A program made the position numbers and the translations under genes. This document shows positions 1 to 64,000 of a stretch of DNA of 64,000 bases, in pieces. The DNA is from an uncultured Candidatus Saccharibacteria bacterium (lineage in GTDB: Bacteria > Patescibacteriota > Minisyncoccia > Minisyncoccales > GWA2-38-27). The DNA is taken from assembly GCA_964447515.1 (NCBI GenBank), contig CAYUSS010000001.1, positions 4,092 through 68,091 on the forward strand, given 5' to 3'. The notes under the pieces are model-generated. The model was not told the DNA's origin, searched no databases, and saw only the letters and a program-made list of their open reading frames with translations. Numbering within the stretch: the stretch's first letter is position 1; every line of letters starts with the position of its first letter.

Positions 1-1881
1 AGGTCCTAAAAACATAAAAGAACCTAGGGGCCGATTTTCTTCAGAAATTCCGGCCCGAGAGCGCCGGATAGCATGAGAAATAGCGGAAATTGCCTCTTTT
101 TGGCCAACCACCCGCGAGGAAAGAATTTTCTCCATTTTTTCCAGTTTCCTAGCTTCTCCCTCTATTAATCTGGTTACTGGAATCCCGGTCCATTTTGAAA
201 CAACTTCAGCTACATCTTCTTCCTCTATTTCCTCCTTTAAAATTAAATGCGTTTTCTGAATTCCGGCTAATTTTTTCTCCGCTTTTCGAACTTCTTTCAA
301 AAGTTCAGGGATTTTTCCGTATTTAATTTCAGCAACTTTTTGTAAATCTGCTTCTCTTTGAGCAATTTCGGACTGAAAAGAGAGCTCATCTATTTCTTTT
401 TTAAGATTTCTAATTTTTTGAATTATTTCTTTCTCAGCTTTCCATTTCAATTCAAAAGCTCTAACTTTTTCTTTTAAATCAGCCAAAGAGCGCTCAATAA
501 CTATTAATCTTTTTTTAGTTCCTTTTTCCTTTTTAATTGCTTCTTTCTCAATCTTCAGTTTTTGAATCTCTCTTTTTAATTCATCAAGATAAGCTGGTTC
601 CGATTCAATTTCCAATCTTAAAGCTGACATTGCTTCATCCATTAAGTCCACTGCTTTATCAGGTAGGAAACGGTCAGTAATATAGCGAGAGGAAAGCTCA
701 GCCGCTGCTACTAAAGCCGAATCCTTTATTCTAAGGCCGTGGTGAACTTCGTATTTCTCTTTAATCCCTCTTAAAATAGCAATAGTATCTTCAATTGAGG
801 GCTCCTGGACATAAATTGGCTGAAACCTTCTTTCCAGGGCAGCGTCTCTTTCAACATACTTTTGATATTCTTTTAAAGTAGTCGCTCCTATTGCCTTTAA
901 TTCTCCTTTGGCTAAAGCTGGTTTTAAAAGATTTGAAGCATCAATCGCCCCTTCAGCCCCGCCTGCTCCCACTAAGGTATGAAGTTCGTCAATAAAAATA
1001 ATATATCTGCCGGCTGCCCGATTTATTTCTCTGAGCAAGGCCTTAACCCGGTCTTCAAATTCCCCTCTATATTTTGTTCCAGCAACCAATGCCCCTAAAT
1101 CTAAAGCAATAATTTCTTTTTCTTTTAAACTTTCTGGAACATTAGCTTTAACAATTCTTTGAGCCAGTCCTTCCACTATAGCTGTCTTTCCCACCCCTGC
1201 TTCTCCGATCAAAACCGGATTGTTTTTTGTTCTTCGGGAAAGAACCTGCATTAACCGACGAATTTCATTTTCCCGGCCAATAACAGGATCAAGCTTTCCC
1301 TGACGAGCCAAAGAAGTTAAATTCCGAGCATATTTTTCTATAACCTGATACTTTGATTCTGGTTGAGGGTCAGTAATCCTTGTCCCACCTCGAATTTGGG
1401 ATAAGGTTTTCAAAACTACATCATAATTTAATTTATCAAATTTCAAAGCAGCGCCTTCCTTAGTGGGCTGGCCAGGTTTTAAAAAAGTAGTTTTATCTAA
1501 AATCTCTTTTGCCTTGGTTTCAGAACCAAGCAAGGCTAAAAATAAATGTTCTACTGAAATAAACTCATCTCCCATCTTCATCGCCTCTTGCCGGGCTCTT
1601 TCCAAAACTCTGGCCATATCCTGAGTTAAATAAAACTGTCCAAAAGTTTGAGGAGTAACAATCGTAGAAATTTTATTCAAAGCTGCCTTGGTTCTCTTTT
1701 TTAAATTTTCTATATCTGCGCCCAATTTTTGGAGCAAAGTCAAAACAACACTTCCTTCTTGAGAAAGTAAAACGGTGAGTAAATGCAAAGCATCAACCTG
1801 CTGTTGGCCTCTTTCTTGAGCAACAGACTGAGCGCCCAATATAGCTTCCTGCCCCTTATGAGTAAAATTAGCCCCATTCAT
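1..1881 (-). CDS. clpB: ATP-dependent chaperone ClpB (N-terminal portion; C-terminus runs off the window start)
   Basis: Absent from ORF track because no stop lies in the window. Manual minus-strand translation from ATG at 1879-1881 gives [23 protein letters not shown]... (Clp N-domain). It continues through the NBD1 Walker [48 protein letters not shown] and a long coiled-coil M-domain. Confidence 0.85.
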
Positions 1882-1980
1882 GCTTTCTTTTTAACAAAAA
1901 ACTTTTAAAGAGTCAAGACAGACAGAATAAAAATCAAGAAAAAAAGCCTACTCGGTAATAAAATACCTTTCGGCTCTTGA

Positions 1981-2058
1981 CCCCGTAGAAGAATTTCGAC
2001 AAAGGTTTTCTTTCAGAAAACCTCGTATCGCAAGGCGAGTCGAAATTTCTCTACGGGG
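1981..2058. repeat. palindromic element with 20-bp terminal inverted repeats CCCCGTAGAAGAATTTCGAC / GTCGAAATTTCTCTACGGGG (CCCCGTAGAA family)
   Basis: The arms are near-perfect reverse complements and enclose an inner hairpin ggttttctttcagaaaacc. The same arms recur at 48196-48278, and shorter versions at 12226-12255 and 48825-48846. Confidence 0.6.
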
Positions 2059-2075
2059 TTGAAGACGAGCTAAGC

Positions 2076-2234
2076 TCACAGCTTCTTTCTCGTCTCCCTG
2101 AGCTGGTACTCGGCTACTCTGAGCTTCATCTGTTTCGGGGTTTCTGGTCCCCGAAGCAGAGAATAAACAAAGAGCAAACTGAGCATACCCCAATACATGC
2201 CAATGCATTTTGCCAATTCCGTTGTCAGGTTCAT
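2076..2234 (-). CDS. small hypothetical protein (52 aa, hydrophobic N-terminal half); not in ORF track
   Basis: Minus-strand ATG preceded by a strong SD, aaggaggaaagaaaggaaagATG. It translates to MNLTTELAKCIGMYWGMLSLLFVYSLLRGPETPKQMKLRVAEYQLRETRKKL, sits in a GC-rich segment, and overlaps hairpins, so it could instead be RNA. Confidence 0.3.
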   Translation of the reverse strand: MNLTTELAKCIGMYWGMLSLLFVYSLLRGPETPKQMKLRVAEYQLRETRKKL

Positions 2235-2276
2235 CTTTCCTTTCTTTCCTCCTTCTTTAAAAATTGCTTTTCTGTT

Positions 2277-2693
2277 CTACCTCCTCGATCTCTCCTCAGA
2301 AGTCAACTCTGCCTTCTGTTGACGTTCCGAATCAACAGGATTGCGAACTTCTTCGGGTGTTCTAAGACCAGTACCTCCTACCACGTTGGCGCCGCCGGTT
2401 TTGCAGTAGTCGTCAATAACCCCAAAGGCAGTGTTGCATGCCCTGAAGTCAAAACCTGAACCATATTTTTTTGCCAATTGACGACCGAATTCCCGTGTCT
2501 GGACCTTTCCCTTTCGCAGAAGCTCTGCCAGAACCTCAATCTTGCAAAGAATCCCCTGCTTTTGTTCCGGAGCCAGAAAAACTACATCCTTGTGCATTGC
2601 TCTTTGTCGGTATTCCGCGAGCTTGTCTTCAAGCTGCTTCCTTCGTGTCTCATCTTCTAGAAGCACAATAACCGGTGATTTTTTAGCTTTCAT
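2277..2693 (-). CDS. hypothetical protein (138 aa from MKAKKSPV); atypically GC-rich
   Basis: ORF-track ORF 2277..2717. The track's first codon is TTG, and the ATG at 2693 carries the SD GGAAGGAGAG. No recognisable motif. GC is visibly higher (about 48%) than the flanks. Confidence 0.5.
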   Translation of the reverse strand: MKAKKSPVIVLLEDETRRKQLEDKLAEYRQRAMHKDVVFLAPEQKQGILCKIEVLAELLRKGKVQTREFGRQLAKKYGSGFDFRACNTAFGVIDDYCKTGGANVVGGTGLRTPEEVRNPVDSERQQKAELTSEERSRR

Positions 2694-2880
2694 CTTTTCT
2701 CTCCTTCCTTCTTTCAATTTTTGAAGTTGTCAAACTTATTTCTACCGGATTACCAGCAGGTCGTAGCTCTTTTACAACATTTATATATTAGCAAATATTT
2801 ACAAATTTGTCAAGTCCTTTGTAATGGTTTAATGACTTGGAAACACTTTAGGATATAATAGATTTTTTCCACAGAAAACT

Positions 2881-4290
2881 TTACTCGCTTCTCTGGTCTA
2901 GGGTTGCTTGAATAATTTTTTCTTGACCTTCTCTCAAAATCTTCAAAACCACTTCATCTCCTGGATTATACTTCATAATAATCTTTGCTAAAGAATTTTC
3001 AACAGTAATTTTTTCATTATTAAATTCCAAAATTATATCTCCTTCTTTTAGGCCGGCTTTTTCAGCAGCCGAACCCGGCGTGATAGCTGGCTCTCCTTCT
3101 CCGCTAATAATTAAGGCTCCGTAATCTACGGTTAAATCATTTTCCTCTTTAACCTTTTCATTAATAAGAACATAGCGAATTCCTAAAAAAGGATAAACAA
3201 TTTTACCTAAAGTTTTAATTTGCTCAATATCTTTTTTCGCTTTATTAATTGGGATGGCAAAACCAATACTTTGAGCTTCCAAAGCCATAGCAGTATTTAT
3301 CCCAACTACCTCGCCCCTTATATTTAAAAGAGGACCGCCAGAATTCCCCTTGTTAATTGCGGCATCAGTTTGAATAACATCTTCAATAACTTCAACGAAT
3401 CCACTGCCGTCTGAAGCTGTAATCTTTCTTCCTAATCCAGAAATTACTCCAACCGAAACCGTATTCCGAAACTCTCCTAAGGCATTACCAATAGCAATCA
3501 CTGTCTGACCCATCTCTAATTTATCTGAATCGCCGAGTTTTACCACCGGAAATGTTTCCAGAAGAACTTCTCCTTCGTCGTTTATTTTCTTTTCCTGCTC
3601 AATCTTCAATAAAGCTAAATCTTGAACCGGGTCTTTGGCTAAAACTTTTGCTGGAAACTTTTTTCCATCATTGGTAAAAACCGTATATTCGGCGTCTTCC
3701 TCTAAAACTACATGTTTGTTGGTTAAAATCATCCCATTTTCTGAAATAATAAAACCAGTCCCTCCTCCAATCTGCTTTTTTTCTGTGCCTTTTTGGCGGT
3801 ATTGGGGAACTTCAAATTCAAAAGGACCGGGTCCGAAAAATTCCTCAAATTCTTTAAAGGGCTCATAATAATATTCTTCAAAAATCGGTAGGTCTTTGGA
3901 AATAATAATACTCACTACTGCCGGTGAAATTTCTTTTACTGTTTTAATAACTGCCTCTTCTTGAGATGCCTGAGGGAGATATTCTTTGCTAACAATCTCT
4001 TTTTCAATTACCGAGGGCAATTTAATATTAAGTTTGGCCAGACCATCTTTAATCTGTAAATAAAAATAGGCTCCAGAAATACTTCCGGCTAAAAAACCAA
4101 AAACAGAAGCAACAATAATTACTAAAATAATCAGCCGAAAAAGTTTTTTTCTCTCCTTAGCCCGCACCTTTTGAAAAAATGTGCGCGGTTTAGAAATTCC
4201 TAAAAAATTTTTAACTTTATTCCCGCTACTAATAAGTTTTCGGCGCTGAGATTCAGGTAATTTATTTTCTGGTGATTCGTATAAACTCAT
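2881..4290 (-). CDS. htrA: HtrA/DegP-family serine protease with N-terminal TM anchor and C-terminal PDZ
   Basis: Trypsin-like motifs GTGFIISENGMILTNKHVV ... GNSGGPLLN, followed by a PDZ-like C-terminus. Confidence 0.8.
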   Translation of the reverse strand: MSLYESPENKLPESQRRKLISSGNKVKNFLGISKPRTFFQKVRAKERKKLFRLIILVIIVASVFGFLAGSISGAYFYLQIKDGLAKLNIKLPSVIEKEIVSKEYLPQASQEEAVIKTVKEISPAVVSIIISKDLPIFEEYYYEPFKEFEEFFGPGPFEFEVPQYRQKGTEKKQIGGGTGFIISENGMILTNKHVVLEEDAEYTVFTNDGKKFPAKVLAKDPVQDLALLKIEQEKKINDEGEVLLETFPVVKLGDSDKLEMGQTVIAIGNALGEFRNTVSVGVISGLGRKITASDGSGFVEVIEDVIQTDAAINKGNSGGPLLNIRGEVVGINTAMALEAQSIGFAIPINKAKKDIEQIKTLGKIVYPFLGIRYVLINEKVKEENDLTVDYGALIISGEGEPAITPGSAAEKAGLKEGDIILEFNNEKITVENSLAKIIMKYNPGDEVVLKILREGQEKIIQATLDQRSE

Positions 4291-4394
4291 AATAATATAT
4301 TATATTCTATTTTTTTTCTTCTTACAATAGAATTATAAATTATATAATCGCGGCATTCGGTCAAAGAAAAAAAGTAAACTTTTTTTCTTTTCCC

Positions 4395-5135
4395 TCACTT
4401 GCGATTATAATGATCAAATTTGTATTTAAAAATATCTGATTTAACCGGTCCCAGAAAAAGCATATAGAGTCCGGCAAAAATATATTTTAGATAGGTTTTT
4501 AATCTTCCGTCTTCTTCTAATCTTCTTGAAGAAATTAAAATAGGTCTTGTTCTCAAAAAGCCGTATTTGCCAAATCCTCTGGCTTTGCGAGCATAAAAAT
4601 GATCTTCTGCTATTTTTATTTCTTCGTCAAAGCCTTTAACAAGCTGATGAATTTCTTTTTTAACCAATATCACTTCGCTGGCATGGGCTAAGAAATTTTG
4701 GCTCAATTTTGCCCAAAAATTGTAAAGCCCATAAGCGATTTTATCTATTATTTTCACTTGGGGACAAACCCTATTAGAAAACCTTGGATTTCTAACCGGG
4801 TAAATTGGGAAAGAAACAATATCTAAATTTCGATTCTTAAATTCTTCCAAAATTTTATCTAAAAATTGAGGCGGCAAAGAAATTATATCGGCGTCTATAA
4901 ATAAAAAAATGCTGCCTTTGGCAATTTTTGCGCCTTGATTTCTTCCTTTAGCCGGCAGACCGCCGGAAGTAATTCTGGAGCCATAACTCTTAGCAATCTC
5001 AATTGTTCTGTCTTTTGAACCGGCATCAGCAATAATTATTTCATAATCCCTAAAATCCTGCTTTTTAATTGACTCCAATAATAAAGAAAGATAATCTTCC
5101 TCATTTAAAGTTGGGATAATAATACTTAAATGCAT
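4395..5135 (-). CDS. family 2 glycosyltransferase
   Basis: N-terminal IIIPTLNEE and a DADII (DxD) motif, typical of the GT2 GT-A fold. Confidence 0.7.
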   Translation of the reverse strand: MHLSIIIPTLNEEDYLSLLLESIKKQDFRDYEIIIADAGSKDRTIEIAKSYGSRITSGGLPAKGRNQGAKIAKGSIFLFIDADIISLPPQFLDKILEEFKNRNLDIVSFPIYPVRNPRFSNRVCPQVKIIDKIAYGLYNFWAKLSQNFLAHASEVILVKKEIHQLVKGFDEEIKIAEDHFYARKARGFGKYGFLRTRPILISSRRLEEDGRLKTYLKYIFAGLYMLFLGPVKSDIFKYKFDHYNRK

Positions 5136-5149
5136 TATATTTTATTGTT

Positions 5150-5761
5150 TTAACACTTTTTTAAGATAAATAATACTTGGTGGCTAAATCTATTTTTAAA
5201 AATTATTTTAAGTTGAAAATCTTCAAATATCTTTTCCCATTCAGAAACTCTTTTAAAATTAAAGGGCATTTTTTCTCCAAATGGTCTAACCAAAAAGCCG
5301 GGCAAATTGGTTAGAACATCCCAAAAATAAAGAAAAAATTTATCAAAATAGGATGAAAATACATCTTCAAAAATAATTATTCTATCTTTAGTTACCCGTT
5401 CTGCCTCTTCTAAAACCTTCAAGGGATTTTTTGTATGATGCAAAACATAAATCAAAAGAACCGCATCAAAAGTATTATCTGAAAAAGGTATTTTTTCTCC
5501 ATCATAGAGAACAAGTCTTAAATTAGTTTGATTAAAGTCGGTTACATCTAAGAGAGCAACTTCATTATTTTTCCTTTTCTGAATTTCTTCAGCAATCCAG
5601 CCAGCACCGGCTCCGATATCTAAAACTTTTTCTTCTTTTCTAATAAATTCATCAAAAGAATTGACTATCTTTTCTGTTCTATTTCTGATTATTCTTTCTA
5701 CTAAAAATTTAAAAGGAAAATACCGGTAATATTTATTTTTAATTGATATTTCTTTATCCAT
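5150..5761 (-). CDS. class I SAM-dependent methyltransferase
   Basis: Motif I VLDIGAGAGWIAEEI. Confidence 0.6.
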   Translation of the reverse strand: MDKEISIKNKYYRYFPFKFLVERIIRNRTEKIVNSFDEFIRKEEKVLDIGAGAGWIAEEIQKRKNNEVALLDVTDFNQTNLRLVLYDGEKIPFSDNTFDAVLLIYVLHHTKNPLKVLEEAERVTKDRIIIFEDVFSSYFDKFFLYFWDVLTNLPGFLVRPFGEKMPFNFKRVSEWEKIFEDFQLKIIFKNRFSHQVLFILKKC

Positions 5762-5779
5762 AATATCGGGGTCAGACCC

Positions 5780-6778
5780 CTAAAATAACTTCTTTGCTTC
5801 CTGCCAAATTTCCGGCTTGTTTTGTTCGGTTTTCATCCAATACCACCATTCGCTTCCCCAGAGATAAAACTCATCAAAGCCGGTTTTTTTAGCGAATTCA
5901 ATATTTTTTTGAAACCGCTCTAAATTCATTGTCTTCTCTTGTTCTTCTAATGGCGAATCATACAAAAGTTTAGGACCCCAGGGTTCTGCCTGAAGTTCAA
6001 CGCAGATTACTTTTTTGCCAAAAAACTTTTTAATAATTTGGGCTTTCCGCCAATAAAAAATTGATGGATAGGGCAAATAAAAATAAGAGTTAAATTCTGA
6101 AGACCAGACCTTTTTATACATTGTCGTTCCAACTATATCCCCAAGCCTTGCTGCCCGGAGCCACAATGACAATTCTCCGCTATCTGAAATAATAACCGGC
6201 CGAGAATCAAGCGATTTTACCAAATCAATTTCTTTTTTCAAGAATTTTTTATCCCTCCAAGGACATTGTCCAAAAGGGAAAAAGGGCTCATTTTCCACCT
6301 GCCAGGCCCAGATAGAACTTTCAGATTGATACCTCAAAACAATCTCTTCAATTAGTTGTAATATTCTTTTTTGCTGCTCTTCCTTGCTTAAATTCTTTGC
6401 CCAATCCGGAATATGACACTCTGGCCAGCGGCCGGTCTTCATTCCTATCACCAAAAGGAGCTTAACTCCTTTTTTCTCTGCTTCTTTAATTTGCCAATCT
6501 AAATCCTCAAAATTGTATCTCCCATTTTCCTGCTCAATCAAATCCCAATGGCTGGTTATTTTTAGATTTTCCACTTTTAAATCATTAAGCAAAGCTAAAT
6601 AATTCTCTTTCCAATTCAGGCCCAAGTTCTCAGAATGCTGTTGGGAAAAATTAACTCCCCATTTAATTTCTTTTGCTGGCTTAGGCTTACCAACAAAGAA
6701 ATAACCGATAAAAATTAAAAAAATAACTAATAAAATCAAAAAAATCATTTTAATAAATTTTTTAAAATTTAAATTCAT
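5780..6778 (-). CDS. membrane-anchored glycoside hydrolase (TIM-barrel, GH5/GH113-like)
   Basis: N-terminal TM helix; WQVENEP catalytic NEP-type motif; overall clan GH-A-like pattern. Confidence 0.45.
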   Translation of the reverse strand: MNLNFKKFIKMIFLILLVIFLIFIGYFFVGKPKPAKEIKWGVNFSQQHSENLGLNWKENYLALLNDLKVENLKITSHWDLIEQENGRYNFEDLDWQIKEAEKKGVKLLLVIGMKTGRWPECHIPDWAKNLSKEEQQKRILQLIEEIVLRYQSESSIWAWQVENEPFFPFGQCPWRDKKFLKKEIDLVKSLDSRPVIISDSGELSLWLRAARLGDIVGTTMYKKVWSSEFNSYFYLPYPSIFYWRKAQIIKKFFGKKVICVELQAEPWGPKLLYDSPLEEQEKTMNLERFQKNIEFAKKTGFDEFYLWGSEWWYWMKTEQNKPEIWQEAKKLF

Positions 6779-6858
6779 TCTTAAACTAATAATTCTGCGG
6801 AGACCGGGTCTCCGCAGGCTCGGTATTATTTCACTGCTTAAATTGAGGATTTAAATAA

Positions 6859-7818
6859 TTATTTTATCTCGAATAATATCACTCCGTCAAATCGAGGATT
6901 GCCATCTTCGCCAAAATAATAATTAAGAAAATCTACTGTCACAACTTTTTTTTGCGTCGAACTTGCATGAAAAAGAATACTACCGTCAAACAATAATCCT
7001 TCATGCCTAACATCTAATCCAATCTCTTCGTCTCCTTCTTTGATAAAAGCAATACCAATAGCTTCGGGCAACCCGGAAAGAAGTTCTTTGGTAATATATC
7101 CATTAGGAATATATTTCATAACTATTTCTTTTTCCCAATCAATATTTATTAAACGTTCGCCATCTGCCTTAATTTTATTTAAAATTACTTTCTTCTTTTT
7201 TATTCTGCTCGGACCGGCAACCTGTTCGGTAATATCTTGGAAATAAGGCGATGTGATGTTGCGGTCGGTGGTAAAATGTAATCGGTTTTCAAAAGTTATT
7301 TTATATTCTATTTCTCCGGTTTCTAAGCTCTTCTCTGACCGATAATTCAAAAATCTCATCATTTCTCCAGCCTCTTCTAACCTCTGAGAATGGAGCAAAG
7401 CCGCATTAGTTAGCACAAACACAGTACAATCTGTTACATCTAATCTAAAAATAGGATTTTTATCTCTAGCGGATTCTTCACCCAAACAACCGAATTGATA
7501 AGGAGTATCAAGACGCAAAATAGACAAAGCCCTTAGTCTTTCGTCATTATCAGAAAAGCGCCGCTGGACCTCTTTTAGGATTGAATTGACTTCTGTCAGG
7601 GTTAACTGATGTAATTTTTTTTGGTCATAAAGCCATCGTCTATTGGTTTCAGATAGTTCTTCAATTCTTTTTTCTTTCTCTTTTTCGGACGGAACAAAAA
7701 TTTGAGCTTTTTGGATAGTACGAGAACCGTTCTCGGAAATAAAGTTATAAATAATAAAACTTACTGCTAAAATCAAGACAAAAACTAAGAAAATTATTGC
7801 TAAAATCTTCCCTAACAT
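6859..7818 (-). CDS. hypothetical membrane-anchored protein
   Basis: Single N-terminal TM helix and no diagnostic motif. A perfect palindrome ctgcggagaccgggtctccgcag lies just downstream at 6793-6815 and is a likely terminator. Confidence 0.5.
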   Translation of the reverse strand: MLGKILAIIFLVFVLILAVSFIIYNFISENGSRTIQKAQIFVPSEKEKEKRIEELSETNRRWLYDQKKLHQLTLTEVNSILKEVQRRFSDNDERLRALSILRLDTPYQFGCLGEESARDKNPIFRLDVTDCTVFVLTNAALLHSQRLEEAGEMMRFLNYRSEKSLETGEIEYKITFENRLHFTTDRNITSPYFQDITEQVAGPSRIKKKKVILNKIKADGERLINIDWEKEIVMKYIPNGYITKELLSGLPEAIGIAFIKEGDEEIGLDVRHEGLLFDGSILFHASSTQKKVVTVDFLNYYFGEDGNPRFDGVILFEIK

Positions 7819-9104
7819 ATTTTTTGAATATTATAGACGCCTAAATTTTCCACCTCTACAAATCCCTGCATTGCCGCCTCAGCAAACCGGCCGCTGGCCA
7901 AAAAATCAAAAAGCCACTGGTCTGCGTAGTTCGGATTTTCTTGTAAAACCCCGGCACCTAAACTCAGAAGCCACTTTCTATTAAAATCTTCCTGAGAACC
8001 TATTGAAGGGGCAATAATAATGGGCAGGCCTAAACCAGTATAAAAAGAAAGTTCGCTTGGTTTAGTCCACAAAATATCGGTTTTTCTCAGTTTCTGATTA
8101 AATTCTTCAAAATAATCCTCTATATTTTTAGAAAAAATTATTTCAATATTTTTATCTAAATTTTCTTCAAGGCCAAGTTTTTTTATATTCTCAACAAAAT
8201 ACTCTTTAACGGTTTCTCTGATACCGGCAGATAAAATTATTTTAATCTTTCCTGACTTAATTTTTTCAGCTAAACTTTTAACAAATTTCATTGCCAGCTC
8301 TTTTTGGGCTCCTGCTCCTCCAATAGAAAACATCATTGTTAAAGGATGGTCTGACTTTTCTGGCAAGGAACCGATATATTTATCAATCAAAGGTTTATAT
8401 CTTCGGCGATATTTCCCGGTAGCATCTAAATTTAAAATTCGGTAACCCAAATCGCTTTTCAAGATTTCTTTTTCCTCTGTCCCAATATTTTTTAAAGGCA
8501 AAGGATACCCGGTCAAAAAAATATTTTCTTTTTTTACTCCGTAAAGCTTTAATCTTTCAACCACCCAAGAATTAGGAGCGAAATACTTGATTTTACTTTC
8601 TGAAGGGTTTAAGGGAACCCAGCTTCTGGCAATGTCAGCGTCACAAATAACGCAAAAAATCTCTCCCGGATAATTAAAAACCTCAGCCATAAAAGCCGGA
8701 ATGAAAAAGGTAGTAATTATATCGGGTGGTGGGTGGGTTGTAGTCTTCAATTTTAAAATTAAATCCCTGCCCCATCCGTTTTTAATCGTAGAAAAGATTC
8801 TTTTTAAACTAAAGGCCGGCTTGGACAAATCTCTTTGGGGATAAAAAGTAGGAATCTTCTGAAATTTATCATAAAGGGAAAAAACTATATTGCCAATTAA
8901 AGGAGTCCTCCTAAATCTTGAAATAAATTCGTAAAATCTTCTGGACGATTCCCAGATTTTTCTATCTGTTTCAGGAATTCCTTGATAACTGTTGGCATTA
9001 ATAATTTTGTCTTGAAAGGCAAATCGTTTTAAGGGATAGGCAGTCCTCTGATGGCCATAACCCATATTAACTGCCACAACCCATGCTTTTTTCCCATTGT
9101 TCAT
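7812..9104 (-). CDS. GT-B fold glycosyltransferase (MGDG-synthase/UgtP/MurG-like)
   Basis: N-terminal VNMGYGHQR glycine-rich motif and a C-terminal GT-B-like region. Confidence 0.5.
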   Translation of the reverse strand: MNNGKKAWVVAVNMGYGHQRTAYPLKRFAFQDKIINANSYQGIPETDRKIWESSRRFYEFISRFRRTPLIGNIVFSLYDKFQKIPTFYPQRDLSKPAFSLKRIFSTIKNGWGRDLILKLKTTTHPPPDIITTFFIPAFMAEVFNYPGEIFCVICDADIARSWVPLNPSESKIKYFAPNSWVVERLKLYGVKKENIFLTGYPLPLKNIGTEEKEILKSDLGYRILNLDATGKYRRRYKPLIDKYIGSLPEKSDHPLTMMFSIGGAGAQKELAMKFVKSLAEKIKSGKIKIILSAGIRETVKEYFVENIKKLGLEENLDKNIEIIFSKNIEDYFEEFNQKLRKTDILWTKPSELSFYTGLGLPIIIAPSIGSQEDFNRKWLLSLGAGVLQENPNYADQWLFDFLASGRFAEAAMQGFVEVENLGVYNIQKIC

Positions 9105-9208
9105 GTTCTCTTATTATACCCTAATAATCCGAAAACTTTAATATTTTCTTGTAATAAAAAGCCAGAGGTTTTTTCTGGTCTTTTATGAAACTTTTATGAA
9201 TTAAGAAC

Positions 9209-9424
9209 CTACTCGCTAACGCTCGAGAATCTTTTTAGCAAATCTATGACGGCATTATAGGTTTCGTCAATTTTTGCCTTAACTGTAGCTCGTTCTTCTT
9301 TGGCCCCTTTAAAACCAACTAAAATATTGGTTTTATTAACCCCCACATCTATTTTCTTCTTTTCAATACTTTCTTCAACTCTATCAAATCTCTCATCTAA
9401 ATATTTTATTAGCTCTTCATTCAT
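9209..9424 (-). CDS. hypothetical small protein (71 aa)
   Basis: ORF only. Confidence 0.35.
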   Translation of the reverse strand: MNEELIKYLDERFDRVEESIEKKKIDVGVNKTNILVGFKGAKEERATVKAKIDETYNAVIDLLKRFSSVSE

Positions 9425-9607
9425 TTTTTTGTAGATATTTTTTAATGGATTTCAAAAATTTTACACCGGTCACACTTTATTATTTCCATATTTCTATCTT
9501 TATTTTAAGACTAAATGATTATACATTAGCGAAACAAGATTCTGAGATGCGAAGTGAGGCAGGTTCTTATTTTAATCTCTCTGCAATCCTTGTCAAATTT
9601 TTTGTTT

Positions 9608-9639
9608 AAGGTCGGGTGTTCAAGGTCGGGTCTTGAACA
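9608..9639. repeat. GTCGGGT-loop hairpin repeat (tandem unit plus closing inverted arm)
   Basis: aaggtcgggtgttcaaggtcgggtcttgaaca. The stem TGTTCAAG/CTTGAACA closes the loop GTCGGGT and is followed by TTTT. Confidence 0.7.
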
Positions 9640-9641
9640 TT

Positions 9642-11171
9642 TTAGTAATTCAGAAATTTTAATTTTTGTTTTTTGTTCAGCTGCCAGGCAATAAAGCCCA
9701 AAGTTAAATATGAAATTATCAACCAGAACCAATGGACATTTTCAATGGTTTTGGCTGCCCAGGAATGAGAAAAGAAATCTACCACTTTTATTAAATAGGT
9801 TAGTAAAAACCAAACCGGCCAGGATAAAATCCAACCCAGGAACTGCCAAAATATCCCGACCAGACCAAAAATAAAGCCCAAAAGCATAATCCAATATAGA
9901 ATGGGTAGAATTAAAATATTAGTTAAGGGGGCTACTAAGGAAATCCTTCCGAAGTTGTAAATTAAAATTGGCAGAGTAAAAATTTGAGCGGCTAAGGTCA
10001 TTGCCAAAATATTTTTTAAGGCGGCAAGTTTTTTTGGAATAAATTTTAACCAATTATTAAAAGTAGGGGTTAAATAAATAATCCCGAGCACTGCTAAAAA
10101 GGAAAGTTGAAAGCCAACATCATCTAATAAAAGCAAGGGATTTATCGCCAGCATTAGAGCCGCTGCCATTACTATTGTTCTGGGACTAATGGACTTTCTT
10201 CCGAGCTTCTGGCCTAAAAGAAACAATCCACCCATTATTCCGGCTCGAATTCCAGAGGGCTGAAACCCGGTCATAATAATAAAAAGAGAAATAAGAATTA
10301 TTGAAAAATAAAATGCCTGACCTCTCCAAAGGCCCAAACCGAGCAATAAAGACATTAAAATAGTAGTCAAAATAGCAACATGCATTCCGGAAACAGCAGT
10401 AATGTGCCTGACGCCGGCAATATTTAATTTTTCTTTTAAATCTTCCGGTATTCTGCTTTTATCCCCTAAGAGCATAGCTCCTAAAATTGAACTCTGGGGA
10501 GGAGAAAGATTTTGAAAAATACTTTCTCTCAATTTATTTTTAAAACCCAAAATTTTAGCGTAAACGACAGAGGCCCGTCCTCTGTCAGTGACAGAGGACG
10601 GGCCTCTGTAAACTTCGATTTCAGGATAATATATTAGAGAATAAATCCCTTCTTTTCTTAAATAATTCTTATAATTAAAATCTTCAAAAACAGGAGGGGT
10701 TTTTAACTCCCCTGTAATTTTTAATTTATCTCCGTATTGATATTCAGGATAACGATTAGCAGTTGCTAAAACTTTCCCGTCAACAGGGCTAGGCCCGACC
10801 TCGCCCTGGACTTGGCTAACTTTTATAGTTAATTTTATGCTATTTCCCCTGACATCGGGCTCTTTGACAACCGTTCCGAGCAAAGTAATATTTTGTTCTA
10901 AATCATTATATTTTCTTAATTCATCATTCTTAATTTTTAATTCAACTACTTGGTGCCGCCAAATTCCTAAAACCAAAAAAATTAAACAGAAGCCGAGCAC
11001 AATTAGCTTTTTGTATTTAGATAAAACAGAAATTAAAATTATTCCTGAAATTAACCCCGCGCCTATAAATAGGTGCGGGGCAATAAAATCCAGCTGAGCG
11101 ACTATTGAATTCAGAAAAATTCCAGAAATGAAGAAAAGACAGAAATAAAAAAATACCTTTGATTTCGTCAT
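9642..11171 (-). CDS. comEC: ComEC/Rec2 competence membrane protein
   Basis: Polytopic protein with the competence-domain motif VRHITAVSGMHVAIL. It carries an in-frame 41-bp perfect palindrome at 10568-10608. Confidence 0.75.
   Translation of the reverse strand: MTKSKVFFYFCLFFISGIFLNSIVAQLDFIAPHLFIGAGLISGIILISVLSKYKKLIVLGFCLIFLVLGIWRHQVVELKIKNDELRKYNDLEQNITLLGTVVKEPDVRGNSIKLTIKVSQVQGEVGPSPVDGKVLATANRYPEYQYGDKLKITGELKTPPVFEDFNYKNYLRKEGIYSLIYYPEIEVYRGPSSVTDRGRASVVYAKILGFKNKLRESIFQNLSPPQSSILGAMLLGDKSRIPEDLKEKLNIAGVRHITAVSGMHVAILTTILMSLLLGLGLWRGQAFYFSIILISLFIIMTGFQPSGIRAGIMGGLFLLGQKLGRKSISPRTIVMAAALMLAINPLLLLDDVGFQLSFLAVLGIIYLTPTFNNWLKFIPKKLAALKNILAMTLAAQIFTLPILIYNFGRISLVAPLTNILILPILYWIMLLGFIFGLVGIFWQFLGWILSWPVWFLLTYLIKVVDFFSHSWAAKTIENVHWFWLIISYLTLGFIAWQLNKKQKLKFLNY
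10568..10608. repeat. 41-bp perfect palindrome embedded in-frame in comEC (GACGGGC-loop variant of the hairpin family)
   Basis: cagaggcccgtcctctgtca g tgacagaggacgggcctctg. It encodes ...RGPSSVTDRGRAS... inside ComEC. Confidence 0.7.
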
Positions 11172-11190
11172 CTATATTGTTAAAACCCTT

Positions 11191-11245
11191 AACACCCGAC
11201 GTTTCCCTTGGCGCCTTCGGCACCAATTCCTCAACGTCGGGTGTT
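11191..11245. repeat. 55-bp element bounded by AACACCCGACG / CGTCGGGTGTT inverted repeats with an internal hairpin
   Basis: Second copy at 56167-56240. The internal stems TTGGCGCC...GGCACCAA and TTGGCGTC...GACGCCAA differ by compensatory changes. Confidence 0.65.
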
Positions 11246-11251
11246 GTAATC

Positions 11252-12205
11252 TTAAAATCCTGTAGCAACTACCGTTACTTTTATTTCTCCTTTTTTTAGT
11301 TTTTCGTTTTGAATTGCTCCAAAAATTATTTTGGCTGAGGGAGAAACTTCCTGGGTAATAATTTTAGCCACTTCGTCCACCTCGGAAAGACTAACATCTT
11401 CATTCCCCGAAACATTAAATAAAATCCCTTTTGCTCCCTTATAAGAAATATCAAGTAAAGGAGAATCAAGGGCTTTCCTGGCTGCTTCCTTGGCTCGTTC
11501 CTGACCTTTTGCTCTTCCTATTCCAAACAAGGCAGAACCCGAATCTTTCATAATTGCTTTGACATCAGCAAAATCAATGTTAATTATACCAGGAAGAACA
11601 ATCAAATCAGAAATTCCCTGAACAGCCTGTCTTAAAATTTCATCACAAATCCAAAAGGCATTTAAAACTGTAGTTTTGGGCTCTAAAATTGAAAGCAACT
11701 TATCGTTGGAAATAGCAATTAAAGTATCAACCTTTTCTTTTAGTTTTCTTTGGCTGTTCTCAGCAATTTCCATTCGCTGAACTCCTTCAAAAGAAAAGGG
11801 TTTGGTAACCACGGCAATTGTCAAAGCGCCTAAATTCTTAGCAATCTCAGCCACAACCGGAGAAGCTCCGGAGCCACAGCCGCCACCCAAGCCGCAAGTA
11901 ATAAAAACCATATCTGTATCTTCCAAAGCTTGCTCAATTTCTTCTCTTTGTTCTTCTGCTGCTTTTCTTCCAACCTCAGGGTTCATACCTGTGCCCAATC
12001 CCTTGGTTAATTCTCTTCCAATCCGAATCCTTTGATGAGCTTTAGTTCTTTGAAGATCTTGGATATCAGCATTTAGAGCGATTAATTTCACCCCCTTAAT
12101 TTTACACCTCATCATCCGAGAAATAGCATTTGTTCCTGACCCTCCGACCCCGACTACTTTAATTTTTGTATTCACCCCGTTAGAAATCTTTGGTAAATTT
12201 TTCAT
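11252..12205 (-). CDS. ftsZ: cell division GTPase FtsZ (core only, no C-terminal tail)
   Basis: GVGGSGTNAISRM and the tubulin signature GLGGGCGSGASPV. It ends ...VVATGF immediately before the repeat at 11191-11245. Confidence 0.85.
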   Translation of the reverse strand: MKNLPKISNGVNTKIKVVGVGGSGTNAISRMMRCKIKGVKLIALNADIQDLQRTKAHQRIRIGRELTKGLGTGMNPEVGRKAAEEQREEIEQALEDTDMVFITCGLGGGCGSGASPVVAEIAKNLGALTIAVVTKPFSFEGVQRMEIAENSQRKLKEKVDTLIAISNDKLLSILEPKTTVLNAFWICDEILRQAVQGISDLIVLPGIINIDFADVKAIMKDSGSALFGIGRAKGQERAKEAARKALDSPLLDISYKGAKGILFNVSGNEDVSLSEVDEVAKIITQEVSPSAKIIFGAIQNEKLKKGEIKVTVVATGF

Positions 12206-12225
12206 AGTTTTTATCCCCGTAGAAA

Positions 12226-12255
12226 TTCGTTTGTTAAGGTTAGATTTCTAACGGG
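12226..12255. repeat. CCCCGTAGAAAT...ATTTCTAACGGGG hairpin (short member of the CCCCGTAGAA family) in the ftsA-ftsZ spacer
   Basis: Inverted arms ccccgtagaaat / atttctaacgggg. Confidence 0.55.
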
Positions 12256-12257
12256 GT

Positions 12258-13505
12258 TCATGGTATAAAAATTTTTAATATTTTTTTAAATTTATCTTTG
12301 ATTCCCGTTACAAGCCCTGTGCCCTCTTCCTCTTCTTCTAAATCATTTGCTTTTAAAATTAAACCATAAAGTGTAGATAAAGCAGGGTCTTCTTGAAGGG
12401 TAGGGATTTCTTTGGGGATTCCAATTCGGCAAGGCAGATTCAACTCTTTTTTCGCTAAACCAATAATTCTAGGCATCCTTGCTCCTCCTCCAGTTAAGAC
12501 CACTCCTGCCGGAAGCAATCCTTGACGAGAAATTTTCTTTAACTCTTTATCGGTTAAATCAAAAATATCAGAAACCCTGGCTTCAATAATTTCAGTCAAT
12601 CTTTTCGGAGAAAAAATAAGCGGTTCTTCCTCAGCCTCTATATCAATATCTTTGCGAAGAGGCTCAATTTTTATTTTTCTTTCAGTTTTTTTAGGTTTTT
12701 GGGAAAACCGAGAACAGCTGCCAAATTCTAATTTTATTCTCTCGGCAGTATCAATATCTGTTTTAAAACAAGTAGCAATATCATCAGTAATATGACCCGA
12801 GCCTACTGGAAAAATAGCAGTATGAATTAAATTTCCTTCCTCAAATACAGCCAGCCCAGTAGTCCTTGCTCCAATATCTAAAACACAAACCCCTAATTCT
12901 TTCTCTCGAGGGGTCATTACTGCTCGGGAACTGGCTAAAGGGGTAGGAATCAAATCATTAATCTGAAAACCAGATTTTAAAATAGTTTGGCTAGAATTTC
13001 TTAAATAAGGAGAAAAACCGCAAAGAACTAATACAGCCGCCTCTAACCTCACTCCCTGCATACCGGTCACCTCTTTTACACCTCCTTCACCGTCAACAAT
13101 AAATTCTTTAGGGAAAACATCAATAATCTCTTTGTTGGAAGGTAAAGAAAAGGTCTGAGCAGCTTGTAAAACTCTATCAATATCTTCCTCTGAGATTTTT
13201 TGGTCGGCTCGAGAAACAGAAACTAATCCCTGGGAAGAGGTGCAAAATATATGACTTCCTCCAATGCCTGCATAAACATCATTTATGTTTTTGCCACAAC
13301 TTTGCTCAACCTGTTTTTTCAAAGAAGAAATAATTTCTCCTACTTTAAGAACATCAACTACTACCCCTCTTCTTATTCCGAAAGAAGGTTCTTGACCCTG
13401 CCCTAAAACTTCAAAGTCTGTTTTACCGGGTTTTTTTAAAACAGAAAGAATTTTTATTGAGCCCGAACCAATGTCCAGGGCAGTAATGATGTGAGACCTT
13501 GCCAT
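12258..13505 (-). CDS. ftsA: cell division protein FtsA
   Basis: Actin-like ATPase with ALDIGSGSIKIL and the later motif LDIGARTTGLAVF. Confidence 0.85.
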   Translation of the reverse strand: MARSHIITALDIGSGSIKILSVLKKPGKTDFEVLGQGQEPSFGIRRGVVVDVLKVGEIISSLKKQVEQSCGKNINDVYAGIGGSHIFCTSSQGLVSVSRADQKISEEDIDRVLQAAQTFSLPSNKEIIDVFPKEFIVDGEGGVKEVTGMQGVRLEAAVLVLCGFSPYLRNSSQTILKSGFQINDLIPTPLASSRAVMTPREKELGVCVLDIGARTTGLAVFEEGNLIHTAIFPVGSGHITDDIATCFKTDIDTAERIKLEFGSCSRFSQKPKKTERKIKIEPLRKDIDIEAEEEPLIFSPKRLTEIIEARVSDIFDLTDKELKKISRQGLLPAGVVLTGGGARMPRIIGLAKKELNLPCRIGIPKEIPTLQEDPALSTLYGLILKANDLEEEEEGTGLVTGIKDKFKKILKIFIP

Positions 13506-13518
13506 AATTCGCTTGTGC

Positions 13519-13962
13519 TTAATTGTTGGAAATTTGGGAAAGATAGTATTCTTCCTTTTTTCTCATCTCCTCTGCTTTCTCTCCTTCTTTTTCATGGTCG
13601 TATCCTGAGAGGTGTAAAATCCCATGGGTTAAAACCCGAATTAACTCTTTTTTAAATGTTGAACCATATTTTTTAGCATTCTTCTTAACTTCTCTAAGAC
13701 AAATAACCGCTTCTCCTAATTCTTGTTTTATCTTCAATGGTTTTATGAATTTAGCTTTTGGCTTTTGGCTGAAAGCAAGGACATCTGTTGCCCGATTCTT
13801 GCCCCGATATTTTTTATTCAGTTTTCTCATTCTTCCCTGTCCAACCAAGGCAATAGATAATTCTGCTTCTTCTTTATTTTCACCTTTTAAAATTTTTTTG
13901 GCAACCCTCTTCAAAAATTCCTCATCAATCTCCACCGTAGTTAAATTATTAATTTCAATCAT
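13519..13962 (-). CDS. ybeY: rRNA maturation endoribonuclease YbeY
   Basis: HGILHLSGYDHE metal-binding triad. Confidence 0.85.
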   Translation of the reverse strand: MIEINNLTTVEIDEEFLKRVAKKILKGENKEEAELSIALVGQGRMRKLNKKYRGKNRATDVLAFSQKPKAKFIKPLKIKQELGEAVICLREVKKNAKKYGSTFKKELIRVLTHGILHLSGYDHEKEGEKAEEMRKKEEYYLSQISNN

Positions 13963-13982
13963 AATTATTTGCCCGTCGAGCT

Positions 13983-14837
13983 CTAAGAGAATAGCGCAAT
14001 CAAGGTCAAAATCGTTGCCGGAATTAATAAAAACCCAATAACTCCTATGAGAATAAAAGCAATTTTTGTCTTTGTTCTTGGAGATTCAAATAGCGCTTCT
14101 CCTTTTAATTTTTTCAGGTTTTCGTAAATTAAAAAGCCAAAAATCATAGAAAAAGGAACGGTAAATAATATAATAAACCTTCCAACAAAGGGGATAAACC
14201 CAACAATAAGACCAATTAGGAAAATAATAATATTCAAGACCAGAAATCTCCAAAAAACCTGCCACCAAAAGCCTTTTATTAATTGCTTGCTTCTGAAAAG
14301 AGCATTCATTCCTTTTAGGCCCTCTGAAACTAAAACAAAAGCTGCCAAACTGAACCAAATAGCTAAGATAATCCCCGGAACAATAAGAAGCAGATACCCT
14401 CCAATGGTAATAAACCCAGCCAAAATAGAAATCCATAAATAAGAAATTATTTTAGGCCATCCCTTGGCAAGCGATTCTTTGATTCCAATTTTTTGGTCTC
14501 TTTCTTTAATGGCATAAAGCAAAGATAGACCGGCCCAAAGATTAATAACAACCATTACAAGAAAAGCAATAACAGCCATTAAAATTCCAAAAACAGTTAA
14601 AGGAATAAATAAGAAATCTGGAATCCGATCTTGAACAAGCCCTAAGCTAAAAAAGAAGATTGCGAATGGTAAAATAAAAAGAAAAGGAACAAGTAGAATA
14701 ATAAGCATTAACAAAAGAAAAACCCAGATTCTGTTCTTAAAAATCTGGAAACTTTCTCTTAATAATTCACCAACTTCAGGTAAAGAAAGAGAAGGTGTCG
14801 GTGAAGGAGATGTCAATGGAAATCGTTGGTTGTTCAT
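13983..14837 (-). CDS. hypothetical polytopic membrane protein
   Basis: Multiple predicted TM helices; no diagnostic motif. Confidence 0.5.
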   Translation of the reverse strand: MNNQRFPLTSPSPTPSLSLPEVGELLRESFQIFKNRIWVFLLLMLIILLVPFLFILPFAIFFFSLGLVQDRIPDFLFIPLTVFGILMAVIAFLVMVVINLWAGLSLLYAIKERDQKIGIKESLAKGWPKIISYLWISILAGFITIGGYLLLIVPGIILAIWFSLAAFVLVSEGLKGMNALFRSKQLIKGFWWQVFWRFLVLNIIIFLIGLIVGFIPFVGRFIILFTVPFSMIFGFLIYENLKKLKGEALFESPRTKTKIAFILIGVIGFLLIPATILTLIALFS

Positions 14838-14911
14838 AGAAGCTTTAGTTTCGTGTCTATTTAGTGATTTTTTCTAAAATTTTAATGGTTGATTGTTTTT
14901 CTACCCAGTTT

Positions 14912-15415
14912 TTATTCTTCTTGAAACAACAATTCTTTTACAATTTGGCTAACTAATTTGCCGTCGGCTTTGCCTTTCACTTGGGGTATTAATTCGGCCA
15001 TTACTTTGCCCATATCCTTTATTTCTTTAGCGCCAACTTTCTCAACAGCTTTTTTAGCTAATTTTTTAACTTCTTCTTCGGAAAACTGCTCTGGTAAGTA
15101 TTTTTCTAAAATCTCAATTTCTGCTTTTTCTTTTTTAACCAAATCTTTCCTTTTACCCTTCTCAAATTCTAAAATCGCTTCTTTTCTCTTTTTTATTTCA
15201 GAAGTAACAACTTCAATGATTTCTTCATCTGTTGAAACAGATTTTTCTGCCAGTTCTTTTTCTATCAAGTCCGGTTCGGCTTTGGCAATCTTATATCTCT
15301 TTTCTTTTTCTTTATTCAAAATAGTAGCTGAAAGCATCCGTAAGGTAGAACGGCTAATTTCGTCGCTTTTTTTAATAGATTCCCTAAGATCAGTTTGAAT
15401 TTCTTGCTTCAACAT
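14912..15415 (-). CDS. GatB/YqeY-domain protein
   Basis: C-terminal ...GKADGKLVSQIVKELL, typical of the YqeY/GatB C-terminal domain. Confidence 0.65.
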   Translation of the reverse strand: MLKQEIQTDLRESIKKSDEISRSTLRMLSATILNKEKEKRYKIAKAEPDLIEKELAEKSVSTDEEIIEVVTSEIKKRKEAILEFEKGKRKDLVKKEKAEIEILEKYLPEQFSEEEVKKLAKKAVEKVGAKEIKDMGKVMAELIPQVKGKADGKLVSQIVKELLFQEE

Positions 15416-15496
15416 AAATCATTTTAACATTTAAGCATTTAAACATCATGAGATTTAATCTTGTTTATGTGTTTAGATGTTTAAATGTTTAGATGA

Positions 15497-15715
15497 TTAT
15501 TTCGGCTTTCCCATTTTTTCCATCTTCTCATACTCTTTTTTTAATTCTTCTTTTCTCAGAGCTGCTCTTTTTTTCATCTGGCGGCTTTTCGGTTTTCTCT
15601 TATAGCGAATTTTTCTCGCCTGAAGCAAAATCCCGCTTCGTTTCATTCTTTTTGAAAAGCGGCGAATTAAACTTTGTGATGTTTCTCTGTCTTGTTTTTT
15701 TATCTCTAAAGCCAT
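15497..15715 (-). CDS. rpsU: 30S ribosomal protein S21
   Basis: MALEIKKQDRETSQSLIRRFSKRMKRSGILLQARK... Confidence 0.8.
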   Translation of the reverse strand: MALEIKKQDRETSQSLIRRFSKRMKRSGILLQARKIRYKRKPKSRQMKKRAALRKEELKKEYEKMEKMGKPK

Positions 15716-15719
15716 TGTT

Positions 15720-16052
15720 TTAGGGTAATTTTATTGGTTTCCCGCTTAATAAATGTAAATGCAAATGGTCGATTATTTGACCACCCCCTTGGCCAACATT
15801 GATTACTAATTTATATCCTTTTAAATTTTTCTCTCTGGCTATTTTTTGAGCAACCAAAATTATTTCTCCCATTAAGGTTTTATCTTGAATTTCTATATGA
15901 TCTACTGAAGGAATATGCTTCTTAGGAACAATCAAAAGATGAATAGGAGCTTTGGGGTTAACATCTTTGATAACAATAATTTTATCGTTCTCATAAACAA
16001 TATCAGCTGGCATTTCTTTATTTACGATTTTGCAAAAAATACAATTTGACAT
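15720..16052 (-). CDS. HIT-family hydrolase
   Basis: Histidine triad HLHLHLL. Confidence 0.8.
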   Translation of the reverse strand: MSNCIFCKIVNKEMPADIVYENDKIIVIKDVNPKAPIHLLIVPKKHIPSVDHIEIQDKTLMGEIILVAQKIAREKNLKGYKLVINVGQGGGQIIDHLHLHLLSGKPIKLP

Positions 16053-16055
16053 GTG

Positions 16056-17342
16056 TTACCCCTTTAGTTTGTTTTTCATCTTATCCACCACCTCATCTAA
16101 CTTTACTGTTTCTTGACTTCCTGTCTTCATATCTCGAATTATAATTTTTCCCTCCACTGTTTCTTGCTGTCCAAGAATTAAGGTATATCTTACCCCAATT
16201 CGGTCAGCCCTATTCAACTGAACTTTTAAAGAATCTTTTCCAAAAGATTCAGTAATTCTCAATTTTGCTTTTCTAAAATCTTCCAAGAGTTTTAAGCTTT
16301 TTCTTTTTGCTAAAATACCTAATTGAGCTAAAAATATCTGAGGTTGGACGGCTTTTGGAAATTTTATATCCTGGATTTTCATTAAACTTACAATTCTCTC
16401 TATTCCAGCTGCTCCACCGCAAGCCGAGGTATCTTTCCCTCTCAAAAGCTTAACCAATTTATCATATCTTCCCCCCCCTAATAAAGCGCCTTGAGCTTTT
16501 TGGCCGTCTTCAGATAATCCAGAAAAAATCTCAAAAACAGTTTTAGTATAATAATCCAGGCCCCTAACTAAATGAGGATTAAAATTATAAGGTATTTCAA
16601 TCTCATCTAAAAATTCCAAAACTTCTTTGAAATGCCTGTGACACTCCTCGCAAAGATGATCAAGTGTCTGAGGAGCTTCAGCTATTACGGCTTGGCATTT
16701 TTCTTTTTTACAATCTAAAACTCTCAAAACATTTTCTTTAATCCTTCTTCTGCAATCAGCACATAAAAAAGTCTCCTTTGACCTTAAATAATTCTTTAAA
16801 AGTTTTTTATAATAGGGCCGACATTGCTCATCGCCAATACTATTTATTTCTATAATTAAATTTTTCAATCTAAGTTCCTTTAAGATATTATAAAAAATTT
16901 GAATAATTTGAGCGTCTATTACCGAACTTTTTTCTCCTAAAACTTCAAAACCAAACTGCCAAAATTGGCGATATCTACCTGCCTGCGGATGCTCATAGCG
17001 GAAAAAAGGACCAAAATACCAAAGTTTCAAGGGTTGAGGACGGGTATACATACCATTTTCAATATAAGCTCTAACTATTGAAGCCGTTCCTTCTGGTCTT
17101 AGAGACAAAAAATCTCCTCCTTTGGTTCTAAAACTATACATTTGTTTCTTTACAACATCGGTAGCCAATCCGATTCCTCCTGAAAAAAGCTCTGTCTCTT
17201 CAAGAATCGGAGTATCAATTTTTCCAAATCCATAAAAATCGGCGATATTAGAAACTACATCATAAATTCTCTGAAAATATTTCTGTTCTTCCGGTAAAAT
17301 ATCGCGCATCCCGGTTGGAGCTTGAAATTTAGGTCTCTTCAT
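16056..17342 (-). CDS. hisS: histidine--tRNA ligase
   Basis: Class II aaRS motifs including GGRYD and the N-terminal MRDILPEE. Confidence 0.85.
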   Translation of the reverse strand: MKRPKFQAPTGMRDILPEEQKYFQRIYDVVSNIADFYGFGKIDTPILEETELFSGGIGLATDVVKKQMYSFRTKGGDFLSLRPEGTASIVRAYIENGMYTRPQPLKLWYFGPFFRYEHPQAGRYRQFWQFGFEVLGEKSSVIDAQIIQIFYNILKELRLKNLIIEINSIGDEQCRPYYKKLLKNYLRSKETFLCADCRRRIKENVLRVLDCKKEKCQAVIAEAPQTLDHLCEECHRHFKEVLEFLDEIEIPYNFNPHLVRGLDYYTKTVFEIFSGLSEDGQKAQGALLGGGRYDKLVKLLRGKDTSACGGAAGIERIVSLMKIQDIKFPKAVQPQIFLAQLGILAKRKSLKLLEDFRKAKLRITESFGKDSLKVQLNRADRIGVRYTLILGQQETVEGKIIIRDMKTGSQETVKLDEVVDKMKNKLKG

Positions 17343-17357
17343 TTTTTATAGAAGCAG

Positions 17358-17432
17358 ACATACGCAGATAGTTACGCAGATTTACGCTGATATCTTCTTC
17401 CGCGTTTTTCTGCGTAATTATCCACGTTCTTA
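17358..17432. promoter_or_regulatory. array of TTACGCAGA(T) repeats (three direct 12-bp-phased copies plus one inverted) and a DnaA-box-like TTATCCACG, upstream of hisS
   Basis: acatacgcagat agttacgcagat ttacgctgat ... tctgcgtaa ttatccacg, lying between the hisS start and the lepB stop. Confidence 0.4.
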
Positions 17433-17437
17433 CGCTT

Positions 17438-17983
17438 CTAATACTCTGGTGCTTCAAACTTCTCCATATCAGCAAATGGCCAGGCTCTGATAAAAACACG
17501 GCCGACAATTTTCTCTTCAGGTACAAGGCCAAACTTTCTTGAATCAAAAGAAAAGGCTCGATTATCTCCTAAAACAAAATATTCATCCTCGCCCAAAGTA
17601 ACTAAAATATCTCCCGATGTTTTTAAAGAGGAAGGAAGGTAATCTAATTCATTTAAAACTTGAGGTTGATTGTTTTCGTAGATTACTATTTTACCTTCTT
17701 TAATTTCCACTGTTTCTCCGGGAAGGCCAATAATTCTTTTAATAAACCGATAAGAAGATTCTTGGGGATATCTAAAAATTATTACTTCTCCTCTTTGGGG
17801 TTCTCGAAAGCGATAAGAAATCTCATCAACGATTAAATAGTCGCCATTTCCAAAATTGGGAGTCATTGATTGACCCTTGACAAAAAATGGCTGAAATAGA
17901 AAATATCTAATGGGAACTACTATTGCTAAAGCAATAACAGTTATTTTAAAAATCTCCCAAATGAAAACAAAAAACTTTTTCAT
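17438..17983 (-). CDS. lepB: signal peptidase I
   Basis: GQSMTPN (catalytic Ser box) and the GDNRAFSFDSR box. Confidence 0.8.
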   Translation of the reverse strand: MKKFFVFIWEIFKITVIALAIVVPIRYFLFQPFFVKGQSMTPNFGNGDYLIVDEISYRFREPQRGEVIIFRYPQESSYRFIKRIIGLPGETVEIKEGKIVIYENNQPQVLNELDYLPSSLKTSGDILVTLGEDEYFVLGDNRAFSFDSRKFGLVPEEKIVGRVFIRAWPFADMEKFEAPEY

Positions 17984-18054
17984 AAATTCTTTCTATATTA
18001 TTTTAACAGATTCATTTATTTTAGCAAGCCCTTATGATACAATAAGTAAAAATC

Positions 18055-18639
18055 ATGATAATCATCGTCGGTCTCGGTAACCCCCGGGAAAAATATAAAA
18101 ATACCCGGCACAACATCGGCTTTCGAGTGCTTGATGAATTTATAAGGAGAAACAATTTTCTTGATTTGAAATTTTCAAAAAAATTTAAGGCCGAAATCTC
18201 TGAAGAAAGAATTGACAAAAAAAAAGTTATTTTAGCCAAACCCCAAACTTTTATGAACAATTCTGGCAAAGCAGTAAAGGCCTTAATCAACTTTTACAAA
18301 ATTAGGAGAACTGCTCTCCTAGTGGTTCATGATGATATAGATTTACTTTTAGGGAAAATTAGAATTATCAAAAATCGAGGAGCAGCCGGACACAAAGGAG
18401 TAGAGTCAATAATCAATGAACTCAAGACAAAAAACTTTGTAAGATTTAGAATTGGAATTAGCCCCGCCTCCGCTAAAATTCCGCCGGGCAAAGCGAAAAA
18501 CGCTGAAGCTTTTGTTCTCCAAAAATTTAATAAGGAAGAGAAAAAAATTGTAAAAGAAATAATTGAAAAAACTGCTGAAGCAATTGAATTAGGTTTAAAA
18601 AAAGGAATAGAAAAAGCAATGAATGAATACAATCAATGA
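18055..18639 (+). CDS. pth: peptidyl-tRNA hydrolase
   Basis: IIVGLGNPREKYKNTRHNIGF. Confidence 0.85.
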   Translation: MIIIVGLGNPREKYKNTRHNIGFRVLDEFIRRNNFLDLKFSKKFKAEISEERIDKKKVILAKPQTFMNNSGKAVKALINFYKIRRTALLVVHDDIDLLLGKIRIIKNRGAAGHKGVESIINELKTKNFVRFRIGISPASAKIPPGKAKNAEAFVLQKFNKEEKKIVKEIIEKTAEAIELGLKKGIEKAMNEYNQ

Positions 18640-18759
18640 ACAACGAACAGTGAAATATTTTACATATAATAAAAAAAGCCGAAGCGGTTATTCTACCTCG
18701 GCTTGCCCCATCAGTGGAACCTTAATGCCAAAAACTGACATTTATAATTACAAGCGAGG

Positions 18760-18830
18760 GGGAAAAAGAAAAATTTATTTTTCTTTTTTGACCGAACGAA
18801 GTAATTTCAAGGTTCTGACAAAGTCAGGTT
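18760..18830. repeat. partial copy of the mosaic intergenic repeat
   Basis: cgagggggaaaaagaaaaatttatttttcttttttgaccgaacgaag...caaggttctg matches the 38395-38590 copy and the reverse complement of the 27715-27960 copy. Confidence 0.6.
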
Positions 18831-18839
18831 CTTATATTT

Positions 18840-19148
18840 TTACTTTGAGACCTCTTTCGTTTCCTCTTTCTTCTTCTCAAGGACATTAATCGTTTCATCA
18901 ACAAGTTTGTTCATTGTTTCTTTCCACTCTTCGTATCTCCTTTCTTTGTAAAAATCTTTGTAATAATGAAGAAACTTTTTTCTCGTCTTCTTAAGTGCCT
19001 CAATCAGTTCAGGAACTTCCTCAACCGGTACTACTATTTGTTGGCACAACCCAGCAAGCTCGCCGAGTCTCCAGAACTCTTCTTTAAGATACCTCCTAAC
19101 TATTTCATAATCTGATTCAGGCCTGACCTTTTTGTTCTTTGTACGCAT
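18840..19148 (-). CDS. hypothetical protein (102 aa, charged)
   Basis: ORF only. Confidence 0.4.
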   Translation of the reverse strand: MRTKNKKVRPESDYEIVRRYLKEEFWRLGELAGLCQQIVVPVEEVPELIEALKKTRKKFLHYYKDFYKERRYEEWKETMNKLVDETINVLEKKKEETKEVSK

Positions 19149-19292
19149 TTTCTCATCCTTTTTTAGGTACCCACACTGTTTATCTTCTTTTGATTATAAC
19201 AATGTGAGTTCCATTTTTGACAATGTGCTGTTAATATGCCTTGATTTTTAATAATACCAAAAATCAGAAAAAATTTCAAGGTTTCGCGCTTT

Positions 19293-20180
19293 GTGTTATT
19301 ATTTAACTATATGGAAAAAGACATACAAAAAATAACAATAGAAGACAAGAATTATCCGGAACTATTGAAAAAAATTAAAAAAGCACCGAAAACTCTTTAT
19401 TTCAAAGGAGAAATCAAATTTAATCAACCCTGCTTTGCTGTTGTGGGAACCAGAAGATATTCTTCTTACGGCAAGCAAGTTGCCTTGGAAATGGCTGGAG
19501 ATTTGGCAGAAGCTGGATTAATAATTGTTAGCGGCTTGGCTCCGGGAATTGATACTTTTGTTCATACAGCCGTAGTTGAGCGGGGGAAAAGAACAATTGC
19601 CGTACTTGGCACAGGTCTTGATGAAAAAAGCATTTATCCCAGAGAAAATATCAAATTAGCTAGAAAAATTGTTGAATTAGGAGGTTGTTTAATTTCAGAA
19701 TATCCTCCGGGAACTCCGGGCAGTCGTTTTACTTTTCCCGAGAGAAACCGAATAATTTCCGGCCTTTCTTTAGGCGCTCTAATAGTTGAGGCAAAAGAAA
19801 AAAGCGGGGCCTTAATTACGGCAAATTATACTCTCTCCCAAGAAAGAAAGCTCTTGGCTATACCGGGTTCAATTTATGCTTTAAACTCCCGCGGCCCTCA
19901 CATTTTAATAAAAAGAGGGGCAAAATTAGTTGAATCAGCCAATGATATTTTGAAAGAGTTGAACCTCCCTCAAGAATCAACGAGGCCCGTCCTCGTTGAA
20001 GGAGATACCGGAAAAGAAAATCTTATCCTGGATTCTCTAAAACAAGAATCTCTATATATTGACAAAATCATTGAAAAAACTAAACTTTCAGCTGCCACCG
20101 TAGCCAGCATTCTTACTGTTTTAGAAATGAAAGGAAAGGTAAAAAACTTAGGAAGAAACATTTATGCGCTTAGGCGCTAA
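19293..20180 (+). CDS. dprA: DNA processing protein DprA
   Basis: Rossmann-like SGLAPGIDTFVH...GTGLD. An in-frame hairpin repeat at 19979-19997 encodes ESTRPVLVEG. Confidence 0.8.
   Translation: MLLFNYMEKDIQKITIEDKNYPELLKKIKKAPKTLYFKGEIKFNQPCFAVVGTRRYSSYGKQVALEMAGDLAEAGLIIVSGLAPGIDTFVHTAVVERGKRTIAVLGTGLDEKSIYPRENIKLARKIVELGGCLISEYPPGTPGSRFTFPERNRIISGLSLGALIVEAKEKSGALITANYTLSQERKLLAIPGSIYALNSRGPHILIKRGAKLVESANDILKELNLPQESTRPVLVEGDTGKENLILDSLKQESLYIDKIIEKTKLSAATVASILTVLEMKGKVKNLGRNIYALRR
19979..19997. repeat. AACGAGG-CCCGTCC-TCGTT hairpin inside dprA (reverse orientation of the aacgaggacgggcctcgtt unit at 36572)
   Basis: Exact reverse complement of the 36572-36590 unit. Confidence 0.6.
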
Positions 20181-20232
20181 TTTTCAATTATCAATTTTCA
20201 ATCATCAAATTATCAACTAAAAATTAAAAATA

Positions 20233-22293
20233 ATGCAGCTTATTATAGTTGAGAGTCCTGCAAAATCTCATACCATCGAAAAATTTTTAGGCTCAGAATA
20301 CAAAGTTCGGTCTTGTTTTGGACATATCCGAGATTTGCCAAAAAATGAACTCGGCGTTGATACTAAACACAATTTTAAACCAAAATATGTTATTCCTCCT
20401 AAATCAAGAAAGGTTATTCGAGATTTGAAAAACGAGGTCCAAAAGGTGCAGACTACCATTTTGGGTGTGGACGAGGATAGAGAAGGAGAAGCCATTGCCT
20501 GGCATCTTAGCCAAGCCCTTAATCTGAAAGATCCCCAAAGAATTGTTTTTCATGAAATTACCAAATCAGCAATTGAAGGAGCCTTAAAAAATCCCAGACA
20601 AATTGATATGGACTTAGTTAATGCTCAGCAGGCAAGAAGAATTTTAGATAGAATTGTTGGCTACAAACTTTCGCCCTTTCTATGGAAAAAAGTAGCCCGA
20701 AGATTATCTGCCGGAAGGGTTCAGTCGGTTGCAGTAAGATTGGTGGTAGAAAGAGAAAGAGAAATTGAAAATTTCAAACCGGCTGAGTACTGGACAATTG
20801 AATCCTTGTTGAAAAAACAAGAAGCTGCACAGGTTAGACCCGTGCATAATGAATTTAAAGCTTTATTAGCCAAAAAAGATAATAAAGTTATCCCAAAGCT
20901 CGGGATAAAAAATAAAAAAGAAGTAGACAAAATTGTCAAAGATTTAAAGGGAGCGGAATATAAAGTTGAAAAAATTGAGAAAAAAGAAGTAAAAAAGAAT
21001 CCTTTACCGCCTTTTACCACCAGCACCCTGCAACAAGAATCTTGGAAAAGATTTCATTTTCCAGTAAAATTTACAATGGGGGTAGCTCAACAACTTTATG
21101 AAAGGGGATTTTGCACCTATCACAGGACAGACTCTTTAAATCTTTCTGATTTATCTTTATTTGCTGCTAAAAAATTTATTGAGGCAAATTACGGCAAGGA
21201 ATACTGGGCAGGTTTTTTGAGGAAATATAAAACCAAAACTAAAGGAGCTCAAGAGGCCCATGAAGCAATACGCCCCACCTTTCCAAATAAAGTTCCTGAT
21301 GATTTGAAAACAAAAGCAAAGCTTGATAACAATCAATATCGTCTTTATAACCTTATCTGGCGAAGATTTATCGCATCACAAATGGCTCAAGCTCGTTTCC
21401 ATTCCACTGCCGTGGATATTCAGTCCAAAAACTATACTTTCCGGACCGCAGGGCAAATATTAAAATTTGATGGGTTTTTAAAAGTTTACCCAATACAATT
21501 TAAAGAAACTGAATTGCCAATATTAGAAAAAGAAGAAATTTTAGAATTAGTAAAACTTATTCCCTCTCAACATTTTACTCAACCGCCTTCAAGATATAGT
21601 GAAGCAACCTTGATTAAAACTTTAGAGCAAAATGGTATAGGCCGTCCTTCAACCTATGCTCCAATTATCTCTACTATTCAGGCAAGAAATTATGTTGAAA
21701 AAGACGAAAATAAAAAATTGCGACCATCTGAAATCGGCAATGTGGTTACTGAGCTCTTAATAAAACACTTTCCTAAAATTGTTGAGATTAAATTTACAGC
21801 TAATATGGAGAAGGATTTAGATAAAATTTCCCAGGGCAAAAAAAAGTGGGTGCCGGTTATCCGAGAATTTTACCAACCCTTTGCCAAAAACTTAGAAAAA
21901 AAATATCAAGAAGTTTCTAAAAAAGACATAACCGAAAAACCGACCGGAAAAAAATGCCCAAAATGCGGAGCTCCTCTGCTAATTCGGCTGGGAAAATTTG
22001 GAAGGTTTTATGCCTGTTCTAAATTTCCAAAATGTAGATATACCGAGTCCTTAGAAGAAAAAACCTTAGGGATAAAATGCCCAAAATGCAGCAAAGGAAA
22101 TATAGTTGAAAAAAGAACTAAAAAAGGAAAAATATTCTATGCTTGCGACCAATTTCCCAAATGTGACTTTGCTTTATGGGACAAGCCGACCGGAGAAAAA
22201 TGCCCAAAATGCGACTCTTTGCTGGTTAAAAAAGGAAAGAAAATAAAGTGTTCTAACAAGGATTGCCAATTTGAAAAAAATGTGGCAGAATAA
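20233..22293 (+). CDS. topA: DNA topoisomerase I with C-terminal zinc ribbons
   Basis: TOPRIM N-terminus MQLIIVESPAKSHTIEKFLG, an active-site Tyr region, and four CPKCG/CxxC zinc-finger repeats. Confidence 0.9.
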   Translation: MQLIIVESPAKSHTIEKFLGSEYKVRSCFGHIRDLPKNELGVDTKHNFKPKYVIPPKSRKVIRDLKNEVQKVQTTILGVDEDREGEAIAWHLSQALNLKDPQRIVFHEITKSAIEGALKNPRQIDMDLVNAQQARRILDRIVGYKLSPFLWKKVARRLSAGRVQSVAVRLVVEREREIENFKPAEYWTIESLLKKQEAAQVRPVHNEFKALLAKKDNKVIPKLGIKNKKEVDKIVKDLKGAEYKVEKIEKKEVKKNPLPPFTTSTLQQESWKRFHFPVKFTMGVAQQLYERGFCTYHRTDSLNLSDLSLFAAKKFIEANYGKEYWAGFLRKYKTKTKGAQEAHEAIRPTFPNKVPDDLKTKAKLDNNQYRLYNLIWRRFIASQMAQARFHSTAVDIQSKNYTFRTAGQILKFDGFLKVYPIQFKETELPILEKEEILELVKLIPSQHFTQPPSRYSEATLIKTLEQNGIGRPSTYAPIISTIQARNYVEKDENKKLRPSEIGNVVTELLIKHFPKIVEIKFTANMEKDLDKISQGKKKWVPVIREFYQPFAKNLEKKYQEVSKKDITEKPTGKKCPKCGAPLLIRLGKFGRFYACSKFPKCRYTESLEEKTLGIKCPKCSKGNIVEKRTKKGKIFYACDQFPKCDFALWDKPTGEKCPKCDSLLVKKGKKIKCSNKDCQFEKNVAE

Positions 22294-22304
22294 AAGAACA
22301 AATT

Positions 22305-22391
22305 GCCGCGGTGGCGGAATTGGTTTACGCGTGCGATTCAAAATCGTATAGGAGAAATCCTGTGTGGGTTCAAGTCCCACCCGCGGCACCA
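22305..22391 (+). tRNA. tRNA-Leu (anticodon CAA), type II with long variable arm, CCA encoded
   Basis: Hand fold: acceptor GCCGCGG/CCGCGGC, anticodon stem UGCGA/UCGUA with loop UUCAAAA, variable arm AGGAgaaaUCCU, T-arm GUGGGUUCAAGUCCCAC, then A73-CCA. Confidence 0.8.
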
Positions 22392-22472
22392 TATAAAAAA
22401 TACCTCATTTGAGGTATTTTTTATTTTAATCAATGTATAAGTCCTCTACTTCTCCATATAGCATCAATCAAT

Positions 22473-22507
22473 GTTCAACGTCGGGTGTTCAATGTCGGGT
22501 ATTGAAC
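22473..22507. repeat. GTCGGGT-loop hairpin repeat overlapping the 3' end of the PAP2 gene
   Basis: gttcaacgtcgggtgttcaatgtcgggtattgaac. On the minus strand it encodes the C-terminal ...FNTRH plus the TGA stop. Confidence 0.7.
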
Positions 22508-23001
22508 ATAGGCCAGATTTTGTGGATTAGCCAGCCGGAAAATATTCCGACAAGAGCTCCGGCTAAAATGTCTAAGGGCCAATGGATGCCCACAAAAATT
22601 CTGGCTAAACAAATTAAAAAACTGGCTAAAAAAAACAAAAGTCCGGCTTTTTTATTGTAAAAATAAACAATGATGGACATTGCAAAAAAGAAAGCAGCAT
22701 GGCCCGAAGGAAAAGCAACCGAATTATGAGTTATAAGCAAATTAACGTGATTATGAATAAATGGTCTTGGTCTTTGCCAAAGCCAGCGAATTAACTCAAC
22801 AACAACAAATCTTGCCAAAACAGCCGAGATAATACTTTGAAAAACCATTCTCCAGTATTTTTTAAACCGTATTATCAGAAACAAAAACAGAGAGAAGATT
22901 AAAACATACTCAAAATACTCAGCAAAAAAAACGGCTAAAACATCTAACCAGAGCCATTTTAAAGCAAGTTGATTTATTTGTTCAAAAAAATATAAATCCA
23001 T
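22489..23001 (-). CDS. PAP2-family phosphatase (undecaprenyl-diphosphatase-like)
   Basis: PAP2 motifs PSGH and HWPLD. The last five codons and the stop lie inside the repeat. Confidence 0.7.
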   Translation of the reverse strand: MDLYFFEQINQLALKWLWLDVLAVFFAEYFEYVLIFSLFLFLIIRFKKYWRMVFQSIISAVLARFVVVELIRWLWQRPRPFIHNHVNLLITHNSVAFPSGHAAFFFAMSIIVYFYNKKAGLLFFLASFLICLARIFVGIHWPLDILAGALVGIFSGWLIHKIWPMFNTRH

Positions 23002-23018
23002 TATTCAAAGAAGAAAAT

Positions 23019-23055
23019 CGTTCAATACCGGGTGTTCAATGTCGGGTATTGAACA
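23019..23055. repeat. GTCGGGT-loop hairpin repeat overlapping the 3' end of folD (same orientation as 22473-22507)
   Basis: cgttcaataccgggtgttcaatgtcgggtattgaaca. It encodes the folD C-terminal ...FNTRH plus stop. Confidence 0.7.
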
Positions 23056-23866
23056 ATTTGATTAAATTTTCAAGCAAGTAGGCAACTGTCATTGGGCCTA
23101 CTCCTCCGGGAACAGGAGTAACACAGCTTGTTTTTTTAGAAACGCTTTTGAAATCTACATCCCCTACTAATTTTCCTTTTTTGAAAGATATACCGGCATC
23201 AATAACCACCACGCCCTTTTTAACCATCTTTCCGGTAATAAGATTAGGTTTGCCTACTCCAGAAATTATAATATCTGCTTTTTTAGTAAAAAAAGAAATA
23301 TTTTTGGTAAATTCATTAACAACTGAAAAGGTTACTTTCTTTTTACTCAGCCAAACGGTTAGCGGCAAACCAACTAATTTTCCAGCTCCAACCAAAACTA
23401 CATTTTTACCTTTAAGAGATATTTTATAATCTTTTAAAAGGCGGGAAATTCCAGCAACTGCTGGCGGTGAAAGAGCTAAACTTCCAGTATAAAACTTGCC
23501 CAGATTTATTTCCGATAAAGCATCAATATCTTTTTCTGGGGGGATAAGATTAAGAAATTCTTGAGGGGTAAATTTTTTAGGTAAAGGCAGTTGAATTATA
23601 GCTCCGGAAACGGTTGGTTTTTTGGCAATTTCAAAAATTTCTTTCTTCAGTTTTACCGGGCTAATTTTTGCTGGAAATTTAAATAATTTAAAACCAATCC
23701 CAAGAGTTTTACAGGCCTTTTCTTTTTGACGAATAAAAATTTTGGACACAGAATCTTCACCAATGAAAATTACAGCTAAACTTAATTTTAGACCTTGTTG
23801 CTTTATCTTTTTTTCAAGATTTTTTAGAATTTTCTCAGCTGATTTTTTCCCATCCAAAATTATCAT
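23036..23866 (-). CDS. folD: bifunctional methylenetetrahydrofolate dehydrogenase/cyclohydrolase
   Basis: MIILDGKKSAEKILKNLEKKIKQ...LAVIFIGEDSVSKIFIRQKEKACKTLGI. Confidence 0.85.
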   Translation of the reverse strand: MIILDGKKSAEKILKNLEKKIKQQGLKLSLAVIFIGEDSVSKIFIRQKEKACKTLGIGFKLFKFPAKISPVKLKKEIFEIAKKPTVSGAIIQLPLPKKFTPQEFLNLIPPEKDIDALSEINLGKFYTGSLALSPPAVAGISRLLKDYKISLKGKNVVLVGAGKLVGLPLTVWLSKKKVTFSVVNEFTKNISFFTKKADIIISGVGKPNLITGKMVKKGVVVIDAGISFKKGKLVGDVDFKSVSKKTSCVTPVPGGVGPMTVAYLLENLIKLFNTRH

Positions 23867-23909
23867 CTAAGTGTTCAAACTACCGAGAACCGTTCTCGCT
23901 AGATTGATT

Positions 23910-25151
23910 TTAAGGTAAAGGGAATTTCTGGCAGAGTTTCTTGATTTCCTTCCTGACCTTCAAGCAGGATTTTGGCTTTGAAATAATCTCATCAATCCAG
24001 AAAGCAATCTTTTTCATCTCTTTTCCTTTCATCCCCCTGGTTGTTATAGCCGGTGTCCCTAAACGAATTCCGGATGGCTTAAAGGGCGGATTGGGGTCAA
24101 AAGGAATAGTATTTTTATTAACAGTAATTCCGGCTTTTTCTAATCTGTTTTGAGCTTCTGCGCCTGAGATTTTTTTGTTTCTTAAATCAATTAAAATTAA
24201 ATGATTATCTGTTCCCCCGGTTACCAAATTAAAACCCTGCTTTAAAAGTTCTGAAGATAGGATTTTACAATTTTTTACTATCTGCTTTCCATATCTCTTA
24301 AAAGCTGGTCTTGAGGCCTCTTTCAAACAAACAGCAATGGCAGCAATGTTATTTTCATGAGGACCGCCCTGAAGGCCGGGAAAAACAGCTTTATCAATTT
24401 TTTTAGGAAGCTCTGGATCTTTTTTTAATCCTTTTCTGGTAACCATTATTATTCCTCCCCGGGGACCTCTCAGGGTTTTGTGGGTTGTAGTTGTAACCAG
24501 ATGAGCAAAAGGAACCGGGCTGGGATGAACGCCGGCTGCAATTAATCCGGCGATATGAGCTATGTCGGCCGAAAGATAAGCTCCAACCGAATCAGCAATT
24601 TTACCTAATTTTCTCCAATTAAAAATACGAGGATAAGCAGTAGCCCCTACCCATATAAGTTTTGGTTTTACTTTTTTGGCTAATTTTTCTATCTCCTGGT
24701 AATTAAGTAAATTTGTCCTTTCATCAACTCCGTATTGAATTGAATTATAAATTTTAGCGGAAAAATTTACTTTCCAACCGTGAGTTAAATGTCCGCCATG
24801 GGGCAGAGACATTCCCATTATTGTATCTCCGGGTTCACAAAGAGCGAAATAAACTGCCTGGTTTGCCGGTGAGCCGGAATAGGGCTGAACATTAGCATAA
24901 GACACTTTAAATAATTTTTTTACCCTCTCCTGGCAAAGAGTTTCAATTTTATCGTAAAACTCCAAACCTGCATAATATCTTTTCCCGGGATAACCTTCTG
25001 CATATTTATCTGTTAAAACCGATCCCAAAGCTTCTCTCACAGCCAGAGAACTATGGTTTTCTGAAGGAATCATCTCAAGGGTAGTTTTTTGTCTCTCTAT
25101 TTCTTTGGCAATGAGGTTGGAAATTTGAGGGTCAATTTTTTTTAATTTCAT
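23910..25151 (-). CDS. glyA: serine hydroxymethyltransferase
   Basis: PLP-site region TTTTHKTLRGPRGG and the N-terminal LEMIPSENHSS. Confidence 0.9.
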   Translation of the reverse strand: MKLKKIDPQISNLIAKEIERQKTTLEMIPSENHSSLAVREALGSVLTDKYAEGYPGKRYYAGLEFYDKIETLCQERVKKLFKVSYANVQPYSGSPANQAVYFALCEPGDTIMGMSLPHGGHLTHGWKVNFSAKIYNSIQYGVDERTNLLNYQEIEKLAKKVKPKLIWVGATAYPRIFNWRKLGKIADSVGAYLSADIAHIAGLIAAGVHPSPVPFAHLVTTTTHKTLRGPRGGIIMVTRKGLKKDPELPKKIDKAVFPGLQGGPHENNIAAIAVCLKEASRPAFKRYGKQIVKNCKILSSELLKQGFNLVTGGTDNHLILIDLRNKKISGAEAQNRLEKAGITVNKNTIPFDPNPPFKPSGIRLGTPAITTRGMKGKEMKKIAFWIDEIISKPKSCLKVRKEIKKLCQKFPLP

Positions 25152-25188
25152 AATTACCTTTCCTTAAAATTTTTGGAAGTTTTACATT

Positions 25189-25228
25189 ACGAGGACGGGT
25201 CTCGTTAATGAGACCCGTCCTCGTTTTA
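25189..25228. terminator. 15-bp-stem hairpin acgaggacgggtctc/gagacccgtcctcgt plus T-run (GACGGGT-loop hairpin family) between leuS and glyA
   Basis: Perfect 15-bp stem with a 6-nt loop, then TTT. Confidence 0.6.
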
Positions 25229-27706
25229 AATAACGAAATTAATTAATTTGTCGGGAACAAATATGGTCTTTTTAATCTTTTTTCCCTTTGTCCATTTTAC
25301 TATTTTTTCTTGAGATAAAGCAATTTTTTTAGCTTTTTCTTTGGAAATACCAGCTTCCTTTTCTATCTTATCACGAACCTTACCATTTATCTGAATAATC
25401 AAAGTTATAATCTTTTCTTTAACTAATTTAGGATTATACTGGGGCCATTTCTGCTCATGAATACTTCTTTTATAGCCCAATTGGCGCCAGATTTCCTCGC
25501 TAAGATGAGGGCCAAAAGGAGTAAAAATCTTCAAAAAGTTTTTAAAATCTTTTTTCCCTAAAGCATTTTTATCTAGTTGACAGGCATTACAAAATTCCAT
25601 TAAAGAACTAATAGCTGTATTAAATTTTAAACTTTCTATGTCTTCTGAAACTTTTTTAATAGTCTTATGAATCAATTTTTCCAATTCAGGAGAGCTCTTT
25701 CTTTTCTTTTTCTCCTGGCTAAGGAATTGAGAGCATATTTTCCAGACCCTGTCCAGAAATCTCTTTACTCCATTTAATCCTTTTCTATCCCAGGGAATCA
25801 TTTGCTCAAAAGGGCCCATAAACATTTCATAAATTCTCATAGCATCAGCCCCATAATCTTTTACAGCTTCATCAGGATTAATCACGTTGCCTTTTGATTT
25901 GGACATTTTGACTCCTCCCTGGCCAAGAACTACTCCATGAGCAGTCCGCTTGTTATAAGGCTCAGGTCCCAAAGATTTTGGTACCGCTTTTATATCCCAT
26001 AAAAATTTATAAATAAAACGAGAATATAATAAATGTAAGGTATTGTGTTCCATACCGCCGTTATACCAATCTACCGGCATCCAGTATTTCAGCAATTCTG
26101 GCTTAGCTAATTTTTTATCGTTTTGGGGGCCGCAATAGCGAAGATAATACCAATTAGAGCCAGCCCAATTTGGCATAACATCAGTTTCCCGTCTTGCCGG
26201 GCTGCCACATTTGGGACATTTAGTATTTAGCCATTCTCCGGCTTTCGCTAAGGGTGATTCGCCTTTTTCAGTAGGTTTGTAATTTTTAACTTGAGGCAAT
26301 TTTACCGGTAAATCTTTTTCCGAAACAGCAATCCATTTCTGGCAATTTTTACAAAAAACAAGCGGAATTGGTTCTCCCCAATAGCGCTGCCGAGAAAAAA
26401 TCCAATCTCTTAACTTGTAATAAACAGCTTCTTTAGCCAATCCTTTCTTTTTTAACCAATCCTTAATTCTTTCTTTAGCGGTTTCAGAATTCATTCCATT
26501 AAATCTTCGGGAATTAATTAAAACCCCCTCTCCCCCATAGGGCTCTTTAAAGCTGCCGTCAGAAACAACCAATGGAGCTTTTGAGGGCAGTTCTTTTTTC
26601 TTAGCAAAGGGTTTAATAACTTCAATAATTGGTAAATTATATTTTTTAGCGAAATCAAAATCTCGCTGGTCATGGCCGGGAACTGCCATAATTGCTCCAG
26701 TCCCATAATGCATCAAAACATAATCAGCAATAAAAATAGGAATTTCCCTATTATTAACCGGGTTTATGGCTTTAAGACCTCTTATTTTTATGCCGCTTTT
26801 TTCTTTGTCTTCACTAATTCTTTCTTTTTCTATTTTCTTTTTTGATTTTTCAACATAATCTTTAACAAATTTGTAGTTTTCAATTTGGTCTTTAAGTTTT
26901 TCAATCAAGGGATATTCCGGGGCTAAGACCAAATAAGTACATCCGAACAAAGTGTCTGTTCTGGTAGTAAAAACAGGAATTGATAGTTGAGAATCCGAAA
27001 TAGGAAATTTTATCTCTACTCCTTTACTTTTTCCTATCCATTCTTTTTGAGAAATTTTAATTCTTTCTAAATAATCAACCTTATCTAAATCTTGGATTAA
27101 CCTCTCAGCATACTTGGTTATTTTTAAGAGCCACTGCTCTTTTTCTTTTCTGATAACTTTTGTTCCACAACGTTCGCAGCGATCATTAACTACTTCCTCA
27201 TTAGCCAGTCCGATTTTGCAAGAGGAACACCAGTTTATTGGTATTTTAGCTTTATAAGCCAATCCTTTTTTAAAAAGTTGAATAAATATCCATTGGGTCC
27301 ATTTGTAATAAGATGGGTCGCTAGTATTAATTTCCCGGCTCCAATCAAAAGAAAGTCCCAATCTTTTCAGTTGTTTTTTAAAATTAGCAGTATTTTTTCT
27401 GGTAACAATTCTGGGATGAATTCCGGTCTTAATAGCGTAATTTTCAGTAGGAAGACCAAAAGCGTCCCAACCCATAGGAAATAAAACATTAAAACCTTCC
27501 ATCCTTCTTTTCCGGCTGACTATATCCATCCCTATATAACTTCGACAATGACCGACATGAAGTCCAGTGCCAGAGGGATAAGGGAATTCAACCAAAATAT
27601 AATATTTTTTCTTTTTTGACCTATCAGACGCTTGAAATATCTTTTCTCTTTTCCAAAATCTTTGCCATCTCAGTTCAATTTTTTTAGGGTTATATTTTGA
27701 AATCAT
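25226..27706 (-). CDS. leuS: leucine--tRNA ligase
   Basis: HVGHCRSY (HIGH) and KMSKS. Confidence 0.9.
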   Translation of the reverse strand: MISKYNPKKIELRWQRFWKREKIFQASDRSKKKKYYILVEFPYPSGTGLHVGHCRSYIGMDIVSRKRRMEGFNVLFPMGWDAFGLPTENYAIKTGIHPRIVTRKNTANFKKQLKRLGLSFDWSREINTSDPSYYKWTQWIFIQLFKKGLAYKAKIPINWCSSCKIGLANEEVVNDRCERCGTKVIRKEKEQWLLKITKYAERLIQDLDKVDYLERIKISQKEWIGKSKGVEIKFPISDSQLSIPVFTTRTDTLFGCTYLVLAPEYPLIEKLKDQIENYKFVKDYVEKSKKKIEKERISEDKEKSGIKIRGLKAINPVNNREIPIFIADYVLMHYGTGAIMAVPGHDQRDFDFAKKYNLPIIEVIKPFAKKKELPSKAPLVVSDGSFKEPYGGEGVLINSRRFNGMNSETAKERIKDWLKKKGLAKEAVYYKLRDWIFSRQRYWGEPIPLVFCKNCQKWIAVSEKDLPVKLPQVKNYKPTEKGESPLAKAGEWLNTKCPKCGSPARRETDVMPNWAGSNWYYLRYCGPQNDKKLAKPELLKYWMPVDWYNGGMEHNTLHLLYSRFIYKFLWDIKAVPKSLGPEPYNKRTAHGVVLGQGGVKMSKSKGNVINPDEAVKDYGADAMRIYEMFMGPFEQMIPWDRKGLNGVKRFLDRVWKICSQFLSQEKKKRKSSPELEKLIHKTIKKVSEDIESLKFNTAISSLMEFCNACQLDKNALGKKDFKNFLKIFTPFGPHLSEEIWRQLGYKRSIHEQKWPQYNPKLVKEKIITLIIQINGKVRDKIEKEAGISKEKAKKIALSQEKIVKWTKGKKIKKTIFVPDKLINFVI

Positions 27707-27714
27707 AATAGCTT

Positions 27715-27960
27715 AATTCTTAATCATTGCGGCTTCGCCGCATAATTGCGGCGTTCGGTTGAAATACAAAAATAAGAACCTTTCGTCGCTTCGCTCCTCA
27801 AGAACCTTGATTCGCTAGGGTATAATCATATTGCGGCTTCGCCGCATAATTGCTTCGCTCGGTTGAAAAAGAAAAATGAATTTTTCTTTTTCTCCCTCGT
27901 TTGCAATTATAGTCTTGAATTAAATTTTTGTATTTCTCCCTCACTTGCAATTATAACATA
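27715..27960. repeat. mosaic intergenic repeat (two partial tandem copies); inverted partner at 38395-38590
   Basis: attgcggcttcgccgcataattgc occurs twice. The segment 27841-27930 is the near-exact reverse complement of 38399-38488. It contains the palindrome gaaaaagaaaaat..atttttctttttc. Confidence 0.7.
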
Positions 27961-28008
27961 GTTAAATTCCTAAAAAAAGATAATTACTCCAAACGCACGG
28001 GCAAAGGC

Positions 28009-28037
28009 TTGACAAATATATTTTTATTTGATATAAT
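28009..28037 (+). promoter_or_regulatory. sigma70-type promoter (TTGACA-17-TATAAT) for the receiver-domain gene
   Basis: ttgaca aatatatttttatttga tataat, with the SD aaaggag 7 nt before the ATG at 28095. Confidence 0.6.
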
Positions 28038-28094
28038 ATTGTAGTATACGTTCTTTGACATCGGCTCTTAAAGAGCCTAAAGAAAGGAGAAAAA

Positions 28095-28433
28095 ATGAAG
28101 ATTTTGGTAGTTGATGACGAAGAAGAAATACGCGAGCTCCTTAAAGACTGGCTCGCTGCGACCGGTCAGAAAGTGTTCACAGCCCAAAACGGAGAAGAAG
28201 CAACCTATGCAATTAAAGAGCCCTCTTCATCGTTTGACCTGGTTATCACTGACACAGAAATGCCACAAATGGGAGGAGTAGAGCTAACCGAATGGGTTAA
28301 AACAAACTTCCCGAAAATTCCGGTTATTCTGATGAGCGGCAGAGAAGAACCAGCTAAACATCGGGCTGACGTTTTTCTGCCAAAACCTTTGCCCCTGAAA
28401 GAATTAGGGGAAATAATCGATTCCCTGAAGTAA
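28095..28433 (+). CDS. stand-alone response-regulator receiver (CheY-like) protein
   Basis: ILVVDDEEEIRELL...DLVITDTEMPQMGGVEL...LPKP. There is no output domain and no kinase nearby. Confidence 0.8.
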   Translation: MKILVVDDEEEIRELLKDWLAATGQKVFTAQNGEEATYAIKEPSSSFDLVITDTEMPQMGGVELTEWVKTNFPKIPVILMSGREEPAKHRADVFLPKPLPLKELGEIIDSLK

Positions 28434-28462
28434 CTCGACCTTTCCCAAGGAGCCAGATAAAT

Positions 28463-28495
28463 CCCTCACCACTTTTCCTAGAAAAGTGGTGAGGG
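28463..28495 (+). terminator. intrinsic terminator after the receiver gene
   Basis: ccctcaccacttttcctagaaaagtggtgaggg hairpin, followed a few nt later by ctggcttttttt. Confidence 0.55.
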
Positions 28496-28537
28496 GGTAA
28501 AACATCTGGCTTTTTTTCTTGTTTATCCTCAAAGAAA

Positions 28538-29395
28538 TTAAATTCTAAATAATTTCCTCGCGTTCTCCGTTGTCACTCTTGCCACTTCCTCAAAACTTAC
28601 TTCTTTTAATTCAGCTATTTTCTTTGCTACATATTTTATATATAGGGGTTCATTGCGGCCGGTCTTTGGCAAGGGGGTAAGATAAGGACAATCAGTTTCA
28701 ATTAAAATTCTATCCAGAGGAATTTTTCTAATGTTTTCTTGAAAATCAATCCCTTCAATGTTTTTGAAAATTATCCCATTAAAGCCAATATAAAATCCCA
28801 TTTCTAAATATTCTTCTGCCTGTTTCCATTTACCGGTAAAACAATGAATTACTCCTTTCAATCGTTCTTTGTTCTTTACTCTTTGTTCTTTGAGGATTTT
28901 TAGTAAATCATCATGGGCCATCCGGCAGTGAAAAATTACAGGAAGATTTAGTTCTCGGGCTAACTTCAATTGCACTTCAAATACCTCCTTTTGTTTTTCC
29001 TTGAACAATTCAAGTTTTCTTTTTGTTTTGGGTTTGTAATAATAATCCAAGCCAATCTCCCCTATCGCCACTACTTTTTCTGAACCGGCCAGTTCTTTAT
29101 ATTTCTGGTAATTAAATTCTTCTTCAGCAGTTTGAAATTGCTGAATTTCTTCCGGGTCAACTTTTATTTTCACCAATTGGGTTTCCAAATGAATCGGATG
29201 TAAACCAACTGCAGCCCAAACACCTTGTTCATAATTTTGAGCAATCTCTACTGCCCTTTTACTTGTCTCATATTTCGAACCAACATTAATGAGCCAGACA
29301 TTATTGTCCAGCGCTCGTTTTATCACTTCATTTCGGTCATCTTTATAGGCAGCGAAATTGAGATGAGCGTGAGTGTCAAAAAGCATAATTTTCAA
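28538..29395 (-). CDS. tatD: TatD-family metal-dependent DNase/hydrolase
   Basis: MLFDTHAHLNF... and the later HCF/ETD motifs. Confidence 0.8.
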   Translation of the reverse strand: MKIMLFDTHAHLNFAAYKDDRNEVIKRALDNNVWLINVGSKYETSKRAVEIAQNYEQGVWAAVGLHPIHLETQLVKIKVDPEEIQQFQTAEEEFNYQKYKELAGSEKVVAIGEIGLDYYYKPKTKRKLELFKEKQKEVFEVQLKLARELNLPVIFHCRMAHDDLLKILKEQRVKNKERLKGVIHCFTGKWKQAEEYLEMGFYIGFNGIIFKNIEGIDFQENIRKIPLDRILIETDCPYLTPLPKTGRNEPLYIKYVAKKIAELKEVSFEEVARVTTENARKLFRI

Positions 29396-29556
29396 TTTTT
29401 AATTCTCAATTTTCAATCAATTTTAAATTTTACAATTTTCACACTAATAATAGCTGAAGTTTTAGGTTCAAGCAAATATAAAAATAAAAAAAGACCACCA
29501 AGGAAAAATTTCCGGTGACCATTTTGGTTTTGGGTTGTTATCTATTTGTTTCGATA

Positions 29557-29796
29557 TCAATTTTTATCCTGCTGTTCGGAATCAACTGGTTGAAAAACTA
29601 TAACCTCAGTTTTCACTTTCCTAATTGCATCGGATTCATGATATTTTTTTTGGAATGTTTCAATTTCTTCCTCGGTCATCAAAACCTTATCTTCGCTACT
29701 GAATAATGGCAAGCCATCCTTCGCTACAACTGAAAAGGATTTATCAAATTGACATCTTATCGCTACAAGATATTTCCTTTTTTTAGCCATCCTCAA
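29557..29796 (-). CDS. hypothetical small protein (79 aa)
   Basis: ORF only; lies downstream of the 67-aa membrane ORF. Confidence 0.35.
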   Translation of the reverse strand: MRMAKKRKYLVAIRCQFDKSFSVVAKDGLPLFSSEDKVLMTEEEIETFQKKYHESDAIRKVKTEVIVFQPVDSEQQDKN

Positions 29797-29824
29797 TCCC
29801 TCCTTTCAGGTTTTTGAATTGGGT

Positions 29825-30028
29825 TTAGTTTCTTTTTTGTCTTCCAGAAAACAAGAATAAACTACCGCCGCCAAAAACTAAAACAGTAGACAACGCAAGC
29901 AACATAATTGTTTCAGACATATCTGCAATTCTTTCTCTTAAGAAATATATAGATGATATTATTAGTCCGATGGCAATAGAGGCTCCTATGAGCATTAGTA
30001 TAAATCCAATCCACTGTTTACGAGTCAT
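29825..30028 (-). CDS. hypothetical small membrane protein (67 aa, 2 TM)
   Basis: Two hydrophobic helices. Confidence 0.35.
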   Translation of the reverse strand: MTRKQWIGFILMLIGASIAIGLIISSIYFLRERIADMSETIMLLALSTVLVFGGGSLFLFSGRQKRN

Positions 30029-30123
30029 TCTTTTTCCTCCTTTTTCAAAATTAAAAGAACTAATTTCCTCTATTTTGGATATTAGGTTATGTTAATATTT
30101 TTGTCAACCAGTCCCAATATAAA

Positions 30124-31584
30124 TTAAACTCGTGGGAAAAGAATCTGGCTCTTCCGGATTCTTAAAATTTGAGAGATTTTCTCTGAGGTTTCGGGCAAAA
30201 TAGGTCTGAGCAATTGAGCAATGTTTTCTAACAAAAATAATAAATTGCTAATTACTAATTTTTGATTTTTTGACTCTTCCCAGGGCCGTTCCTTTTCAAT
30301 ATATTTATCGCAAAAACTAATTAATTTCCAAATTGAAGCCAAAACGCCATTAAATCTAAAATCGTCCAATGCTTTCTTATATTCCCTCTGTGTGTTATCA
30401 ACTACTTTCTCTATTTCTCTCTCTTTTGAGGGTTTATATTTGACGGCCGATATTTTCTCTGCCATTGTTAAAACCCTCGCCACCAAATTTCCTAAGCCCG
30501 AAGCTAAATCCGAATTATACCTCGCTTCAAATTTTTGAAAAGTAAAGTCACCGTCCTCGGCCGGAGGAATTTCCCGCAAAAGATAATATCTAACCGGGTC
30601 AGTTCCATATTTCTTAACGAGTTTAAATGGGTCAATAACATTCCCTAATGATTTCGACATTTTTTGACCCCCAACAGTAATAAATCCATGAACAAATATG
30701 GTTTTGGGCAGTTCTAGTCCAAGCGATAAAATCATCGCTGGCCAAAACAGACAGTGAAATTTTATTATATCTTTCCCAATACAATGAATATCAGCCGGCC
30801 AATATTTTTTAAATTTTTCATCTTCTTTTTCGTATCCAATTGCTGAAATATAATTAGTTAAAGCATCTGCCCAACAATAAATAGTTTGGGTTTTATCGTC
30901 GGGAACCGGTATCCCCCATCTTAAGTTTTTATTTGACCGAGAAAAACTAATATCTCTTAATTCCTGATTTATAAAACTTAAAATTTCGTTTTTTCTTGTT
31001 TCGGGAATAATCTTTATCTCGTCCTTTTCTATAATTTTTTCTATCTTTTTTGAATATCTTGATAATCTAAAAAAATAATTCTCTTCCTCAACTATTTCGG
31101 GTTCTTTTTGATGAACAGGGCACTTTCCGTCTACTAAATCTTTCTCTAAAATAAACGCCTCGCATCCAACACAATATAACCCCTTATACTTTTTTTTATA
31201 AATATCGCCATTCTCTTTTAATTTTAACCAAACTTTTTTTACTGCCGGCCAATGCCTTTTTTTATCAGTTGTCCTAATAAAATCATCATCGGACAAATTT
31301 AAAATCGTCTTCAATTCTTTATACTTATTTGAAATTTCATCAACAAATTCTTTTGGGTTTTTTTCTGTTTTTTTAGATGCTTTAGCAATTTTTGCGCCGT
31401 GTTCGTCAGTACCGGTTAAAAAAAAGACATCCTCATTCAAAAGCCGGTGATATCGAGCTATCACATCTGCCTGAATTGACTCTAAAGCAAATCCAATATG
31501 GGGAAAAGCATTAGCATAAGCGATACTAGTTGTAATGTAAAATTTTCTCCGCGCCATAGCTTTAAAATCCGACCCCTGTCCCAA
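30124..31584 (-). CDS. metG: methionine--tRNA ligase (short form)
   Basis: KMSKSLGNVI, CxxC zinc knuckles, and an N-terminal HIGH-region analogue. Confidence 0.85.
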   Translation of the reverse strand: MGQGSDFKAMARRKFYITTSIAYANAFPHIGFALESIQADVIARYHRLLNEDVFFLTGTDEHGAKIAKASKKTEKNPKEFVDEISNKYKELKTILNLSDDDFIRTTDKKRHWPAVKKVWLKLKENGDIYKKKYKGLYCVGCEAFILEKDLVDGKCPVHQKEPEIVEEENYFFRLSRYSKKIEKIIEKDEIKIIPETRKNEILSFINQELRDISFSRSNKNLRWGIPVPDDKTQTIYCWADALTNYISAIGYEKEDEKFKKYWPADIHCIGKDIIKFHCLFWPAMILSLGLELPKTIFVHGFITVGGQKMSKSLGNVIDPFKLVKKYGTDPVRYYLLREIPPAEDGDFTFQKFEARYNSDLASGLGNLVARVLTMAEKISAVKYKPSKEREIEKVVDNTQREYKKALDDFRFNGVLASIWKLISFCDKYIEKERPWEESKNQKLVISNLLFLLENIAQLLRPILPETSEKISQILRIRKSQILFPRV

Positions 31585-31596
31585 AAAGCTCGGAGG

Positions 31597-31634
31597 TGTT
31601 CAAGGTCGGGTGTTCAAGGTCGGGTCTTGAACAT
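31597..31634. repeat. GTCGGGT-loop hairpin repeat (tandem unit x2 plus closing arm); same as 9608-9639
   Basis: gtgttcaaggtcgggtgttcaaggtcgggtcttgaaca then TTTTT. Confidence 0.7.
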
Positions 31635-31636
31635 TT

Positions 31637-32665
31637 TTATATCGTTATTGCTTTTTGCTCTCTTTTCTTCTGGAGAAATTCTTTAAGAAATTCAAAGAGT
31701 ATTCCGGCTAAAGGAATAGCCAAAAAAGCTCCCAAAATTCCCCAAAGTTTTCCCCCAATAATTAGGGCAATAACCACCATCACCGGAGGAATACCAATAA
31801 TTCTCTTCATTAATAAAGGAGACAAAACATTACCCTCAATCTGCTGAATTAAGAAAAAAACAATTAAAACAAAGAGCGCTTTCAGCATTTCGCTAGGAAA
31901 AATAATTAAGAAAAGCAAAATTGCGGTAAAAAGCGGTCCAATATAGGGAATAAAATTAAAGATCCCGGCAAATAACCCTAAAATAAAAGGATATTTAATA
32001 TCAAAAAGCAAAAATGTAATAAAAGAAGCTATTCCTACAAATAAACAAGCTATTATCCGCACCCCAAACCAGCCGGCAACTTTTTTCTGACATCTTCCCC
32101 AAAGATTCAAAACGTATGTCTCGTATTTTTTGGGAAAAAGAAGAACTAAAGTTCTCTCAGCCGCTTTTTCTTCAAGAGAAAGGAAAATAGCAATAGTAAT
32201 AATGCTTAAAAATGAAAAAAATCCACCAAAAACAACAAACAAAACGTTGAAGATACTACTGGCCATTTTTCCTAAAGTATTTCCAATACTTTCTATAAAA
32301 CTTTCCATACTCTCAAAGGCCTGGAACCCGAGTCCTTCCAAAGGAGGAGAAATTTTCTCAAAATACTGAGGAAAGGATTCTAAAAATAAATGAATTTCAG
32401 AAGCAAACAAAGGAATAACTAAATAGATTAAAAAACTAAAAACTCCGAAAAAGCCGAAATATACAAGAATAATACTAAGAATCCGAGGAATTTTTTTCCT
32501 CTGGAGAAAATCAATAACTGGATTGAACAAAATTGAAATTGTCAAAGCAAAAATAAACCAGATAATGATATTCCTAATGGAGTAAAAAACAAAAAAACAA
32601 ATAACAACAAGAGAAATTTTTAAGATTGTTCTCCAAGATATATCTAATATTTTTTCGTTGTCCAT
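31637..32665 (-). CDS. AI-2E family transporter (PerM/UPF0118)
   Basis: 8-TM topology with conserved C-terminal ...LAIPLAG. Confidence 0.65.
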   Translation of the reverse strand: MDNEKILDISWRTILKISLVVICFFVFYSIRNIIIWFIFALTISILFNPVIDFLQRKKIPRILSIILVYFGFFGVFSFLIYLVIPLFASEIHLFLESFPQYFEKISPPLEGLGFQAFESMESFIESIGNTLGKMASSIFNVLFVVFGGFFSFLSIITIAIFLSLEEKAAERTLVLLFPKKYETYVLNLWGRCQKKVAGWFGVRIIACLFVGIASFITFLLFDIKYPFILGLFAGIFNFIPYIGPLFTAILLFLIIFPSEMLKALFVLIVFFLIQQIEGNVLSPLLMKRIIGIPPVMVVIALIIGGKLWGILGAFLAIPLAGILFEFLKEFLQKKREQKAITI

Positions 32666-32750
32666 TTTTCATCAGTGGAAATCAGCCATTATCCGCGGTC
32701 ATCTTTAAATTGATTGCCGCTGATTTATAGCTGATTACCGCAAATTACAG

Positions 32751-34031
32751 CTACAGCTTCAAAAGTTTTCCAAACTTTCTTTTGTCTTTAAACGGCCCAA
32801 TTAAAGCTAAATTTAATTTTTGGGGTTGGAAAATGTCTCGGCTAACTTTAAAAATGTCATTAACGTTTACTTGATTAATTTTATCATATACTCCCTTCGG
32901 AGCTAAAAATTTTCTTTCAAGAATCTCCTGAACTCCATAAAAAGATGCCTGGGCATCAGAGGTTTCTAAGAGCAAAGTCATTCTTCCTTTTAAATTATCT
33001 TTTGCTTTTTCAAGTTCTTTGGTCAAAATCTTCTTCTGAGAAATCTTCTTGTATTCTTCCAAAATAACAGAGATGGCTTTTCCAGCTTTTTTGTTATCCA
33101 CTCCGGCTTGAGTAATCAAACATCCGCTATCCGGGTCAGAAAAAGAATTGGTTTTAATATAATAGGCAAGCCCCAACTCTTCCCTTATCTTAATAAACAA
33201 ACGAGAGCTCATCATTCCCCCCAAAACCGTAGCTAAAACATCCTGAGTATATCTCTGGGGATGAGACAAATTATACCCTCTCACGCCTAAGCAAAGGTGA
33301 GTCTGGTCAGTTTTTCTTCTCTGTAATAAAAATCGAGGTTCTGTTTGTTTTTCAATAACATCAGATTTTTTAATAGGTGTTTTAGCTTTTATTCCAGAAA
33401 AATATTTCTTTACTTCATTTATGGCCTTGGCATCAGCTGGTATATTCCCCGCTAAACAGATAACAGTGTTAGAGGCAACATATTGTTTTTTTATATAGTT
33501 AACTAATTGTCGGTGAGAAATTCCGGCTACGGTTTTTTTAGTACCAGCAATATCCCACCCAGCCGGTTGGTCGCCGTAGAGCACTTTATTCCACAAGCCC
33601 TGAACATAAGAAGCAGGATTATCATAAGACATATTAATTTCCTCAATAATAACTCCTTTTTCTTTTTTTATTTCTTCTGGGTCCAGTTTTGAATTTAAAT
33701 AAATATCAGAAATTATATCTAAAGCTAAATCAAAATGTTTAGCATCAACTTTGGCAAAGTAGCCGGTATAATCCTCTCCGGTAAAAGCATTATAAACTCC
33801 CCCTGTTCTGTCCAACGGCTCAGAAATAGAAATTTTAGAAGGTCTTTTTTTTGTTCCCTTAAATAATAAATGCTCAAGCAAATGAGAAATTCCGCTTATT
33901 TCTTTTTTCTCGTATTTAGAACCGGTCCCGGCCAAGACCAAAACTGTCACCGCTCTGGTGCTTTTTTGGGGAACAGTAATTATTCTTAAACCATTTTTGA
34001 GAGTAGTTTTTTTAACCATAGCGATAAGCAA
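32751..34031 (-). CDS. M16-family zinc peptidase (insulinase-like)
   Basis: Inverted zinc motif HLLEHLLFKGT (HxxEH). Confidence 0.8.
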   Translation of the reverse strand: MLIAMVKKTTLKNGLRIITVPQKSTRAVTVLVLAGTGSKYEKKEISGISHLLEHLLFKGTKKRPSKISISEPLDRTGGVYNAFTGEDYTGYFAKVDAKHFDLALDIISDIYLNSKLDPEEIKKEKGVIIEEINMSYDNPASYVQGLWNKVLYGDQPAGWDIAGTKKTVAGISHRQLVNYIKKQYVASNTVICLAGNIPADAKAINEVKKYFSGIKAKTPIKKSDVIEKQTEPRFLLQRRKTDQTHLCLGVRGYNLSHPQRYTQDVLATVLGGMMSSRLFIKIREELGLAYYIKTNSFSDPDSGCLITQAGVDNKKAGKAISVILEEYKKISQKKILTKELEKAKDNLKGRMTLLLETSDAQASFYGVQEILERKFLAPKGVYDKINQVNVNDIFKVSRDIFQPQKLNLALIGPFKDKRKFGKLLKL

Positions 34032-34082
34032 AAAAATTGAGGGGGTTAGAAGGTTGGATGGTTAGCTTTTGAATTAAATCTC

Positions 34083-34769
34083 CTAATCTCCTAATCTCCT
34101 AATCTCCTGCCTGAATTCTTTTCTATTTATTAATATCAAAAATCTGATTTTTAGAAGCTGATAGGTCATTTTTAAACGATTTTTAAATCCCTTCAAAAGC
34201 CCCCACTTTTTTTCTTTTATTATTACAGTCAAACCTTTTAACTCTTGATAATGAACCTGCAGTCTATTAATTAAACAATAATAATTTAAAGCCGTCTCAA
34301 TAGCAAATCCTTGGATAAACCTTTCCGGTATATTCTCAAAAACAAAACGTTTCATCGCTCTTTCCCCTCCAATAGCTGAAAGAGAGTCAATTTTAACAAT
34401 AATTTTAGGTAAGCCCCAGTAACGTTCTCTTAATCCCACGCACATTACAGCTTTATTTTCTAAAACAGGCTGGACCAATAAAGAAATATGCTTGATGGTC
34501 AAACCAATTAAATCGGCATCAACAAAAACTATTATTTCAGCTTTAGTGCTTTTTACTCCCTGTTTCATAGCATTACCCTTGCCTCTATTTTCTGACAAGC
34601 TTATCACTTTGGCTCCGAGCTCTGCTGCTATCTCAGCCGTTCTATCCTCTGAACCGTCATCTACTACAATCACTTGAGCAAGGTCTTTTGAATTTAAAAG
34701 CACCTTTAAAACTCTGCCGATATTTTTTTCTTCATTTAAAGCGCAAACAATAGCGGCAACTTTATTCAT
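34083..34769 (-). CDS. family 2 glycosyltransferase (polyprenol-phosphate sugar transferase-like)
   Basis: VVDDGSEDRT...VFVDADL. The C-terminal ...QEIRRLGD is encoded by a tandem ctcctaat x3 repeat at 34075-34100. Confidence 0.7.
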   Translation of the reverse strand: MNKVAAIVCALNEEKNIGRVLKVLLNSKDLAQVIVVDDGSEDRTAEIAAELGAKVISLSENRGKGNAMKQGVKSTKAEIIVFVDADLIGLTIKHISLLVQPVLENKAVMCVGLRERYWGLPKIIVKIDSLSAIGGERAMKRFVFENIPERFIQGFAIETALNYYCLINRLQVHYQELKGLTVIIKEKKWGLLKGFKNRLKMTYQLLKIRFLILINRKEFRQEIRRLGD

Positions 34770-36180
34770 TTAATTTTTCTCTTAAAACCTTAATTAAATC
34801 TTTAATTTTTACTCTTTCCTGTTTCATTGTATCGCGGTATCTGATGGTCAGGTCGTCTTGTTTCAAACTTTCAAAATCGATAGTTAAACACAGACAGGTT
34901 GCCACTTCGTCTTGCCTGCGGTATCTCCTACCAATTGAACCAACTTCGTCATATTGACAAACAAAATGGGATTTTAGTATTTGATAAACCTCTCTAGCTT
35001 TTTTAACCAATTCTGGTTTATTTTTAACTAAAGGCAAAACTGCTACTTTAATTGGGGCTATTTTTTTATCAAGTTTAAGCAAAACTTCATTTTCTTTTGT
35101 TGCTTTTGTTGTCTTAGTTCTTCCGCCTTTTATCTCCTGATAGCCATCAATTAAAAGGGCTAAAAGGGCTCTCTCTATTCCCAATGTCGGCTCAATGACA
35201 TAGGGATAATAATTTTTCTTTTTTCCCTCATCAAAATATTTCAAATCCTTGCCGGAAAACTCATTATGTCTTTTTAAATCGTAATCTCTGCGATTAGCCA
35301 CCCCAGCAAGCTCTGCCCAACCAAAAGGAAACTTATACTCTATATCAACCGTTCTTTTTGAATAGTGAGCCAAACTTTCTTTAGGGTGCTCAAATCTCCG
35401 TAAATTTTTCTTTTTTAATCCCAAATCCAAATAGAACTTTTCCCATTTATTCAGCCAAACCTCAAACCATTTTTCATCCTCTCCCGGCTCAACAAAAAAC
35501 TCAATTTCAGCAAGATCAAATTCCCTGGAACGAAAAGTAAAATCACCGAGAGTAATTTCATTTCGGAAAGACCTGCCAATCTGGGCGATACCAAAGGGAA
35601 TTTTTAATCGCGAGGAATCTAAAACATTTTGAAAATTTGTAAACATTGACTGAGCCGTCTCGGGCCGCAAATAGGTCTGGTGGGCTTTATCTCCAACTGG
35701 TCCCAAAAAGGTCTTGAACATTAGATTGAACATCTTGGGTTCTGTAAAATCTTTGCCCCCACATCCCGGACACTGATTTTTCTCTTTTGCCTCACCCTGA
35801 CCAACAAACCGCGCTGCTGCCAAATGGTCAGCTCTAAATCTGAAATGACATTTTTTACATTCCCTGAGAGGGTCAGTAAAATTCTCTACGTGTCCTGATG
35901 CCTGCCAAACCTTAGGATGCATTAAGACTGTTCCGTCAATTAGAACAATATTATTTTCTCCTAAAACAAAACTCTTTAACCAAAATTCCTTTAAATTATT
36001 TTTCATCAGAGACCCCAAAGGTCCATAATCCCAAAGGCCGGCGACTCCGCCGTAAATTTCTGATGATGGGAAAATAAAACCCCGCCTCTTGGAAAGGGAA
36101 ACGATTTTTTCCATTAAATTAGTTCTGTTTTGTTCTTTACTCATTACATTTAGTATAATATTTTTAAAAGGACTTGACAA
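34762..36180 (-). CDS. glyQS: glycine--tRNA ligase (dimeric class II type)
   Basis: Class II motifs, an insertion with a Zn-binding CxxC cluster, and an anticodon-binding C-terminus. Confidence 0.85.
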   Translation of the reverse strand: MSSPFKNIILNVMSKEQNRTNLMEKIVSLSKRRGFIFPSSEIYGGVAGLWDYGPLGSLMKNNLKEFWLKSFVLGENNIVLIDGTVLMHPKVWQASGHVENFTDPLRECKKCHFRFRADHLAAARFVGQGEAKEKNQCPGCGGKDFTEPKMFNLMFKTFLGPVGDKAHQTYLRPETAQSMFTNFQNVLDSSRLKIPFGIAQIGRSFRNEITLGDFTFRSREFDLAEIEFFVEPGEDEKWFEVWLNKWEKFYLDLGLKKKNLRRFEHPKESLAHYSKRTVDIEYKFPFGWAELAGVANRRDYDLKRHNEFSGKDLKYFDEGKKKNYYPYVIEPTLGIERALLALLIDGYQEIKGGRTKTTKATKENEVLLKLDKKIAPIKVAVLPLVKNKPELVKKAREVYQILKSHFVCQYDEVGSIGRRYRRQDEVATCLCLTIDFESLKQDDLTIRYRDTMKQERVKIKDLIKVLREKLNE

Positions 36181-36201
36181 CGTCTTTTGTTATGATAATA
36201 T
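36174..36201 (+). promoter_or_regulatory. sigma70-type promoter (TTGACA-16-TAATAT) driving the 36208-36563 RNA
   Basis: ttgaca acgtcttttgttatga taatat. Confidence 0.55.
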
Positions 36202-36207
36202 ACATTT

Positions 36208-36563
36208 AGAATTCTTGAGAAAAAGGAGGATAGGCAACAGTAGCCACTCGAAAGGTAAAAAGCCGACTTCTGAGCTCTACGGGGACTACTGTGCTCACGC
36301 ACATACGCCTATCCTCTCAAAATTCCAGCGGCAAGCTCTTTTCCGGGTTCTCCATTGGTCTGTCGGCCGCAACTACCATGCGGTGCGAACCCCTCAACCC
36401 GAGAACCACGGAGAGACTTGCTGCTGGAATAAATAGTTCCCTTTTGGGGAACAAAAGGCGATAAGGAAAAGGTTAGTGGTGCTCTTTTGCAGTGCGACGT
36501 CAAACAGCACACCACGCAGATGACGTCACGACCACAAACCTCTACTTTATCGCCTCTTTTTTT
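36208..36563 (+). ncRNA. large structured ncRNA of unassigned identity (about 355 nt; RNase P-type-B-like GCGGU..AACCCCUC..GAGAACC motif)
   Basis: GC-rich island without a credible ORF, between a canonical promoter and a U-run terminator (ctttatcgcctcttttttt). Long-range pairs ggaggataggc/gcctatcctc and aaggcgataagg/ctttatcgcct. cggtgcgaacccctcaacccgagaacc resembles the B. subtilis RNase P segment GCGGUAAACCCCUCGAGCGAGAAACC. It is flanked by inverted TTGTTATGATAA. Confidence 0.45.
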
Positions 36564-36571
36564 ATCATAAC

Positions 36572-36608
36572 AACGAGGACGGGCCTCGTTGATGAAATCC
36601 GTCCTCGT
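36572..36608. repeat. GACGGGC-loop hairpin repeat aacgaggacgggcctcgtt...ccgtcctcgt
   Basis: Member of the hairpin family, directly after the ncRNA terminator. Confidence 0.6.
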
Positions 36609-36629
36609 ATTGTTTCATATTTCATAAAT

Positions 36630-38336
36630 TTACTGGATTACTCCCATCTCCCTACTTACCGTCTCATCGTCTGGCAAAGTAGTATCTATTGCTGGGGCTA
36701 TATTCTCAATAATTGTCTCTGTCCATTGGTCTTCCCCGCTAATCCTTGCTTCATTAATAATTGAAGCCACCTCTCCCTTTTGTTTTGAAGTAGGAGTTAG
36801 GGCGACTTGGAAAGCAATGTTTGGGGCTGGATTCAAAACCCCTGTCCCTGCTTCCATCATCTCATTATCTCTAACCGACCAAACAATTTCCCTGCTTTGG
36901 TTATCAAAAGTGAATTTTGTGTTTTCTTCTTCAGGAAAAATTTTCCCGGTTAACCTGACGTTAGAAGGCAACATTGCTTTTACCTTTACATTTTTAACAT
37001 CATTAAAATAATTCTTTGCCTGCCAAATTATAACATATCTCGTCTCTTCCCCGACTTTTGGTGGAATTGGCCCTGATTTTCCAAAAATCTCATTCTGATA
37101 ATAACCTTTCTGGGAAATAGCTAATTTTGAATTTACTTTTGTTACAAATTCTTCTTTCATTTGAGAAAGCAAAACCGTATTTTTCAAAAGCCCATTTTTT
37201 TCTTGAGGACTGCTAATTTCCCATTTTTCTTTGAGATTTATCCAAAACTCAACTTTACCTTCCTCCCCTTGCCCTAAAAAGCGAAGCTTAGAAATATCCT
37301 CATAGTCCCACATTATAGAATTATCTCCTTTACTGAATTGACCATTATTTATTTTTATAGTTTCGAAATCAAATCCATCACCCCCTAAACTAACTGCTAA
37401 AAACAAATCTCTAAAAGGGTCTTCTCCAATGTTTCTAAAATAAATTTCGTAATGAAGCAAATCTCCGGAATTGGCAATGTAGTTATCTTGCTTATTTATT
37501 TGCTGGAAAACAAAAAGACGAGGTTCGGCAATTTCCACCCCTCTGGTTATTTTTTTTATTGGAATAAATTCATTTTCTAACCAAATACCAAGAATAGCTT
37601 GGAAAATTTTTTGCTCTTTAAACTCTCCTAATAACTTTCCTTTAATTTCAACTCTTCCTCCCTCAGCTCTATTTAAAAGAGGAATTTCCCATTCTGTTTT
37701 CCCCAATGTTTCGGGTTCACTTTCCAAAAATTCAAAACCTGAAGGATATTCAATTTTTATTCCAAGATTGCTAAGAGGATAATCCAAACTGGAAAAATAA
37801 TTCAAAGAAAAATTGAAATCTCTGCCTGTTTCTACTTTTGAAGGAAGGTCAAACTCAAGAGTTAAAGGAACTGATTTGACCACGGTGGTAAAAGTAGTAA
37901 CTGACTCATAGCGGGCTTTTAAATTTTTCGGCCGACAACTCAACCAAACCTTAGCTGTCTTCGCTTCGTTTTCTCTCCCAAAAAGCCTTCCCTTAAACTG
38001 GAAAGTTCTTTCTTCACCGGGATAAATATCTCCTAATTCTTCCGGTCCTATTTCTTGTCTTCGGGAAAGATTTTCTTCTCCTTCAGCTTCATTATCCGAA
38101 GAAATAATAGTATGTTCTGGAAATTCAAAAATAAGTTGTGGTTCTTCTAATCTAACATTGCCATTATTTTTATATTTCACCGTATATTCAACTTCCTGAA
38201 AAATCGCTGTTTCTTCGGGACCTAAAATTTCCAATTTCAAAATTTCCTTTGAGTAAGGGTTTCTTTGCCAATACCAAAAACCAGCAATTCCCAAAACTAA
38301 AGCTAAAATTATAATAAAAAAAATAAATTTCTTCAT
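36630..38336 (-). CDS. large hypothetical secreted/membrane-anchored protein (568 aa)
   Basis: N-terminal TM/signal; beta-rich, with no diagnostic motif. Confidence 0.5.
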   Translation of the reverse strand: MKKFIFFIIILALVLGIAGFWYWQRNPYSKEILKLEILGPEETAIFQEVEYTVKYKNNGNVRLEEPQLIFEFPEHTIISSDNEAEGEENLSRRQEIGPEELGDIYPGEERTFQFKGRLFGRENEAKTAKVWLSCRPKNLKARYESVTTFTTVVKSVPLTLEFDLPSKVETGRDFNFSLNYFSSLDYPLSNLGIKIEYPSGFEFLESEPETLGKTEWEIPLLNRAEGGRVEIKGKLLGEFKEQKIFQAILGIWLENEFIPIKKITRGVEIAEPRLFVFQQINKQDNYIANSGDLLHYEIYFRNIGEDPFRDLFLAVSLGGDGFDFETIKINNGQFSKGDNSIMWDYEDISKLRFLGQGEEGKVEFWINLKEKWEISSPQEKNGLLKNTVLLSQMKEEFVTKVNSKLAISQKGYYQNEIFGKSGPIPPKVGEETRYVIIWQAKNYFNDVKNVKVKAMLPSNVRLTGKIFPEEENTKFTFDNQSREIVWSVRDNEMMEAGTGVLNPAPNIAFQVALTPTSKQKGEVASIINEARISGEDQWTETIIENIAPAIDTTLPDDETVSREMGVIQ

Positions 38337-38394
38337 AGATCTATTTTATTATAGCAAATTATTCAATTTTTTGTAGTAAACTGCTATGTTCTTT

Positions 38395-38590
38395 TTTAAT
38401 TCAAGACTATGATTGCAAACGAGGGAGAAAAAGAAAAATTCATTTTTCTTTTTCAACCGAGCGAAGCAATTATGCGGCGAAGCCACAATATGATTATACC
38501 TTAGCGAATCAAGGTTCTGCCGACTTCGTCTGGCCAGAGACCGACTTCGTCGAGCCGACGGCCGAGCGTTAGCGAGGCAGATTCTTAAAT
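38395..38590. repeat. mosaic intergenic repeat, inverted copy of 27715-27960
   Basis: ttcaagactatgattgcaaacgagggagaaaaagaaaaattcatttttctttttcaaccgagcgaagcaattatgcggcgaagccacaatatgattata... is the reverse complement of the 27781-27930 copy. Confidence 0.7.
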
Positions 38591-38890
38591 CTCGTAGTCT
38601 TCAAACCCTCCTAATTCTCTCAGATATTCCTTCTTGTCCTTTATCTCATCTCTCTCTGTCCTGGTCTTTGCCTTTCTCTCTTGGGTTTCTAATTCCCTTA
38701 AAACTTTCTTGTAATCATCTCTGGAAATCTGACCTCCATATTTTCTGTTAAACACTCCTTTCGCTATTTTCTCTCTTTCAGCCCGAGTATATTTTTTGCC
38801 CCCTGTTTCAGGAATTATCCCTGAAGACTGCTCTATCTTTTTTCCGATATCTTTCCGGGATAAAGATTTTTTTTTATCAAAAAGTCCCAT
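38585..38890 (-). CDS. hypothetical small basic protein (101 aa)
   Basis: ORF only. Confidence 0.4.
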   Translation of the reverse strand: MGLFDKKKSLSRKDIGKKIEQSSGIIPETGGKKYTRAEREKIAKGVFNRKYGGQISRDDYKKVLRELETQERKAKTRTERDEIKDKKEYLRELGGFEDYEI

Positions 38891-38899
38891 ATTTGTTTA

Positions 38900-41767
38900 T
38901 TAAATTTTCTTAATCCCCAGCCATAATGTTTCCTTATTAACTTTTGCTTCTTTTTTAATTTCAAATTTTATTTTTAATTCCTCTCCGAGCTTAAAATCTT
39001 TAGCCAGAGTTTCTTTCAGAATAAAATCTCTTTTTCTGTTTAAAATTTTATTCAGATGAGTTGGGCCCTGGGCTTGAACTAAAATTTTATCTTTGGGCTT
39101 CAAGCCAGCTTTCTTTCTCAGAGCTTGAATATGTCGAATAACCTCCCGAGCAACTCCTTCCTCTTTAAGTTCTTTTGTAATTTTAGTATCTAATTCTATT
39201 TCTTCGCCAAAAGTAATTTTCTTAACATTAACTTCATCTTTTATTAAATCCAATAAACCTTTTGCTTTTCTTAATTCTTGATTCCTGATTCTTAATTCTT
39301 TCAATGGCTGCCTCACTCTTATCCCTGCTTCTGCCCTCAGACCCAAGGATTGAGTAACAACTTCCCGAACCTGCTCCATTTTTTCTTCTAAATCTGAATT
39401 AATTAATTTTTTATCTGGCTCTGGGTAATCACACAAGTGAACTGATTTTTCTGCGCCATTTAATTTTTGATACAGCTCTTCAGCAATAAAAGGAGTAAAA
39501 GGAGCTATTAGTTTAGTTAGTTTTAAAAGCACATAATATAAAGTTTGAGAGGCCTCTTCTTTTATCTCTTTTGTCTCTGGTCTTTGAAATCTCTTTCGAG
39601 AACGCCGGATATACCAGTTAGATAAATCATCAACAAAATCCTCAAATAATCTAGTCGCCTCCACCACATAGTATTTATCTAAATTTTCTATAATCTGCTG
39701 GCAAAGGTTCTGGAACTGAGAAACAATCCATTTATCAAGTAAGTTTTTGGGGCTAAAATTCTTTTGGGGCTTGAATTTCTTATCAGTATAAGTGGAAAAG
39801 AAAAGGTAAGAATTCCATAAAGTACCAAGGAATCGCCGAGAAATTTCCTGAACATCTTTGAAATCAAATCTTTTGGGTTCTGCTGCCGGATTTATTGTAT
39901 AAAAGTAAAAGCGAGCAGAGTCAGCGCCAAATTTATCAATAACATCTTTTGGCCAAACAACATTGCCTTTTGATTTTGACATTTTCTGGCCCTTAGCATC
40001 CAAAACAATGCCATGGGAGATAACATTTTTGTAAGCCGGGCCCAAATTAAGCAAAGTAGAAACAGCTAACAAAGTATAAAACCAGCCCCTGGTCTGGTCA
40101 ATGCCCTCGCATATAAAATCAGCTGGGAAAAAATTCTTTTTATCAATTTTTTCTTTATTCTCAAAAGGATAATGCCATTGAGCATAAGGCATTGAACCCG
40201 AGTCAAACCAACAATCAACTACTTCAGGAATTCGTCTCATTAGGCCTCCGCACTTTTCACACTTAAAAGTAGCTTTATCAATGGAAGGACGGTGCAAATC
40301 TTGTAACTTGTAACTTGTAACTTGTAACTTTTTTAATTCGTTTAAACTACCAACACAAATTTGCTTATCGCACTTTTCACACTGCCAAATCGGCAAAGGC
40401 GTGCCCCAATATCTTTCCCGAGATAAATTCCAATCTTTAACCTCCCGCAGCCACTCGCCAAACCGCCCATCTTTAAGATAATCTGGTATCCAATTAATTT
40501 TTTTATTATTTTCAAGCAGTTTTTTTCTCAAACCTGACATCTTAATAAACCAAGAGGTCTTGGCGTAATACAATAATGGGCTGTCGCACCGCCAGCAAAA
40601 AGGATAATCGTGTTCATACAGTTCTTTTTTATAAAGTAAATTTCTTTTTTGAAGACTGGCAGTAATTTCTGGGTCAGCGTCTTTTACAAATTTACCTGCC
40701 CAAGGTTTAACTTCTTTTTTAAAAGTACCATCTTCGTTCACTGTTATCAAAATCGGTAAGTCATTTTGCTTGCCAACTTCCATATCCTCCTCTCCAAAAG
40801 CCGGCGCGATATGAACAATACCAGTGCCTTCTTCAGTAGAAATAAAATCACCGGCAACAACCTTAAAAGCTGGCTTCTCTGTTTTCATAAAATCAAATAG
40901 CGGTTCGTATTCTAATTCTAAAAGCTTTTTACCTTTTATTTCTTCAACAATTTTGCCTTTGACGCCACAAGCCTTAAACCTCTCTTTGGCTAAAATCAAA
41001 TATTCATTATTTACTTTCACCTTTGCATAAATAAATTTTGGGTTGACCGCTAATGCTACGTTTGCAGGCAGTGTCCAAGGCGTGGTTGTCCATACTAAAA
41101 GAAAGGTATTAAATTTTTTATTTTTAATTTGTGTTTTTGATTTTTTATTTTTTATTTTTAACTTTAAGAAAATAGCTGGCTCAGATATTTTCTTATATCC
41201 CTGAGCTACTTCATGAGAAGAGAGAGAAGTGCCACAGCGAGGACAATAAGGAACAACTTTGTAATCTTGGTACAAAAGACCCTTTTCCCAAATCTTTTTT
41301 AAAATCCACCACAAACTCTCAATATAATCATTACTGCAGGTAATGTAAGCGTTTTTTAAATCTAGCCAAAAACCAATTCGTTCTGTAAAATCCTCCCATT
41401 CTTTTTTATAAGTGAAAACACTATTCTGACAGGTTTCAATAAATTTCTTAATCCCGATTTTCTCTATGTCTTTTTTAGATTTAATTCCCAGTTTTTTTTC
41501 CGCCTCCATTTCCGTTGGCAAACCATGCGTATCCCAACCAGCCTTTCTTTCAACAGAAAAGCCCTGCATTGTCTTATAACGGAGAATTACATCTTTGAAG
41601 GCCCGGGACAAAAGATGATGAATTCCGGGCAACCCATTAGCAAAAGGCGGTCCTTCAAAAAAAACAAACCTTTTGCCTTTTTTGGTCTTTTTAAGGCTTT
41701 TCTCAAAAATCTTCTTTTCTTTCCAGAATTTTAATATTTTTTCTTCAATTTGCGGAAAATCCATCAT
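38900..41767 (-). CDS. ileS: isoleucine--tRNA ligase
   Basis: HHLLSRAFKDVILRY (HIGH-type), KMSKSKGN, and C-terminal Zn CxxC pairs. It contains the in-frame (CTTGTAA)4 tract and a K-rich low-complexity insertion near 41100-41170. Confidence 0.9.
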   Translation of the reverse strand: MMDFPQIEEKILKFWKEKKIFEKSLKKTKKGKRFVFFEGPPFANGLPGIHHLLSRAFKDVILRYKTMQGFSVERKAGWDTHGLPTEMEAEKKLGIKSKKDIEKIGIKKFIETCQNSVFTYKKEWEDFTERIGFWLDLKNAYITCSNDYIESLWWILKKIWEKGLLYQDYKVVPYCPRCGTSLSSHEVAQGYKKISEPAIFLKLKIKNKKSKTQIKNKKFNTFLLVWTTTPWTLPANVALAVNPKFIYAKVKVNNEYLILAKERFKACGVKGKIVEEIKGKKLLELEYEPLFDFMKTEKPAFKVVAGDFISTEEGTGIVHIAPAFGEEDMEVGKQNDLPILITVNEDGTFKKEVKPWAGKFVKDADPEITASLQKRNLLYKKELYEHDYPFCWRCDSPLLYYAKTSWFIKMSGLRKKLLENNKKINWIPDYLKDGRFGEWLREVKDWNLSRERYWGTPLPIWQCEKCDKQICVGSLNELKKLQVTSYKLQDLHRPSIDKATFKCEKCGGLMRRIPEVVDCWFDSGSMPYAQWHYPFENKEKIDKKNFFPADFICEGIDQTRGWFYTLLAVSTLLNLGPAYKNVISHGIVLDAKGQKMSKSKGNVVWPKDVIDKFGADSARFYFYTINPAAEPKRFDFKDVQEISRRFLGTLWNSYLFFSTYTDKKFKPQKNFSPKNLLDKWIVSQFQNLCQQIIENLDKYYVVEATRLFEDFVDDLSNWYIRRSRKRFQRPETKEIKEEASQTLYYVLLKLTKLIAPFTPFIAEELYQKLNGAEKSVHLCDYPEPDKKLINSDLEEKMEQVREVVTQSLGLRAEAGIRVRQPLKELRIRNQELRKAKGLLDLIKDEVNVKKITFGEEIELDTKITKELKEEGVAREVIRHIQALRKKAGLKPKDKILVQAQGPTHLNKILNRKRDFILKETLAKDFKLGEELKIKFEIKKEAKVNKETLWLGIKKI
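40301..40330. repeat. 30-bp heptanucleotide tandem repeat (CTTGTAA)4 inside ileS, in-frame, encoding KLQVTSYKLQ
   Basis: cttgtaacttgtaacttgtaacttgtaact, identical to 43711-43740 in argS. Confidence 0.8.
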
Positions 41768-41768
41768 A

Positions 41769-42329
41769 TTATAACTGGCGCAGTTCTCCGGTTTTAATTC
41801 TTTTTTCTTTGGGAAATTTTTTTAAAACTTCTTTTTGAGAATAACCTTTAACTCTGCCTTCAAGTAGTATAAGCGGAAGCTGATGGCTTACTATAAGGAT
41901 GTTTTTATTGGAATATTTTTTATCAATTTCTTTTAGAAAATCAGACATTCTTTTAGTTATGTCAAGATAGATTTCTCCTTTAGGCGGTTTTTTAAAAAAT
42001 CTTTCTTCTTCGTTTTTAAAAAATTCCCTAAATCTGTTTAGTGATTCTCCATTAAAAATTCCAGCATTATATTCCCTTAATCTTTTATCTTCTTTTGGTT
42101 TAATTCCTAATTCTTTTCCAACAATCTCAGCTGTTTGGCGAGTTCTTAAAATATCAGAGGTAAAAATCAAGTCAATTCTCTTGTTTTTTAATTTTGGCAC
42201 CATCCTCTTTATCTCTTTTCTCCCTTTTTCGGTCAAGGGAAAAGAAGATTTTTCCGGCCAGCAGGAAATAATCTTTTTTTGATTGCATAGTGCCTCTCCA
42301 TGCCGCAAAATAAAGTAGTTATTATCCAT
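41769..42329 (-). CDS. histidine phosphatase family protein (phosphoglycerate mutase-like)
   Basis: RHG motif ILRHGEALCN and a downstream conserved His. Confidence 0.65.
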   Translation of the reverse strand: MDNNYFILRHGEALCNQKKIISCWPEKSSFPLTEKGRKEIKRMVPKLKNKRIDLIFTSDILRTRQTAEIVGKELGIKPKEDKRLREYNAGIFNGESLNRFREFFKNEEERFFKKPPKGEIYLDITKRMSDFLKEIDKKYSNKNILIVSHQLPLILLEGRVKGYSQKEVLKKFPKEKRIKTGELRQL

Positions 42330-42331
42330 AT

Positions 42332-44008
42332 TTACATTTTTTCAGGACTAGAAATTCCCATTAAATCTAAAATATTTTTTAGAACAATTTTTGTTGCTTG
42401 AACTAAATTCAGCCGGGCTTGGGTTAAATTTTCATCGTCCCCAATCACTCGACATTCCTCATAAAATTTATGAAAAGCTGTTACCAATTCTAAAGCAAAT
42501 TGGGGCAAGCGCTGAAGTTGATAATCTTTAGCTGTATCCTCAACAACTTCTGGAAATCTAATCAACTGCCTTGTCAAATCCATCTCGCTCGGCTCGTCAA
42601 GTAAATTGTCGATCGACAATTTACTTGATGGCGATTTTTTAATCTTTTTTGCTTCTGCTTTTCGGAGAATGCTGGAGATTCGGGCGTGGGCGTATTGGAT
42701 GTAATAAACCGGGTTTTTCTTTGATTGTTTCTTGGCTAATGCCATATCAAAATTTAAGTGAGTATTAGCTGATTTTTGTAAGAAAAAGAATCGAGTAACA
42801 TCTTTTCCAACTTCATTGAGTAATTCGTCCATTGTCACATAAATGCCTTTTCTTTTGGACATTTTTACTTTTTCCTTTTTTTCCAAAAGAGTGACAAACT
42901 GTAAAAGGATGATATCTAATTTTCCCTTATGACCCAAAGCCGCAACTCCAGTCCGCAACCCCTGAACACCGCCAGCGTGGTCAGCTCCCCAGATGTTTAT
43001 TACTTTGTCAAATTTCTTTTTTTTAAATTTATATTTATGGTAAGTAATATCACCGGCTAAATAAGTTTTTGTTCCGTCTTTTTTAACTAAAACTCTGTCT
43101 CTATTATCTCCGAATTTTTTACTTCTAAAAAATTCAGCCCCTTCTTTTTGATAAATTAATTTTTTCTTTTTTAAAAAATTCAAAACTTTGTCAACCTCTC
43201 CGGATTCATAAAGCGTATTCTCGGAAAACCATTCATCAAATTTAATCCCCATTTTCTCAGTTGTTTTCTTGAGCATCTCATCAACTATTATTTTAGCTGC
43301 CTTTTGGCCTGCCTTATATGGGTCTTTCTCCTTAATTTTTTTGTGGAGATAATCAATATACTTTCCTTTATATTTGGCCTCTTTGTCTTTCAAAACCGAA
43401 TGGCCTAAAGCCAAAATCTGATTTCCATAATCATTAATATAATAAGCTTTCTCTACTTTAAAACCAGCTTTTTTCAAAACATTTCCCAAAACATCGCCAA
43501 AAGGACCACTCCGGGCATTACCGACTGTCAAAGGTCCTGTCGGATTAGCGGAAATAAACTCAACCTGAATTTTTTTATTTTTGCCAATATCTAAATCACC
43601 AAATTTCTCGCCTTGCTTCAAAATTTCTCCAACCTGTTTTTGTAAGTATTCTTTACACAAATAAAAATTTATAAAGCCGGGTTTGGCTATTTTGATTCCT
43701 TCAAATAAACCTTGTAACTTGTAACTTGTAACTTGTAACTTTATAACTTCTGCTATCTCTAATGGCTTCCTTTTCAAAACTCTCGTCAATTGCAAACCAA
43801 TGTTTGAAGAATAATCTCCAAACTCCTTATTCTCCGGCCTTTCAACTTCAATTTTCGGTAACTTTTTCAATTTAAATTCCTCTTTAACTGCCTTTTTAAT
43901 TAATTTTTTAAGCTCATCTCTAATCATTCTTTTAGTATAGTTTATTTTAACTCTCGATTCAACTCTCCCCCGCCGCACTTTGTGCAGCAGGGTTTTTTTA
44001 TTGCTCAA
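42332..44008 (-). CDS. argS: arginine--tRNA ligase
   Basis: Class I catalytic core and DALR anticodon-binding C-terminus. It contains the same in-frame (CTTGTAA)4 tract. Confidence 0.85.
   Translation of the reverse strand: MSNKKTLLHKVRRGRVESRVKINYTKRMIRDELKKLIKKAVKEEFKLKKLPKIEVERPENKEFGDYSSNIGLQLTRVLKRKPLEIAEVIKLQVTSYKLQGLFEGIKIAKPGFINFYLCKEYLQKQVGEILKQGEKFGDLDIGKNKKIQVEFISANPTGPLTVGNARSGPFGDVLGNVLKKAGFKVEKAYYINDYGNQILALGHSVLKDKEAKYKGKYIDYLHKKIKEKDPYKAGQKAAKIIVDEMLKKTTEKMGIKFDEWFSENTLYESGEVDKVLNFLKKKKLIYQKEGAEFFRSKKFGDNRDRVLVKKDGTKTYLAGDITYHKYKFKKKKFDKVINIWGADHAGGVQGLRTGVAALGHKGKLDIILLQFVTLLEKKEKVKMSKRKGIYVTMDELLNEVGKDVTRFFFLQKSANTHLNFDMALAKKQSKKNPVYYIQYAHARISSILRKAEAKKIKKSPSSKLSIDNLLDEPSEMDLTRQLIRFPEVVEDTAKDYQLQRLPQFALELVTAFHKFYEECRVIGDDENLTQARLNLVQATKIVLKNILDLMGISSPEKM
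43711..43740. repeat. 30-bp (CTTGTAA)4 tandem repeat inside argS, in-frame, encoding KLQVTSYKLQ
   Basis: Identical 30-mer to 40301-40330. Confidence 0.8.
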
Positions 44009-44033
44009 ATAAAATTTAAGTGTTAAATTAAAG

Positions 44034-44486
44034 ATGATGACGGTTTTGGCTTACAATCGAAAGGCAATCTATAATTACGAAATCCTGGAGAAATTTGAAG
44101 CGGGCATGGTTTTGATTGGCCAGGAAGTGAAATCAATAAAGTCAGGAAGAATGAGTTTAAAAGGTTCTTATGTAGTTTTAAAAGGAGAAGAGCCCTTTTT
44201 AATCGGGGCTAATATCCCTGCTTATCAGCCAAAAAATGCGCCCCCGGATTATAACCCGGAAAAATCCAGAAAGCTTCTTTTGAATAAATTAGAAATCAAA
44301 CGTTTAATCGGCAAAACCAAAGAAAAGGGCTTGACTTTGGTGCCCTTAAGGGCGTATACTAAAAGAGGTAAAATAAAGCTTGAATTCGGAATTGCCAAAG
44401 GAAGAAAAAAAACCGATAAAAGAGAAATAATTAAAAAAAGAGAAGCCGAAAGGGAAATGAAAAGGGAACTAAAAACCCGGGGGTGA
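44034..44486 (+). CDS. smpB: SsrA-binding protein SmpB
   Basis: MMTVLAYNRKAIYNYEILEKFEAGMVLIGQEVKSIKSG... Confidence 0.9.
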   Translation: MMTVLAYNRKAIYNYEILEKFEAGMVLIGQEVKSIKSGRMSLKGSYVVLKGEEPFLIGANIPAYQPKNAPPDYNPEKSRKLLLNKLEIKRLIGKTKEKGLTLVPLRAYTKRGKIKLEFGIAKGRKKTDKREIIKKREAEREMKRELKTRG

Positions 44487-44828
44487 AAGTTTCGACAGAA
44501 GATTTTACTAAAATAGGGCAAGCCGAGTATTCTCAAATCTCGTAAAACTTTGAGAAAAAAATAAGTGCTAACTTATTCAAAAAACCTGCGTTAGCATTTG
44601 CCTAACGCCATCAGGATTACCGATTCTCGCTAAGTAATCTCTGGTGTAATAATTAGCGAGATAGATAGTTTTTTCTTCGCCTCAAAATAATTATCAAAAC
44701 TTTTCGAGGTCAGGATATTAAGCTTTTTGTCTGTTTTCTACTTGGTATCCGAGACTAAAACAGACTAAGTTTGTAGAACTGTTTTAGCAAAACTTCTGGA
44801 CAAGGGTCCAATCCCTTCATCTCCACAA
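44479..44828 (+). ncRNA. ssrA: tmRNA (SsrA), about 350 nt; proposed tag ANLFKKPALAFA
   Basis: Starts at gggggtgaaagtttcgacag (tRNA-like 5' end) overlapping the smpB stop. The 3' end has the T-arm agggtccaatccct and the acceptor strand tcatctcc, which pairs with the 5' GGGGGUGA. The internal frame gct aac tta ttc aaa aaa cct gcg tta gca ttt gcc taa codes ANLFKKPALAFA then stop. Confidence 0.75.
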
Positions 44829-44868
44829 CAAAAAATAACCTAAAAATAGTCTGCCAAAAAAATTCCTC

Positions 44869-45393
44869 ATTAATCATCAAATAAAAGCCAGAGAGGTAAG
44901 AATCATTGACCAGACCGGAAAACAATTGGGGATTATGCCATTAATAGAAGCGCTCCGAACAGCCAGGGAGCGTAGTTTAGATTTAATTCAGGTTACAGAA
45001 AAAGTGATACCTCCTGTTTGTAAAATCGGAGATTATGGAAAATATCTTTATCGGCAAAAAAAGAAAGAGAAATTAGCCAAACCTAAGGGGGGCGAACTTA
45101 AGGGGATAAGATTAACTTTCAGAATTTCTGAGCATGATTTAGAAACAAGAGCCCATCAGGCAGAAAAATTTTTAAAAAAAGGGAACAAGGCCAGAATAGA
45201 AATGAAATTAAGGGGAAGAGAAAAAGCCCTTCAGGGATTTGCTAAAGAAAAAATTAAAAAGTTTCTTGAAATCTTAGAAAAATCAATCCCAATAAAAATT
45301 GAGGGAGAATTACAAAGGAAGCCAAGAGGGCTAACAATGATTATTTCAAAAGCATATGTCAAAGACGAGGAAATCAATAAAAAAACGTTTTAA
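44869..45393 (+). CDS. infC: translation initiation factor IF-3 (ATT start)
   Basis: The track ORF starts at the internal Met 44926. The upstream in-frame sequence INHQIKAREVRIIDQTGKQLGIM matches the IF-3 N-terminus, and the frame opens after TAA at 44836. ATT at 44869 is the classic infC start. Confidence 0.75.
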   Translation: MNHQIKAREVRIIDQTGKQLGIMPLIEALRTARERSLDLIQVTEKVIPPVCKIGDYGKYLYRQKKKEKLAKPKGGELKGIRLTFRISEHDLETRAHQAEKFLKKGNKARIEMKLRGREKALQGFAKEKIKKFLEILEKSIPIKIEGELQRKPRGLTMIISKAYVKDEEINKKTF

Positions 45394-45544
45394 AATTACC
45401 AAAACTGGCAAGGTCCTGAGAAGAGCAATTGGTCAGGACCATTATCGGGCAAAAAAATCAGGAAAGCAAAAAAGAGAAACTCGAAAATGGGTTTTGGTTT
45501 CCAATGTTGAAGCCAAAAAAATAAAGAAATTGTTTAAACAGTAA
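45356..45544 (+). CDS. rpmI: 50S ribosomal protein L35
   Basis: MSKTRKSIKKRFKITKTGKVLRR...; overlaps the infC 3' end. Confidence 0.8.
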   Translation: MSKTRKSIKKRFKITKTGKVLRRAIGQDHYRAKKSGKQKRETRKWVLVSNVEAKKIKKLFKQ

Positions 45545-45551
45545 ATAATAT

Positions 45552-45899
45552 ATGGTCAGGATAAAAAGAGGAAAGACAGCTCATAAACGAAGAAAACATC
45601 TCTTAAAAGAGGTCAAAGGTTTTCGTTGGGGAAGAAAATCAAAATACAAATCAGCAAAAGAGGCCTTAAGACACGCCTGGGTCTATGCTTATAGAGATAG
45701 AAAAACCAAAAAAAGAGAAATAAGAAAACTCTGGCAAGTTCGAATTAATGCTGCCAGCCGAGAACTCGGCTTGCCTTATAGCCGTTTTATCCAAGGATTG
45801 AAGAAAAAAAAGATTGAGCTTGATAGAAAAATTTTAGCCGACTTAGCCCAAAACAACCCAGAAATCTTCAAAAAAATTGTTGAGGAAGTTAAAAAATAA
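45552..45899 (+). CDS. rplT: 50S ribosomal protein L20
   Basis: [51 protein letters not shown]. Confidence 0.9.
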
Positions 45900-45900
45900 A

Positions 45901-45965
45901 ATGTAACGCGGAAAGGTAACGTTACATCGTTACAATAAAGTAGACATAATTGACAAACGGCCGTT
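45901..45965. terminator. two consecutive perfect palindromes after rplT (bidirectional terminator candidate)
   Basis: atgtaacgcggaaaggtaacgttacat, then agacataattgacaaacgg/ccgtttgtcaattatgtct with 19-bp arms. Confidence 0.5.
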
Positions 45966-46116
45966 TGTCAATTATGTCTAAAAACATTCTCGAGATGTCC
46001 GGTTGTGTTAAAAAAGCCGCTTTTTCAAGGTGGCTTTTGAATTTTCCCGGTAAAAACTCCGGGGTTTCTAACAGAAGAAATATAAAAAATCGCGTCGTCA
46101 GGGTGGGATAAGACAT

Positions 46117-46146
46117 CTCTAATAGAAAAGAGGGGCGGTGTTGTAC
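46117..46146 (-). terminator. intrinsic terminator of the ParB-like gene
   Basis: Minus strand gggacggtacaacaccgcccc hairpin followed by tcttttctatt. Confidence 0.55.
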
Positions 46147-46152
46147 CGTCCC

Positions 46153-47364
46153 TTAGGCTGATGCCTTTTTTCTGAGCTCAGAAAGAACCCACTTTGCCTC
46201 TTCGGTGATTTGGGCTACCTGCCGACGAATCTTTCTGGGAAGAAACCTCCAAAGATGGGGTAAAAGAAGCTCCTCTTGAACAAGTAATTCTCGGAAAACG
46301 CGGACTGGACTTAGTTCAGAAAAAGGAGAATCCTCCTGCCCCAATTTCTCCTCCCTAAACAAAGTGAGAACCCGCTTGAGGTAGTAAATCCACATCCAGA
46401 TAGCCTGAATGGCCTGCCGCTCAACCACCTTACGAAAATGACTTCTTTCCAGCTCCTGTTGCTCTTCCACGCTCAAAAGGCTAATAAGCGAAAATTGACC
46501 AGAGTTATAGGTGCGCAAAAACTCGGTGACCATGTCCCGAACTTTCTTGACTCGCAAATTATCGGTTATCGCTGTCAATGCCCACCACTCTATCTCTGAC
46601 TCCTTTAGCCCTGCCTTCTGCTGAAGCCGAGCGATTTCGCAAGCTACCCCGTAGGGAATTTGGCCATTTTCGACAAATTCCCGGACGCCAGCTGGCAGAA
46701 GGCAGAATTTTACCGCCTGCCGGATGGTGCTCGGACTCCGGCCTACTTGCTTGGCAAATCGAGCCAAGGGGTAGTTTGGATCCATTTGTCTGATGAGCCG
46801 AAAGAGCTGGTCGTAGAAGGTCGCCTCCTCATGGGCCGGCAGCTTCATGTGGATGTTCTCGGAGGCCTGGATAAAAACCGCCTCCAAGGGCGGGATATTG
46901 ATGCAGAGACGCACCTCCACGCTTTGGTCGCCGAAGTGGCGCTCGTAGCAATAACTATCCTTGCCAAATTGTTCCTGGCATTGTTCACAGCCAACATCTC
47001 GTAGATACAAACAGGCTCTGAATCGACGCTCACCAGCCAGCAGGATGTAAAAAGCTTTCTTGCCTTCATCTATAGCAATAAGATCACTTGTTTTATAGGT
47101 TGTTGCCCAGAGCCGATTGATGAGGCTAAGATAGTGTCGACAGCCTGTCTCACAAAATCGAGCCACAATAAGAGGATTCATAAGGTTCTTGGCAGCTATA
47201 TCTTCTGCCAGAAGCTCAATCTCCTCAAAGGTCTGGCGGGGCTGTAGCAACACATTGATATCAGCAAGAGCTATACGTGCCCCAACATACTGATGAGGCT
47301 CAAGGCCGTTTTTCCTAAGCAACGACGTCAGGGAAGTTGGCGCCGTCTTTGATTTTGTTGTCAT
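46153..47364 (-). CDS. ParB/Srx-like nuclease-domain protein with HTH (403 aa); atypically GC-rich
   Basis: ParB box II-like GERRFRA within ...AFYILLAGERRFRACLYL, a Cys-rich insert (CETGCRHY...CEQCQEQFGKDSYCYERHFG), and the HTH LARFAKQVGRSPSTIRQAVKF. GC is about 50% against about 33% in the flanks. Confidence 0.6.
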   Translation of the reverse strand: MTTKSKTAPTSLTSLLRKNGLEPHQYVGARIALADINVLLQPRQTFEEIELLAEDIAAKNLMNPLIVARFCETGCRHYLSLINRLWATTYKTSDLIAIDEGKKAFYILLAGERRFRACLYLRDVGCEQCQEQFGKDSYCYERHFGDQSVEVRLCINIPPLEAVFIQASENIHMKLPAHEEATFYDQLFRLIRQMDPNYPLARFAKQVGRSPSTIRQAVKFCLLPAGVREFVENGQIPYGVACEIARLQQKAGLKESEIEWWALTAITDNLRVKKVRDMVTEFLRTYNSGQFSLISLLSVEEQQELERSHFRKVVERQAIQAIWMWIYYLKRVLTLFREEKLGQEDSPFSELSPVRVFRELLVQEELLLPHLWRFLPRKIRRQVAQITEEAKWVLSELRKKASA

Positions 47365-47459
47365 GGCTATTATCCCTCCCTGTTGTTGTGTCCATTTTCT
47401 AGTCCGTATTCTACTGTCAAAGTACTTTTAAGGGTTTCCGATAGAAAAAGTAAAGCTTC

Positions 47460-47731
47460 CTAATCCTTTCCGTTTTTTATCTTAATACCTTCTTTTTGTA
47501 AAAGCAAGGTTTTTTTCTTAGCCCCCTGATAATAGCCACCGATTTTTCCATCAGAATAAACTACCCGATGACAGGGGATTTTTTTATTTCTATTTTTTTT
47601 AAGGATATTCCCTACCACCCGCCAAGCTCTGGGATAACCTGTTTTCTAGGCTACTGTTTTGTAGGTCAAAAAACTCCCCTTGGGGATTTTTTAAACAACT
47701 TCAAAAACTTTATTGCGAAAAACTGTTTCAT
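47460..47731 (-). pseudogene. ogt: remnant of O6-methylguanine-DNA methyltransferase (ogt), C-terminal domain only, disrupted
   Basis: Minus-strand translation gives ...IPKGSFLTYKTVA*KTGYPRAWRVVGNILKKNRNKKIPCHRVVYSDGKIGGYYQGAKKKTLLLQKEGIKIKNGKD. This shows the PCHRVV active-site motif but carries an in-frame TAG, a frameshift relative to the MKQFFAIKFLKLFKK start, and lacks the N-terminal domain. Confidence 0.7.
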
Positions 47732-47741
47732 GTTTCATGCT

Positions 47742-48194
47742 TTATGTTTTATGTTTTTTGAGGAAATCATTGGCTTTTTTTAAAATTTCTTTTGATTTTT
47801 TAAAATTCAGTTGTTCAAGAGCTCGTTCATAAGGCAGCCATTTATATCCAGTATGCTCAAAAGAAATTTTTACTTCTTTAGTTTTTGTTTCTGCTAAATA
47901 AAAAGTGACTATTTTAAAAACCAAAGAAGCTTTTCCTTTTTCTTCTCTTTTCAAATTATAAGTACTCCGGAAAAAATATTTTATCCATTCTTTAAAACCT
48001 TTTATTATTTTAATATCTTCAATGCCTGTCTCTTCTTTAACTTCCCGCTTTGCTGTTTCCTCTTCGCTTTCGCCTTTTTCAATATGTCCTTTTGAAAAAT
48101 CCCAATGCCCTACTTCATAATGCAAAAGCAGGTAATAAATCTCATTATTTTCCTTCCTAAAAATTACAGCTCCAGCTGATTTCTCAAAAGGCAT
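47742..48194 (-). CDS. NUDIX hydrolase
   Basis: Nudix box GHIEKGESEEETAKREVKEETG. Confidence 0.8.
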   Translation of the reverse strand: MPFEKSAGAVIFRKENNEIYYLLLHYEVGHWDFSKGHIEKGESEEETAKREVKEETGIEDIKIIKGFKEWIKYFFRSTYNLKREEKGKASLVFKIVTFYLAETKTKEVKISFEHTGYKWLPYERALEQLNFKKSKEILKKANDFLKKHKT

Positions 48195-48195
48195 A

Positions 48196-48278
48196 CCCCG
48201 TAGAAGAATTTCGAATTAAAAATTTCTTCGAAATTTTTTATTTGCCCCGCAGGGGCCTTTCGAAATTTCTCTACGGGG
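48196..48278. repeat. palindromic element with CCCCGTAGAAGAATTTCGA / TCGAAATTTCTCTACGGGG arms (CCCCGTAGAA family)
   Basis: The arms are near-identical to the 1981-2058 copy but the core differs (contains ccccgcagggg). Confidence 0.6.
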
Positions 48279-48345
48279 TATAATAATATCTCTCTTTATC
48301 TTAATCCTAAATTATAAAAAATAAAACCCAAAAAAAATTATTAGA

Positions 48346-48374
48346 CTTGACAGTTTTTTTTAAATGACTAATAT
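48346..48374 (+). promoter_or_regulatory. sigma70-type promoter (TTGACA-17-TAATAT) driving the 48381-48809 RNA
   Basis: ttgaca gttttttttaaatgac taatat. Confidence 0.55.
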
Positions 48375-48380
48375 AACATA

Positions 48381-48809
48381 GAGTGCGAGGGAAGGTCCAA
48401 AATGCATTGCCCGGTATAGCTGAAAATAGTGATTACGAACACTGAGGAAAACCCGCTTTCAGCAAGCTGGGCAATGCAGCAATTATTTTTTAGAAATCTG
48501 GTCTGTCCGAGAACAGCACAGTAGAGGTAAAAGGCTCCGCACTATAATAGGGCAAATAACCTGCTACACAGCGCTCGGCAGCACCGGAGCCCCGCTTGAG
48601 CGGGGCGCAATAGTTCTTTCAGATTTGGGATGGTGAAAAGGCAACGATAGAGGCTTCCCGCTTAGCACCCCCCCCAAGCCCCTATGTCGTTTTTTCTCAT
48701 AGCCGTCCTATTATATAGGGTTGTGAAAAAAGTTGTGTCTCAGTTCCCATCAAGACACGGCTACTCCTTTCTCAACCCCGGCCGGGCTAACACTAGTCCG
48801 GCTTTTTTT
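48381..48809 (+). ncRNA. rnpB: large structured ncRNA, best candidate for RNase P RNA (type A-like)
   Basis: GC-rich and non-coding, with a promoter upstream and the terminator gccgggctaacactagtccggc+TTTTTTT. Motifs occur in RNase P order: gaggtaaaaggctccgc...atagggcaaataacctg (compare GAGGAAAGUCCGGGCUCCAUAGGGCA..GGUAAC), a GC hairpin gccccgcttgagcggggc, ggtgaaaaggcaacgatagaggc (compare GGUGAAANGGUGCGGUAAGAGCGC), and acacggctac near the 3' end (compare ACAGAAcCCGGCUUA). The 5' gagggaagg can pair with the 3' cctttctc (P1-like). This is a hand comparison only. Confidence 0.45.
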
Positions 48810-48824
48810 ATTCACCCCGTTTAG

Positions 48825-48846
48825 AAATTCACGATTTCTAACGGGG
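48825..48846. repeat. CCCCGT(T)AGAAAT...ATTTCTAACGGGG hairpin; supplies the polX stop codon
   Basis: ccccgtttagaaattcacgatttctaacgggg. The polX C-terminal ...KPR plus TAG stop is read from it. Confidence 0.55.
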
Positions 48847-50568
48847 TTTAAAATATTTTAATAATTTTTCCAAAGGTCGGGTGTTAATTATGTCTTTTTT
48901 CTCCGCCCAGCCGCGGCGAGCCTGGTATACTCCGAATTCCATATATCTCATCTGGCTTTTGTGATGACTATCAGTATTAATGACCAATCTCACTCCCATT
49001 TCAATGGCTTTTTTTATATTGATGTCGTTTAAATCTAATCTTCCAGGAAAAGAATTTATTTCTAAAATTGTATTGGTTTCTTGGGCGGCTCTTAAAATTT
49101 TTTCTATATCTATTTGGTATTCATCTCTCTTTTTTAAAATTCTTCCGGTTGGATGGGAAATAATTTTAATATAGGGGTTTTTCATTGCTTGAATTATCCT
49201 CTCGGTCATCTTTTCTTTTGACATTTTAAAGTTGGAGTGAATCCCGGCAATGGCATAGTCCAATTTTTTTAATGCCTCATCTTTAATATCAATGGAACCG
49301 TCATTTAAGATATTGGTTTCTGCTCCTTGAAGAATTCTAAACTTTATATTTTGTATCTTGTATTTCCTGTTTAATTTATCTATTTCTTCCCGCTGCTGAG
49401 CTAATTGTTCCTCATTTAATCCCTGTTCAATTCGTAAAAATTTTGTATGGTCAGTAATCCCTAAATATTCATATCTTCGCACCATAGCCATATCTTCCAT
49501 CTCTTTAATTGAATTTTGCCCTCCATCCCATTTTGAATGACAATGTAAATCCCCCCTTATATCTTTTAATTCTACTAATTTTGGCAATTTTCTTTTTAGA
49601 GCGGCTTCAATTTCCCCTTGATTTTCTCTTATTTCCGGAGGAATCCATTGGAGGCCAAGAACTTTATAAACACCTTCTTCGGTTTTGCCGGCAATCATTT
49701 TCTTGCCCCGAAAAACCCCGTATTCATTAAGTTTTAAACCTTTCTCTAGGGCAATTTTTCTGGTAGCAATATTATGCTCTTTTGAACCAATAAAATACTG
49801 CAGAGCAGAACCATAACTTTTTTCAGGAACCACCCTGAGATCCATATCAAAACCATCTCTCATTCGGACCGAGGACTTTGTTGCGCCTCTACCCCAAATT
49901 CTAATAACTCCTGGCAAAGAAACAAAAAAATCCATTATTTTTTTTGGATTTTTTGAAATTACCAAGAAATCAACATCACCGATTGTTTCTTTCCTTCTTC
50001 TAACCGAACCGGCTACTGAAATTTTCTGAACCTCCTTTAAATTTTTAAGTTTTTCTTCAATTTCTTTAACAATGGGTAAAATATTCCCTAAAAGAAATCT
50101 TCCCTTACTTTTCTTTAAGAAAGCGATTCCCTCTAAAATATTTTTCTCTGTTTTTATTCCAAAACCTTCTAAATTTCTAATTTTCCTGGCTTTAGCGACT
50201 TTTTCTAAATCTTTTAGGTCCTTCACTCCAAGTTCTTGAAAAAGAACTTTTGCTCTTTTAGGCCCCATTCCTTCAACCTTTGTTATCTCTTCTAAATTTA
50301 GAGGCAGTTTCTTTTTAAATTTTTCGTAATATTTAATCTTTCCTGTTTTTAGATATTCTTCAATTTTTTGGGCAATGCTTTCCCCAACACCGGGAATTTC
50401 TTCAAGCGCCTTAATCCCTCCTCTTTCATAAATCTCCTTAACATCCCTCTCTAAGGATTCTAAATTAAGAGCGGCTTTTTGGTAAGCATAGGGCTTAAAT
50501 TGAACTTCTTCTATTTCTAAGAAGTAAGCTATCTCGAAAAAAATCTTAGCCAATTCCTGGTTATTCAT
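48838..50568 (-). CDS. polX: DNA polymerase X family protein with C-terminal PHP domain
   Basis: HhH motifs, Pol-beta-like GSVRRRKETIGDVDFLV, and the PHP domain HCHSKWDGG...DHT. Confidence 0.85.
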   Translation of the reverse strand: MNNQELAKIFFEIAYFLEIEEVQFKPYAYQKAALNLESLERDVKEIYERGGIKALEEIPGVGESIAQKIEEYLKTGKIKYYEKFKKKLPLNLEEITKVEGMGPKRAKVLFQELGVKDLKDLEKVAKARKIRNLEGFGIKTEKNILEGIAFLKKSKGRFLLGNILPIVKEIEEKLKNLKEVQKISVAGSVRRRKETIGDVDFLVISKNPKKIMDFFVSLPGVIRIWGRGATKSSVRMRDGFDMDLRVVPEKSYGSALQYFIGSKEHNIATRKIALEKGLKLNEYGVFRGKKMIAGKTEEGVYKVLGLQWIPPEIRENQGEIEAALKRKLPKLVELKDIRGDLHCHSKWDGGQNSIKEMEDMAMVRRYEYLGITDHTKFLRIEQGLNEEQLAQQREEIDKLNRKYKIQNIKFRILQGAETNILNDGSIDIKDEALKKLDYAIAGIHSNFKMSKEKMTERIIQAMKNPYIKIISHPTGRILKKRDEYQIDIEKILRAAQETNTILEINSFPGRLDLNDINIKKAIEMGVRLVINTDSHHKSQMRYMEFGVYQARRGWAEKKDIINTRPLEKLLKYFKPR

Positions 50569-50579
50569 AATCTTAGCCC

Positions 50580-51215
50580 TTAGGATTTTCTAAAAGGAAA
50601 AAAGCGCGGGAAAATATGGTCCCTGGGGAGAATATGCTTATGAACAAATAAAAGGAGAAAAGATGAAATTATAGTAAAAACTCCGACTAAAATAAGAACT
50701 ATTTTAAAACCAAAAGTGGCAGCTATAATTCCTCCAAGACCGGCAGTAATTCCCGCCCCAAGGCCCATGCAGGTACTGTCCATGCCCCATTCAAAAGCCA
50801 ATCTATTTTTATCAATATGCCTGGTAAAAATAGCATTCCAAGAAGGAACAAACAAAGCCATACCTAAAGCATGTAATACTTGAAAAACATAAATATGCCA
50901 GGGTAAAAAAGAAATCAAAAATCCAAAAGGAGTTAAGCCAGTTATAAATAATCCCAAAACCATAAACCAATAATCATCTTTTTCTCCGTGAATATTGTCT
51001 AAATACCGACTAATCGGAACCTGAGAAAATGACTTTACAATCCAATAAATAAGAGCTGTAAAGCCAGCCACTTCAGCTCCTTTTACAACATCTCCGGCAA
51101 CAATATTTTTTAAAATAAAAATGGCGAAAATAGGACTAATAAAACCCCAGGCAGAACTTAAAAAGAGATCACTGGCTATTAGAAATTTTATAACTATGTT
51201 AATTGATTTAGACAT
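50580..51215 (-). CDS. hypothetical 6-TM membrane protein (MFS-half-like)
   Basis: Hydrophobicity pattern only. Confidence 0.45.
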   Translation of the reverse strand: MSKSINIVIKFLIASDLFLSSAWGFISPIFAIFILKNIVAGDVVKGAEVAGFTALIYWIVKSFSQVPISRYLDNIHGEKDDYWFMVLGLFITGLTPFGFLISFLPWHIYVFQVLHALGMALFVPSWNAIFTRHIDKNRLAFEWGMDSTCMGLGAGITAGLGGIIAATFGFKIVLILVGVFTIISSFLLLFVHKHILPRDHIFPRFFPFRKS

Positions 51216-51308
51216 AAATAGCTATTAATCATTATACTCTTTCATTTTACCAAAAATTTTAGCAAAATTCTAATATTAAAACGAGGTCTGGTCTCATAAA
51301 GACGGGCC

Positions 51309-52316
51309 TCATAAAGAAAACTTATTAGCTATATTCTTTACACTTCCTGTTAAAAATTTTATTCCTAATTTTATCAATATTATCAGCCCAAATAAAGCAA
51401 CTAAAACTTCTGCTCCTCTTAGAATAAAACTAAAAGTAATTCCTGTAGCCGATCCTAACCCTAAAGAACCAAAAGCAAGAGCCTGAGCTATTTCTGAGCT
51501 CCCTGCTTTAGCTGGAAAGGGAAATATATAAGACAGATGAACAAAAAATAATATTGTCAGAGCAATCAAAATATTCATCTCCCCGACTAAAAAGAAAAGC
51601 AAAAACCAACAGCGGACAAAAGCTGAAAAAATTTTCAAAAAAGTAAGCCCCAAACCTTTCCACATTAAACTTTTTTTAAAATCAAAAAAATGAAAAACTT
51701 CTTTCTCAAAATCTTGAGTTATATATTTATTTTCTTTACCATTGACTCCAAAAAATTTCGGAAACCATTTTAAAATACTCTCTTTTTTAAAACTTTTAAA
51801 GTAAAAAACAGCTAAAAGCAGGGTTAAAATCCCTATAAAAACCCCGACAGCTATTCCCAAATTTCCCAGAGGACGATTAGTTAAAAAAAGAAAAGAAATT
51901 GCTCCAGAAATTAAAAACAATAAAAGAATACTTATATAAAGCAATTTCTCAATAGTATTTACAGTAAGATTTTTTTCCCAGTTTAGAGAAAATTTTTTCT
52001 TAATAGCGTAAATTTTAAATGCCTCTCCCCCAAGAAAACTTGTAGGGAATAAATAACTAATAGCGAAACTGGCAAACAAAATCTCCCCTAAACTAAAAAC
52101 AGAGAGATTATATCCCTGAGATTTGAAAATAAACTTCCATCTCCAAATTTCAACTAACCAAATTAGCAAAGTTATCCCTATAATCACCAGCCCTTTGTAG
52201 CCAGAAAAAGTAAAAAGAATTTCTTTTATCTCTTTCCATCCTACCCATTTAATAACCCAGAAAAAAAGCCCCACTCCAATTAAAAAAGAAACTACAAAAA
52301 TCAAAATCTTTTTCAT
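51309..52316 (-). CDS. polytopic membrane protein (UPF0104/flippase-like family)
   Basis: Track ORF 51309..52340. The first 8 codons (MSGIKHYC) are read from the repeat element, and MKKILIF at 52316 is taken as the start. Confidence 0.5.
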   Translation of the reverse strand: MKKILIFVVSFLIGVGLFFWVIKWVGWKEIKEILFTFSGYKGLVIIGITLLIWLVEIWRWKFIFKSQGYNLSVFSLGEILFASFAISYLFPTSFLGGEAFKIYAIKKKFSLNWEKNLTVNTIEKLLYISILLLFLISGAISFLFLTNRPLGNLGIAVGVFIGILTLLLAVFYFKSFKKESILKWFPKFFGVNGKENKYITQDFEKEVFHFFDFKKSLMWKGLGLTFLKIFSAFVRCWFLLFFLVGEMNILIALTILFFVHLSYIFPFPAKAGSSEIAQALAFGSLGLGSATGITFSFILRGAEVLVALFGLIILIKLGIKFLTGSVKNIANKFSL

Positions 52317-52324
52317 ACAATAAT

Positions 52325-52408
52325 GCTTAATACCCGACATTGAATACCGAATCTGGCAGGAATCAGACCCCTATTATTTTTCAATATGTTTAATGTCGGG
52401 TATTAAAC
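52325..52408. repeat. about 85-bp element with terminal GTCGGGT-loop hairpins in inverted orientation (MITE-like)
   Basis: Left end gcttaatACCCGACattgaat, right end gtttaatGTCGGGTattaaac. Confidence 0.6.
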
Positions 52409-52541
52409 ATATATTTTCATATCATATATAAACATTATATTCTATTTTTAGACAAAAACAAAACCAGCACCGAACTTCGCTTTAGTGCTGGTTTTCTCAA
52501 ATCTTAATAACTAAACCATTCCTGAAAAAAATCAAGAAACC

Positions 52542-53291
52542 CTATCTACTTTTACAAAATTTCAAAAGTTCTTTGGCGTTTTCAACGGCATAGCCCATTG
52601 CGTCATTATTGAAATAGACATAAATATCTAAGTTTTGTTTTAAATATTTTTTGATTTTTTTTGCCCATTTTTTTAATTCTTTTTTTGAATAATTAGAAGT
52701 ATAAAGAACTTTCCCACCGTGCATTCTAATGTAAACAAAATCTCCAGTAATTATCTCTTCAAAGGGCCATTGAGGCGAATCGGCTAAACAAAGAGAGATA
52801 TTTTTTTGTTTTTTTAAAATCTGATAAACATCTTTTGAAAACCAGGTTGGATGGCGGAATTCCAGAACAAATCGGTATTTTTTATCGGTGTCTTTTATCA
52901 TTTCCACAAATTCTTTTAATCTCTCTAAATCTTTTTTCCAATTAGGCGGTAATTGGAACAAAAATGGACCGAGTTTATCTTTTAGATGCAAAGCTCTTTT
53001 TAGAAATGTTTTCCAGGCGGTTTTGCATTGATGGAGATATTTAATATGAGTAATGTGCCTTGAAACCTTTATTGCAAAAACAAAATCCTCACTTGTTCTT
53101 TTTCTCCAATTAGAAAAACTCTTTGAAGAGGGCAATCTATAAAAAGGATAATTCATTTCTACCGTATGAAAATACTTAGCATAATATTCCAGCTGTTTTG
53201 TTTTTGCTAAACCCTTGGGATAAAAAACATTATCCTCCCAATGAGGATAGCTATAACCGCTTGTTCCAATAAACAGTTTTCCTTTTGGCAT
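52542..53291 (-). CDS. DUF72 family protein (YecE-like)
   Basis: MPKGKLFIGTSGYSYPHWEDNVFYP... is the characteristic DUF72 N-terminus. Confidence 0.7.
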   Translation of the reverse strand: MPKGKLFIGTSGYSYPHWEDNVFYPKGLAKTKQLEYYAKYFHTVEMNYPFYRLPSSKSFSNWRKRTSEDFVFAIKVSRHITHIKYLHQCKTAWKTFLKRALHLKDKLGPFLFQLPPNWKKDLERLKEFVEMIKDTDKKYRFVLEFRHPTWFSKDVYQILKKQKNISLCLADSPQWPFEEIITGDFVYIRMHGGKVLYTSNYSKKELKKWAKKIKKYLKQNLDIYVYFNNDAMGYAVENAKELLKFCKSR

Positions 53292-53308
53292 AATTCAACA
53301 ATTCTATA

Positions 53309-53347
53309 ATACGAGACCCGACCTCGTAACGAGGTCGGGTCTCGTAT
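53309..53347. terminator. 39-bp perfect palindrome atacgagacccgacctcgt aa cgaggtcgggtctcgtat (GTCGGGT-loop hairpin on both strands), bidirectional terminator candidate
   Basis: 19-bp perfect arms, followed by ttacgttttt. Confidence 0.6.
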
Positions 53348-53374
53348 TTACGTTTTTATAAGAACCTGCCTCGC

Positions 53375-53440
53375 TAACGCTCGGCAGAACCTTGATTCGC
53401 TAAGGAACAATCATATAGTCTTGAATTAAAATAGAGAAGA
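53375..53440. repeat. partial copy of the mosaic intergenic repeat
   Basis: cctcgctaacgctcggcagaaccttgattcgctaagg...atcatatagtcttgaattaaa is shared with 27785-27935 and 38520-38590. Confidence 0.55.
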
Positions 53441-53463
53441 CAAAAATTCTCTCAGAAAGGAGC

Positions 53464-53940
53464 TCAATCCTTGTATTTTATTTTTTTAATTTTATAAATT
53501 ACTTTTATCGGAGAAGAAATAACAATCTCGTCTCCAACCTGATGACCTAAAAGAGCTTTTCCTACCGGCGATTCATTGCTAACTTTCCCCAGGGAAGGAT
53601 TTGCCTCCAGGGTTCCTACAACCTTAAATTCGTCTTTATCTCCGTCTACCTCTACTAACACTTTAGATCCTAAACAAATAATATTTCTTTTCTCTCTTGA
53701 GGGAGATTTTATTAATTCTGCATTTTTTAAAATATTCTCCAATTCAATAATTCTTGTCTCAAGAAAACTTAAATCTTCTTGAAAGAAAAGGTATTCAGGA
53801 TTTAAATCCTCAGAATGTAAAATCTCCGGAGCCTCTTCCCCTCTTCTTTTAGCTAACCTAATTCCTTCCAAGATTTTATATTCTTTTTTTATATTTTCCA
53901 AGCCTTTGGCTGTCAAATAATACTTTTTTTGCTCTCCCAT
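53464..53940 (-). CDS. greA: transcription elongation factor GreA
   Basis: N-terminal coiled-coil and the C-terminal FKBP-like ...VSNESPVGKALLGHQVGDEIVI. Confidence 0.85.
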   Translation of the reverse strand: MGEQKKYYLTAKGLENIKKEYKILEGIRLAKRRGEEAPEILHSEDLNPEYLFFQEDLSFLETRIIELENILKNAELIKSPSREKRNIICLGSKVLVEVDGDKDEFKVVGTLEANPSLGKVSNESPVGKALLGHQVGDEIVISSPIKVIYKIKKIKYKD

Positions 53941-54065
53941 ATCTTTTGCTTAGTAAAACTTACTGATTTGGATCTTTTAGTTTGTTTTTTAAGTTTTTAA
54001 CAAACTTCGGGATGCTTTTCTATTTTATTCTGCCAAAATAGTTTGTCAAGTCCTTTTATTAACAT

Positions 54066-54336
54066 TGCCCGACAGGATTCGAACTAACATCAATTTAGCG
54101 GAGCGAATTTTATTCAAATTCAAGGCGCGAGGAGTGAAGTGTGTTATTTACACACGAGCGACGAGCAACAAAGAAGCTGGATAAAATTCACCCGCCCGCA
54201 GGGAAGCGAAATAATAGGCCAATTTCTTCGTTACTCCTCCTCGAAGTGTTTTCTAACACTCCTTCGTCGTCGTGCCTTGAACTTGACCTATTCTTTCGCT
54301 TCTAAACTTGATGGTAGTTCGAATCCTGCCGGGCTT
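54066..54336. mobile_element. about 270-bp palindromic element with about 40-bp tRNA-like terminal inverted repeats (copy A); no ORF
   Basis: The ends gcccgacaggattcgaactaacatcaatttagcggagcga and tcgcttctaaacttgatggtagttcgaatcctgccgggc are reverse complements. Both contain the GGUUCGAAUCC T-arm-like motif. The two internal halves are also related, giving a long hairpin. It is about 95% identical to the reverse complement of 58342-58610. Confidence 0.7.
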
Positions 54337-55279
54337 ACAAAAAGTACTCGCACTCATTGCATCTTTTTTCACAAAGACGCTTTTTGGACTCTTCAGAAAA
54401 GTTAAGCGCTAAATGTCCTTTTGGTAATATCGGTAATTCCCCCAAATCAACTTCAACATATCTTATTCCTGATTCTGACCTTATCTGTTTTGTTATGAAA
54501 TCATCTATTCTTTCTAAACTAGGGGAAACAATATCAATAATTAAATTATGATGCCCAGAATAAACCTTAACTAGATTATAAACCAGGGGACAGTTCTCAA
54601 ACCTTCTTATCAATTTAGAAACAACATCAGGAGAAGTCTCAATTCCAATAGTAGCTGTCACCGAATAAAATTTTTTAATATTTAATAATCCTTGAATTTT
54701 TAATATATCCTTTTCAATTAATTTTTCAACTCTATTCTTAGCCCCGACCGGAGTTAATCCAGTCTCCTTTGCAATTTTAACAAAACTTTTTCTTCCATTT
54801 TGGGACAAGATCTTAATTATTTTAAGGTCAATTTTGTCCAAATTCTTTAAATTCCAAAAGCGAGGAGCGGGATAATCTTCAACGGAAAAATCAGCTACTT
54901 TTATTCTGTCGCATAAAACAGCAAACTTTATATCTTTGAGCTTTAACTTTTTTCTCTTTCTTCTCATCAAATCCATTATTGTCCGGTAGGCCTTGCCAGT
55001 AACAATATCATTATCAACCAATAAAACTTTTCTCCCCTTTATTTTATCTTCCTCTAATCCCTTTCCATAATCATCCATAGTAATAAAAGTTATGTTTTTA
55101 TTTTTTTGAGATAACCAATGGTAAAGCCCTTCAGCATAAAAAACACCATCATCTTCTAATCCGATTATACACCCTTTATCTTTACCAAAATATTTCTTTA
55201 CTTCTTTTCCAATTCCATTAATAAACTTTCTAACTGGTTTAAGATCCAAAAGAGTATTTTTCGGCATATTTTTTAACAT
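54335..55279 (-). CDS. phosphoribosyltransferase domain fused to AsnC/Lrp-type HTH regulator domain
   Basis: PRTase motif KVLLVDNDIVTGKAY, AsnC HTH LDKIDLKIIKILSQNGRKSFVKIAKETGLTPVGAKNRVEKLIEKDIL, and a C-terminal CxxC. The last codons overlap element A. Confidence 0.55.
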   Translation of the reverse strand: MLKNMPKNTLLDLKPVRKFINGIGKEVKKYFGKDKGCIIGLEDDGVFYAEGLYHWLSQKNKNITFITMDDYGKGLEEDKIKGRKVLLVDNDIVTGKAYRTIMDLMRRKRKKLKLKDIKFAVLCDRIKVADFSVEDYPAPRFWNLKNLDKIDLKIIKILSQNGRKSFVKIAKETGLTPVGAKNRVEKLIEKDILKIQGLLNIKKFYSVTATIGIETSPDVVSKLIRRFENCPLVYNLVKVYSGHHNLIIDIVSPSLERIDDFITKQIRSESGIRYVEVDLGELPILPKGHLALNFSEESKKRLCEKRCNECEYFL

Positions 55280-56126
55280 AATGTTTTATTAAATCATCAC
55301 GAAGTTCAGGAGTAGAAGTAGCAATTAATAAATCCATCTTATCATGTTGTCTTCCGGGAATAAATTGGTAATCATTATAGCTCCCGTCAGAACCAACGCT
55401 AACAATCTGACAGTTAGCTTTTTTAGCAATTGGAAAACCAGGATCAATCTCTGAACGCGGCTCATTAAACATCACATAGGCATCAACTAATCCTGAAGCC
55501 AGGAAGGCATAAATATAAGAGCCGCCTTGAGGATAAAAAAGGGCTTTAGGATGCATATTTCTGATTAAGTCTTCAAAAATATCAAGAAACTTTGGAGAAT
55601 ACTGAGAACTCATTATGTAACTAGATAAAACAATGGGTTCGGTCAATTTTTTCTTGAAAGAAGGTTTAATTTTCTTTTTCTCCCCGGTCTTCATTGAAAC
55701 TAAATAATTCCCATCTTCTTCGGTGATATAATATTTTTCATTAACAATATCAGCTATGCCGCAGTATAAAGGGCTTTTCTCTTTGTCAAAAAAACTCAGG
55801 ACAGTATACCAATTGTGTTCAAACCCTCTAAGATAAAGCATTGAACCGTCAAAAGGGTCAATAGAGCCGAAAATTTCCCCTCCGTTTTTAATATCTCTGC
55901 CTTCTGGTTCAGAAAAAATGGTTGCTTTTATTTGATGTTCTTTTAAAAGTTTTTCTAAAATATCTTCTCCTACTCTATCAATTCCAATTTCCAGGTCTTC
56001 CGGCCTATTTATTGTCTCGCCTAAAACCTGTCTTCCCCCTCCACCGGCGGCTATTCTCTTTACCTCTTTAACTGTCTCAATCAGGTATTCAACTAACAAG
56101 TTTTTTATTTGCTGTTTTTTTCCCAT
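55239..56126 (-). CDS. inositol monophosphatase / FBPase-family (FIG) protein
   Basis: Metal-binding motif SIDPFDGS. Confidence 0.5.
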   Translation of the reverse strand: MGKKQQIKNLLVEYLIETVKEVKRIAAGGGGRQVLGETINRPEDLEIGIDRVGEDILEKLLKEHQIKATIFSEPEGRDIKNGGEIFGSIDPFDGSMLYLRGFEHNWYTVLSFFDKEKSPLYCGIADIVNEKYYITEEDGNYLVSMKTGEKKKIKPSFKKKLTEPIVLSSYIMSSQYSPKFLDIFEDLIRNMHPKALFYPQGGSYIYAFLASGLVDAYVMFNEPRSEIDPGFPIAKKANCQIVSVGSDGSYNDYQFIPGRQHDKMDLLIATSTPELRDDLIKHYVKKYAEKYSFGS

Positions 56127-56166
56127 TACTTAAGTGTAGCATTTTCCTTTCTTTTTTAAAATAATC

Positions 56167-56240
56167 AACACCCGACGTTTCCCTTGGCGTCTCTGACGCC
56201 AATTCCTCAACGTCGGGTGTTTCAATAACGTCGGGTGTTG
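56167..56240. repeat. AACACCCGACG...CGTCGGGTGTT element (second copy) plus extra CGTCGGGTGTTG half-site, downstream of groEL
   Basis: Internal hairpin TTGGCGTC tct GACGCCAA, which is the compensatory variant of the 11191-11245 copy. Confidence 0.65.
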
Positions 56241-56273
56241 ATAAACTTAGTTGGTGTTAAGTCGGGTTTAGGT

Positions 56274-57914
<1,641 letters not shown>

Positions 57915-58044
57915 TCAGCGGACAACGAACAGCGAGCAATAATATTGACGTCTGTTGGTATCAAATACCAACAGACCATAAATAAGAAATTTTATTGTTC
58001 ATTGTTGTGTCCTTTGTTTATTGTCCATTTAGCCATTATTGAGT

Positions 58045-58335
58045 TTACTCAATAATGGCGAGTACGTCTTCTTGTTTTGCAATTAAATAGTTTTTATTCT
58101 CGACCTTTATTTCATTTGGACCATATTTAGTAAACAAAACCTTATCTCCGGGTTTCACCTCAAGAGGAATAATTTTCCCGGAACCCGTTTTGCGGCCCGG
58201 TCCTGTTGCAATTACTTTCCCCTGTCCGGGTTTTTCTTTTTCAGCGGTCTGGGGAAGTAAAATTCCTGTTTCTGTTTCTTCTTCTTCTTTCATCGGTTCA
58301 ATAAGTATATGATCTGAAAGTGGTTTTATTTTCAT
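58045..58335 (-). CDS. groS: co-chaperonin GroES
   Basis: MKIKPLSDHILIEPMKEEEETETGILLPQTAEKEKPGQGKVIATGPG... The track ORF extends 11 codons into element B, and the start is set at MKIKPL. Confidence 0.85.
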   Translation of the reverse strand: MKIKPLSDHILIEPMKEEEETETGILLPQTAEKEKPGQGKVIATGPGRKTGSGKIIPLEVKPGDKVLFTKYGPNEIKVENKNYLIAKQEDVLAIIE

Positions 58336-58341
58336 AGTTCT

Positions 58342-58610
58342 GCCTGACAGGATTCGAACTATCGTCAACTTTAGAAGCGAGAGAATAGGTCAAATTCGAG
58401 GCACGACGACGAAGGAGTGTTAGATAACACTTCGAGGAGAAGTAACGAAGAAATTGGCCTATTATTTCGCTTCCCTGCGGGCAGGCGAATTTTATCCAGC
58501 CTCTTTGTTGCTCGTCGCTCGTGTGTGAATAACACACTTCACTCCTCGCGCCTTGAATCTGAATAAAATTCGCTCCGCTAAATTGATGTTAGTTCGAATC
58601 CTGTCGGGCT
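58342..58610. mobile_element. about 270-bp palindromic element with tRNA-like terminal inverted repeats (copy B, inverted relative to copy A)
   Basis: The reverse complement aligns end-to-end with 54066-54336 with few mismatches. It abuts the groES start codon. Confidence 0.7.
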
Positions 58611-58642
58611 AGTTTTATAATATTAGCAGTGACGACCTTTAT

Positions 58643-58715
58643 CCCCACACCAGAACAAGGACTGGCTTTGCCAATTTTCCCGCCTTCGGCGGGTTGTCCT
58701 TGTTTGGTGTGGGGG
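58643..58715. other. long GC-rich hairpin (about 20-bp stem) with nested inner hairpin; possible small RNA or regulatory structure
   Basis: ccccacaccagaacaaggac ... gtccttgtttggtgtgggg. The loop contains cccgccttcggcggg. It is followed by repeated TTGACAG/CTGTCAA motifs at 58760-58800. Confidence 0.4.
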
Positions 58716-58836
58716 TTTAGCTTGTTAATCATGTAATAATCTATTTTAATCATAATCAAAAATCTGTCAAGTAATTTGACAGTAGTTTGACAGCACTACA
58801 ATTGACTTTCGGCTCAAATCTTGATATCATTAATTT

Positions 58837-59193
58837 ATGCTCACAAGGTTGCTTTTTCATATTCTGGCTGGGATTTTAGGACTTTTCTTAGCTGCTCGTT
58901 TTGTCCCTGGGGTAGAATTTTTCGGCACTGTTAAAATGCTACTGCTCATCGGAAGCATTTTGGGTCTGATTAATTTTTTTATCAAACCAATTTTAAAAAC
59001 AATCAGTCTACCTTTAAGATTTCTAACTTTTGGATTATTCAGTTTAGTAATAAATATGGGCCTGGTCTGGCTCGTAGAAATACTTTTTCCTAAAGAATTA
59101 GAAATCACTGGTCTCATTCCTCTTTTTTACACAACAGTTATAATCTGGGGCTTGAATTTAATTTTTGGATTATATAATAATAAGAGAAAATAA
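58837..59193 (+). CDS. 4-TM membrane protein (YvlD/DUF360, phage-holin-IV-like family)
   Basis: Four predicted TM helices; family-level resemblance only. Confidence 0.45.
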   Translation: MLTRLLFHILAGILGLFLAARFVPGVEFFGTVKMLLLIGSILGLINFFIKPILKTISLPLRFLTFGLFSLVINMGLVWLVEILFPKELEITGLIPLFYTTVIIWGLNLIFGLYNNKRK

Positions 59194-59223
59194 TATACTT
59201 AAACCTCTTGCGAAAAAATTCTT

Positions 59224-59442
59224 ATGAAAACCTTTATATTAATCGCTCAAATCATCGTCTCTATTCTCCTAATTATTTTCATCCTTCTCCAGCAGAGAGG
59301 AACCGCCCTGGGTTCTGCTTTTGGAGGCGGAGGCGGAGGGTTCTACGCAACCCGGAGAGGCATCCAGAAAAAAATTTTCTGGGCTGCTATAATTTTTGGA
59401 ATTTTATTTATTCTTCTGGCATTAGCAAACCTCCTTACATAA
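59224..59442 (+). CDS. secG: preprotein translocase subunit SecG
   Basis: ...LLQQRGTALGSAFGGGGGGFYATRRG... Gly-rich loop between two TM helices. Confidence 0.8.
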   Translation: MKTFILIAQIIVSILLIIFILLQQRGTALGSAFGGGGGGFYATRRGIQKKIFWAAIIFGILFILLALANLLT

Positions 59443-59564
59443 TAAAATGGAATCAAGTTGATTAAGTTGACTAAGAGATCAACGTCTGTTGAAATCAATC
59501 TTCAACAGACATAATTTTTAAAAGCTAATATCCTAACCCCCTAATCTCCTAATCACCTAATTTA

Positions 59565-61571
59565 ATGTCTTCTTGGTCTAAAAAAAAGGGTTTTAAATGG
59601 CCCTCTAAACAGCAGTGGAGACAGTTTTTTAAAGTTCTAACAAAAAAAGAAAAAATTGCCTTCTTGATTTTTTTTCTTTTGGCTTTCAGTTCCCTTACTT
59701 TTATTTTACTCAACTTTTATTTTAGAAATACCGAGCTCAGCCCTGCTCGGGGGGGGATTTACACAGAGGGAATAATCGGCCAGCCCCGATTTATCAATCC
59801 AGTTTATGCCAACTCTGATGTTGATAGGGATTTAGTTGAATTGATTTTTTCCGGCTTAATGAAATACAATGAAAATCTCCAAATAATCCCTGATTTAGCT
59901 CAAGATTATCCTGAAATTGAAGAACAAGGAAAAATTTATAAATTTTTTCTGAAAGAAAATATTTCCTGGCAGGATGGTACCCCCCTTACAGCCGACGATG
60001 TAATTTTTACTATAAAAACAATTCAAAGCCCGGATTATAAAAGTCCTTTGAGGGCAAATTGGGTGGGAGTAGAAGCGGAAAAAATTAGCAAGTTTGGAAT
60101 TAAATTTGAATTAAAAAAACCCTACAGCGCCTTTCTGGAAAACTGTACTCTAAAAATTCTACCAAAACATATCTGGGAGAATATTTCTCCAGAAAATTTC
60201 CCTTTAGAAACTTATAATTTAGAGCCAGTTGGTTCAGGGCTTTACAAAGTAAAAAAAACAACCCAAAATAAATCTAATAAGATAAGTTCTTTGACCTTAG
60301 TTCCAAATTCTAACTATTTTAGAGAAAAGCCAAATATTTCTAAAATTAAATTTTTATTTTTTGATAATGAAGAAGAACTAACTAAAGCAGCTCTGCATGA
60401 AAAAATTAAAGGGCTATCTTTGAGTTCTTTTACAAATCTCGGTGAAAATTGGCAGAAATATTATCTTTCTCTGCCCAGATATTTCGCGATATTTTTCAAT
60501 CCAGATAAATCAAAAATCTTATCTGAAAAAGAAGTAAGAATAGCTCTAAATTACGCCACTAACAAAAAAGAGATTGTTAAAGAAATCTTAAACCTTGGAG
60601 AGTCTTCTCCAATTATTGAAAAAGAAGTTACTCATTCCCCTATTTTGCCAGAAATTTACGGATTTAGTTCTCCTTTAAATATTTATGAATTTAGTGTTGA
60701 AAAAGCAAAAAATATTCTGGAAAAAGCCGGATTCAAAGAAAATCAAGATGGTTTAAGAGAAAGGATCGTTAAAAAAGGACCTGCTTTTAAATTCAAAACA
60801 CGGCTAGTAGAAGATTCCCAGGGGAAAGAAGTAGAAGAGCTTCAAAAATGTTTAGCTAAATTCCCAAAAATTTATCCTGAAGGAGAAATAACCGGCTACT
60901 TCGGTCCAAAAACAAAACAAGCGGTTATTAGGTTCCAAGAAAAATATGCCCAAGAAATTTTAGAACCCTGGGGATTTAAAAATGGAACGGGATTGGTGGC
61001 TGAAACTACTAGAACTAAACTAAATGAGGTTTGTTTTGAGGCACCAGAAGAGACCTTACCTTTAAAATTTTCCCTGGTCACCGTTGACCAACCTCAATTA
61101 CTTGAAGTGGCTGAACTTTTAAAACAACAATGGGGAGTTATAGGAGCAGAAGTTAATATTGAAAAATTTTCTATATTACAACTTGAACAAGATTTTATTA
61201 AGCCAAGAAATTATGAAAGTTTACTTTTTGGAGAAGTTTTAGGAGCCCTTCCTGATCCTTTCCCCTTTTGGCATTCCTCCCAGAAAAGAGACCCTGGTTT
61301 GAATCTGGCAGTATATGAAAATAAAAAAGTTGACAAATTATTAGAAGAAATCAGAGAATCTTCAGGCCCCGAGATAAGAGCTGAAAAATTAGCTCTTTTC
61401 CAGGATATTCTAATTGAAGATACTCCGGCAGTATTTTTATACAGTTCAGATTATGTTTATCTGGTATCAAAAGAAGTTAAAGGAATAGAAGTGAAAAAAA
61501 TTGCCGACCCCTCAAAACGTTTCTCTGGAATTGAAAATTGGTATTTAAAAACTCGAAGAATTTTTAAGTAA
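59565..61571 (+). CDS. ABC transporter substrate-binding protein (family 5, peptide/nickel type) with N-terminal TM anchor and an inserted peptidoglycan-binding-like domain
   Basis: SBP_bac_5-like N- and C-lobes; an insert around ...ITGYFGPKTKQAVIRFQEKYAQEILEPWGFKNGTGLVAETT resembles the PG_binding_1 domain. Confidence 0.55.
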   Translation: MSSWSKKKGFKWPSKQQWRQFFKVLTKKEKIAFLIFFLLAFSSLTFILLNFYFRNTELSPARGGIYTEGIIGQPRFINPVYANSDVDRDLVELIFSGLMKYNENLQIIPDLAQDYPEIEEQGKIYKFFLKENISWQDGTPLTADDVIFTIKTIQSPDYKSPLRANWVGVEAEKISKFGIKFELKKPYSAFLENCTLKILPKHIWENISPENFPLETYNLEPVGSGLYKVKKTTQNKSNKISSLTLVPNSNYFREKPNISKIKFLFFDNEEELTKAALHEKIKGLSLSSFTNLGENWQKYYLSLPRYFAIFFNPDKSKILSEKEVRIALNYATNKKEIVKEILNLGESSPIIEKEVTHSPILPEIYGFSSPLNIYEFSVEKAKNILEKAGFKENQDGLRERIVKKGPAFKFKTRLVEDSQGKEVEELQKCLAKFPKIYPEGEITGYFGPKTKQAVIRFQEKYAQEILEPWGFKNGTGLVAETTRTKLNEVCFEAPEETLPLKFSLVTVDQPQLLEVAELLKQQWGVIGAEVNIEKFSILQLEQDFIKPRNYESLLFGEVLGALPDPFPFWHSSQKRDPGLNLAVYENKKVDKLLEEIRESSGPEIRAEKLALFQDILIEDTPAVFLYSSDYVYLVSKEVKGIEVKKIADPSKRFSGIENWYLKTRRIFK

Positions 61572-61579
61572 ATCATAAT

Positions 61580-62158
61580 ATGAAAAAGCCCCAAATAAGA
61601 TATTTATATGATATGAAAGAAGTTCTCTATGACCAGAAATGGGCAAAAACAGCTCCTAATTTTGAACTTTATTATATGTATAGGGGTATTAAAAAAAAGA
61701 ATGATTTAAGGTATGATATTACTGTCATCCCGGCTAAAATGTTAGGTCAAGAATTTGTTAAAACTAAAGGACACGAACATCTTGGAAAATTTGGAGAGGT
61801 CTACATTGTCCTTGAAGGTCAAGCAATCTTTTTGATGCAAAAGCAAGAAGGGCAGGAAATTGAAGATGTTTATGCTATCAAAGCTAAAAAAGGTGATGTG
61901 GCTATTATTCCTTCCTATTATGGACATGTTACTATCAACCAGTCTAAAAAAGATTTGAAAATGGCTAATTGGGTTTCTGACAATTGCGAAAGTGATTATC
62001 AGCCATTTTTAAAAAAACAAGGAGCTTGTTATTTCTATACTAAAAACGGCTGGATTAAAAATAAAAATTACAAAAAAATTCCCAAACTCCGCTTTGAGAA
62101 ACCTTTAAAATCAATGCCAAAGAATTTGGATTTCTTAAACCCCGTAGAGAAAATTTGA
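61580..62158 (+). CDS. pgiA: cupin-type glucose-6-phosphate isomerase (archaeal-type cPGI)
   Basis: Cupin metal motif KTKGHEHLGKFGEVY, and a size (192 aa) typical of cPGI. Confidence 0.55.
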   Translation: MKKPQIRYLYDMKEVLYDQKWAKTAPNFELYYMYRGIKKKNDLRYDITVIPAKMLGQEFVKTKGHEHLGKFGEVYIVLEGQAIFLMQKQEGQEIEDVYAIKAKKGDVAIIPSYYGHVTINQSKKDLKMANWVSDNCESDYQPFLKKQGACYFYTKNGWIKNKNYKKIPKLRFEKPLKSMPKNLDFLNPVEKI

Positions 62159-62228
62159 CTGCCTTTGGCAAATAGTGTTTTGTTTTACAAAACACCTGTC
62201 AAATTTCTTCTACGGGGTAAAGGGATAA

Positions 62229-62311
62229 GCCGGGGTGGCGGAACGGAAGACGCGGCGGCCCCAGGAGCCGTTGGAGGAAACTCCATGTGGGTTCGAATCC
62301 CACCCTCGGCA
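62229..62311 (+). tRNA. tRNA-Leu (anticodon CAG), type II, CCA not encoded
   Basis: Hand fold: acceptor GCCGGGG/CCUCGGC, D-arm GGCGGAACGGAAGACGC (Leu-like), anticodon stem GCGGC/GCCGU with loop CCCAGGA (C33 unusual), variable arm GGAGgaaaCUCC, T-arm GUGGGUUCGAAUCCCAC, A73. Confidence 0.7.
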
Positions 62312-62346
62312 TAGTAAAAGTTCAAATTTCAAAATCTTTCTAAACT

Positions 62347-64000
62347 ATGAGAAAATTCCAAAAACAATCAAATTTGCAAATAATCCCTCTGGGCGGTTTG
62401 GGCGAAGTAGGAAGAAATATGATGCTCCTTGAATACAAAGGGAAAATTTTGATTATTGATATGGGTCTTGGTTTTCCGGAAGAAGATATGCCGGGAATTG
62501 ATTGTATTATTCCCAATATTAGGTACTTGAAAGGTAAGGAAAAAAATATTTTAGGAGTGGTTATTACTCACGGCCATTATGACCATATCGGCGCCATCCC
62601 TTATCTGGTTGAAAAGATTGGCAACCCTCATTTTTTCACTTCTATTCTTACTCGAGGAATTATTTCAAAAAGACAAAAAGATTTTCCGAATTCGCCAAAA
62701 TTAGATATTACTACGGTAAAAAATGGCGACAGAATAGAATTAGGGCCATTTAAAATTGAATTTTTCCGGCAAAATCATAATATCCCAGGAAATCTTGGGG
62801 TTTTCATCCACGCTCCCATAGGAAATATTGTAATTACTTCTGATTTTAAATTTGACGAAAATCCAGTTAATGAATTGCCTACTGATTTTAAAAAACTAAA
62901 AGCATTAGGAAGAAGAGATATCCTACTTTTAATTTCAGATTCAACTAATGCCGAGGAACCCGGACACTCTTTGTCGGAAAAAACAATTGAACAAAACTTA
63001 GATGAAATCTTCAAAAAAACAAAAGGACGGATTATCGCATCTACCTTTGCTTCTCTTCTAAACAGAATTCAGCAACTTATTACCCTTTCTGAAAAATACG
63101 GAAGAAAAGTTTGTATAGAGGGCTATTCAATAAAAACTAATGTAGAAATTGCCAGAAACTTAGGATATCTAAAGATAAAAAAAGGCGCCTTAATTAAGGC
63201 AAAACAACTCACCGATTATCCCAGTTCAGAAATAACTGTTATTTGCACTGGAGCCCAAGGAGAAGGTCGGGCAGTGCTTATGAGAATTGCCAACAACGAA
63301 CATAAGTTTATCCATCTTAAAAAAGAAGATACAATTATTTTCTCTTCTTCTGCAATCCCTGGTAACGAAAGAACGGTTCAAGTTTTAAAAGATGAATTTT
63401 ATCGCCGAGGAGCAAAGGTTTTCCATTATAAGATGATGGATATTCATGCCGGCGGACATGCCCATCAAGAAGAACTTAAAGAAATGATAGAGATTATGAA
63501 ACCGAAATTCTTTCTTCCTGCTTATGGTCAATTCTCAATGTTGGTAACTCACGCTGAAATTGCTCAAAAAATAGGTATCCCCCAAAAAAATATTATTTTA
63601 GCTGAAAATGGACAAGTAATTAATTTAAGCAGAGAGAAAATCTTTATAGAGAAAAAAACTGTCCCTTCAAATTATGTTATGGTTGACGGTCTGGGTGTTG
63701 GAGACGTAGGAGAAATAGTTTTAAGAGACCGCCAAATGTTAGCCGAAGATGGAATGTTTGTTATTATAGTTGTAGTAGATAGACAAACTGGTCAGGTCAA
63801 GGGTTCACCTGATATAATATCAAGAGGATTTGTTTATTTAAGAGAATCAAAAGAGTTACTCGCCCAAACTCGGCACAAAGTAATTAACATTGTAAATAAA
63901 GCAGCCGGAAGCGGAGGAGCGGTTAACTGGGCTTATATCAAAGACGAAGTCAGAAACAAAATTGGCCAATTTCTTTTTTCAAAAACCCAACGAAGACCAA
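62347..64000 (+). CDS. rnj: ribonuclease J (partial; continues past the window end)
   Basis: Not in track (no stop in window). From ATG 62347: MRKFQKQSNLQIIPLGGLGEVGRNMMLLEYKGKILIIDMG..., metallo-beta-lactamase HxHxDH (VVITHGHYDHIGAIP), then beta-CASP. Confidence 0.85.
   Translation, partial: MRKFQKQSNLQIIPLGGLGEVGRNMMLLEYKGKILIIDMGLGFPEEDMPGIDCIIPNIRYLKGKEKNILGVVITHGHYDHIGAIPYLVEKIGNPHFFTSILTRGIISKRQKDFPNSPKLDITTVKNGDRIELGPFKIEFFRQNHNIPGNLGVFIHAPIGNIVITSDFKFDENPVNELPTDFKKLKALGRRDILLLISDSTNAEEPGHSLSEKTIEQNLDEIFKKTKGRIIASTFASLLNRIQQLITLSEKYGRKVCIEGYSIKTNVEIARNLGYLKIKKGALIKAKQLTDYPSSEITVICTGAQGEGRAVLMRIANNEHKFIHLKKEDTIIFSSSAIPGNERTVQVLKDEFYRRGAKVFHYKMMDIHAGGHAHQEELKEMIEIMKPKFFLPAYGQFSMLVTHAEIAQKIGIPQKNIILAENGQVINLSREKIFIEKKTVPSNYVMVDGLGVGDVGEIVLRDRQMLAEDGMFVIIVVVDRQTGQVKGSPDIISRGFVYLRESKELLAQTRHKVINIVNKAAGSGGAVNWAYIKDEVRNKIGQFLFSKTQRRP

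Follow-up and report, generated by a model that had tools for sequence, protein, structure and literature searches.

A horizontally acquired gene for a predicted orphan ParB/Noc/KorB-class protein in place of a purF-like gene in a Nealsonbacteria-like CPR genome

We analysed a 64-kb stretch of DNA (hereafter, the window) from a Nealsonbacteria-like CPR genome, in which a ParB-like gene has displaced a purF-like (purine-synthesis) gene between ogt and rplT. The interpretation we favour, with a confidence somewhat better than even, is that the GC-rich islet at this place consists of a single gene, intact and horizontally acquired, that is followed by its own terminator, and that its 403-aa product is an orphan NTP-switch DNA-binding protein of the ParB/Noc/KorB class. 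CPR (Patescibacteria) genomes are very small, and little is known of the organisation or segregation of DNA in these bacteria. The protein belongs to a sizeable, unannotated and CPR-only family of predicted NTP switches with the ParB fold and without a ParA partner, and its gene represents a clean replacement of a single gene in a variable place next to conserved genes for ribosomal proteins; events of this kind show how reduced genomes still exchange genes. The advance is modest and incremental, as the fold and the likely mechanism were already known, and the novelty is a CPR-only family rather than a new kind of system.

The replaced segment, i.e. the islet proper, is approx. 1.56 kb long (45900..47459, bounded by the stop codons of rplT and ogt, with no strand assigned), shorter than the stretch of about 2.4 kb delimited in an earlier note on this DNA. 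It is recognised as a replacement because exactly this position is taken by a purF-like gene in two sister genomes. In the sisters with 86% and 76% PolX identity, the gene order is MFS-PolX-NUDIX-ogt-[purF-like, approx. 450 aa]-rplT, and in loci L060 and L062 the purF-like gene sits exactly where the ParB-like gene is found in the window, together with a terminator spacer of 53–60 bp. In a third sister (81% PolX identity), NUDIX is immediately followed by a glycosyltransferase and ogt is missing; the contig of this sister ends before rplT. A tblastn search did not find a purF remnant in the window.

The islet is indeed GC-rich, as the earlier note had it: the GC content of the ORF at 46153-47364 (minus strand) is 49.3% vs 35% in the flanks, and its GC3 is 0.53, whereas 14 flanking genes average 0.28 (z = 6.2). 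By sub-segment, the GC content of the islet was 0.36, 0.40, 0.53, 0.49 and 0.39. A GC3 anomaly of this kind was seen in only 3 of 23 family loci, the others being host-like. The horizontal acquisition proposed before is borne out by the purF-like gene at this site in the sisters, by the GC3 outlier of about 6 sigma and by the patchy distribution of the family across CPR lineages. No direct or inverted repeats flank the islet to define its borders, its flanks showed no similarity to any fetched locus, and no integrase was found among the neighbours of the family loci. In the window, the neighbours of the ParB-like gene were identified as ogt, NUDIX, PolX, rplT, rpmI and infC.

The genes on the ogt side of the islet are native to the genome. 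The inactivated ogt (47460..47738, minus strand; 92 codons) aligns to sister ogt proteins over residues 1–85 and 1–91 with 65–67% identity, intact sister orthologues being 89–94 aa long, and Pfam PF01035 covers its distal 52 aa. It had been described as a C-terminal remnant within a partly degraded insertion, broken by a frameshift and an in-frame TAG. The TAG (codon 31, 47646-47648) and an intact PCHRVV motif were confirmed, but the gene is of full length and in a single frame, with a second nonsense codon, TAA, at codon 16 (47691-47693; CAA in the sister); it lies beside the insertion and is not a part of it. All of TAA, TGA and TAG serve as ordinary stop codons in this genome. The adjoining NUDIX hydrolase gene (47742..48194, minus strand; Pfam NUDIX, E = 5e-18) is likewise flanking context outside the islet; its counterpart at this position in the sister shares 79% identity with it. 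The CCCCGTAGA palindromic element does exist (48193-48281), but it does not border the islet as had been thought, for the native, syntenic NUDIX and ogt genes lie between the two; it is part of a different insertion of 643 bp, in which an unclassified structured RNA is also located. This RNA of approx. 430 nt, at 48.38–48.81 kb, is as GC-rich as the islet and is inserted 1 kb away from it. It had no relatives in the fetched loci (blastn, nhmmer), and a metagenome pattern scan gave no matches. By eye it bears some likeness to P4/J15 of RNase P; this assignment was rejected, as Rfam gave no signal even at E ≤ 10.

The 403-aa ORF reported previously is present (46153..47364, minus strand) and intact, with all family-invariant residues in place, which does not support the earlier view of a partly degraded insertion. 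It encodes an orphan ParB/Noc/KorB-type protein, as judged from Pfam, profile, AF2 and Foldseek analyses. HTH_ParB (PF17762) matched residues 197–282 with 25 bits (cutoff 22.6), and a family profile built from 39 homologues matched Spo0J, ParB and Noc structures in the PDB with E-values from 7e-16 (Spo0J) to 1e-10, the matches running through box I, box II, box III and the HTH. For the AF2 model (pLDDT 86.3), the best Foldseek matches were CDP- or CTPgS-bound ParB, Noc, ParB-parS and KorB (ParB-CDP 6sdk, E = 5e-9; Noc 7nfu, TM 0.73), with a Foldseek probability of 1.00 to nucleotide-bound ParB. Weak matches to ‘ParB-like partition protein’ families were obtained with PHROGs, and no nuclease or defence family model matched the protein in Pfam. 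The earlier reading as a ParB-like nuclease is not supported: predicted fold and profile are those of the CTP-binding clamp type (Spo0J, Noc, ParB, KorB), with pocket and HTH intact.

The invariant columns of the 39 family members are largely pocket residues (Q41, R43, G111, E112, R113, R114, Q166 and N170). Box I, the nucleotide-pocket motif Q41-P-R43-Q-T45-F46 (47227..47244, minus strand), aligns to QPRK.F of Spo0J, and T45 and F46 are invariant as well; box II, the phosphate-binding motif GERRFRA (G111–A117; 47014..47034, minus strand), aligns to GERRFRA/GERRYRA of Spo0J, and all of G111 to R114 are invariant; box III, the catalytic EN motif Q166-x-S-E169-N170-x-H172 (46849..46869, minus strand), aligns to ENLQRE of Spo0J, with E169 and H172 conserved in at least 90% of members. 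With all three boxes present, the N-domain conforms to the ParB-CTPase fold. Between box II and box III lies a CCCH knuckle insertion (C126, C129, C139 and H143; 46936..46989, minus strand), which was found in 30–32 of the 39 members, is missing in its entirety from the 7 members that diverge most and was modelled with a pLDDT of 90–96. The ParB-type HTH DNA-binding domain (residues 197–282; 46519..46776, minus strand) also aligns to Spo0J and Noc, and its region gave Foldseek matches to Noc-NBS, ParB-parS and KorB DNA-binding-domain structures. Box II, the Cys-rich insertion and the HTH, all noticed before, are thus conserved in the family. The remainder of the protein is a family-specific domain of three helices (residues 288–403; 46156..46503, minus strand; AF2 pLDDT 92.1), which carries a conserved loop, DSPFSE-SP, and is presumed to be a dimerisation module; it had no fold match in the PDB (Foldseek, best E = 3.7) and no match in Pfam. 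Nothing was found inside the gene with Rfam, and a comparison of 13 homologues showed no outstanding stretch of synonymous-site conservation within it.

The family comprises at least 353 clusters (50% identity, E ≤ 1e-30) of proteins that are all about 400 aa long. All named members are from CPR, and no cluster names were found for the 403-aa protein. In about 25 family loci the neighbours were ordinary housekeeping genes with no neighbour family enriched, and no consistent GC-rich non-coding region was found near homologues. Local vertical synteny next to efp-fmt was observed in some loci. In three loci tRNA-Gln or tmRNA is located within 0.5–2.2 kb of the ParB-like gene; an island targeted to tRNA or tmRNA was rejected, as there is no integrase and the proximity does not exceed expectation. 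In five other lineages (L001, L021, L027, L028 and L068) the ParB-like gene is directly adjoined, in three different orientations, by a gene for a protein of 340–400 aa with the motif C-x2-CPI-x3-C. This Cys-motif neighbour hints at a partner and at a role beyond that of a clamp regulator.

A hairpin with a U-rich tail directly follows the stop codon of the ParB-like gene (46121..46152, minus strand) and is a probable intrinsic terminator, in agreement with the earlier note; its MFE is -13.2 kcal/mol (z = -1.9; 8 of 200 shuffles fold as well), and it was missed by a consensus terminator scan because its stem has one mismatch. A perfect palindrome of 40 bp, terminator-like on the minus strand, lies between the convergent rplT and ParB-like genes (45941..45980, no strand assigned), and a number of contigs are interrupted within it. 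This palindrome probably acts as a bidirectional terminator and is at the same time a candidate binding site. No related palindrome occurs near homologues, and the idea of a family-associated site was dropped, since the terminator palindromes of other loci are unrelated to it and the window contains three more long perfect palindromes elsewhere. In the 95-bp spacer upstream of the ParB-like gene (47365..47459, minus strand), GGGAGG precedes the ATG by 9 nt. Transcription might read through from NUDIX-ogt, because a promoter scan revealed no convincing sigma-70 promoter on the minus strand of this spacer. The canonical parS (TGTTNCACGTGAAACA-like) had no match with up to three mismatches in the 64-kb window, and no parS, NBS or OB-like palindromes were common to the surroundings of the ParB-like gene in 22–24 loci. 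Only one GC-containing palindrome is repeated within the window, TTTACCGGTAAA (at 26301 and 28829); it was considered as a binding site and rejected as a chance repeat, because both copies lie within unrelated coding regions and their flanks are dissimilar.

By homology and analogy with characterised ParB-fold proteins, we propose that the protein would form a dimer held by the family-specific helical C-terminal domain and would recognise a specific DNA site through its canonical ParB-type HTH. CTP, or possibly another NTP, would then occupy the N-terminal pocket, which is made up of box I (QPR), box II (GERR) and box III (EN); this binding would engage the N-domains and turn the dimer into a clamp able to spread or slide from its loading site; hydrolysis would release the clamp. 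The CCCH insertion probably binds zinc and may stabilise or extend the N-domain. As to the cellular role, regulation or organisation in association with the nucleoid, as in Noc, KorB, VirB and BisD, is more likely than segregation driven by ParA. The latter is less likely because there is no ParA nearby in any family locus and the gene comes and goes between lineages.

Another possible explanation, which we nevertheless regard as unlikely, is that the protein is the chromosome-partition ParB of its host, with ParA encoded elsewhere and parS outside the window. The N-domain and HTH are of the canonical ParB type, and the DNA examined amounts to 64 kb of the genome. A distantly encoded ParA is possible because many relatives carry an N-terminal stretch, (R/K)GLxxLAxxL, loosely resembling the ParA-activating LG(R/K)GL and so recalling the ParA-stimulating peptide; the window copy has TSLTSLLRK there. 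Against this, parA was absent (tblastn with a Soj query) within approx. 6 kb in about 26 family loci and throughout the window, whereas 19 canonical parB loci from the same scan have it immediately upstream of parB. Further arguments are the absence of the gene from the same position in the sisters, its foreign codon composition, the C-terminal domain without known fold, the lack of a parS in 64 kb and a score for the NCBIfam model parB_part (TIGR00180) of 32.9 bits, below the cutoff of 58.45. It is distinctly unlikely that the gene encodes a ParB/Srx-fold nuclease or a defence or anti-defence component of a small mobile element, as had been suggested earlier. The patchy distribution and the clear signature of horizontal transfer would suit such an element, an IS200-type Y1 transposase adjoins the ParB-like gene in one family locus, and there are precedents for ParB/Srx-fold nucleases and orphan ParBs with links to mobile elements (bioRxiv 10.1101/2025.10.10.680097). 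Searches of IMG/VR, GenBank phages and PLSDB plasmids, however, yielded no relatives of the protein, PADLOC gave nothing significant (the sole match was mad1, E = 0.017 over 27 residues), and the family was linked to no phages, plasmids or known defence systems. Moreover, integrase, flanking repeats and conserved neighbours are lacking, most family loci are host-like in composition, with the vertical synteny mentioned above in some of them, and the structural neighbours are clamps and not nucleases.

The Cys-motif protein might be a partner recruited or regulated by the ParB fold, in which case the two would form a CPR-specific two-protein module for DNA transactions, one half of which stands alone in the window. 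Direct adjacency in five separate lineages and three orientations, and the restriction of both families to CPR without Pfam annotation, speak for such a module; we think it improbable, as the partner gene is absent from the window and from approx. 80% of family loci, another protein follows the partner instead in 2 of 3 partner loci sampled, and the only clue to the partner's function comes from an archaeal 8-oxoG glycosylase, which the partner matches weakly (E = 0.47). Equally speculative, and doubtful in our view, is a broader version in which the protein, rather than being a plain regulator, would serve with the Cys-motif protein as the DNA-loading subunit in a new two-component system for DNA transactions in CPR, or in which, in this genome, it would have arrived together with the structured RNA of approx. 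430 nt and would work with it as one imported unit. An origin of the GC-rich segment in a chimeric assembly or in contamination from another organism is scarcely credible. The composition changes abruptly and the 40-bp palindrome at which several assemblies break is nearby, yet the window is matched with 100% identity by six contigs, assembled independently from different JGI and SRA samples, where they overlap the islet region, and at least one of them (L009, 6.6 kb, PolX to smpB) crosses both islet junctions. The assembly of this region is sound.

Our preferred reading, a horizontally acquired orphan ParB-class switch, can be placed among known systems. The family shares with canonical ParB/Spo0J the box I, II and III residues and the architecture of the DNA-binding domain, and differs from it by having no parA, no parS found, two N-domain insertions, another C-terminal domain and sub-cutoff scores. 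Noc of Firmicutes is an orphan ParB paralogue with a CTP switch and a non-partition role, which arose by duplication next to parAB. It provides the best global structural superposition and the best NCBIfam match, nucleoid_noc (TIGR04285), but the 403-aa protein reaches only 34.8 bits against a cutoff of 315, has a different C-terminus and shows no evidence of a membrane-targeting N-terminal helix, and the genes of its family are scattered among housekeeping genes. KorB, VirB and BisD are CTP-dependent ParB-like transcription regulators of plasmids and ICEs. With these proteins the family has in common the ParB fold and HTH, likely for regulation rather than segregation, and horizontally mobile genes, and the KorB structures 8qa8 and 8qa9 are among the Foldseek matches; the match of the family profile to KorB is insignificant (E = 0.5), and, while their genes reside on plasmids and ICEs with partner genes (KorA, IncC), that of the window is located amid chromosomal housekeeping genes.

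TasParB of the TIGR-Tas systems is likewise a ParB-like protein from CPR bacteria and their phages with predicted C-terminal dimerisation, and its gene shares an operon with tasA and has TIGR arrays on its flanks (PMC12045711). The window gene, set apart from TasParB by this description, has ogt, NUDIX and rplT as neighbours, and no tandem or TIGR array was detected in the 40–54 kb part of the window. More generally, orphan ParBs are a recognised and widespread class, surveyed by Kaljevic et al., who found ParB-fold proteins that bind ATP or GTP and others that bind nothing in vitro, and who report that nucleotide specificity is not predictable from sequence or AlphaFold3 (bioRxiv 10.1101/2025.10.10.680097). 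The survey text makes no mention of the present CPR family, Patescibacteria, CPR or zinc. Like the orphan ParBs of the survey, the window family combines N-domain boxes I–III with an HTH away from parA, a lineage-specific extra domain and signs of horizontal mobility; it differs from them in the CCCH insertion in the N-domain and in the three-helix C-terminus without structural relatives, and this putative metal knuckle and new C-terminal domain add a testable example to the diversity of orphan ParBs.

The best-supported reading of the ParB-like gene (46153-47364, minus strand, 403 aa) is that it is horizontally acquired and encodes an intact orphan ParB-type NTP-switch DNA-binding protein. 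The window comes from a low-GC CPR genome (35.5% GC overall), and the closest matches of its PolX are proteins named Candidatus Nealsonbacteria. The GC-rich islet proposed in the earlier note was borne out, with 49.3% GC in the ORF and a peak of 55% in 400-nt windows. As GC3 was 0.53 against a mean of 0.28 in 14 flanking genes (z=6.2), the anomaly is more than an amino-acid effect. An assembly chimera was ruled out, since six independently assembled contigs, drawn from different JGI and SRA samples, matched the window at 100% identity wherever they covered the region, and one of them, L009, spanned both islet junctions. Directly 3' of the stop codon, the gene does carry its own terminator-like hairpin with a U-rich tail (~46121-46152, -13.2 kcal/mol). 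rplT and the ParB-like gene are convergent, and between them lies a 40-bp perfect palindrome (45941-45980), similar to unrelated terminator palindromes downstream of homologues. With it, the window has four long perfect palindromes, the other three (10567-10609, 43 bp; 42597-42628, 32 bp; 53308-53348, 41 bp) being unrelated in sequence to it and to one another; two of the long palindromes lie within long ORFs (the 509-aa ORF 9642-11171 and argS), which is unusual in coding sequence. Identical (CTTGTAA)x4.4 heptamer arrays occur 3.4 kb apart at 40300-40330 and 43711-43741, the second within argS.

Three sister genomes were identified via PolX (86%, 81% and 76% identity). Two share the order MFS transporter-PolX-NUDIX-ogt-[~450-aa gene]-rplT-rpmI-infC-(tmRNA)-smpB, in which the ~450-aa gene is purF-like (TIGR01134, E=1e-60, full length, below the equivalog cutoff); in the third, a glycosyltransferase directly follows NUDIX, without ogt, and the contig stops short of rplT. 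What stands at this position thus varies. In the synteny comparison that had been proposed, the ParB-like gene was absent here from the sisters, and in the window it occupies, in the same orientation, the place of the purF-like gene of the two. No purF remnant was found in the window, and the spacers flanking the islet bore no likeness to those of the sisters or to any fetched locus; therefore, the islet is approx. 1.56 kb long (45900-47459) and originated by gene replacement. In L027, a distant locus (34% identity; 2061-4906 versus window 44034-47364), the ParB-like gene likewise lies near smpB-tmRNA-infC-rplT, ~860 nt downstream of tmRNA, and in two further loci (L015 and L065) tRNA-Gln lies 0.5-2.2 kb upstream of it. 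Either chance or a slight bias towards variable spots near tRNA/tmRNA genes could account for this; no integrase was seen.

NUDIX, 79% identical to a sister protein, and ogt (47460-47738, minus strand) are both native genes. The latter had been described as a C-terminal remnant broken by a frameshift and an in-frame TAG, of which the TAG and the PCHRVV motif were confirmed, but the gene is complete, with a single frame covering all 92 codons, and no frameshift is present. It aligned to sister proteins of 89-94 aa over residues 1-85 and 1-91 (65-67% identity) and contains a further nonsense codon, TAA at codon 16 (CAA in a sister), ahead of the TAG at codon 31; TAA, TGA and TAG are ordinary stops in this genome, and the six contigs were mutually consistent. 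It is a native gene beside the insertion, recently inactivated, and not, as had been suggested, degraded cargo of an import.

The CCCCGTAGA palindromic element taken earlier for the islet border belongs to a separate, lineage-specific insertion of 643 bp (48195-48837) between NUDIX and PolX, a gap of 3-26 bp in the three sisters. This insertion contains, on the plus strand, a GC-rich (46%) RNA-like gene of ~430 nt with a promoter-like TTGACA-16-TAATAT (48347-48374), a terminator with T7 (48780-48803) and a strongly non-random predicted structure (MFE -155.9 kcal/mol, z=-5.9). No Rfam match was obtained even at E<=10, no homologue was found in the fetched loci or in two metagenome pattern scans, and no similar RNA lies beside the ParB-like gene elsewhere; no support emerged for a functional link between the two, which seems unlikely. 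The CCCCGTAGA(A)-ended inverted repeats comprise full copies of ~80 bp (1981-2058, 48193-48281, 62140-62217) and short hairpin forms of ~35-45 bp (12215-12260, 48815-48848); among the copies, one adjoins the start codon of NUDIX, another overlaps the stop of PolX and a third sits a short way upstream of tRNA-Leu (62229). The family is either REP/MITE-like or one of sequence-conserved terminators.

Single-sequence Pfam and NCBIfam matches of the protein were weak, with HTH_ParB just over the cutoff and ParB_N, parB_part and nucleoid_noc under it. A profile of 39 homologues, compared with structures, matched Spo0J, ParB and Noc (E=7e-16 to 1e-10) in three segments, QPRxTF, GERRxRA and ENxH...EEA plus HTH; together with the family alignment, this upheld the box II, Cys-rich insertion and HTH initially noticed. 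The top Foldseek matches of the AlphaFold2 model (pLDDT 86, pTM 0.74) were nucleotide-bound ParB (6sdk, 7bnk, 7bnr), Noc (7nfu, TM 0.73), ParB-parS (6t1f, TM 0.71) and KorB (8qa9); viral matches were generic ParB-like proteins. Invariant alignment columns are largely nucleotide-pocket residues (Q41, R43, G111, E112, R113, R114, Q166, N170), which argues that what selection maintains is a predicted CTP-switch-type NTP-binding site rather than a nuclease centre, whether of the DGHHR or another type. Family-specific features are a helix-strand insertion of ~40 residues between boxes I and II; a C-x2-C-x9-13-C-x3-H knuckle between boxes II and III, present in ~31 of the 39 members and missing in its entirety from the seven most divergent; and a confidently modelled (pLDDT 92) C-terminal three-helix domain with a conserved DSPFSE-SP loop, for which no structural relative was found in the PDB (best E=3.7).

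A word-indexed search gave 56 clusters, the named ones all CPR (Niyogi-, Portnoy-, Daviesbacteria), and an exhaustive profile search 353 (50% identity, E<=1e-30), all of ~400 aa and matching end to end. At least 21 loci were fetched from GTDB representative genomes, a lower bound on the actual number, and their labels include Levy-, Wolfe- and Uhrbacteria, Paceibacterota and Saccharibacteria. Two Saccharibacteria loci (L034 5854-7116; L035) encode a 420-aa protein of 26-27% identity with the family-specific helix insertion, and the family therefore probably extends well past the 353 clusters. The window protein shares only 60% identity with its closest relative, so the donor is unsampled. GC3 is host-like (|z|<2) in most family loci, the only strong outliers among those compared being the window, L030 and L065, and efp-fmt adjoins both nearest sampled relatives; therefore, this looks like a long-resident CPR accessory gene, transferred now and then, with the window as one recent transfer.

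The earlier note had associated the gene with stand-alone ParB/Srx-fold nucleases, which often belong to mobile elements or to defence or anti-defence modules. PADLOC gave no significant match to defence systems, no relatives were found in IMG/VR, GenBank phages or PLSDB plasmids, and neighbour clustering with Pfam on 106 neighbouring ORFs revealed housekeeping genes of ordinary kinds, none of their families being enriched; that reading is thus unsupported. Using B. subtilis Soj in tblastn, no parA was detected in the 64-kb window or within ~6 kb of ~26 family loci, whereas in 19 canonical parB loci, retrieved by the scan that also gave the family loci, parA was the gene immediately upstream of parB. 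A CPR-specific protein of 340-400 aa with a C-x2-CPI-x3-C motif and no Pfam match, absent from the window, directly adjoins the ParB-like gene in five lineages and three orientations (L001 7257-8402(-), L021 4197-5405(-), L027 4960-5973(-), L028 4792-5835(+), L068 5001-6158(+)); in L069 and L070, what follows it is instead a different conserved protein (~330 aa). Its unannotated family (at least 123 clusters; invariant PxDFHxLR, ALW..R..C and C-x2-CPI-x3-C) matched archaeal 8-oxoG glycosylase weakly (E=0.47), the sole hint.

By homology, the orphan ParB-type protein would dimerise, load at a specific DNA site through its HTH and close as a clamp upon CTP binding. Canonical parS was not found in the window, nor a palindrome common to gene-proximal regions of 22 loci, nor a stretch of synonymous-site conservation within the gene. 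We infer nucleotide identity, clamp behaviour, metal binding and biological role, and consider a role in organisation or regulation, like that of Noc, KorB or VirB, likelier than segregation, because parA is lacking and the gene is accessory and transferable. TasParB of TIGR-Tas systems is likewise ParB-like and associated with CPR and phages, but requires tasA and TIGR arrays (PMC12045711), both absent at the window locus. Orphan ParBs that carry lineage-specific additions had been recognised as a class before (bioRxiv 10.1101/2025.10.10.680097), and we therefore rate the present find as a variant of modest interest.
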